Below are positions 1 to 26,152 of a stretch of DNA of 26,152 nucleotides, one piece after another (position 1 is the stretch's first letter; each line of letters starts with the position of its first letter). The notes below the pieces were generated by a model, which saw only the letters and a program-made list of their open reading frames with translations, searched no databases and was not told where the DNA came from. Source of the DNA: Polyangiaceae bacterium (GTDB lineage: Bacteria; Myxococcota_A; Polyangia; Polyangiales; Polyangiaceae). The position numbers and the translations under genes were made by a program. The stretch is taken from contig JANRKO010000012.1 in the NCBI GenBank assembly GCA_033763455.1, positions 1 to 26,152 of the forward strand, given 5' to 3'.

Positions 1-102
1 TACATCGAGAACTACTACAACGCGAAGCGGCGCCATTCGGCCGCAGGAAACCAATCCCCCATCAACTTCGAGCTGGCGTATTCCGCTCAGCTTGCGGCAT
101 AA
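1..102 (+). CDS. IS3-family transposase, C-terminal fragment (runs off window start)
   Basis: Frame 1 reads YIENYYNAKRRHSAAGNQSPINFELAYSAQLAA*, matching the IS3 OrfB C-terminal YI..YN..R.HS.LG..SP..FE motif; TAA at 100-102. Confidence 0.88.
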   Translation, partial: YIENYYNAKRRHSAAGNQSPINFELAYSAQLAA

Positions 103-141
103 TCACATCAACAATCTGTCCGGAAAATCCGGGAAACTCCA
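1..141 (+). mobile_element. Right end of IS3-family element; terminal IR about 116-141
   Basis: CTGTCCGGAAAATCCGGGAAACTCCA follows the transposase stop and ends in CA, typical of IS3 right ends. The left IR is outside the window, so pairing cannot be checked. Confidence 0.75.
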
Positions 142-738
142 AAGGCCGCTCGCGTCGCCTTTTGGAGAGAAGCTGACTTCTGGAGAGAAGTTGAGCCGCT
201 GCGGGAGGACTCCTACTTGCAGTTCGTTCTGGGCGCAAGTTTCAGATTGGAGGATGCCGCGGCGAGTGGTGTCGGATATTTGTCCGTAGCGTGTGGCCTG
301 ATACTCCTTCAGGGGCGCCACTGGTCTCGGAGGCGAAAAATCGTTGCGGGGTTCGCGGCCTACGTGACCGCCTTCGGGGTCGCGCGTGTCAGCTTGTGGG
401 CGTTCGGTGCCCTTCCAGCAATCGGTCTCATATTCGTCTCCAGAGCAGGCGCGTGTGTGTTCTATGGTTGCCTCTGGTGGCTATCTTGCCCTGGCGCATG
501 GCGCCTCGCGATGACGCTGATAGCCGCGTCGGCTCTTGGATATCTGTCGGCCCTCATTCCACTCCCCCACAGCTTGAGCGATTTTGTGCACTCGGCGTTC
601 GGTGGTAGGGTGCTCTTCCTTGGGATTTTTAACTTTACCGGTCTGTATTTCCAGCTTGGTCTCTTGTGCGTGGCGTTCGTTGCGGGAAGAGCGTTACTAA
701 GGCGCCTTCGTCGTTCGCGGGACGCGGCTGCCGGGTAG
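142..738 (+). pseudogene. Multi-pass membrane protein, probably 5'-truncated by the IS3 insertion
   Basis: ORF 217..738 has several hydrophobic segments but only a TTG start. The frame is open back through the IS boundary (KAARVAFWREADFWREVEPLREDSYLQF...). Confidence 0.5.
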
Positions 739-804
739 CGGCGAGTTTTGCTGGTCAGTTTGTAGCTTGAACGAGCAAGCCTAGGATGCCCTCATCGTGT
801 TATT

Positions 805-2727
805 TTAGCCCTTCTCGCCCCCAAGCGCTAGCGCGGCTGCCTCCCGCACGTGCGGGTTCACGTCACTTTTCGCGATTTCTTTGAGAGCCGGAAGTAGCTC
901 CGGATGGCTGGGCAGCCACTTTTGGATGAGGCCGACTGCTCTTAGGCGGGTGGCAGGTTTTTCGGCATTCGCGGCTCCTTCTGCGAGCGCTTTGACGAGA
1001 AGAGCGGTGGGCTCGCGAACGATCATGGCGTCCATCGCAGCAAGCTGAGCTTCAGGGTTGTTCCCCTTGAACTGCTCGGCGAGGAGCTGTTCCACGGCTT
1101 CTCCCGGCATCAGTCGAATGGCGTCAACTGCGGCCGCCCTTACTTTGGTTACGGATGAATTGAGCCAGGGCTTCACGGCGGGAAGTGCGGCGGAGTCGGC
1201 AGAATTCGCGATCGCACGCAGCACGTGCACTTGATGCGATGGGGATTCAGCATTGCCGAGGAGCTCCACCAACAGCCCCACGATCGCGCTAGCTTCGTTG
1301 CTTTTACCAGCTTCTCTCAGATGTCGACTCATGGTGCCCAGGCCGTAAAGGGCATGAACCATGAGTGGTCCCCCATTTGTGTGTGCCTTAAGCGCCTCGA
1401 GCGTGTCCGGGGTTGGCGCGGCCGTTCGTATGAGACTAAATGCAGCAGCGCGACGTAATTGCTCGCTGAGCTTTTCGTCATTCATGACAGACACGAGCGC
1501 CTGTTGGGCTTGGGCGCTGCCAGCAGAGCCCAGGGCATCGAGCAACAGGTTCGATGCCCTGGAGCTCGCGCGGACGCGCTGCTCGGCTTGAGCCACGAGG
1601 GAGGGCTGACTCCTTAAGAGCGCGGTCATGGCGGAGAACGCAGCGCTCTCCGCTTGCACGCTTGCTTTAGCGCTTGTCGGATCATCTTTCGTGGAAGCGC
1701 CGTGGGTCCGAGCTTCAGCTTCGAGTGCGCCGAGGGCGGAGGCAAAGGTGAATGAGCCAATGCGCGCGCGATCAAACGAGTCCGTCGAGGCTGATCCTGC
1801 TTGCCGTGGATTGAGGGGAGCAGTTGCGGCGAGCTCGGAAACCCAGTCCTTAGCCGTTTGGGTGGGCTCGCGATTCAGCAAGCTCCACTGCAAGCTCGTG
1901 TTTGAATGAACCGTTGCGTTTGGTCCCATCGAAGTCTTTAAATGCTCGCGGTACTCGACGTTCAGCAAATCTTTGGTTAGCCCAGAGCCGCTCGCCGAGC
2001 CAAAACTTAGCGACCCTTCGGAGCTCTCAACAAGAGTAGAGAGCTCGGTGCCAATGCCTGGGAGCGAGGTGCTACCTAACTTCGTCGCGCCGTAGCTTTG
2101 CTTGGTGCGCCGAAGCTGATCTGGGCTTTTGCCCACTACGTATTCGATCTGGTAGGGCCCCGTGCCGTCGATTTCCTCGGTGGCCCAGCGAAGCGCGCCA
2201 GGTTTTGTGGGGCCCGAGAATTGAAACGCCGCAGCAATCGTATGCAGGATACTTGTGGCGAATCGTGATGTGCCGGCTCTCCCCCGAACCTCCCGAAGCC
2301 TACCTGCCGTTAGTGTGAAGAAGAACGGCGCTTTAAGCTCGGTTGCCAATTGATCGAACTGGCCATCGGCCCCGCCACTGCCCTTAATGAACTTTGGCTG
2401 GATTAAACGGACGGAGAATTGAAGGGATTTGTCCGGCAATTCCCGAATATCGAGTTTGGCATCGCTCGCCAAATCAAATTCAACCATCGGTGTTTGTTCG
2501 CCAATGCTCAGGCTGCTCGCGAGCTTTAACCTGTACGTATACGCTTGATTGAGCAGCCACTTGGGTCCAACGTTTGCGTTGGCGTCAGTGCTCTGCGCTG
2601 CCGACGCCGTCCCCGCATCCGCAACCACATCGTGCCCCCGCTGTGCGTTGTCGCACGCCGCGGCCCCAAACAAAGCCAGCACCGGCATCACTCGCTTCAG
2701 GCTCGCCGCGCACCCCATGTGATTCAT
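805..2727 (-). CDS. Lipoprotein with vitellogenin/MTP-like N-terminal (LLT) beta-barrel and alpha-helical HEAT-like domain
   Basis: Lipobox-like LFGAAA-C. Motifs ELKAPFFFTLTAGRLREV...SILHTIAAAFQ, EEIDGTGPYQIEY, LRRTK, LLLDALGSAGS, VLRAIANSA and VRAAAVDAIR parallel Vitellogenin_N motifs in order. Start uncertain (ORF open to 2814; ATG at 2727 chosen). Confidence 0.72.
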   Translation of the reverse strand: MNHMGCAASLKRVMPVLALFGAAACDNAQRGHDVVADAGTASAAQSTDANANVGPKWLLNQAYTYRLKLASSLSIGEQTPMVEFDLASDAKLDIRELPDKSLQFSVRLIQPKFIKGSGGADGQFDQLATELKAPFFFTLTAGRLREVRGRAGTSRFATSILHTIAAAFQFSGPTKPGALRWATEEIDGTGPYQIEYVVGKSPDQLRRTKQSYGATKLGSTSLPGIGTELSTLVESSEGSLSFGSASGSGLTKDLLNVEYREHLKTSMGPNATVHSNTSLQWSLLNREPTQTAKDWVSELAATAPLNPRQAGSASTDSFDRARIGSFTFASALGALEAEARTHGASTKDDPTSAKASVQAESAAFSAMTALLRSQPSLVAQAEQRVRASSRASNLLLDALGSAGSAQAQQALVSVMNDEKLSEQLRRAAAFSLIRTAAPTPDTLEALKAHTNGGPLMVHALYGLGTMSRHLREAGKSNEASAIVGLLVELLGNAESPSHQVHVLRAIANSADSAALPAVKPWLNSSVTKVRAAAVDAIRLMPGEAVEQLLAEQFKGNNPEAQLAAMDAMIVREPTALLVKALAEGAANAEKPATRLRAVGLIQKWLPSHPELLPALKEIAKSDVNPHVREAAALALGGEKG

Positions 2728-2819
2728 AGCAGGAGGCCATAGTGGGTCCATTGCTGCAAATCCAGAGCAGGGTAGCCGCGTAAGAACTGCCACCTCTGGA
2801 AAGAGCCGCCACAATGGCC

Positions 2820-2825
2820 TAGGCT
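2820..2825 (+). promoter_or_regulatory. Putative -10 element (TAGGCT) of a leaderless transcript
   Basis: TAnnnT lies 6 nt before ATG 2832 with no SD; the same spacing recurs in the paralog (TAGGGT 4505-4510, ATG 4517). Confidence 0.4.
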
Positions 2826-2831
2826 GCCGCC

Positions 2832-3527
2832 ATGACGCGACTTACTCTTCTCGGTTTGCTTCTAACGGTTTCTGCGTGCAGCGATGGGGGAGGAACGGGC
2901 ACTCCGATGGGGAGTTCGGGGGGTACGATGGGAACAACGGGAGGCAAGGGAAGCGGCGGGAGCGGAGCTAGCTCCATGGGAGGCAAAGTGGGCTCGGGGG
3001 GTGCAACGGGTTCGGGGGGGTTAAGCGGTGCAGCGCGGGGAGCTGTGTCGATACACATCATTGAGACGCCGGGGTGCTCGCTGATGGATCAGTATCAGGA
3101 TTTTCCGATAGTTCCCGGCGGGAGACCTGTGACGGCGGCGGGGGTGACGAAAATGCTGGAGCACGGAACGGTGGTGAATGGAAAGGAGGTGAGGGTGGCA
3201 TGTTCGATTCGAGGAGCGGCTCCACCGTACCAGGTTTTAGGGCAGATTCGGACGGGGGTAGGCGCGGAACCACGGCTAGTTGATCTCGGTGCGCTCCTAT
3301 CGGTGGGAATTCCAGGGGTCGACTCGTTGGTACTGGCGGTCCCGGACCTTCCAGATTCCTATGCGGGAGCTGCTCCCGAGGGCTGTACCTATACAGCCAC
3401 AGAGCTGGATCCCGCAGCGGGCCGTGTTGTGGGTTCTTTCGTATGTGGGACACTTCAAGGTCAGACCTCCAAGGATCCGTGCAAGGTTGGGGAAAGCTAC
3501 TTCGCCTTCGAGAACTGCTCGCGCTAG
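2832..3527 (+). CDS. Lipoprotein A1: Gly/Ser/Thr linker + six-Cys domain, unknown function
   Basis: MTRLTLLGLLLTVSA-C lipobox, GST-rich tether, clear paralog at 4517..5194. Confidence 0.85.
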   Translation: MTRLTLLGLLLTVSACSDGGGTGTPMGSSGGTMGTTGGKGSGGSGASSMGGKVGSGGATGSGGLSGAARGAVSIHIIETPGCSLMDQYQDFPIVPGGRPVTAAGVTKMLEHGTVVNGKEVRVACSIRGAAPPYQVLGQIRTGVGAEPRLVDLGALLSVGIPGVDSLVLAVPDLPDSYAGAAPEGCTYTATELDPAAGRVVGSFVCGTLQGQTSKDPCKVGESYFAFENCSR

Positions 3528-3546
3528 CCTCCGAGGAAGTCGGTGG

Positions 3547-3562
3547 CGTGACTTTTGTCACA
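3547..3562. promoter_or_regulatory. CRP/FNR-like palindrome CGTGA-N6-TCACA
   Basis: CGTGACTTTTGTCACA is 9/10 to TGTGA-N6-TCACA; the TTGTCACAC half is retained in the second copy at 5225-5233. Confidence 0.35.
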
Positions 3563-3679
3563 CACCGGAAACTGAGCCGTCGTTTTCTTGCGGCCGGGTG
3601 GGGAAACCAAGGGTTGCAGAGCTAGGAGCTGAAATGGTACTGCGAGGCAACTCCGGGCCGGATGCGTGGAGGGGAGTCC

Positions 3680-4507
3680 ATGGAGATGCGCAAAGTTCGG
3701 TTACTGGTTCTGGCAGCAAGTTGGGTGGGGTTGCTCTTGGGGGCCTGCAGTAGCGGGCCAGAAGAGTCGCGGCACATCACGCAGGGAGCTAGTCTCACCG
3801 AGGGTCAGAAGAAGCTTGTGCCTGTGCTGGAGTGCGTACGGCCAATTCCGCAGGGGTTTGCTGCACAATTCGGGTACGAGAATACGAGTGGGGTGGCTCA
3901 GGATTTGGTGGTGGGGGTTAACAACGGCTTTGGTTTGCCCGAGCCGGAGGATGATCAGGGGCAGCCGACACGGTTCGCCGCGGGGCGCCAGCGGAACGTC
4001 TTTCAGGTTCCTTTCACCAATTCGCTGACGTGGACGCTGGGTCAATCTACCGCTACGGCGACGCCATTAAGTACACGTTGCGGCTCTTCGCTACCACCCC
4101 CGCGGGAAACGTTTGAGTTTCATGTGCCGCAGGGTGTAGCGCTAGCAAGCGTTGTTTTGGGTCAGGAAGAGAGCCTGATACTTCAAGCGGATAGTCGCGT
4201 GCTGCCAGGAAGCACAGGCTTCTTCACTACGGCGTTCGGCGATGTCACTGTCGGGAGTCGGGTGCAGCTGGGCAGCTTGGTCGGTAAAGGCGCCGTTACG
4301 CTTGGAAGAAGTAGCGTTGTCGCGGGCGATCTCCGCTCGGAGGGAGAGCCGGAGCTCCGAAGCGGAGCTGTAGTCCGAGGCCTTCGCACGATTGGACCTG
4401 TGCTGCGCAACAAGGTGAGCTTCAGCCTTGAAAAGCGGCTTGGAAGTTCGGGGTATGTGGGTGTTGGCGGGTTGGAAGCACTGGAAACCAGCGCCCTGGT
4501 GGCCTAG
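3680..4507 (+). CDS. Lipoprotein B1: C-terminally truncated paralog of the N-terminus of B2 (possible pseudogene)
   Basis: GGAGG SD at 3668-3672, lipobox LLGA-C. Aligns with B2 until GYVGV, then reads into the gene-A2 upstream region and stops. Confidence 0.75.
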   Translation: MEMRKVRLLVLAASWVGLLLGACSSGPEESRHITQGASLTEGQKKLVPVLECVRPIPQGFAAQFGYENTSGVAQDLVVGVNNGFGLPEPEDDQGQPTRFAAGRQRNVFQVPFTNSLTWTLGQSTATATPLSTRCGSSLPPPRETFEFHVPQGVALASVVLGQEESLILQADSRVLPGSTGFFTTAFGDVTVGSRVQLGSLVGKGAVTLGRSSVVAGDLRSEGEPELRSGAVVRGLRTIGPVLRNKVSFSLEKRLGSSGYVGVGGLEALETSALVA

Positions 4508-4516
4508 GGTGGGGTG

Positions 4517-5194
4517 ATGACGCGAGTTGTGGTTCTTGGTTTGCTATTAACTGTTTCAGCGTGCAGCGATGGGGGAGGAACGAGCACTCCGATGGGGAGC
4601 ACTGGGGGCACGCACGGGACAACTGGAGGCAAGGGTGGCAACACCACGGGGGGTCAGGTGGGCAGCGGTGGTGCAACGGGCACAGGCGGGACAACAGGGG
4701 CAGCGCGGGGAGCTGTGTCCTTGCATATCATTGAGACGCAGGGGTGCTCGTTGATGGATCAATATCAGGATTTTCCGATAGTTCCTGGCGGGAGACCTGT
4801 GACGGCGTCGGGGACGACTAAGATGCTACAGGATGGAACGGTCGAGAATGGGCAGGAGGTGCATCTTGAGTGCTCGATTCAGGGCACCGCCGCGCCATAC
4901 ACGTTTTTTGCCTCGGTTCAGGTCGGCATCGCAAATAGCCGGTTGATTCAGCTCCAGGGTCAAGTTTCTATTGGCTCAACTAATCCTGGGCAGTTCATTA
5001 TTTCCACGCCCGACCTCCCGGAAACGTACGGCTCCGCCCTTCCGGATCTCTGCACATTTACCGCGACGGAAGTTGATGCTAGCGCCTCAAAAGTAGGGGG
5101 TCACTTCCTGTGCGGGACAGTCGAGGGCAACACTTCCAAGGAGAAGTGCAAAGCCGGCGAAAGCTACTTCGTGTTCGAGAATTGCTCCAAGTAG
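4517..5194 (+). CDS. Lipoprotein A2, paralog of A1
   Basis: MTRVVVLGLLLTVSA-C; shares GCSLMDQYQDFPIVPGGRPVT and ESYF.FENCS with A1. Start set at 4517 by alignment. Confidence 0.87.
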   Translation: MTRVVVLGLLLTVSACSDGGGTSTPMGSTGGTHGTTGGKGGNTTGGQVGSGGATGTGGTTGAARGAVSLHIIETQGCSLMDQYQDFPIVPGGRPVTASGTTKMLQDGTVENGQEVHLECSIQGTAAPYTFFASVQVGIANSRLIQLQGQVSIGSTNPGQFIISTPDLPETYGSALPDLCTFTATEVDASASKVGGHFLCGTVEGNTSKEKCKAGESYFVFENCSK

Positions 5195-5416
5195 CGTTCG
5201 CGGAAGCGCTCGGCGCGTTACCTCTTGTCACACGCCCGAAACCTCACCGTCGGCGCACGCCAACGTGCCAGGCACGCTTGTTCAGCCGCACGCGTGAACT
5301 CAGTTCTGTATCGCCGAACGGACAGCAATCGAGGTAAACCAAGGGTTGTCTCAGACGATCGGCTATGTTACGGCATGTTAACTCCGGGCCGGGTGCGTGG
5401 AGGGGAGCGCTTGGAA

Positions 5417-8400
5417 ATGAGCAGGGTTCGGTTACTGATTCTGGTGGTGAGTTGGGCGGGGTTGATTTTGGGCGCATGCAGTAGCCCACCGGAACCGTCC
5501 AATCACGTCGCGCAGGGGGTGAGCCTCACCGAGGGTCAGAAGAAGCTAGCCCCTGTGCTGGAGTGTGTGCGTCCAATTCCGCAAGGTTTTGCTGCGCAGT
5601 TCGGGTACGAAAACACGAGCGGAACGGTTCAGGATCTCGTTGTGGGCCCAAACAACGGCTTTGGGCTTCCCGAGCCGGAGGACGACCAGGGGCAGCCCAT
5701 TCGGTTCGCTCCAGGGCGCCAGCGGAATGTTTTTCAGGTTCCTTTCGTCACTTCGCTGACGTGGACGCTCGGCCAGGCCACTGCGACGGCTTCGGCCACG
5801 AGCGCGCCTTGCGGATCTTCATTGCCTCCCCCGCGGGAAACCTTTGAGTTTCATGTGCCTCAAGGCGTCGCGCTGGAGAGCATCGTGGTTGGGCAAGAAG
5901 AGAACCTGCTACTCCAGTCAGATAGCCGCGTGTTACCTGCGACCGCAAAGTTTTTCACAACAGCCTTCGGTACTATTACGCTCCAAAGTCGTGTGCAGCT
6001 CGGCAGCCTCGTTGGGAAGGGGGCCGTGACGATTGGAAGAAGCAGCGTTGTGGCGGGCAACGTCCGTTCAGAGACGCCGCCGCAACGCCTCAGCGGAGCG
6101 GTAGTTCAAGGTACTACCACTGTTGGACCCGTCGTGCCGAACAAGGTGAGCTTCGGGTTGGAGAAGCGACTTGGGGGTGGGGGATACGTTGGCGTGACGA
6201 GCGCCAAGCCGGTGACTCTTCCACCAGGCTCCTACGGCAACGTCGAAGTGTTGAGCAATGGCGCGCTAACATTGCAGGCGGGCCGATACTATTTTGGATA
6301 TTTCCGGATCGCGGCAACCGGCACGGTCAACGTTCTACCTGGCGGCGGTTCCACAACCATCATGGTGGACCACGTCTTCAAAGCTCCCGGCAAATTTACT
6401 CAGCCCGAGGCCGCCAAAGGGCGCGTGCTGGTGCTTGTGGGGAGCCAGGCGGATGAGGCGGAGGCGGTGGTAGGCGGAGAGTTTGCTGCAACGCTGATTG
6501 CGCCGTACACGGACGCGCAAGTTCTGGCGAAGGCAAAGGTTACGGGAGGTATCTTCTCGAATGCCCTTCTCGTGGGCACGTCTGCGACGATCAACTTTCG
6601 GCCCTTTGAGTGGGCTGGCCTCTTGGGACACCTCACAGACACAGACGGCGACACCATCGACGACCGCCATGACGCTTGTGTTTTGAACCCCTCAAAGTCA
6701 TCGCCGTTGCTGTGCGGTTGCGCGAAGACCGAGGCAGATAGCGACGGAGACGGCACGCCAGACTGCTTGGATGCCTGTCCTCGCGATCCGAACAATACAG
6801 TGCCGGGTACCTGCGGCTGCGCAAACGAGAAGAGCTTGCAGCCTGCCGGCACGCCATGCGTGGTGGAAGCCTGCAGCGCCAGCCGACAAGAGGCCACCTG
6901 CAACAGCCAAGGTCAGTGCGGGGTGCCCAATTGTGCACCCGTTGCCGGTGGCAGCTGTACATTCAAGACCTTCCGAGACAGCCTGTATTGGTTCTGCAGC
7001 GGTGCGAAAACTTGGGACGAAGCGAATACTCTGTGCAACGCTGAACCAGGCCGCGCTCTCGCTAAGGTGAATGATCGGATTGAAAATCTCTGGATTTCAG
7101 GCGTTCGCAAGCAACCAACATGGCTTGGTGGTAACGCACGCACTAACCCGGACGAGTGGAACTGGGCAACCAACGGCGCCCCCTCAGGAGTTCCGTTTTG
7201 GGTTCGCGGGCTCCCCGTCCCAGGGCGCTTCGAAAATTGGAGCCCCGGGCGGCCCCAATTTGAAGCCTGCCTCACGCTGGCCGCCGATGGCACCTGGTCA
7301 GATGCACCCTGCGCGGAAGCACGCGGGTTTGTGTGCGAACAGCCGCTCCGGAACCTTGGTCCGAGTTTACCACCGCTCGACAAGTGCAAGTTTTATCCGG
7401 GAGTTGCATGCGGAGAGAAGGGGCCCACGTTGCCCGACGAATCGACCTGTGTTGAGCCAGCTGTGGCGCAGCTGCCGAACTCGCTTGCGGAGATGAGGGA
7501 CGCTGCGGCGGCGTGCTTTGCTTCGTGTCCGATCGAGGGCGGCCCCGGCTGTGGAGCCTGCTCGGGGTTTGCGGCGCCACCACCCATTGGCCCGGGGTGT
7601 GACCCATTCTCAACACAGGAAATAGCTCTTTGCAGGCTAACGTCGGTCGATCCCATCGCTAAGTGCTCGCTTCAGAATCCGGCGTGTCCTCCCGGCTTGC
7701 GTTGCGGCATCTGGTCCGAGTGCGCTGCGTTGGACCAAGCATTCAAACCGCGCGCGTGCGCGACCGATGCGGAATGCGGTGCCGGGCAATCTTGCGGAAC
7801 CGCATTGGGACTTTGTATCGATCCCGGTGCCCACGAGGTCTGTGACTACAAGGATGGGGAGCGGTGTGTTGGCATTTGTTCGAGTTCGTTCGCTTGCGGG
7901 CAGACGGATCCCCAATGCGCTGGGAACCCCGATGGCGCAAACGTATTGCGCTGTTCCGACACCCTCCTCTGCTCCGATCCAGCACCTCCCGTTAACACTG
8001 ACCCCCGCACAGATCCCCAATCCAACCTTACCCCGCAGATCTTCACGCCGGACACCTACTTCCCGAAACCCGTCGAGGCGCCTTCCGAGTACACGCCCGC
8101 CAAGCCGCCAGGTTGCGGCGGCGTTGGCGAACCTGCATGTGCGTTCGAAGTGGGAACCCATCCGTGGTGCAAATACAAGGTTGCAGCCGAGGAGAAGCCT
8201 CCACCGCGCGCTGTCTCAGACAAAGATCCCGCGTTCGGGGACAAGAAGGGAAGCAGCGGGAGCCTTGGCCCCATCAGCTTCGACTTCGACCCGAACCTTG
8301 AGCTCACACACGATGTGGATCCTCTCCCCCTCGGTGATGCGAAGTTCAAAGTGGGAGCGCAGGCCTCAGCTTCGGCAGCCGTAGGTTTCAAGCTTTTTGG

Positions 8401-10324
8401 AGTTGCGGGCAAAGTCACCATTTTGGATGCTCTAGCGCGACTGGAGATGGAACGATGTGGGCTCGCAGCGGATGCCCATTTGGTACTGCTTGGTAAAGAT
8501 TTTTTGCCGACAATAATAGGAGCGGACGCGGCCAATGACCTCAACAACGCAGACACCCCCGCCGATGCACGGAAAAAATGTGAGGACGGTGTTGCCGAGT
8601 TCAGTCGACTTGTAAATAGAGCCCAAAAAGCCCTCCGCGATGCGCAAGAACTGATCCGACAGGAGAAAGAGCTCGTCGCGAGCGGTAGACGCCTGTCGCC
8701 CGATCTTTGCCAGAAGCTCATTGGCGACGGCAAGGCGCTCCCACCTAATTTCCCCAGCGAGACGGCGCCGTTCACCGGTTGTAACCAAATATCCCCCGAG
8801 GACACGATCAACCTGTTCGTTCGCTATTACAAGCGTGAGGTTGGGCGCCTCATTACCGGCCAGGCCACGCTGCTTAAGGATGCCGCGCCAACTTTTCCGG
8901 AGCTGGCGATTCAGTTTGGGCAAGGGCTCCATAAGGAGTCCACCCAGGTTGGTCACTTCGTGTTCGCGATAGGGCCGATCCCAATGGACCTCACGATTGA
9001 CGTCTATATGGAGTTTGGCGTGACGGGGGCTCTCACGTTCTCGTTGACCCCGCAGGCTCTCTTGAATTCGTATTTTAACGGAGAAGCCGAATCCATTGCT
9101 GATGTGGATGCTTCATTCACGCCCAGCGCAAGCTCTGGGGTCACCGTGTTCCTGGGCGCCGGCTTCGATTTTGGTGCAGTGAGCGCCAAGGTGGGTCTCT
9201 CGGGTGACGTGAGTCTGGGTGAGGTCCAGGTTCCGGTTTACGCAGGCGCCGGCCTCAGCGTGCAACCAGAGGTGGATGCACGGCCGCTCCCAAGTGATCT
9301 TACGGATAAGATCAGTTCCGCCGAGCTCATTTTTCCCCCGGGCGTTCCGAAGAAGTATCGGCTGGACGCGCACTATAAATTGGGTGCTTCTGCAATCATC
9401 GACAAGGTTCTGCAAGGGGAGCTCGATGCCAGGTTGCGGATCAAGTTTGCTTTTTTCAGCAAGACTTGGAGTAAGCGCATAACGAAGTTTGATTCGCCAT
9501 TTCACATCGACCCCATCACCCTGATCGGCGACGGGAGTAGCCTCGGGCCCGCAATCGATTTCAGCCCCCTCGCTTCGATTCGGATGCCTCTGCCGTTCGT
9601 AGATTTCGAAGAGCTCCCCACCCCACCCCCACTTCCCCCGCTTCCTCCACCTCCGCCTCCCCCCGGTTCAGGCGGAAGTACGGGCGCTGGCGGAGCCACC
9701 AGCAGTGGCGGAGGCACGAGCAGCGGTGGCGGTTCTGTCAGTACGGGCGGGCGCCCTCCCGTAAGCCTGCAAGTTAGCGGTGACCCTCGTTACGTCAATT
9801 TCAGCACGGCTCAGGTGGGGCAGCTCTTCTACAACGGTTACTGCGAGTGCAGCGCGGCGGGCCAGAGTTGCGGCTCTGGGAGCGACTGCTGCGGAGGTAA
9901 TCTGTGTGTGCTGGATGATAGTCTCGCCACACCTGCAAAATCGTGCGCGGCCTGCGTGAAGCAAACGTCAACTTCTGTGGGTAAAGGGCAGCAATGCACG
10001 CAGACGTCGGAGTGTTGTCAGGGTGATCCTCAGGGGCGGCCCGTGCTTTGTTATCAATTTAGCTTCAGCGGTGGCCCCAAGTATTGCCAAGCCTGTCGCG
10101 GCCAGGATGAACCTATGGCGAATCCGGGTGGCGACGGGTCAGAGTGCTGCGCGGGGCTAACGAAGTTTGTTGGGCCGGGGTCGGAGGCGAATATTCCCGT
10201 GTGCAGTACTCCCAAGAGAGCGATTGGGCAGAGCTGCAATGTGACAGACGATTGCGTGGAGGTTGCAAACGTCTATTGCGATCCGGGCAGCAGGAGGTGC
10301 GCACTTGCGCCAATAATCAGATGA
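5417..10324 (+). CDS. Large multidomain lipoprotein adhesin B2: FGY-N/GQP domain, beta-helix-like region, TSP3 repeats, C-type lectin, Cys-rich region, beta-sheet domain, Pro/Gly linker, Cys-rich tail
   Basis: Lipobox ILGA-C. DTDGDTIDD and DSDGDGTPDCLDACP are TSP3-like. CTL motifs YWFC...TWDEA..LC, WLGG, W..G.P, C..L...G.WSD..C and FVCE lie at ~6950-7340. Start is 5411 (TTG) or 5417 (ATG) by alignment with B1. Confidence 0.88.
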   Translation: MSRVRLLILVVSWAGLILGACSSPPEPSNHVAQGVSLTEGQKKLAPVLECVRPIPQGFAAQFGYENTSGTVQDLVVGPNNGFGLPEPEDDQGQPIRFAPGRQRNVFQVPFVTSLTWTLGQATATASATSAPCGSSLPPPRETFEFHVPQGVALESIVVGQEENLLLQSDSRVLPATAKFFTTAFGTITLQSRVQLGSLVGKGAVTIGRSSVVAGNVRSETPPQRLSGAVVQGTTTVGPVVPNKVSFGLEKRLGGGGYVGVTSAKPVTLPPGSYGNVEVLSNGALTLQAGRYYFGYFRIAATGTVNVLPGGGSTTIMVDHVFKAPGKFTQPEAAKGRVLVLVGSQADEAEAVVGGEFAATLIAPYTDAQVLAKAKVTGGIFSNALLVGTSATINFRPFEWAGLLGHLTDTDGDTIDDRHDACVLNPSKSSPLLCGCAKTEADSDGDGTPDCLDACPRDPNNTVPGTCGCANEKSLQPAGTPCVVEACSASRQEATCNSQGQCGVPNCAPVAGGSCTFKTFRDSLYWFCSGAKTWDEANTLCNAEPGRALAKVNDRIENLWISGVRKQPTWLGGNARTNPDEWNWATNGAPSGVPFWVRGLPVPGRFENWSPGRPQFEACLTLAADGTWSDAPCAEARGFVCEQPLRNLGPSLPPLDKCKFYPGVACGEKGPTLPDESTCVEPAVAQLPNSLAEMRDAAAACFASCPIEGGPGCGACSGFAAPPPIGPGCDPFSTQEIALCRLTSVDPIAKCSLQNPACPPGLRCGIWSECAALDQAFKPRACATDAECGAGQSCGTALGLCIDPGAHEVCDYKDGERCVGICSSSFACGQTDPQCAGNPDGANVLRCSDTLLCSDPAPPVNTDPRTDPQSNLTPQIFTPDTYFPKPVEAPSEYTPAKPPGCGGVGEPACAFEVGTHPWCKYKVAAEEKPPPRAVSDKDPAFGDKKGSSGSLGPISFDFDPNLELTHDVDPLPLGDAKFKVGAQASASAAVGFKLFGVAGKVTILDALARLEMERCGLAADAHLVLLGKDFLPTIIGADAANDLNNADTPADARKKCEDGVAEFSRLVNRAQKALRDAQELIRQEKELVASGRRLSPDLCQKLIGDGKALPPNFPSETAPFTGCNQISPEDTINLFVRYYKREVGRLITGQATLLKDAAPTFPELAIQFGQGLHKESTQVGHFVFAIGPIPMDLTIDVYMEFGVTGALTFSLTPQALLNSYFNGEAESIADVDASFTPSASSGVTVFLGAGFDFGAVSAKVGLSGDVSLGEVQVPVYAGAGLSVQPEVDARPLPSDLTDKISSAELIFPPGVPKKYRLDAHYKLGASAIIDKVLQGELDARLRIKFAFFSKTWSKRITKFDSPFHIDPITLIGDGSSLGPAIDFSPLASIRMPLPFVDFEELPTPPPLPPLPPPPPPPGSGGSTGAGGATSSGGGTSSGGGSVSTGGRPPVSLQVSGDPRYVNFSTAQVGQLFYNGYCECSAAGQSCGSGSDCCGGNLCVLDDSLATPAKSCAACVKQTSTSVGKGQQCTQTSECCQGDPQGRPVLCYQFSFSGGPKYCQACRGQDEPMANPGGDGSECCAGLTKFVGPGSEANIPVCSTPKRAIGQSCNVTDDCVEVANVYCDPGSRRCALAPIIR

Positions 10325-11559
10325 AGTACGCAGAGATCCATGCGCGGAAAGGGAAACCGATGAAAGGCAAATCGGCGGGTCAATCATTGGGGCTAGTATT
10401 CGTGGCAGCGGTGGCAAGCGCCTGTGGCACTAACGCCAGCACCAGCCCCAGTTCATCGTCGCCTGTCGTGCCAGCTGGAGGCAATGGCGGTGCACTGTGG
10501 TCGTTGACAGGCGGTGGCGGGAGCGGTGGTGGTAGTGGTGGTAGTGGTGGTAGTGGTGGCAGCCCCCTCAGCCCGCCTTCTATTGGTGGAAGGGCCGGCA
10601 CGAGCAGCGGTGGAATGGCGGGGGCTCCATCCGAACCGAAGCTTGAACCGCGTGCTCTAGTTGTCACGCTTGAAGGTGGATGCGCATTGGACGCGCTGGG
10701 CGCCATTCAGTGCTGGGGCTATGGTGGGAAGCCATTGGACAACATTCCAAGTGGCAAGTTTTTAGGTCTCGTGAATTACCCTGGGCTCATTTGTGGCACC
10801 CGTGACGATCGAACCTTGCAGTGCTTTTACGAGCCTGGTTACGGCGCGTACTTGTTGCCCACAGGACCGATTGAAGGCGTGTCGGAGGTGGCACTGGGCC
10901 CACACCAAGGTTACACTCTCGACGAGAGTGGGAAAGTGGGGTTGGTTTTTCCACAAAAGGGGGTGTCTCCTCCGGATAGCGAAAGGTTAGCTGCCATTGC
11001 AGCGGGTACGTGGGTTGGCTGCGGGATACGTCGTGTTGATCGGACAATCGTTTGCTGGGGGGATCCAGGGAGCGGGTGTGATCTAGCCATGGGTTACTTC
11101 GACGCTGGTCAACTGGCCGCGCCGGCTGGGGAATTTTCTGAGATTAGCAGTTACAGCTACACTTCGTGTGCCATTCGTTCAACCGGAGAGTTAGCATGTT
11201 GGGGTGCCGGTAAGGGTCCAAATGCAACGAAAGTGCACCCCTGTGATGGGGTCATCATCACCACTGAGGCCCTACCACCGCCCGGAAAGTTCAAGCAGGT
11301 TGCGATGGGATATTCGTACGGCTGCGCGGTAGCTGAGGACGGGCACGTAGAATGTTGGGGAAACGGGACCGCAGACACCTGTGAAGCTGGGTCGGTGGAG
11401 TGCCGACAAGCACTGCCTCCCGCGGGTACTTTCGAGCAAGTCGCTGTTAGCACCTTTCACTCGTGCGCCATGACGGCCAATCGGAAGATAACCTGTTGGG
11501 GCTATCCTGGTCCCAACGGCGGCGATGGTAGGCTTGTGCCGCCGGCGGAGTTTCAATGA
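10321..11559 (+). CDS. RCC1/BLIP-II-like beta-propeller lipoprotein
   Basis: ATGA overlap with the B2 stop (alternative ATG 10360); lipobox VASA-C; five CWG repeats (IQCWG, IVCWG, LACWG, VECWG, ITCWG) with C-A/G-I motifs. Confidence 0.85.
   Translation: MKYAEIHARKGKPMKGKSAGQSLGLVFVAAVASACGTNASTSPSSSSPVVPAGGNGGALWSLTGGGGSGGGSGGSGGSGGSPLSPPSIGGRAGTSSGGMAGAPSEPKLEPRALVVTLEGGCALDALGAIQCWGYGGKPLDNIPSGKFLGLVNYPGLICGTRDDRTLQCFYEPGYGAYLLPTGPIEGVSEVALGPHQGYTLDESGKVGLVFPQKGVSPPDSERLAAIAAGTWVGCGIRRVDRTIVCWGDPGSGCDLAMGYFDAGQLAAPAGEFSEISSYSYTSCAIRSTGELACWGAGKGPNATKVHPCDGVIITTEALPPPGKFKQVAMGYSYGCAVAEDGHVECWGNGTADTCEAGSVECRQALPPAGTFEQVAVSTFHSCAMTANRKITCWGYPGPNGGDGRLVPPAEFQ
10528..10559 (+). repeat. 9-bp tandem repeat (GGTGGTAGT)x3 encoding a GGS linker
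   Basis: Directly visible in the sequence. Confidence 0.8.
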
Positions 11560-11728
11560 TGGCGATAGGAATGTCGCTGTGTTGTGAGCCTGGTTCTGCG
11601 GTCCGGGACTCGGCGCTCGGTTGCAATTTGTCCCAGGGCCTGAGAACCCGGGAGGGAAGGTTCTACCGTTTTCGGACGCACGTCGGCTACTCGATGCGGG
11701 CAAATAACTTTGCAGGGAGTTCAGGCCC

Positions 11729-12196
11729 ATGGCACTAGCAAAGTATTGGTTGGTCGCTGTGGCAGGCCTGGGCGCGGCAGGAATCTGTGTGGGGATATTG
11801 GCCTGGCGCGAAAGTCAGAGGTGTGACGATTCGGTTCGCATTGCGTTTGACTCGGAGGAAGGGAGCAACACCTTTCGCGTTGAGACAAACGGTTTCGCAT
11901 CCGAATGCACCTACGCGATGCGAGTGTCTGACCCCATTTTCGCGCGAAAGAGTGTCAAGTGCAAGCCACCCGGTCGGACACAGACTATCTGGGAGGGCGC
12001 GATATTGAGGGGCGTGTCCATCCCCTATCGCGATGGTCCTGTCCTTTTGTCCGTGCAGCAAAACTCAACGCGGGTTCGTCGGAAGGGTCAGTACATACCG
12101 ATGTGCACGCGCGATCAGGGAAATCCCTGTACCAGCTGCTTTGTCGATGCACGCATTTCCGGAGCCCTCAAGGTTACAAGCGAAGGGAAAGAATAA
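11729..12196 (+). CDS. Hypothetical protein with N-terminal signal/TM anchor and Cys-containing exported domain
   Basis: GGGAG upstream, hydrophobic N-terminus, ends 3 nt before the next gene. Confidence 0.65.
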   Translation: MALAKYWLVAVAGLGAAGICVGILAWRESQRCDDSVRIAFDSEEGSNTFRVETNGFASECTYAMRVSDPIFARKSVKCKPPGRTQTIWEGAILRGVSIPYRDGPVLLSVQQNSTRVRRKGQYIPMCTRDQGNPCTSCFVDARISGALKVTSEGKE

Positions 12197-12199
12197 GGC

Positions 12200-15100
12200 A
12201 TGAAACCGCTCAACCAGCTCCTGCTTGCTTCTATCGTATTCGGCTGTTCGAACGTCCCTGAGAACGCCGATAAGAAGGCGCAGCCAATTATTAACGGCGA
12301 TATTCTGAGCTCGGCCCAGGTCGCCGATTCTCCGACGGTGCTGTACGGGTCCGCGCAGGACCCGCAGAGAGCCTATGGGTCGGGCATTCGCATAGGCAAG
12401 AATATGGTCTTGACGGCCGGCCACGTCGCGTGGACGGGGGACTTTCGAGTCTTAGTCGATGGTAAGCCGTCTGTTCTGTCGGGCTTGAGCGAAGTTCGGG
12501 TGCGGAGCGGAGGGAAGGTTGGAGGCACCCGAATCAAAGGATTTCCTCGTTTCTATCCGAACTACGGATACGTGTGGCCCGAACCCCGTAACGGTACCGG
12601 CGTGGACCTCGCCCTTGTTTTCGTAGAAGATCCAAGCCAATTGACTGGTGTGCCGATCGATTTGAAGGATCTTGGTTGCACGAAGCCCACTAAGCTTCTG
12701 TGTGAGTCATCTATTCGGCATCACGTCGTGCCGGGGCCCGCTAATGGTAACAACCAGGCATCCCCGGAGTTCGGAGTCTTGAACCGTGCCATCTTCCGGA
12801 CGGACTCAAGCCCGGTAGCCACACCGTGGCTACTTCCTACGGTCATCAATCGACCGATTTTTGGCATCTTTGGCGAGTACCAAACATTGTTTGAGGGAGA
12901 CTCTGGCGCAGGATGTCTCGATGCCGAGTCCGACAGGTTGGCTGGGATCGTGAGCAATGCGGGAAACAACGACTCCACCACAGACGTGAGAATGAGTACT
13001 GGTGACGTCGTCTGGCTTGGGTACGGCGATATCTGCCAGTGGATACACGACGCAAGCGACCCCAGCACGGTGGCAATCCAGCAGGCACACCTCGACGGGG
13101 ACCGGCAGAAGGACACACTCCTACTGTCCCACACAGGGGGAGACGATTTCTCGTTCCGCATCCGGAGGACGAGGCTGGCCGAGCAGACTTTCTCTGTAAA
13201 AATCAAACTGCCCGGAACACGGAACATTCACGCCGTAGCAATGGGAAACTACAATGGGAAGGGGCAGAGCCTTGCCTTGTTGGACAATGGATCCATCATG
13301 TTCGCTGGGCTTGAAGACCCCAAGCAAAGCTCTATTGTCCCACCGGTATCCTCGTTGGTAGGTTACCGGCCGCCGAACAACTACTACCAAATTTGGAAAG
13401 CCGACGTGAACGGTGATCGGTTCGACGACCTTGTAGCCGGACGTCGAGACAGCAGAGTGGACGTCTTTTTAGGCAGCGCGGATGGCCTCGCTTACTCACC
13501 AAGCGTATCAGATTTCACGTTTACGTTGCTTCGCCTGGACGGAGACACATTACCCGATCTCCTTTGGACAAAGGACGGCGACATCAACGTTGCTACTAGC
13601 CTGGGAGGGACTTGCGCCGACATCACGCTTTGCCCACGCCATTCCAAGGTCACCATCCCCGGTGGCATTTCTTTGCAGATAACGAAGCCTGGGCGCTTCC
13701 GGCGGTTTTCCGGAGATGATGCTGGGGTGGAAGACATCGCCTCCATCGGAGATGGCTACGTCATCTGGTGCAAGTCAACGCTGGCTGGGGTTGAATGTGT
13801 CTCGTCCTTGGATGGTCCCCCCACGCGTAAAGCGACCGACCTTGATGTTACTGATTTCGATCGCGACGGACTCGACGACATCCGAGTTTCATACGCGAAC
13901 GGAGAGCAAAAAACCTTTTTGTCATCCGACACCGGCTTCAAGCCGAGGGCGGGGATCGGAAAGCCGAAGATTAAGGTCATACCAGCCGACCTCGACGCCG
14001 ATGGGCGGTCCGACGCCGTCGCGCTCGACAATAACAACGGGCGCGTTTCGCTACAGATTCGCTTGAATGGATCGACGCCGTTTGAGCTTCCCGAGTTTCT
14101 CACTGCCATCCCTTACGTGGCGCCCGTTGCACTGCTCGCCGGAAACTTCAACGGTGATGCGAATGCTGCAACGGCCGCCTCCGCGACCGCCCAAGTCGCT
14201 CCGGGTATCCCGATCGAGGACATAGCAATCTTGAGCGGCGGCAAGGTTTATGCGCTTATCTCGGACGGCCACGGCTCCCTTGTCCCCAATTCTCTCGATG
14301 GCCCCGGAAATGCTACTTCGCTTCGAGTCAATGACGTCAACGGCGACGGCTTCGACGACCTCGAAGCCACCCAATCCGACGGTTCGGTCACTGTATACAC
14401 CGGCGTGTCTGATCCAACTCAGGGTCTCAGCCCACTGAGCACCAACTTCACCGGCCTTCCCACCGCCGAAAGCAACGACGGCAAGATGCTGGTGTTGAGT
14501 GGTCAGGGTGCTGACACAGTCGGATCGAGCGAAGCTCGACTCAAGATAACGGTGGGCCCCGAAGAAACCGCGGCCCTCGATCGACTGGTTGTGCAGGTAT
14601 TCGACGGCGACAATGGCGGCCTTCACCAGTTTGACAAGGAAACAAACGTCCTAAAAACCTGTTACCAATTAAGCGCCGATCCCTGCGGGGATGGAGGCAG
14701 TGGCAACTGTAACGGTGGTACGCGCCCCCGGGTGCTGCTCAAGACTGTGAGCAGCGATGAGCTGCACGATGACGTTTGGGATGCCATCTTCGACGGCCCA
14801 CACCCCGTATCCGCGTCGCTCACAGGTAATGGGCAGGCCCCCTTCACGTACGAGCTTCACGTGTTTATGTCGGAGACCTGCAACACGTTGCCCGACCCAA
14901 CCAAGACGCTGAAGGTTGCCACAGCGGATGCTTTTAAGGTGCGTGCCAACGGTATGGTGAGCCACCCGCTCGGCGAATTTTCGTTTATTGGGTCCGATTC
15001 TGATGGCCCAGACGGCGTCCCCGACCTGCCCTACATGCGAGATACTGAATACAATGGCGTCTTCGAACTGCCGATTGCCGTTGGCCCAGGAGCGACGGAA

Positions 15101-17020
15101 ATCCAGTTGAAGGAAACGGATGCTGACTCGCTCTCGGACTCCACCCCCGGTGTATCGTTGGGTGCGACGCAAGCCATTCAATATCGATTGATCAAGCCCA
15201 CGGGGGAAGCAGCGGCGGTAGTTGGTGCGGAGGACACGGCACCCGCAGATGTCGTGCCGAATCCGTCCGGCAACAATGACGGTATCCAGGATAAAGACGT
15301 CGAAACCAGGATCCACCAGATCGTTGGAAGCGGAGAAGGTATTTGGACTTGGCGTTGGGAGGGCGTTAAGGCGTCCAATGCGGTACACGTTTTCGCCCCA
15401 TTTGGCTCACCGACAACCCATGAGATCCTGGGAGCTCGCCGTCACCGACCGACTGCGACTACAGTTCAGTTACCAGAGTATTGGAGCGGGAACTCAGCTG
15501 AACTCGCCAAGGCACTTCCCCTGGAATTGGGCGAAACCGGTGGGAGTATCAAGATCAGCACGCTGGGAGACGCGCAGAACATTTTTGCTAACGCGAGTGG
15601 TGCCCTGTTTGGCGAGCTTGAGCGCCAGCTACTGGTAGCCAAGCTGAATCAAGCGAGGAGCCAGGCTCAGGGCGAAACGATCGGAGGTGCCCTAGTGTAC
15701 GGAACCACCATTCCAGTGCGTACGGTGCTTGCTGCGGCGGACGCAACGTTGGCGGGTCGAGCCACGCTTCCGGGCCTCACCTCGGAAAGGCTGGTTCAGC
15801 TGTTGAGTTCAGTGAATCTTGGTGAAATCACCTATCGCCAACCCGGAGTGCCATTCCCCGAGGAGCCGATGGCGGATGATGATGGGGATGGGCTGGCCAA
15901 CATGAAGGACAATTGCCCGAGCGTTGCGAACGCAGATCAAGCTGATTCGAACGGCGATCAGGTGGGGGACGCTTGCAACGTTACGGTTACTGGAAGTTGC
16001 GTCCTGGAGCGTCCGGATGGTCAGCTGAGTGCGTTTTTTGGGTACAACAATCCGCTGTCGTTCCGCAGTATTCCTGTAGGCACGCACAACCAAGTTGGGG
16101 GTGAGCCCACGGGGCTCGGCTTGCTCGATTGGGGCCAGCCGACGACGTTCGAAGGCGGCATAGTTGCTGGGGCCTTCACCCGACCGTTGACTGCCGGCGA
16201 GGTGGTTTCGTGGAGCGTGGAAGGTCAAACGGCTACGGCGAGCCTGGGCGCATCACCTGCGTGTGGAGGACGGGAGCTCACCGATGTTGCGTTCGCACGC
16301 AATGTGGCGGTGTTTGGTGCCGAGTCGTTAACTCTGGGCGACCGCGTGAGCGTGGTCGCGAGCGGGGACATGGCGACCCTCGTGAGCGGGGGAGACATGG
16401 TGTTGGGTGCCAACGTGAGCGTCGGGAACGTCATGGCGAGAGGCCGTGCGAACGTTGGGGCAGGCAGCGCCGTGCTTGGGTCTGCGGTCACGGGCCAAGC
16501 ACTCACTCTGGGCGGAGGTGCCGTGGTAGCTGGGGCGGACGTGCGGAGTGTATTGCCACAACACGCGTTTGGCTGGCGAGTCGCCTTCAACGCGACAACG
16601 CTTGGAGATGTCGATGTTCAAGCTGGGCAGAGCCGAGTGCTTCCGCCTGGCAACTACGGCAAGGTGAACGTCCGGCCGGGCGCGCGCCTCAGCTTGCAGA
16701 TCGGAAATTACCAGTTTGGAAGTCTGTTGGTCGACAAGCAAGGCACGCTTGCCGCAGGCGACGGAGCAGTGACGGTGCACGTCGCCACGAGCCTCGACCA
16801 CCGCGGCTCCACTTCGGTGCAGGCTCACTCCGATCTAACGCTCGGCTACCTTGGCTCGGAGCCGGCAAAGGTCAACGCTTCGTTCACTGGTGCCGTTGTC
16901 GTACCGAATGCGGAATTGGCGCTAGGTGCCACCCCGAATGCGGTGTATCGAGGTTCATTTTTTGCGAAGAGCCTCACGGTGGGCCCGGGTACTTTGCTCG
17001 AATTCGCGCGCCCCAGGTGA
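12200..17020 (+). CDS. Lipoprotein: S1 (trypsin-fold) serine protease + FG-GAP repeats + TSP3 + FGY-N/GQP domain + C-terminal beta-helix-like domain
   Basis: Lipobox VFG-C; AQP|IING activation site; VLTAGH, DLALV and GDSGAG triad motifs; repeated D.NGD..DDL motifs; DDDGDGLANMKDNCPSVANADQADSNGDQVGDAC (TSP3). Confidence 0.9.
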   Translation: MKPLNQLLLASIVFGCSNVPENADKKAQPIINGDILSSAQVADSPTVLYGSAQDPQRAYGSGIRIGKNMVLTAGHVAWTGDFRVLVDGKPSVLSGLSEVRVRSGGKVGGTRIKGFPRFYPNYGYVWPEPRNGTGVDLALVFVEDPSQLTGVPIDLKDLGCTKPTKLLCESSIRHHVVPGPANGNNQASPEFGVLNRAIFRTDSSPVATPWLLPTVINRPIFGIFGEYQTLFEGDSGAGCLDAESDRLAGIVSNAGNNDSTTDVRMSTGDVVWLGYGDICQWIHDASDPSTVAIQQAHLDGDRQKDTLLLSHTGGDDFSFRIRRTRLAEQTFSVKIKLPGTRNIHAVAMGNYNGKGQSLALLDNGSIMFAGLEDPKQSSIVPPVSSLVGYRPPNNYYQIWKADVNGDRFDDLVAGRRDSRVDVFLGSADGLAYSPSVSDFTFTLLRLDGDTLPDLLWTKDGDINVATSLGGTCADITLCPRHSKVTIPGGISLQITKPGRFRRFSGDDAGVEDIASIGDGYVIWCKSTLAGVECVSSLDGPPTRKATDLDVTDFDRDGLDDIRVSYANGEQKTFLSSDTGFKPRAGIGKPKIKVIPADLDADGRSDAVALDNNNGRVSLQIRLNGSTPFELPEFLTAIPYVAPVALLAGNFNGDANAATAASATAQVAPGIPIEDIAILSGGKVYALISDGHGSLVPNSLDGPGNATSLRVNDVNGDGFDDLEATQSDGSVTVYTGVSDPTQGLSPLSTNFTGLPTAESNDGKMLVLSGQGADTVGSSEARLKITVGPEETAALDRLVVQVFDGDNGGLHQFDKETNVLKTCYQLSADPCGDGGSGNCNGGTRPRVLLKTVSSDELHDDVWDAIFDGPHPVSASLTGNGQAPFTYELHVFMSETCNTLPDPTKTLKVATADAFKVRANGMVSHPLGEFSFIGSDSDGPDGVPDLPYMRDTEYNGVFELPIAVGPGATEIQLKETDADSLSDSTPGVSLGATQAIQYRLIKPTGEAAAVVGAEDTAPADVVPNPSGNNDGIQDKDVETRIHQIVGSGEGIWTWRWEGVKASNAVHVFAPFGSPTTHEILGARRHRPTATTVQLPEYWSGNSAELAKALPLELGETGGSIKISTLGDAQNIFANASGALFGELERQLLVAKLNQARSQAQGETIGGALVYGTTIPVRTVLAAADATLAGRATLPGLTSERLVQLLSSVNLGEITYRQPGVPFPEEPMADDDGDGLANMKDNCPSVANADQADSNGDQVGDACNVTVTGSCVLERPDGQLSAFFGYNNPLSFRSIPVGTHNQVGGEPTGLGLLDWGQPTTFEGGIVAGAFTRPLTAGEVVSWSVEGQTATASLGASPACGGRELTDVAFARNVAVFGAESLTLGDRVSVVASGDMATLVSGGDMVLGANVSVGNVMARGRANVGAGSAVLGSAVTGQALTLGGGAVVAGADVRSVLPQHAFGWRVAFNATTLGDVDVQAGQSRVLPPGNYGKVNVRPGARLSLQIGNYQFGSLLVDKQGTLAAGDGAVTVHVATSLDHRGSTSVQAHSDLTLGYLGSEPAKVNASFTGAVVVPNAELALGATPNAVYRGSFFAKSLTVGPGTLLEFARPR

Positions 17021-18297
17021 GCCCGATGTTTGGCTCAGTGGCCTCCTCGTGCGCACGTCCGTTGAGGTTGGGGAGCGTCGCCTTAGCTCTAGGCTTCTTC
17101 TGCCTCGCCTGTGGACCGAGCCACGGCATCGACGATTTGGATCCGGGTGCAGCGAACCTCGCTGGAGCGAATGCGGGCCCAACAAATCAGCCAACGTGTG
17201 AGCCACTCCCAGACGGGACGGAGCAGCTGGTGAAGGGGGTGCGCATCTTTGAATTAGCTGTATTTCAGGGAGTGAAAGTCTCTCTCGTGAATCAGATGAT
17301 GGCGGTGGAACCGCGCAACGCAGAAGTCATTGCGAACCGGCCCGCCCTCATTCGAGCTTACGTGGCTCCGGAGCCCGGGTGGGTGCCCAGAATTGTGCGA
17401 GCCAGGCTCACACTGCAAAACACCGATGCGGGCGGTCAGGTTTCGGAAATGGTATTTCCTCGCACCGTTAGCTTAAACGCGGATTCAACCGATCGAGATC
17501 TCGATTCAACCTACAACTTCGAAGTTCCTAAAGAGGCCATCACCGAAAATACGCGTTATTCGCTAGGCTTCTTTGAAACGGAGGCATGCCCGCCAGTTTC
17601 CGCCGGCACCGTGGCTCGTCTTCCGGCTGAGGGCTTCTCGGAGCTCCGCGCCCGCCGGGTCGGCGGGATCCGCGTGCAGCTGGTTCCTTTGCGTTTCACA
17701 GGGGCCGCCGAGCCGCTGCTTCCTGATACCACCGACGCTCAAGTCAACATCTACCGGGACGCGCTGTTTAAGTCCTACCCGGTGGATGCGGTGGATGTGC
17801 GCATTCGAAGTGAACCAGTAGATACATCTGCAACCACCATGACAGCGGTGCTTGATCAACTAGGCGAGCTCAAAGCTGGAGAGAATGCCCCGGCGGATCT
17901 CACGTACTTTGGGCTGGTGCGGTTCACCGAACGCTTGGAAGATTATTGTTCGCCGAGTTGCGTGCTCGGCGGAGCCTTTGACGGCGACCCAAACAATCCA
18001 ACGGCCGGAGTGGCAGTCGGTGTCGGGTATTCAGGGGAAGCTTCCGCTGGCACCTTCGTTCATGAGTTAGGACACGTTTACGGGCGGCCGCACACTCCGT
18101 GTGGTGTTGAGGGGGACCCGGGGTATCCCTACCGTGGAGGGCTTATCGGCAGTTGGGGGTACGATCTTGTCAACCATGAGCTCATCGATCCCATGACGCA
18201 TGTTGATTTTATGGGCTATTGCTCTCCCGTTTGGGTGAGCGACTACACCTTCGCGCATCTGCAAGCGTATCTGGCGCGGTTGAACGGGAACCGCTAG
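17017..18297 (+). CDS. Metzincin zinc metalloprotease lipoprotein (M66-like)
   Basis: GTGA overlap with the upstream stop (alternative ATG 17026); lipobox CLA-C; HELGHVYGRPH (HExxHxxGxxH) at 18061-18093; DFMGYC Met-turn; WGYD. Confidence 0.87.
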   Translation: MSPMFGSVASSCARPLRLGSVALALGFFCLACGPSHGIDDLDPGAANLAGANAGPTNQPTCEPLPDGTEQLVKGVRIFELAVFQGVKVSLVNQMMAVEPRNAEVIANRPALIRAYVAPEPGWVPRIVRARLTLQNTDAGGQVSEMVFPRTVSLNADSTDRDLDSTYNFEVPKEAITENTRYSLGFFETEACPPVSAGTVARLPAEGFSELRARRVGGIRVQLVPLRFTGAAEPLLPDTTDAQVNIYRDALFKSYPVDAVDVRIRSEPVDTSATTMTAVLDQLGELKAGENAPADLTYFGLVRFTERLEDYCSPSCVLGGAFDGDPNNPTAGVAVGVGYSGEASAGTFVHELGHVYGRPHTPCGVEGDPGYPYRGGLIGSWGYDLVNHELIDPMTHVDFMGYCSPVWVSDYTFAHLQAYLARLNGNR

Positions 18298-18312
18298 AAA
18301 GCCACTCCTCCC

Positions 18313-19107
18313 ATGAGAACCCTTTATCCCACTTTGGCAGTTGTAATGAGCGTGGCTTCTCTGTGCGCGGCCTGCGGCGTGGAGGAAACAACGCCGCCCT
18401 TCGTTCCACCGCCGATGAACTGCGACGGCGCCGCCCTTCTTGCTACCGCCCCCAAGACGGCGCGCCTGGCCAAGAGTGCGGGGTTCACGGGAACTCCGGA
18501 GGCGTACACCGCCTTGTACGAGGTCGCGTGTGGGTCAGTAGCCGATTGCTCACAGGCCTGTGTCGCTAGTGGGGGCACAGGGGAAATGTGCGATGCTTCC
18601 GAGTGCCTGCCCAGCGGCACCACGGGCATGACATGCTTGCCGCCGCCCGTGTGGAGCAACCTGCAAGGGATCCAAGCTGAATCCTCGCTCACCGACGACG
18701 CAGTGCAGATCGTAGCCGTGGAAACACCGTATCGAGATCAGCTGCTCACTTCTCAGTTTGGCCTTGGGGTACCCGCGGACGCGGTAATCCGTGGAATTCA
18801 GGTCAGCATACGGCACGCTGGCGATGAGTCGATTGCGGACGATTCCGTCAAATTGACGAAAGCCGGGAGAGCCGTGGGCGCTGAACGTGCCGCCGCCCAG
18901 GCGTGGTCCAGCGAAAAGTTAACCTGGGTGGATTACGGAGGCCCAGATGATCTCTGGGGGGAAGCCTGGACACCGGCCGACCTGAACGCTGATGGGTTCG
19001 GAGTCGCCCAAACGGTGATCTACGGAAAAACGGTCGGAAATTCCCGAGCGTACGTGGATCAGGTTCGAGTCACTGTGCACTATTCTGTGAGCTCGGCGTG
19101 TCGTTGA
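18313..19107 (+). CDS. Lipoprotein with Cys-rich N-domain and beta-sandwich-like C-domain, unknown function
   Basis: Lipobox CAA-C; Cys cluster; FGLGVPADAVIRGI.V...YGGPDDLWG..WT.ADLN..GFGV...VDQVRVTVHY. Confidence 0.8.
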   Translation: MRTLYPTLAVVMSVASLCAACGVEETTPPFVPPPMNCDGAALLATAPKTARLAKSAGFTGTPEAYTALYEVACGSVADCSQACVASGGTGEMCDASECLPSGTTGMTCLPPPVWSNLQGIQAESSLTDDAVQIVAVETPYRDQLLTSQFGLGVPADAVIRGIQVSIRHAGDESIADDSVKLTKAGRAVGAERAAAQAWSSEKLTWVDYGGPDDLWGEAWTPADLNADGFGVAQTVIYGKTVGNSRAYVDQVRVTVHYSVSSACR

Positions 19108-19331
19108 GGGGGCAGGTGGGGGTGGCTTAATGGTGCTTCGGGCGCGCGCTTCTCGCCGAACCTAGTTGATATCCACCGAGGCAATCCGCCCTTCAGGTGC
19201 CCCCTGAACAAGTGAGCCGCTGGCAGAGCTTGTCCTAGCTGTTGGTGATTTCTCTCCATGTTCTCGGTTCGCCTGGTAAGCTTGTTGATGCCGCGGTGCT
19301 AGACCCACAGTGGCTGGGCTAAGGAGGACTC

Positions 19332-19631
19332 ATGGAATACGAAGAGCTTCACCGACAAGCAGTTTTGGCGGTCGCCAATTACGCGCAGGCTCTGCATCAG
19401 CTCCCGCACACCACGGTCGATGACCGGTTGTGCCTAAAACTGGTGCTGGACATGCTCGACGGTTGGGAGCGCGCGCGCCTGCAAAAGCTAAATGCTCACT
19501 TCAAGCCTAAGCAGCTGCCCGCCAAGAAGGCCGGGAAGAAGGCAAAAGTGGCGGCAAAAGCGGCGGCAATACCCAAGAGGGCGAAGCTGCTTGATCGGCG
19601 AAAAATCTCGCGATCCAAATTGGGGGCGTAG
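19332..19631 (+). CDS. Small hypothetical protein with Lys/Ala-rich basic tail
   Basis: Strong SD AAGGAGGA; helical-looking N-half; tail AKKAGKKAKVAAKAAA. Confidence 0.7.
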   Translation: MEYEELHRQAVLAVANYAQALHQLPHTTVDDRLCLKLVLDMLDGWERARLQKLNAHFKPKQLPAKKAGKKAKVAAKAAAIPKRAKLLDRRKISRSKLGA

Positions 19632-19636
19632 CGTCC

Positions 19637-19936
19637 ATGGGGTCGATGCTGTCGGCGAAGTGCGCCTGCGGTCTGAAGGCGAAGGTCCTGAGCGGCCCCG
19701 GCGTGATCATAGGCAGCCTCTGCGCTCCAGCGTGGTGCCAAAGCTGCCAACACCTGGTAACGGCGAGCACCGCACGGGGAAAGCCGCGCTGTCCCAAGTG
19801 CCGCAAGGCGGTGCAGGTGATCGAGCTCAGTGAAAAGCCAAGCACCTCCGAGGATGGTGGGTCCGGAGACCTGGTCACTTGTCCACGCTGTGGCGAGCCA
19901 GCATTGAGATTTACTGAATACGGGATGTGGGACTAG
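19637..19936 (+). CDS. Double zinc-ribbon protein
   Basis: CACG, CQSC, CPKC and CPRC motifs; ends in WD; starts 5 nt after the previous stop. Confidence 0.78.
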   Translation: MGSMLSAKCACGLKAKVLSGPGVIIGSLCAPAWCQSCQHLVTASTARGKPRCPKCRKAVQVIELSEKPSTSEDGGSGDLVTCPRCGEPALRFTEYGMWD

Positions 19937-19978
19937 ATCAGAAGGCTGTCGAGATGGGAAAGGGGGTGATGCTGGTCA

Positions 19979-21757
19979 TCAGAGAGCTTCAAACCAGATC
20001 TTGATTTTCTGCGCCATGAGCTTGCGCCTGTGTTCGAGAAAGTCGTCGTACGCGGGAATTTCGCCATTGAGAAGCGATTCCGGCAGGCAACTCATGCGGA
20101 GGTTCGCGCACAGTTCTTCTCTGTTCGTGATGCCGCCATATTTCTTGGCACCGCCGTTACACTGTTGGGCCAGTTCAGTGAAGTAGATTTCGGGGGCGCT
20201 GTCGCCTATGGCGATGTTGATCTCGCTTTGAGCAAGAACGAAGTTGGCGATCTGGTTGTAGCGACCGCGAGCGAGCCCCTGCTTCTTGAGGTAGTTGCGC
20301 GGGTAAACATGGTGTACGTCACTCCGGTTCATCATCAGGTCCTGAACGGTGATGTCGCGGGAAAGGAAACCTTTGTCGCCAAGTTTCACTTGCGCCGCCT
20401 TGTAGGCGAGGAAATAAGGACTCTGGGCGGAGGAGGTGTCCATCAACTGAGGGAGCATTCCAGTCCAAAAACTCGCTGGCAGTTCGTTTTCAATGACCGC
20501 ATCGCAGTATGCAATCAAGCCGCGTGCCTCAACCTGCCGAATATCGAAGTCGAACGCGGTCTCCGGACTGCCGGTGTAGCGCCCACGCAGGATGGACATG
20601 GCATACCAACGGCGTACGAGCCGTTCGAGGTCGGCGGCTGGAACGCCTTCAGCGCGTCCCCTCAGGTAAAGAATATAGGCGAAATTTACCGCGTTTTTGC
20701 CACCAATCAGGTCGTTCGTTACGAAGCCCGCGGAGCGAACGATCATGGTGAAGCGCTCGAAATGGGTCTTGTTGATGAAGCGCAGGATGCCCTGTTTCAG
20801 CTTGGCGAACGAGGCCTCCGCGATGACGTCTTCATATTGGCGGGTCTCGAAGTTACGTCCCGAAAGTAGCGCCACGAGGTCTGCCAACTTTCCGCGCCCG
20901 AACTCGGCGGTGAAGGCCACGCGAAGCATGTCGGTGTAGGTCGGATCGTAGATGTCGTCGTTCACATCCTTGAGCCAGCGCATCTGCGGGAAAAATTCTG
21001 AGGCAGCAAAAGGCTTGTCGCCCTTTTCGATGAGCCCAAGAAAGTCTGGCGCGACGGCGAGATGACAGAAGTAGTCGATTGCCTTGCGCAACATATTCCC
21101 GCCATGGGTTTCGTTGGCCGCGATTTTCGACATGGCAAAATCGGCCTGCGACAGCTCAGCACCGGCGGAATTCACGCGGATAAAAATCTCCGTGACGGTC
21201 TCAATGTCGAGGTCCTCGGCGAGTTCGATCAGGCCGACGTGGTTGTTAATGATCTTGCCGAGCTTTTGCAGCACCTTGCCAACATGTTTGCGGTCGGCAC
21301 TGGAGTTCTTAGAAACATACTCCTCGGTCAACTCGATCAGATCAGCTTCAGGCGAGAAGACAGCAGCCACATCCTCGATCCATGCGACGTTGGCAACCTC
21401 GAACTTCTCCGTCAAGGGATGGAAGGCGATCCTAACACGGATGGTCTCGTAGTCCTTGGTCAGGACCTCGCGCCCGAGCAGCCCAGCCATCAATGCGGTG
21501 ACGCGCTGCTGGCCATCGATGAGAATCCGTTTTCCGGCCGAGGGAGCTCCATCCTTGAGCTTCACGGTCGGGTTTCGCCACGCGATTAGGTAGCCGACCG
21601 GATAGCCCTGGTAGAGCGAATCGAGCAGGTTGCGAACTTTCGCCGGCTCCCAAACGAAGGGCCGTTGGATCTCAGGGATGGCAATCTCGCCTGACTTCAC
21701 CCAAGTGAGCAAGGTTTCGATGGGATGTGGGGTTACGGAGTAGCGTTGAGTGGACAT
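19979..21757 (-). CDS. GmrSD-family type IV (modification-dependent) restriction endonuclease, DUF262 + DUF1524/HNH fusion
   Basis: [16 protein letters not shown] and FIRVN (DUF262 motifs); DVHHVYP...NQIANF (DUF1524 HNH-like). Confidence 0.9.
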
Positions 21758-21991
21758 GAGAGGGTGTTTTCTAATGGCCGCTTAGCCGGAGCTGGCTCGT
21801 GGCAGTTGAGTAGCGCCATTATTCGCGAAACCTGTAAACATATTCGCGGCAACGTAGCCGTTCTAGTCAACCCGGGGAACAGCTTTCTGCGGGCGGTGGG
21901 CTAAATAATGTCACAGGGGCGTCGGTTAAGGGTGCGGGGAGGGGCGAAAGATTCGCTACGCTGCAGGGGCGTTTTGCGGGACCATGATGTT

Positions 21992-22020
21992 TCTGAGTTG
22001 TAGTGGTGCGTCTACAAACC
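21992..22020 (+). repeat. 29-bp direct repeat, copy 1, with internal TTGTAG-N8-CTACAA inverted repeat
   Basis: TCTGAGTTGTAGTGGTGCGTCTACAAACC; 26/29 identical to 24324-24352. Confidence 0.85.
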
Positions 22021-22441
22021 GGCGACAAGCCGGCCTGCACCGTCAAAATCCAGCAGATATGCGCCGATCATCTCCGATTGTGCCGCATCGGGGAGCACCT
22101 GTTGAAACTTGCTAAGGCGGTATTCTGGCACCAGCGAGCGGAGCTTGGCGCGCGTTTCCGGAGCCGACCAGAACTAGGGCTGCGCGAGCGCGGACAGTTG
22201 GGCTTGGACGCTGTCGTGGCTTATGTCGTTGCTCTTGATGCGGATGGGGTAGAGGAGTTACGTGTCCTGCAGCCGGCGCCACATCAGGTTCCGCCGCTCC
22301 GCACGCGCACGGCAGGCGTTCCGAGGGCCGAGGGGCGCGGCGTGCGAGGAGCAAGTGATCGATCTGCCTCTAAGGCCCGAAGGGGTTCAGGAACCCTGGC
22401 TATCGAAGTGCCCCGCTTGCCTCGATCGGGCAAGAAACGGC

Positions 22442-22470
22442 TTGCGCAGCGCCGATCCGAGCCCTACTGT
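22442..22470 (+). promoter_or_regulatory. Putative sigma70 promoter TTGCGC-N17-TACTGT
   Basis: Canonical 17-nt spacing; lies 23 nt upstream of ATG 22494. Confidence 0.5.
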
Positions 22471-22493
22471 ACGCCTGAACACCCGGGGCGATC

Positions 22494-22700
22494 ATGAGCC
22501 AAGCCAGCACCAAGCAGCAACCCAACGTGTGGCACGCACCCAAGAACGCGCGGTCCGAAGCGCTGAAGGGTGTACGGCTCGTGGCGCCTTCTCCTGAGGT
22601 GGCCGCCGCGCTTGAGGCTCGAGTCGATCATGCGCGCGCACGCGCACGCGCCTATGAAACCCCGGTCACTGACGAAACGCTGCGGCAAAAGGTGTCGTGA
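22494..22700 (+). CDS. 68-aa protein translationally coupled to the downstream peptidase-like gene
   Basis: Lies after the predicted promoter; its stop overlaps the next start as GTGA (22697-22700). Confidence 0.65.
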   Translation: MSQASTKQQPNVWHAPKNARSEALKGVRLVAPSPEVAAALEARVDHARARARAYETPVTDETLRQKVS

Positions 22701-24265
22701 CGGCGTTCGGGGGGAACGAGGCGCAATCACTCAAGCTCGAGCCGTTCGACGTCGCGTCGTTCCCGAGCGGCGTACGCGGAGCGTCGCAGGTGCTGTACCT
22801 GCGGTGTTACCTCGCTGACCTCAACGCGCAGTCGGTCGTTGAAGAACCCAACTACTTCGACCGCGACTACCTCGCCGAGTTCGCTGCCTTCTATTCCACG
22901 AGCAGCAAGGGTTACCGCAACATCTGCCGGCGCCTGCACCTGTTCGATGCACCACTGCCGGAGTTGAGACAAACGTTCGCTGCCGCGCTTGGTGGTATCG
23001 AAGAGGCGGTCACTCGGCTGAATCAGAGCTATCTCGGCTTCATCGTTGTGAGGCCGCTCCCCATGACGCCGCTTGGGCGTACGGTGCTCAAACTCTACCC
23101 GGAGCGAAGCCCCAATTTCCCCCGGGAAACGCGACCTGCGCGCGTCTACCGAGCCAACCTTCTCGGCCTTCCCCTCGAAGTCCGAGGTCTAGCCTGGCAG
23201 CAACAAGATCAAGGTGTCGGGGCGTGCGCGACCGTGGCGCTTTGGACAATGTTCCATTCGTCAGCATTGGACGAGCACCACGCGGTGCCGACCACCGTCG
23301 AAGTCACCCGCGCCGCACACTCGCGCTGGCCACTCAGTCGCCGCGTCTTCCCTTCCGACGGCCTGAACGTTCACCAGCTGTGCGACGCCATCAAGGCGCA
23401 GGGGTTGCTTCCAACCGTGCTCGAGGGCGACGAGGCAGTGCGCACACCAGCGGGAGTCCTGCAGACCTTCGGCCGCGCCCGCTTCGCTGCTTCGTGCGCC
23501 GCGCTAGTTCGGTCCGGGTACCCGGTGCTGGTGGCCGCTCGCGTGCTCGGAGACCTCGGTGGTGAGGGTCATGCCGTTACCATTGTGGGATATCGTCCTG
23601 CCGCATCGCCCAGCGCACCGAGTGGCGAGGCCGTCGAGGAAGACGGGTCGATAGAGCACTTGTACGTGCACGACGACAATCTCGGTCCCAGTGTTCGCTT
23701 CACGATTGACGAAGCCGAAGTCATTACTGGTGGTCCTACGGTTACGGTGCTGCGCGCGGCCCCTCCGCCGCCGCTGAACGGTCGCGCGGCGCTGGCTGAT
23801 CCGACGGCCTCATACGTCAAGCTCGTGCCGACGAGCCTCGTCGCCGCGCTTCCCAATGAGATCCGCATCAGCTCCGATTATCTGAACAGCTTCGCCGCCA
23901 CCGTCGCGGACACTATCGCTGGATATCTTGATGGCCTCTCGATCGGGTTGCCGGGTGTTAGCTTCTCGGCGTCCTTCATGCGTGCCAGCGCTTATTGGGG
24001 ACCCGAGCTCGGCCGTTGCTTGGACGGCCATCGCCTTCGGAAAGCACGACTCGCGCTGATGAACCGCGTACGCCCAATGAGCCTTCACATTGGAGTCGTA
24101 CGCATCGGCCTCCAAGGTGCGCCGCTCATCGACTTGCTGCTCGACACAACAGACAGCGAACTGTCCCCACAAATCTTCGCTCACGTCATGTTTCAAGGAT
24201 TTAGCCCAACTTGGCTACCGGGTGGCCTGGGTGCGGATTGGGGGACACCTGTTGTGGCCTGTTAA
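22697..24265 (+). CDS. Papain-fold/C39-like cysteine peptidase-family protein with uncharacterised N-terminal domain
   Basis: QQQDQGVGAC (oxyanion Gln and Cys), GYPVLV, GHAVTIVGY (His) and LYVHDD (Asp); N-domain YFDRDYL...CRRLHLF...YLGFIVVRP.P..LGRT. Confidence 0.78.
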   Translation: MTAFGGNEAQSLKLEPFDVASFPSGVRGASQVLYLRCYLADLNAQSVVEEPNYFDRDYLAEFAAFYSTSSKGYRNICRRLHLFDAPLPELRQTFAAALGGIEEAVTRLNQSYLGFIVVRPLPMTPLGRTVLKLYPERSPNFPRETRPARVYRANLLGLPLEVRGLAWQQQDQGVGACATVALWTMFHSSALDEHHAVPTTVEVTRAAHSRWPLSRRVFPSDGLNVHQLCDAIKAQGLLPTVLEGDEAVRTPAGVLQTFGRARFAASCAALVRSGYPVLVAARVLGDLGGEGHAVTIVGYRPAASPSAPSGEAVEEDGSIEHLYVHDDNLGPSVRFTIDEAEVITGGPTVTVLRAAPPPPLNGRAALADPTASYVKLVPTSLVAALPNEIRISSDYLNSFAATVADTIAGYLDGLSIGLPGVSFSASFMRASAYWGPELGRCLDGHRLRKARLALMNRVRPMSLHIGVVRIGLQGAPLIDLLLDTTDSELSPQIFAHVMFQGFSPTWLPGGLGADWGTPVVAC

Positions 24266-24323
24266 CGACAAGCAAGGCAATTCGAGTGGCGTTAGCCCGC
24301 GTTTTCGGGAACGAACCCGCCGC

Positions 24324-24352
24324 TCTGAGTTGCAGCTGTGCGTCTACAAACC
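24324..24352 (+). repeat. 29-bp direct repeat, copy 2
   Basis: TCTGAGTTGCAGCTGTGCGTCTACAAACC; both copies are preceded by GCGTTTT(G)CGGGA. Confidence 0.85.
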
Positions 24353-24733
24353 TACAGCGTTCGCCAGAAAACTAAAGGCCGCGCGAGCAGGAAGCCGAAG
24401 CGACCTGCAAGGCGGCCTTGCAAGGGGGCGGACTGAAGTCCTACGTGCAGCCTAGCGATGCCTGCCCACCCGTCAAGTGCCACGTAGTCACCGAGCTTCG
24501 CCAAGTTTGCAAGCGCGTGTGGTTTGGTTTGGGAACATATCGGAACAGCGCGAACGCGATTTCTCGAGCCCAGAGATGTCATGGGGTGGCTCGCGACCTG
24601 AAAAGTAGTGGTCACCTTTCGGCTATAGAAAGCCCAAGGGTATTCGGCCCGATTGACGCATCCGCAGCGCCGGTGAGGGCCGTTTGGACCCGTGCTGCTC
24701 GAAACTTCGGAAGAGGCAACGAAGGGCACGCTT

Positions 24734-24760
24734 GGGGGACAGTAATTAAGGCTGTCCCCC
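24734..24760. other. Perfect 9-bp hairpin GGGGGACAG-TAATTAAGG-CTGTCCCCC in the IS left end
   Basis: Directly visible inverted repeat; no U-tract follows. Confidence 0.7.
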
Positions 24761-24832
24761 TGGCAGCGAGGTCACTCAAACTGAGGCCTCAATCAAAACA
24801 CGCGCTCTATGGCGCAGCACAAGGAGACAGCC

Positions 24833-25855
24833 ATGCAACATGTTGCTATCGATCTCGGCAAGAAGGAATCCCAAATCTGTGTTCGTGCTCCGGACGGCCA
24901 AATTCTCGACGAACGCAAGATCCCCACGGTAAGCCTCGAACGATTCCTGCAACAGCAACCCTTCAGTCGGGTCATCCTCGAAACCTGTTCGGAGTCTTTC
25001 TCTGTGGCGGACAAGGCGCTCGACAGCAAGCACGAGGTCCGCGTTGTGCCGGCTACGCTGGTTCGCAGCCTGGGCGTGGGTGCTCGCGGCATCAAGACCG
25101 ATCGGCGCGACGCACAGGTTCTCAGCGAAGTTTCGTGCCGCATCGATTTGCCCTCCGTTCATGTTCCCAGTCATGTGGCGCGGGAACGCCGCGCCTTGTG
25201 CCAGATGCGCGAAACCCTCATCGCTTCCTGCGTCAGCCTCACCAACTGTGTGCGCGGATGGGCTCGAACGCAGCTGCTCAAGATACCTCCTTGCGGCACC
25301 GCTACCTTTCCCCGCCGAGTTCGCGAAAATGCCCTAAAAACTCACCACGGCCTTGCAAACTATGTCGAACGGCTCCTGCTTGCGATCGAAGCGCTCAACG
25401 AACAAATCAAGCTAGCCGACAAGGAGCTCGAGAAGCTTGCAGAGCAGGATCCTATTTGCCAGCGACTCATGTCCGTACCTGGTGTTGGACCCGTCACCAG
25501 CGTGCGCTTCATGGCCGCCCTCGACGATCGTTCCCGCTTTCCCAGCGCACACGCCGTTCAGGCCTATCTCGGCCTTACTCCCGGCGAAAACTCCAGCTCC
25601 GAACGCAAGCAGCGCACCGGCATCACGAAGGCAGGCCCGGCCGCCATGCGTCGAGCTTTGGTGCAAGCTGCATGGAACGTTCGACGCTTCAGACCCAACG
25701 ATCCGATCTCGCTCTGGGCACAGGAGATCGAGAAGCGTCGAGGAAAGTTCATTGCGACCGTCGCCGTGGCCCGCAAGCTCGCAGGGATCCTGTACGCGAT
25801 GTGGCGGGATGGCTCTCGTTACGAACCTGGCCACGCTCAACGCAAGGGATCCTAG
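24833..25855 (+). CDS. IS110-family DEDD transposase/recombinase
   Basis: SD AAGGAG; HVAIDLGK, VILET and KTDRRDA (DEDD); SVPGVG and AYLGLTP..NSS (C-terminal Ser domain); AVARKLA. Confidence 0.95.
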   Translation: MQHVAIDLGKKESQICVRAPDGQILDERKIPTVSLERFLQQQPFSRVILETCSESFSVADKALDSKHEVRVVPATLVRSLGVGARGIKTDRRDAQVLSEVSCRIDLPSVHVPSHVARERRALCQMRETLIASCVSLTNCVRGWARTQLLKIPPCGTATFPRRVRENALKTHHGLANYVERLLLAIEALNEQIKLADKELEKLAEQDPICQRLMSVPGVGPVTSVRFMAALDDRSRFPSAHAVQAYLGLTPGENSSSERKQRTGITKAGPAAMRRALVQAAWNVRRFRPNDPISLWAQEIEKRRGKFIATVAVARKLAGILYAMWRDGSRYEPGHAQRKGS

Positions 25856-26136
25856 CCCCCTCATACCAATCTTTGGCGGTCTTCATGGCTGTCCAGAGGC
25901 CAAACATTGGCTGTCCAGAGGCGGCAAGCGCGACCTCTCCGCTCCCGGCGTCCGGCTTATGCCGGTTACGACCTCGTCACGGCGATTGCGCTCCGCCAAC
26001 GGATTTACACCTATGCGCCACCACGAGCGCGGATAGTCGATTGCGACAGCCCGTTTTTTTGCCTCTGTCTAGCCCAAGACCTGCCTCATAACGACCAACA
26101 CCCGATCGTAGGGAGAACTTTGTCTTTGACTGTTGT
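25856..26136 (+). ncRNA. Candidate bridge/seekRNA in the IS 3' non-coding end (limits approximate)
   Basis: ~280-nt non-coding end, as in IS1111 elements; ATAGTCGAT (26033-26041) matches the predicted circle junction; stem GCGCTC/GAGCGC; duplicated CGATTGCG motif. Confidence 0.6.
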
Positions 26137-26152
26137 GCCACCCCATAGTCGA

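Follow-up and report, generated by a model that had tools for sequence, protein, structure and literature searches.

A Polyangiaceae lipoprotein related to the N-terminal module of MTP and vitellogenin seems to be one half of a two-gene system

The window analysed here is the whole stretch of 26,152 nucleotides from a Polyangiaceae bacterium, in which the genes of two lipoproteins, here called subunit A and subunit B, lie divergently with three ORFs between them. The features are as follows.

805..2727, minus strand: subunit A ("VgN"), a 640-aa lipoprotein with the LLTP beta-barrel (N-sheet) and alpha-helical domain, without C/A sheets
817..1791, minus strand: alpha-helical (HEAT-like superhelix) domain of subunit A, aa 313-637 (Pfam, profile, model)
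1813..2559, minus strand: N-sheet/beta-barrel domain of subunit A, aa 57-305, with a long central helix (profile, model, apoB barrel alignment)
2158..2175, minus strand: ExDxTG motif of subunit A, aa 185-190 (conservation and predicted complex)
2653..2727, minus strand: lipoprotein signal peptide of subunit A with the lipobox Cys25; a disordered linker then extends to about aa 55
2832..3527, plus strand: small lipoprotein, copy 1, belonging to a tandem duplication; a clade-specific companion whose family is present in 7 loci
3662..4507, plus strand: duplicated N-terminal part of subunit B (281 aa), truncated and without the beta-sheet domain (about 75% DNA identity)
4514..5194, plus strand: small lipoprotein, copy 2, immediately preceding subunit B
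5417..10324, plus strand: subunit B (partner), a 1635-aa lipoprotein with its lipobox Cys at 5477-5479
7007..7342, plus strand: C-type lectin domain within the cargo part of subunit B (PF00059, E 3.4e-12)
8255..9613, plus strand: conserved partner domain of subunit B, candidate C-sheet and A-sheet of a split LLTP
8972..8983, plus strand: GPIP turn of the conserved hairpin of subunit B, predicted to enter the barrel pit of subunit A

The subunit A frame is intact from an ATG at 2727 to a stop at 805 on the minus strand (640 aa). A preliminary description made from the letters alone had read it as a lipoprotein resembling the vitellogenin/MTP large lipid transfer module, and the motifs quoted there do follow in the given order: PFFF.L..GRL.EV at aa 134-147, SIL..IAAAFQ at 159-169, E.D.TG.Y..EY at 185-196, RTK at 207-209, DALGSAGS at 397-404, LRAIANS at 503-509 and VRAAAVDAIR at 529-538. 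The lipoprotein call is borne out by the lipobox at Cys25, after which the chain has no cysteine, and within the ExDxTG motif D187 and G190 are invariant in 149/149 homologs. The Vitellogenin_N (PF01347) assignment was likewise recovered by single-sequence Pfam search (48.3 bits vs a cut-off of 24), with a match that spans aa 363-583 only, which is the helical part. The N-terminal barrel, on which the preliminary description had staked its assignment beforehand, was matched both by profile, to lamprey lipovitellin 1LSH, and by fold, to the apoB barrel. The family profile aligned with 1LSH collinearly at residues 2-138 (i-E 3.6e-4) and 311-507 (5.5e-7), and the helical domain, which follows directly after the barrel, gave collinear profile matches to 1LSH, MTP and apoB. 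The AF2 model of subunit A (pLDDT 89.9) contains the strands and helix H155-166; its Foldseek ranks 1-11 are all LLTPs (MTP, lipovitellin, apoB, vitellogenin; best E 8.8e-18), and it covers 1LSH residues 17-623 (Foldseek TMq 0.55), aligns with the apoB barrel of 9bd8 over 306 residues (Z 18.0, rmsd 4.7) and with MTP 22-613, the barrel plus helical domain, over 515 (Z 19.4, rmsd 10.9). The chain stops after the helical part, without the lipid-cavity sheets, as had been described, at the equivalent of MTP residue 613, and 149/149 aligned homologs finish within 29 residues of query residue 633. On profile and modelled fold together, subunit A is almost certainly homologous to the LLTP N-terminal module.

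The barrel disulfide common to MTP, lipovitellin and apoB (Cys174-Cys194 in MTP; PMC6717300) is absent in subunit A, and after residue 57 the homologs carry no Cys in 61/149 cases and one in 59/149. A phmmer search of the PDB with the single sequence of subunit A found no LLTP (the lone row, E 0.98, is chance), NCBIfam gave no match, and a viral structure library returned only an importin-like solenoid (E 9.8e-4). Language-model neighbours of aa 55-330 alone were eukaryotic Vitellogenin_N clusters (0.86-0.87), which is a lead only. The expectation that such a gene would be auto-annotated only as HEAT repeat was partly right: NCBI names one homolog "HEAT repeat domain-containing protein", but Pfam flags PF01347 in 14/14 homologs.

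The family comprises 278 clusters at 50% identity (E<=1e-30); of 301 genomes sampled from the phylum, 32 to 49 carry it, and a subunit A homolog is also present in Sorangium sp. So ce406. Among the aligned homologs, 86/149 pass a strict lipobox pattern, 22 have a hydrophobic N-terminus without a pattern match, 6 have neither, and 35 were unscored (truncated or start not M). At 82 VgN loci, 65 N-termini are hydrophobic without a lipobox match, 15 have a lipobox and 2 neither, so that an export signal is present in 80/82, by pattern and not by SignalP. Both subunits of the window carry a lipobox. As judged from these N-termini, both chains are exported, and most distant relatives of subunit A appear to bear an N-terminal hydrophobic anchor that is presumably uncleaved.

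Subunit B consists of N-terminal cargo, the C-type lectin, the conserved beta-sheet domain and a Pro/Gly- and Cys-rich tail. Its partner domain begins with a short-strand sheet, continues with a clade-specific helical insert and ends with a long-strand amphipathic sheet, and hydrophobic residues strictly alternate on one side of the strands. Compact partner domains measure about 230-290 aa, and in the window's clade 160-310 residues follow the domain. The cargo is variable, with C-type lectin, LamG, Dicty repeats, RCC1, CBM96 or Ig/cadherin-like matches in 15/30 scanned partners and no or weak matches in the other 15; the reading frames extend up to about 4,000 aa with extracellular-type adhesin cargo.

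The two genes were found together from either side. Loci chosen by VgN contained the partner domain in 40/49 cases (leave-one-out E at most 5.3e-11), and loci chosen by the partner contained a VgN-like gene in 38/40, 28 of which match a barrel-only HMM. The nine VgN loci without a partner lie mostly on short contigs or near contig ends. In 65/89 loci the order is partner then VgN on one strand, mostly less than 150 bp apart, and the 6.56-Mb genome of the window's own organism has exactly one copy of each gene, 2.4-2.7 kb apart. Moreover, the trees of subunit A and the partner mirror each other (rho 0.54, 73 pairs), a value reached in 1/1000 shufflings of partners among same-genome paralogs. 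Linkage and trees indicate that the pairs are one-to-one and cognate. Mirror trees are also expected from plain physical linkage.

Fused A+B forms were absent among 6,085 locus ORFs and 204 proteins scanned with both HMMs, and PF01347 detected none among 35 + 6 longer proteins matching the partner profile in word-limited searches; this absence is weak evidence because the subunit A survey took the best 150 of 1,687 representatives and the partner searches were word-limited. No universal third component was present among 3,300 neighbouring ORFs, and the conserved neighbours included no lipid-pathway, transporter or PDI-like gene. The two largest neighbour clusters, from 22 and 20 loci, appear to consist of repeat/cargo-type proteins and of frames on the opposite strand, and the others are clade-limited. 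A role as sterol carrier was rejected, as an oxidosqualene-cyclase-like gene occurs in 32/301 genomes, in only 5/49 partner-positive ones, and was not found in the own genome. A literature search found no paper on a bacterial two-chain vitellogenin/MTP-like system.

The predicted A-B complex scored 0.72 vs 0.05 for the best control, the mark for this score being reached by 116/157 solved pairs and 2/215 mismatched pairs. The runs covered the partner domain up to its last 37 residues; 73% or more of the contacts recur between them, the partner has a pLDDT of at least 57, and the interface is extensive, with 270-287 contacts. In the model, the GP[VI]P hairpin of the partner lies in the barrel pit, at the site of the MTP A-sheet, where residues 187-189 of subunit A touch it; no confident contacts were predicted for the first sheet of the partner (residues 7-78) or for subunit A 509-636. 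For MTP, a barrel pit that receives A-sheet strands and a conserved Gly746 turn have been described (PMC6717300). We consider it very probable that the two subunits bind. Some of the score may stem from resemblance to single-chain LLTPs of solved structure.

Whether the partner sheets derive from the LLTP C and A sheets was judged by structure and by profile. The partner domain aligned with MTP 622-880 end to end but weakly (236 residues, Z 5.6, rmsd 8.5; the longest of 50 rows), in a region that nearly coincides with the lipid-binding domain of MTP, 604-884 (PMC6717300), and with apoB 819-1031 over 155 residues (Z 6.8, rmsd 6.0). PF09172 (Vit_open_b-sht) is the commonest Pfam match of the partner domain (6/70 members, best 9.2e-5), and five of the six matches cover the hairpin; the best member reaches 22.3 bits vs a cut-off of 23.7, none exceeds it, and the six include two close-kin pairs. 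Sequence and profile searches of the partner against the PDB gave no LLTP, and Foldseek gave no match at E<=0.001, its weak rows being pore formers. Genome-wide scans with PF09172 and PF19444 (E<=1) were non-specific, as only 1/15 matches fell in a partner domain; 14 of the 15 matched loci were retrieved, and none of these had a VgN neighbour. Outer-membrane barrels and small beta proteins outscore MTP (Z 7.0-8.2) over shorter stretches; the barrel alignments (Z up to 7.7) cover 90-190 residues only, and no Pfam barrel matched. The evidence is suggestive only and below every formal threshold, and we think that the partner sheets are probably homologous to the LLTP C/A sheets.

Because subunit A is a relative of the front half of an LLTP and its neighbour appears to carry the back half, the MTP-like "animal" machine seems to be present in bacteria as a two-piece system. 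We propose that subunit A stays tethered to the membrane, in the window through its lipid anchor and in most distant relatives through a hydrophobic anchor at the N-terminus. It would clamp the amphipathic beta-sheet domain conserved in subunit B, its dedicated partner, with the GP[VI]P hairpin entering the barrel pit at the invariant ExDxTG and the long sheet resting against the inside of the helical domain. An MTP-like assembly would thereby be rebuilt, with the N-terminal cargo of the partner at the place of MTP's covalent link; subunit A would shield and fold the hydrophobic face of the sheet, probably with lipid in the cavity, and the lectin/adhesin-bearing subunit B would be displayed or exported after chaperoning, much as MTP acts on apoB during its synthesis and as do Lif/CpaB, chaperones anchored in the membrane. 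Chaperones of the T2SS are known to have this layout (PMC4713064), and a GspD was found in the genome; the presence of a T2SS is unspecific as support. That the pair is a two-chain LLTP whose anchored half acts as a dedicated periplasmic chaperone or loader, which clamps, folds and possibly lipid-loads a cargo protein, is a reading to which we give an even chance, and the same balance applies to the putative binding of lipid by the assembly. A bolder extension is, in our view, rather unlikely: the system would function as an LLTP that binds lipid and would reflect how the superfamily began, its anchored clamp lipid-loading a sheet domain that myxobacteria reused as carrier of exchangeable lectin/adhesin cargo to give lipoprotein-like surface or secreted particles, and in eukaryotes a fusion of the two halves would have given rise to MTP, vitellogenin and apoB.

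The strongest alternative, to which we lend limited credence, is a permanent heterodimer in the envelope or in outer-membrane vesicles, which would bind or transfer lipid while its lectin cargo docks on glycans of prey, kin or matrix. The same pairing and complex evidence speaks for it, with one-to-one cognate pairs and a large interface that resembles an intramolecular domain interface of MTP, and the two chains, which are both lipoproteins in the window's clade, could share a membrane there. However, most subunit A relatives have apparent inner-membrane anchors while the partners bear extracellular-type adhesin cargo, and with frames of such length permanent periplasmic retention fits poorly; nor is there a conserved lipid-pathway or transporter neighbour or a link to sterol synthesis.

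We regard as improbable that the partner domain is a membrane-inserting beta domain (an autotransporter-like barrel or an oligomeric pore or anchor) not derived from LLTPs, for which subunit A would be a co-opted holdase without a lipid cavity. The long amphipathic strands that passenger-like proteins carry C-terminally, the top Z-scores to outer-membrane barrels (NalP 7.7, rmsd 3.8, 127 aligned; OpcA 7.5) and the weak Foldseek pore formers would suit such a domain, but only 6/58 partners with a C-terminal domain end in F or W, so there is no beta-signal, and long tails follow the domain in the window's clade. Further, barrels match part of the second sheet only while MTP covers both sheets, PF09172 is enriched, and the predicted docking site equals that of the MTP A-sheet.

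A stand-alone truncated LLTP, the picture implicit in the preliminary description, acting as a scaffold or holding lipid in a small N-sheet cavity, is very unlikely. Nine loci lack a visible partner, the two genes here are divergent and three ORFs apart, and lamprey lipovitellin does bind some lipid in its N-sheet cavity (PMC12214520); yet most of the nine loci are at short contigs or ends, the reciprocal linkage is 38/40, the own genome has one copy of each gene, and the complex passes its controls. The LLTP homology of the lone module stood, and its isolation did not, the gene being one half of a conserved two-gene pair. An ordinary HEAT-repeat lipoprotein with a solenoid artefact as its Vitellogenin_N match is hardly credible: the single-sequence Pfam match does lie on the helical part only and designed alphaRep proteins reach equal or better scores, but the independent collinear barrel match by profile and fold, the 1LSH profile match, the Foldseek ranks and the structural alignments refute it.

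The literature presents LLTPs as lipid carriers of animals and links their appearance to multicellularity (PMC12214520); MTP is probably the most ancient of them (PMC6717300). The passages on lipovitellin in PMC3837014 treat it only as a lipid-containing solenoid and name no prokaryotic homolog. A widespread bacterial family with the same module as two chains would reopen the origin of MTP, vitellogenin and apoB. The bacterial pairs could also serve as small, cysteine-free, bacterially expressible models of how the barrel/helical clamp engages lipid sheets, and for myxobacterial biology they suggest that large lectin/adhesin proteins have a dedicated maturation system that had gone unrecognised.

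Compared with known systems, the closest likeness is to the MTP large subunit (MTP-alpha; 6I7S, 8EOJ), in which subunit A corresponds to 22-613 and the partner domain, weakly, to 622-880; the compact partner domains match its 281-aa lipid-binding domain in size, and MTP acts after translocation and chaperones a lipid-binding client (PMC6717300), as proposed for subunit A. Unlike MTP, the bacterial system is spread over two genes, usually in swapped order; subunit A is anchored in the membrane, subunit B bears variable lectin/adhesin cargo, and neither a barrel disulfide nor a PDI-like conserved neighbour was seen. Vitellogenin/lipovitellin (1LSH; honey bee 9ENR, 9ENS) and apoB-100 (9BD1, 9BD8) have the barrel and helical module in common with subunit A and a weak PF09172 signal over the partner hairpin, and vitellogenins also carry added recognition domains (vWD, CTCK; PMC12214520) comparable to the partner cargo; in contrast, identity is 14-15%, the bacterial pair has no large funnel sheet, vWD or phosvitin region, and it is anchored and not a single secreted chain. 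The canonical single-chain LLTP holds the C/A-sheet domain in the same polypeptide, which is absent from the subunit A chain. By functional analogy only, VgN may also be set beside the secretion chaperones Lif/LipH/LipB and CpaB, which have an N-terminal anchor and a gene beside one exported client that they serve one-to-one (PMC4713064), although the fold of subunit A is unrelated (no such Pfam or NCBIfam match at E<=0.1) and its client would be a lectin/adhesin with an amphipathic sheet, not a hydrolase.

The two genes and the conserved domain of the second are located in the window as follows:

805-2727, minus strand: subunit A (VgN), an intact 640-aa ORF with a lipobox at Cys25
5417-10324, plus strand: the partner (subunit B), a 1635-aa lipoprotein
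8255-9613, plus strand: the partner domain, beta-rich

The motifs quoted for subunit A in the preliminary description were all present in the order given, and Pfam assigned Vitellogenin_N (PF01347; 48.3 bits, cut-off 24) over aa363-583, plus HEAT repeats; NCBIfam gave no match. The expectation that the protein would be auto-annotated only as HEAT repeat needs a small correction: NCBI names one homolog a HEAT repeat protein, yet PF01347 is already tagged on subunit A-type proteins in databases, and the domain match itself is therefore not hidden. PF01347 occurred once in the source genome of the window and in 0/14 control genomes. A phmmer search of 1.84 billion representatives returned 1,687 matches at E<=0.001 (278 at E<=1e-30), of which the best 150 were examined, and the relatives include Polyangiales/Polyangiaceae MAGs and Sorangium. 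Alignment A2 comprised 149 near-full-length proteins from these representatives and a set of PF01347-tagged homologs (excluded from the former were six fragments and a protein of 776 aa, and from the latter six close or partial proteins), and D187 and G190 of the ExDxTG barrel motif were invariant in all 149.

The A2 profile matched both the barrel of lamprey lipovitellin 1LSH (residues 2-138, i-E 3.6e-4) and its helical domain (residues 311-507, 5.5e-7), as well as MTP (1e-8), and a broader 78-sequence profile also matched apoB (1.5e-8). When the AF2 model (pLDDT 89.9, pTM 0.80) was compared by Foldseek, as the preliminary description had proposed, MTP, lipovitellin, apoB and honey bee vitellogenin took ranks 1-11. 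VIA aligned model residues 51-630 with MTP 22-613 (Z 19.4, rmsd 10.9, 515 aligned), 56-634 with 1LSH 17-623 (Z 18.1, rmsd 6.8, 537 aligned) and 52-410 with the apoB barrel (Z 18.0, rmsd 4.7, 306 aligned); the 1LSH 2-138 and apoB barrel matches bear out the barrel-containing N-terminal module of large lipid transfer proteins (LLTPs) that had been claimed. The lipid-binding domain of MTP is placed at 604-884 (PMC6717300), so subunit A, aligning to 22-613, stops where the cavity starts. The C-terminal ends of 149/149 homologs fall within 29 residues of one point, and the protein indeed ends past the helical part, lacking the lipid-cavity sheets, as first described. The barrel disulfide common to MTP, lipovitellin and apoB is absent from subunit A. 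Subunit A belongs to the LLTP superfamily by virtue of its N-terminal module; it is not a single-chain LLTP of the canonical kind.

With the partner domain as query, phmmer matched 12 other ORFs in the homolog loci and an iterated HMM 41 ORFs (leave-one-out E<=5.3e-11 for all 40 seed members), and exactly one partner domain was found among the 22,870 ORFs of the source genome. The partner was present at 40/49 loci chosen for the VgN gene (the window, L025-L032 and L065-L104; L033 was dropped as a duplicate of L070, and L022-L024 and L034 were left out as short or HEAT-only), and most of the 9/49 lacking it were on short contigs or near contig ends. The partner profile was positive in 49/301 genomes, and VgN in 32 of the same 301 at a stricter 1e-20. 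In the reverse test, at 40 of the listed partner places, none already among the VgN-chosen loci, a VgN-like gene was found at 38; of the other two, one lay at a contig end and one was without any VgN-like gene. A barrel-only HMM matched 28 of the 38, and the 10 others (E 1e-26 to 1e-75) are less secure because the broad VgN HMM also matches unrelated HEAT proteins of the source genome, down to 1e-21. Across 89 loci the order was partner then VgN on one strand in 65, divergent in 7 (including this window), VgN then partner in 4, convergent in 2 and single in 11, and no ORF carried both parts. The VgN and partner trees correlated (rho 0.54, 73 pairs); shuffling partners among same-genome paralogs in 16 multi-copy genomes gave 0.454 +/- 0.033, with 1/1000 reaching the observed rho; the pairs are thus inherited as cognate units, a result that linkage alone could also produce. 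The partner of subunit A is obligate-looking, and no third gene was universal at the loci of the pair. Two tandem partner genes lie upstream of a single VgN gene at locus L077 (11048-18549), so that two clients may share one subunit A. VgN homologs split across two overlapping frames, from a frameshift or assembly error, were seen at L030:1-1514 and L070:9905-11210.

The AF2 model of the partner domain (74 sequences, pLDDT 89.3) shows two sheets, the first of short and the second of long strands, with a clade-specific helical insert between them. Strands throughout the family show a strict alternation of hydrophobic residues, and the best-conserved motif is a GP[VI]P turn. Formal tests of its homology to LLTPs gave a weak outcome. 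Foldseek returned nothing at E<=0.001, MTP (E 0.13) having the top probability (0.25) and TMq (0.17) among the matches listed. In a wide VIA search the best Z was 8.2, to unrelated sheets and barrels, and the longest alignment was to apoB 819-1031 (Z 6.8, rmsd 6.0, 155 aligned); in a second look, the longest of 50 placed model residues 1-436 on MTP 622-880 (Z 5.6, rmsd 8.5, 236 aligned). With subunit A on MTP 22-613 and the partner on 622-880, the two bacterial chains would tile MTP. Vit_open_b-sht (PF09172) was matched by 6/70 partner domains at E<=1 (best 9.2e-5, under the Pfam cut-off), two pairs of close kin among them, and every other Pfam family by at most 2 of 70; 5/6 of these matches cover the GP[VI]P-turn hairpin (profile positions ~156-289). 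Partner profiles found no LLTP among PDB sequences, and PF09172 and PF19444 proved non-specific when whole genomes were scanned with them. Giant ORFs at four further loci (L146-L149, frames up to 4,647 aa) have a beta-rich C-terminal stretch weakly resembling PF09172, with no likeness to the partner profile and no VgN neighbour.

The complex predicted between subunit A (55-636) and the partner (residues 1-416) reached 0.72 vs 0.05 for the best control. That mark was attained by 116/157 solved complexes and 2/215 mismatched pairs, counts that are only a rough guide for our own alignments, and the pair may owe part of its score to likeness, since each chain is one half of a fold whose single-chain relatives have solved structures. 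Contact agreement between runs was at least 73% and partner pLDDT at least 57. The tightest predicted contacts join partner 238-243 (AIGPIP) to barrel residues 69-73, 82, 155-163, 189, 263, 275 and 277, and the predicted interface takes in residues 187-189 of ExDxTG. In MTP, the barrel pit receives A-sheet strands, with a conserved Gly746 turn between strands 1 and 2 (PMC6717300); from topology, we infer that the bacterial GP[VI]P turn may be its equivalent. Confident contacts were absent for the first sheet of the partner and for subunit A 509-636, so the model does not establish a closed cavity.

No paper on bacterial LLTPs was found in open PubMed Central and bioRxiv text. Passages of PMC12214520, PMC6717300 and PMC3837014 present LLTPs as proteins of animals or leave the point aside, and 'bacteria' occurs 0 times in those of PMC6717300. 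The new part is the two-chain organisation, undescribed in the open literature searched.

The other features of the window are:

2832-3527 and 4514-5194: small lipoprotein copies with a Gly-rich linker, no Pfam match
10384-11559: lipoprotein with RCC1 repeats, immediately following the partner and conserved at 5 related loci
12200-17020: exported protein of 1606 aa carrying FG-GAP and TSP3 repeats
17032-18297: lipoprotein-like metallopeptidase (Peptidase_M66, E 7.7e-10)
19979-21757: GmrSD-type restriction gene
22697-24265: unannotated 522-aa ORF
24809-25855: IS110 transposase

A tandem duplication (2815-4464 and 4500-6195, 73-78% DNA identity) comprises the small lipoprotein gene and the start of the partner gene, whose first copy is truncated at 281 aa. 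The small lipoprotein is conserved next to the pair at 7 loci of the window's clade and is possibly a clade-specific third component. The C-terminal region of the 1606-aa protein, which has a relative in L026, resembles the N-terminal cargo of the partner by eye, and its N-terminus carries what we take to be trypsin-like motifs; the Peptidase_M66 gene is part of the same secreted-protein island. The 522-aa ORF presumably has a papain-like Gln/Cys pattern, and bases 1-100 are presumably the end of an IS integrase. A tie of the pair to sterol synthesis was rejected.

By pattern, a lipobox was recognised in 15 subunit A N-termini (82 loci) and a hydrophobic anchor-like stretch in 65; among partner N-termini (81), 18 had a lipobox and 29 a hydrophobic signal-like stretch, 15 showed none within the stretch scanned and 19 were cut at the 5' end. 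Partner cargo ranges in length from ~130 to >3,500 residues, and its domains include C-type lectin, LamG, Dictyostelium repeats, RCC1, CBM96 and Ig/cadherin-like domains, with family matches of lectin/adhesin type, some under cut-off, in 15/30 scanned partners. One family (L076, L086, L094, L103, L104, L111, L118-L120, L129) has partner genes reaching 3,000-4,000 codons, which encode giant adhesin-like proteins; these carry LamG, RCC1 and Dictyostelium-type repeats, and the sheet domain forms their end.

We give roughly even chances to subunit A being a dedicated clamp for the sheet domain of the partner. That the two chains form a permanent lipid-binding dimer is rather unlikely in our estimate. 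A membrane-inserting partner domain is more doubtful still, as a C-terminal beta-signal is lacking and the last residue is F or W in only 6/58. With the partner so regularly linked, a stand-alone subunit A is very improbable. Designed alphaRep proteins score as well as or better than LLTPs against the profile via the solenoid alone; with the barrel itself matched, a HEAT artefact is scarcely credible. Under the dedicated clamp, subunit A would hold the partner sheet domain, folding and shielding it and probably loading lipid into it, and the lectin-bearing partner would be displayed or exported after this step. The Lif and CpaB chaperones have the same layout, an anchored protein encoded beside one exported client (PMC4713064; reportedly also PMC13381987, PMC7046727), and MTP itself chaperones apoB (PMC6717300); it is this likeness that leads us to favour a dedicated clamp.

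Follow-up and report, generated by a model that had tools for sequence, protein, structure and literature searches.

In the closest described systems, the insertion sequences of the IS1111 group, a seekRNA is located 3' of the transposase gene (tnp) and carries a match to the top strand of the target 5' of a match to the bottom strand, with the two overlapping, as the published description puts it (PMC11187229). In a second account, a bridge RNA is predicted at the right end of 93% of IS1111 elements, often with the donor nucleotides in a multiloop (PMC11208160). The inverted repeats of the group are given as usually 11 to 13 bp in the former (PMC11187229) and as 7 to 17 bp in the latter (PMC11208160), and the terminal extensions as measuring 7 bp at the left end and 3 bp at the right (PMC11187229).

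At the end of the window, by which we mean the whole stretch of 26,152 nucleotides that was analysed, lies an intact insertion sequence of this group, 1,576 bp in length (Table 1). We put a probability of roughly 0.85 on the reading that it is a complete IS1111 element whose DEDD/serine recombinase would work with an RNA from its right end that holds two guide-bearing regions. Judged by its sequence, it is an ordinary member of the known seekRNA/bridge RNA class of IS1111 elements. The original prediction of an IS1111-type element with an RNA-type end and target guides in its 3' non-coding end is borne out by covariation among relatives and by a conserved fold; its suggestion of a possible new programmable recombinase was overstated, because the NCBIfam name exists and right-end RNAs of IS1111 elements (bridge RNAs and seekRNAs) have been published.

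Table 1. Features of the IS1111-group element and its flanks, in window coordinates.
Feature	Position	Strand	Evidence
Left flank (left target) of the window copy, GAGCCCAG	24566..24573	+	Junction alignment
Whole IS1111-group element	24574..26149	+	Homology to 7 relatives; empty sites in L004/L005; 7+3 rule as published (PMC11187229)
Left terminal extension AGATGTC, 7 bp	24574..24580	+	Junction alignment
Left subterminal inverted repeat ATGGGGTGGC	24581..24590	+	Inverted-repeat pair, 100% complementary
5' UTR with long-range stem, 24750-24762 paired to 24820-24832	24750..24832	+	Inverted repeat, consensus fold
Transposase/recombinase gene, 340 aa	24833..25855	+	Pfam, NCBIfam, ISCro4/IS621 matches, family alignment
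Predicted bridge/seekRNA gene, ~145 nt, 3' of the transposase gene	25909..26053	+	Alignment of 8 homologues, consensus fold
Right target guide, target loop 5' strand, ACCTCTCCG	25933..25941	+	Complementary to top strand CG+GAGAGG(T)
Left target guide TCACGG + invariant tail CG-AT, target loop 3' strand	25977..25986	+	Homology to relatives
Tentative right donor guide TTACACCTA, donor multiloop 5' strand	26005..26013	+	Weak match to left end
Hairpin separating the donor strands, TGCGC / GCGCG	26014..26031	+	Helix 7: 97.5% of cells paired, 1 compensatory
Left donor guide ATAGT-CG-AT	26033..26041	+	Single copy in each of 8/8 homologues
TTGAC(T), -35-like box	26126..26131	+	Fixed 6 nt from right repeat; TTGAC in 7/8 homologues
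Right subterminal inverted repeat GCCACCCCAT	26137..26146	+	Inverted-repeat pair, 100% complementary
Right terminal extension AGT, 3 bp, final element bases	26147..26149	+	Junction alignment, relatives' empty sites
Right flank, first 3 bases CGA	26150..26152	+	CG fits guides; A where G predicted

The encoded protein belongs to the IS110 family. It has an N-terminal DEDD RuvC-like and a C-terminal Tnp domain, matches Pfam PF02371 (6.1e-25) and PF01548 (7.4e-13), and reaches 247.8 bits (cut-off 140) with NCBIfam NF033542, named "IS110 family RNA-guided transposase". Among solved transposases, ISCro4 (6.2e-13) and IS621 (1e-11) were matched by sequence, and the protein is full length when aligned with 13 family members. 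The acidic residues D7, E50, D90, and D93 align with those of ISCro4, as does S255, within GLTPGENSSS (residues 247 to 256), with the serine of the ISCro4 "ESG". The conserved serine of the G--P----SG motif is thus in place, followed by S rather than G in all 13 clade members that cover the position. In the leader, the long-range stem covers the Shine-Dalgarno sequence AAGGAGA, and the consensus of 11 homologous leaders contains 14 pairs, 4 with compensatory change. We infer that this stem probably serves in translational masking.

Empty sites of two relatives (L004 and L005), together with repeat continuity in a third (L003), set the boundaries of the element, which alignment then transferred to the window; almost all relatives used in the DNA comparison come from Myxococcota assemblies. 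For both L004 and L005, the joined flanks occur uninterrupted elsewhere (12/12 in each case, with ~30 nt of shared context for L004 and 4 further nt for L005), and joining the flanks of L003 restores an array of CGTGGCA heptads. No duplicated core was seen at the empty sites of L004 and L005, and target duplication is absent. The dinucleotide AG opens the element in 11/11 left junctions, and in all of these AG plus 5 bp precede the left repeat; the right repeat is followed by AGT or ACT in 8/8. As read from the empty sites of the two relatives, the AG at the left is the element's and the CG at the right is the target's. The right boundary dinucleotide is CG at about 6/8 junctions, the exceptions being TG, CA, and CC. 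These limits put the start of the element at 24574 rather than 24575 and its end at 26149 rather than at the last base of the window, as had been proposed, and the right flank is cut off by the contig end after 3 bases.

The element has the properties expected of the IS1111 group. Its subterminal inverted repeats, already recognised in the original prediction, are 10 bp long and perfectly complementary (24581-24590 and 26137-26146), and the extensions outside them, as transferred from the relatives, are asymmetric, with 7 bp at the left end against 3 bp at the right, without target duplication. The 10-bp spacer between the repeats that had been proposed for the joined ends is accordingly right as a length (7 + 3). 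The non-coding region 3' of tnp is the longer of the two by a small margin, at 294 nt versus 259 nt upstream.

The 3' non-coding region contains the predicted RNA. Its predicted layout is an outer stem (25909-25912 with 26048-26051) around a stem-loop that would bind the target (25913-26004) and a donor-binding multiloop. The 8 homologues share a consensus fold with 36 pairs, 13 of them compensatory, a structure derived from the same 8 related sequences in which the pairs were counted. In this fold 88.9% of cells are paired, versus 34.7 to 44.9% when the partners are slid, and none of 500 shuffles did as well. The window RNA folded singly gains modestly over shuffles (z = -2.09; 5/200 as good). 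Within the consensus, 25987-25990 pairs with 25929-25932 and 26014-26018 with 26027-26031; a GCGCTC/GAGCGC stem that had been noted in this region is absent from it and is not conserved. As proposed earlier, a covariance model of the non-coding end could be built, the 8 homologous RNAs giving a conserved, covarying fold. When run over the window and 13 loci (86,044 bases), this model found no sequences at E < 0.01 other than the 8 RNAs on which it was trained, and four additional matches (E 0.23 to 0.67) were taken as chance. A scan of positions 24300 to 26152 against Rfam 15 (E up to 10) gave a sole, chance-level match, with an E value of 2.8 and 18.8 bits, where the gathering score is 73.

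Amid these stems, both target-loop strands follow the insertion sites of the relatives. The right guide strand matches the right junction in 7/7 relatives over 8, 8, 8, 7, 6, 5, and 5 nt, and wrong pairings of guide and junction give runs of 2 to 5 nt only. For the left guide, the 6-mer matches the left flank over 5, 5, 3, 6, 5, and 3 contiguous nt in the 6/6 relatives having both RNA and left flank, versus 0 to 3 contiguous nt for wrong pairs in an 8 x 11 cross table. Among 5,040 permutations, the true assignment of guides to flanks alone ranks first, for left and right guides alike. In the relatives, the top-strand complement is situated 5' of the top-strand match, with an overlap at the insertion point. 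The right target guide varies with the target dinucleotide, and the left target and left donor guides read CG in 8/8; the T or A that closes the tail is the same as base four of the left end in 7/7. The sister motif that the original prediction had singled out, CACGGCGAT-TGCG, is present at 25978-25990. Because of its homology to the guides of the relatives, the motif at 25977-25986 is taken to be a target guide, and the proposed covariation of insertion sites with it held in 6/6 relatives; what did not hold was the link to the window's own left flank, which agrees with it at chance level.

The donor-binding region could be assigned in part. The sequence ATAGTCGAT is found once in the 26,152-base window, as an exact copy at 26033-26041 followed by TGCG, just as had been reported; with up to 1 mismatch it occurs at 5 sites, versus 1.85 expected. 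Its first 8 bases equal the right junction at 26145-26152 (8/8), and it agrees with the predicted abutted junction ATAGT|AGAT at 8/9 positions. Because it is conserved in 8/8 homologues and covaries with the right end (a G>C change in L001 and L002), we consider it the left donor guide, although the covariation events are few, since the G>C change and the T/A change in the tail probably represent one event each. Both left guides carry C where the first base of the element is A (11/11 left junctions), which leaves the donor guide mismatched at one position of the abutted junction. The right donor guide is more tentative. Its reverse complement, AG-G-TGT, weakly resembles AG-A-TGT at the left end, with an inconsistent register in L003, L005, and L007; compared with the in-silico junction, the longest common substrings were 3 to 5 nt, again in inconsistent register.

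Two other accounts of the right end have to be weighed against this reading. The original prediction joined the ends at GA, with a GA(T) core common to donor and target, a circle junction of AGTCGATGTC, and a guide at 25978-25986 that matches its own left flank. In its favour, ATAGTCGAT equals the right end plus GA and the T of the left end if the ends are joined in this way, both left guides finish in CGAT, and GA follows AGTC or ACTT in the window and in L001. After the repeat and AGTC, ACTC, or ACTT, however, the eight right junctions read GA, GA, GC, GT, AC, GT, CC, and GC, so that the GA at 26151-26152 is not conserved (2/8). The empty sites of L004 and L005 and the heptad continuity of L003 assign the dinucleotide after AGT to the target and the left AG to the element, and C as first base of the junction cannot give the A found at all 11 left junctions. 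The predicted junction is one base off that expected by the 7+3 rule for abutted ends, and the variable part of the guide matches the window flank at chance level. We regard a GA(T) core as very improbable. Just as improbable is the view that the right-end motifs work as a DNA or mRNA 3' element (a copy of the transposase-binding end, a terminator, or a stability structure) rather than as guides. It would be in keeping with ATAGTCGA as a simple direct repeat of the terminus and with the run of seven T residues 3' of the outer stem in the window (26054-26060), but the T run is not kept in the 7 relatives, the stems carry compensatory changes, and published IS1111 elements are described as producing such an RNA (PMC11187229). 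Moreover, two hypervariable loop strands amid conserved stems track both flanks locus by locus, behaviour not accounted for by a protein site or a terminator.

The window copy itself presents a different problem. From its guides, the cognate site is predicted to be TCACGG|CGGAGAGG; the actual site is GAGCCCAG|CGA. The left flank shows 1 contiguous match to its own left guide and 3/6 identities, which is in the range of mismatched pairs, and the one right-target base visible past CG is A where G was predicted. The 6/9 match to the left flank reported earlier comes down to three constant bases (GAT) plus 3/6 variable ones, 1 of them contiguous from the junction. Since the left flank matches the guide no better than chance, we conclude that the copy is not in its cognate site, and the mismatch makes placement off-target, or by the RNA of a co-resident relative, the most likely explanation. 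By analogy with the published requirement for cognate flanks, a copy with non-cognate flanks may be unable to excise using its own RNA. A search of the window for this predicted site that allowed up to 3 mismatches gave 5 places, versus 3.9 expected, so none is a credible cognate site. Alternatively, the copy was inserted at its cognate site, and its target loop was later replaced (a natural reprogramming) or its flank rearranged. We find this possible but distinctly the less probable history. A natural swap of target-matching bases between close relatives is described for ISEc11/ISXne4 (PMC11187229), and an identical transposase is present on 4 contigs, so that recombination between copies could occur. 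Against it, when the 374 bases on the left side of the element and the other 24.5 kb were compared by blastn with the element and the ends of its relatives, nothing rose above chance, and the 24.5 kb upstream thus hold neither a remnant nor a second copy; the window does not tell these histories apart.

Returning to the RNA-guided reading, the recombinase would be expected to act with RNA from the right end (~25909-26053), whose outer stem would hold a target-binding internal loop and a donor-binding multiloop as the two guide-bearing regions. The 3' strand of the target loop (25977-25984) would pair with the bottom strand to the left, and the target guides would overlap on the dinucleotide directly 3' of the insertion point. 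In the donor multiloop, the 3' strand (26033-26041) would read the right end and the 5' strand (26005-26013) probably the left end. The expected product of excision is a circle in which the two ends abut (AGT|AGATGTC), and insertion would take place 5' of a CG without target duplication. The TTGAC(T) box near the right repeat is a candidate for one half of a promoter across the circle junction, by analogy with the published description of the group (PMC11187229); a sigma-70 scan of the linear DNA, in which the junction does not exist, found no promoter-like match. Throughout this Myxococcota clade, the A that begins the element never equals the C at the same position in the left guides and the target, and the outcome at the two junctions is one-sided in the same way, with the element's AG at the left and the target's dinucleotide, mostly CG, at the right. 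It is conceivable, if doubtful, that this fixed A/C difference is a natural strand marker; if true, it would show that no core is shared and that crossover occurs at a single point 5' of the dinucleotide, or else that only the configuration of one strand is passed on, as has been proposed for an IS110 element in a 2025 preprint. The strand-exchange geometry would then be unlike that of IS621. The first-base A would also complete the TA that opens a -10-like hexamer, only with abutted ends, which would tie expression to circle formation. In an outgroup (35% identical), where subterminal repeats were sought as a test of how general the A/C difference is, no convincing pair was found.

RNA-guided recombinases of this class are under development as genome-insertion tools. 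With the window element, a clearly bounded case whose guide rules can be read becomes available from an environmental clade that is extensive and has not been studied (its proteins fall into at least 120 clusters at an identity of 70% or higher), and a search of the literature by title or abstract found no earlier description of a Myxococcota clade of IS1111 elements or bridge RNAs. The guide/flank mismatch of the window copy makes insertion off-target or guided in trans open to test in a specific case, and the fixed A/C difference could inform how IS1111-type strand exchange differs from that of IS621.

Among plasmids, relatives are remote. In tblastn, at least 5,000 plasmid records were matched, all below 60% protein identity among the matches listed, which is too distant for RNA alignment, and the best plasmid-borne relative among those matches has 35.3% identity. 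ISAzs32 and ISMno22, annotated as IS1111 group in RefSeq plasmids, align over 97 to 99% of the protein at 33% identity. The former belongs to a set of six elements for which Durrant et al. inspected the bridge RNA loops (PMC11208160); ISPa11, ISAzs32, and IS1111 are not mentioned in the four readable supplementary files (of six) of that paper. A blastn search with the non-coding right end of the element against 72,556 plasmid records gave no match.

As they are described, the seekRNA IS1111 elements ISEc11, ISKpn4, ISPst6, and ISPa11 (Siddiquee et al. 2024, PMC11187229) resemble the window element in their subterminal repeats, 7/3 extensions, lack of target duplication, transposase of ~340 aa, and RNA 3' of tnp with the top-strand complement 5' and an overlap in the target, a likeness of guides at the level of the text description. 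The predicted window RNA, at ~145 nt with a target stem-loop of ~92 nt, fits the published ranges of 145 to 170 and 70 to 100 nt (PMC11187229). The window element differs from these elements in its repeat of 10 bp, compared with the usual 11 to 13 (PMC11187229), in having nearly as much non-coding sequence upstream as downstream, and in its clade motif, GL-P----SS in 13/13 members versus S(T)G. With IS621/ISCro4 (Durrant et al. 2024, PMC11208160; Hiraizumi et al. 2024, PMC11208158, as described there), it shares the DEDD RuvC-like and serine Tnp domains and one RNA with target- and donor-binding regions, in which left (bottom-strand) and right (top-strand) guides overlap on a dinucleotide. The predicted RNA, however, is in the right end instead of the left, the order of strands within each loop is reversed, and the donor strands are in a multiloop. 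Finally, in IS621 the two boundaries have one and the same CT core, whereas the window clade has no single core dinucleotide identical in donor and target and at both boundaries, but AG at the left (11/11) and mostly CG at the right.

The only long open reading frame between 24300 and 26152 encodes a 340-aa transposase that begins MQHVAIDLG and carries the Pfam domains PF01548 (DEDD_Tnp_IS110) and PF02371 (Transposase_20). The protein scores 247.8 bits against the NCBIfam model NF033542, "IS110 family RNA-guided transposase" (cut-off, 140), and by sequence matches the solved transposases ISCro4 (6.2e-13) and IS621 (1e-11). SS replaces SG after the motif serine in all 13 clade members. Residues 167 to 263 also score 41.9 bits against the NCBIfam model of the RNA-guided endonuclease of TIGR-Tas, short of its cut-off of 100, and in a structure search residues 170 to 273 match solved TasH/HNH nuclease chains (4.7e-06); both matches reflect a domain common to the two RNA-guided systems. 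The gene's leader (24750-24832) contains a long-range stem of GGCTGTCCCCCTG with CAAGGAGACAGCC, and the Shine-Dalgarno sequence is buried there, just 5' of the ATG at 24833; a set of 11 homologous leaders shows the stem again, its strands altered in a compensatory way, and the inner GCGC hairpin is kept too.

A protein scan of genome contigs recovered 13 loci with relatives of the window element (L001 to L013). Eleven lie in Myxococcota assemblies, one of them labeled only "delta proteobacterium"; L010 is on a Solirubrobacterales contig and L011 on a Woeseiaceae contig. Protein identity to the window transposase was 55 to 77% in 12 loci and 35% in L011, and none of the 13 proteins was identical to it. 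The right end was present in 7 loci (L001 to L005, L007, and L012), which with the window gave 8 RNAs, all related; a recognizable left end in 10 loci (L001 to L009 and L013) gave, with the window, 11 left junctions. L010 (no recognizable repeat in the sequence examined), L011 (outgroup), and L012 (5' part missing) stood outside the junction counts. A protein search also returned at least 120 clusters at 70 to 100% identity, mostly on contigs of 1.3 to 2 kb, and the window's identical transposase on 4 contigs among the matches listed, which looks like the picture that a multicopy repeat gives in assemblies. The window itself ends at 26152, 3 bases beyond the element's last base, as would be expected if the assembly broke at such a repeat.

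All 11 left junctions read AG, A(T/A), and three bases before the repeat (the 10-bp subterminal inverted repeat, perfect in the window), and in all 8 right junctions the repeat is followed by AGT or ACT. This is the layout of a 7-bp left and a 3-bp right extension described for IS1111 elements in the introduction of PMC11187229. When the flanks of L004 are joined, an uninterrupted copy is found ~800 bp away (12/12, with ~30 nt of context in common); those of L005 have a second, inverted copy (12/12 plus four further bases), and those of L003, once joined, rebuild a CGTGGCA heptad array. Because of these joined flanks, we assign the left AG to the element and the dinucleotide after AGT to the target, with no duplication. 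The insertions at the repeats of L003 to L005 also imply that several of these elements target short repeated sequences. L005 adjoins a GGCGTTCTT tandem array.

By alignment, the window element is 1,576 bp long and the CGA at 26150-26152 is flank. The original prediction had placed a GA core at both ends; GA comes after AGTC or ACTT in just 2 of the 8 right junctions, and a duplicated shared core is excluded by the empty sites. The circle junction proposed with that core differs by one base from AGT/AGATGTC, which abutted ends predict. The T expected right after the window is likewise unsupported; L001, the sole relative with GA there, goes on with G.

From GGCTGTCC through GACAGCC the alignment of the 8 right ends is good, and they share a consensus fold, with 13 of 36 consensus pairs changed on both sides. 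Cells were paired in 88.9% of cases versus 34.7 to 44.9% with partners slid by 1 to 3 columns, and 0 of 500 shuffles reached the observed pairing values for this fold, which was predicted from those same 8 sequences. The window RNA folded alone gave a z of -2.09. Against the conserved stems, the internal loop has two hypervariable strands. Two conserved helices compete with the GCGCTC/GAGCGC stem suggested earlier, and the bases equivalent to that stem are noncomplementary in the relatives. Near the RNA, an exact 15-nt direct repeat, TGGCTGTCCAGAGGC, occurs at 25886-25900 and 25908-25922, 22 nt apart; the downstream copy forms the 5' strand of the outer stems, and the upstream one, diverged in L001 and L002, may belong to an upstream hairpin (CTTTGGC...GCCAAA) or to a longer precursor. 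A run of seven T residues directly 3' of the outer stem (26054-26060) is found in the window only and is unconserved in the 7 relatives.

Features of the window element, its predicted RNA, and related target sites
Feature	Position	Strand	Remark
Window element	24574-26149		by alignment
Transposase ORF	24833-25855		340 aa
Inverted repeat	24581-24590 / 26137-26146		10 bp, perfect
Predicted RNA gene	about 25909-26053		3' noncoding end of element
Outer stem	25909-12 with 26048-51		consensus fold, 8 RNAs
Second stem	25913-16 with 26001-04		closes long stem-loop with large internal loop and variable inner hairpin
Conserved hairpin in multiloop	26014-31		consensus fold, 8 RNAs
Left target guide	25977-25986		internal loop, 3' strand
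Right target guide	25933-25941		internal loop, 5' strand
Left donor guide	26033-26041		ATAGTCGAT
Candidate right donor guide	26005-26013
Unoccupied target, L004	2795-2806	+	near element
Unoccupied target, L005	2400-2411	-	near element
Target-related sites, L003	65-76 and 1510-1521		inserted in CGTGGCA heptad array

For the left target guide, we compared the 6 to 8 bases 5' of the invariant CGA(T/A) with the left flank. Contiguous agreement from the junction was 5, 5, 3, 6, 5, and 3 bases in L001 to L005 and L007 (in L001 the 5 bases are the whole flank present on the contig), versus 0 to 3 in wrong pairs. The right guide, as reverse complement, agreed with the right junction over 8, 8, 8, 7, 6, 5, and 5 bases (L001 to L005, L007, and L012; wrong pairs, 2 to 5), starting at the dinucleotide right after AGT/ACT in 5 of 7. 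In both tables the true assignment of guide to flank was the single best among 5,040 permutations, scoring 28 versus at most 12 and 47 versus at most 27 for alternatives in which every locus was mispaired. The dinucleotide where the target guides overlap is CG, except for TG in L001, CA in L004, and CC in L007; the right guides of L004 and L007 read CC there. The target-guide tail ends in T in six RNAs and in A in L003 and L005; in each of the 7 loci with both known, this final base is also the left end's fourth. The guide order and overlap in the relatives follow the layout given for IS1111 seekRNAs in PMC11187229, with the complement of the top strand first, the match to the bottom strand second, and the two overlapping in the target. 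At L002 (3001-3917) the transposase gene is broken, with ~30 residues missing and the frame lost after residue 206; its guides still agree with both flanks. This is a decayed copy remaining at its cognate site.

Each of the 8 RNAs has a single copy of the donor guide, ATA(G/C)TCGA(T/C), which covaries with the right end, ATACT accompanying ACT (L001 and L002) and ATAGT accompanying AGT (the other six). The window's 9-mer was correctly picked out: it is the sole exact copy in the window, and its first eight bases are the window's last eight. It agrees 8/8 with the right junction (26145-52) and 8/9 with the predicted abutted junction. The reverse complement of the candidate right donor guide, AG-G-TGT, resembles the left end, AG-A-TGT, with register shifts in L003, L005, and L007, and we leave this strand unplaced. 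Donor nucleotides lie in the multiloop, as in many IS1111 orthologues of Durrant et al. (PMC11208160).

At the position where every left junction (11/11) shows A as the first base of the element, both left guides read C (8/8 each); the target has C there in 7 of the 8 right junctions, L001 having T. The geometry of IS621, an identical CT core at both boundaries with top strands cut downstream of it, fails to reproduce this pattern. A single crossover 5' of the dinucleotide would do so, as would inheritance of one strand only, a mechanism put forward for an IS110 element in the abstract of a preprint. Seven of the 8 right ends carry TTGAC (26126-26131), always 6 nt from the repeat. Abutted ends (26149/24574) would put a -10-like hexamer, T/AGATG, 17 nt 3' of it, and the TA of this hexamer would be completed by the element's first A in the circle only; no sigma-70 match was found in linear DNA.

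The expectation that insertion sites track the target guide held for the relatives (L001 to L005 and L007) and failed for the window's own left flank. The sister motif is present where it had been placed, and the 6/9 flank match claimed for it includes three bases of constant GAT; the variable part agrees at 3/6, 1 contiguous, like wrong pairs. The window guides predict TCACGG/CG-GAGAGG(T), the actual site is GAGCCCAG/CG-A, and agreement is limited to CG. Neither the predicted cognate site nor a remnant of another element copy was found elsewhere in the window. Most likely, the window copy inserted off-target or under the RNA of a coresident relative. Such an RNA could accept the window element's ends, since five of the 8 RNAs have an identical donor guide. 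Cognate insertion followed by later replacement of the target loop or the flank is a less likely course. The copy may now be stranded because movement, according to the discussion of PMC11187229, needs a donor flanked by the correct target.

Other genes in the window included a GmrSD-type (DUF262, PF03235) restriction-endonuclease-like ORF ~3 kb upstream of the element (19979-21757, minus strand) and a 522-aa ORF that adjoins the element (22697-24265, plus strand) and has no Pfam match. Very long ORFs (5225-10324, 12200-17020, and 16129-18297) carry C-type lectin, FG-GAP, and peptidase M66 domains, and 10144-11559 is an RCC1-repeat ORF. Two pairs overlap in different frames (12200-17020 with 16129-18297 and 5225-10324 with 10144-11559), which may be frameshifts or wrong start choices.

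We found no earlier description in the literature of Myxococcota elements of the IS1111/bridge-RNA type. The kind of system is already published, and the NCBI protein family name already says RNA-guided. The window element has the tested characters of the IS110 family and the IS1111 group, and the relatives show those of the seekRNA arrangement. What the element lacks is the one core common to donor and target that marks the IS621 type. Plasmid-borne relatives share at most 35% identity among the matches listed. Along with this distance and the SS motif, the clade's small peculiarities are the 10-bp length of the repeat and an upstream noncoding region that nearly equals the downstream one in length.
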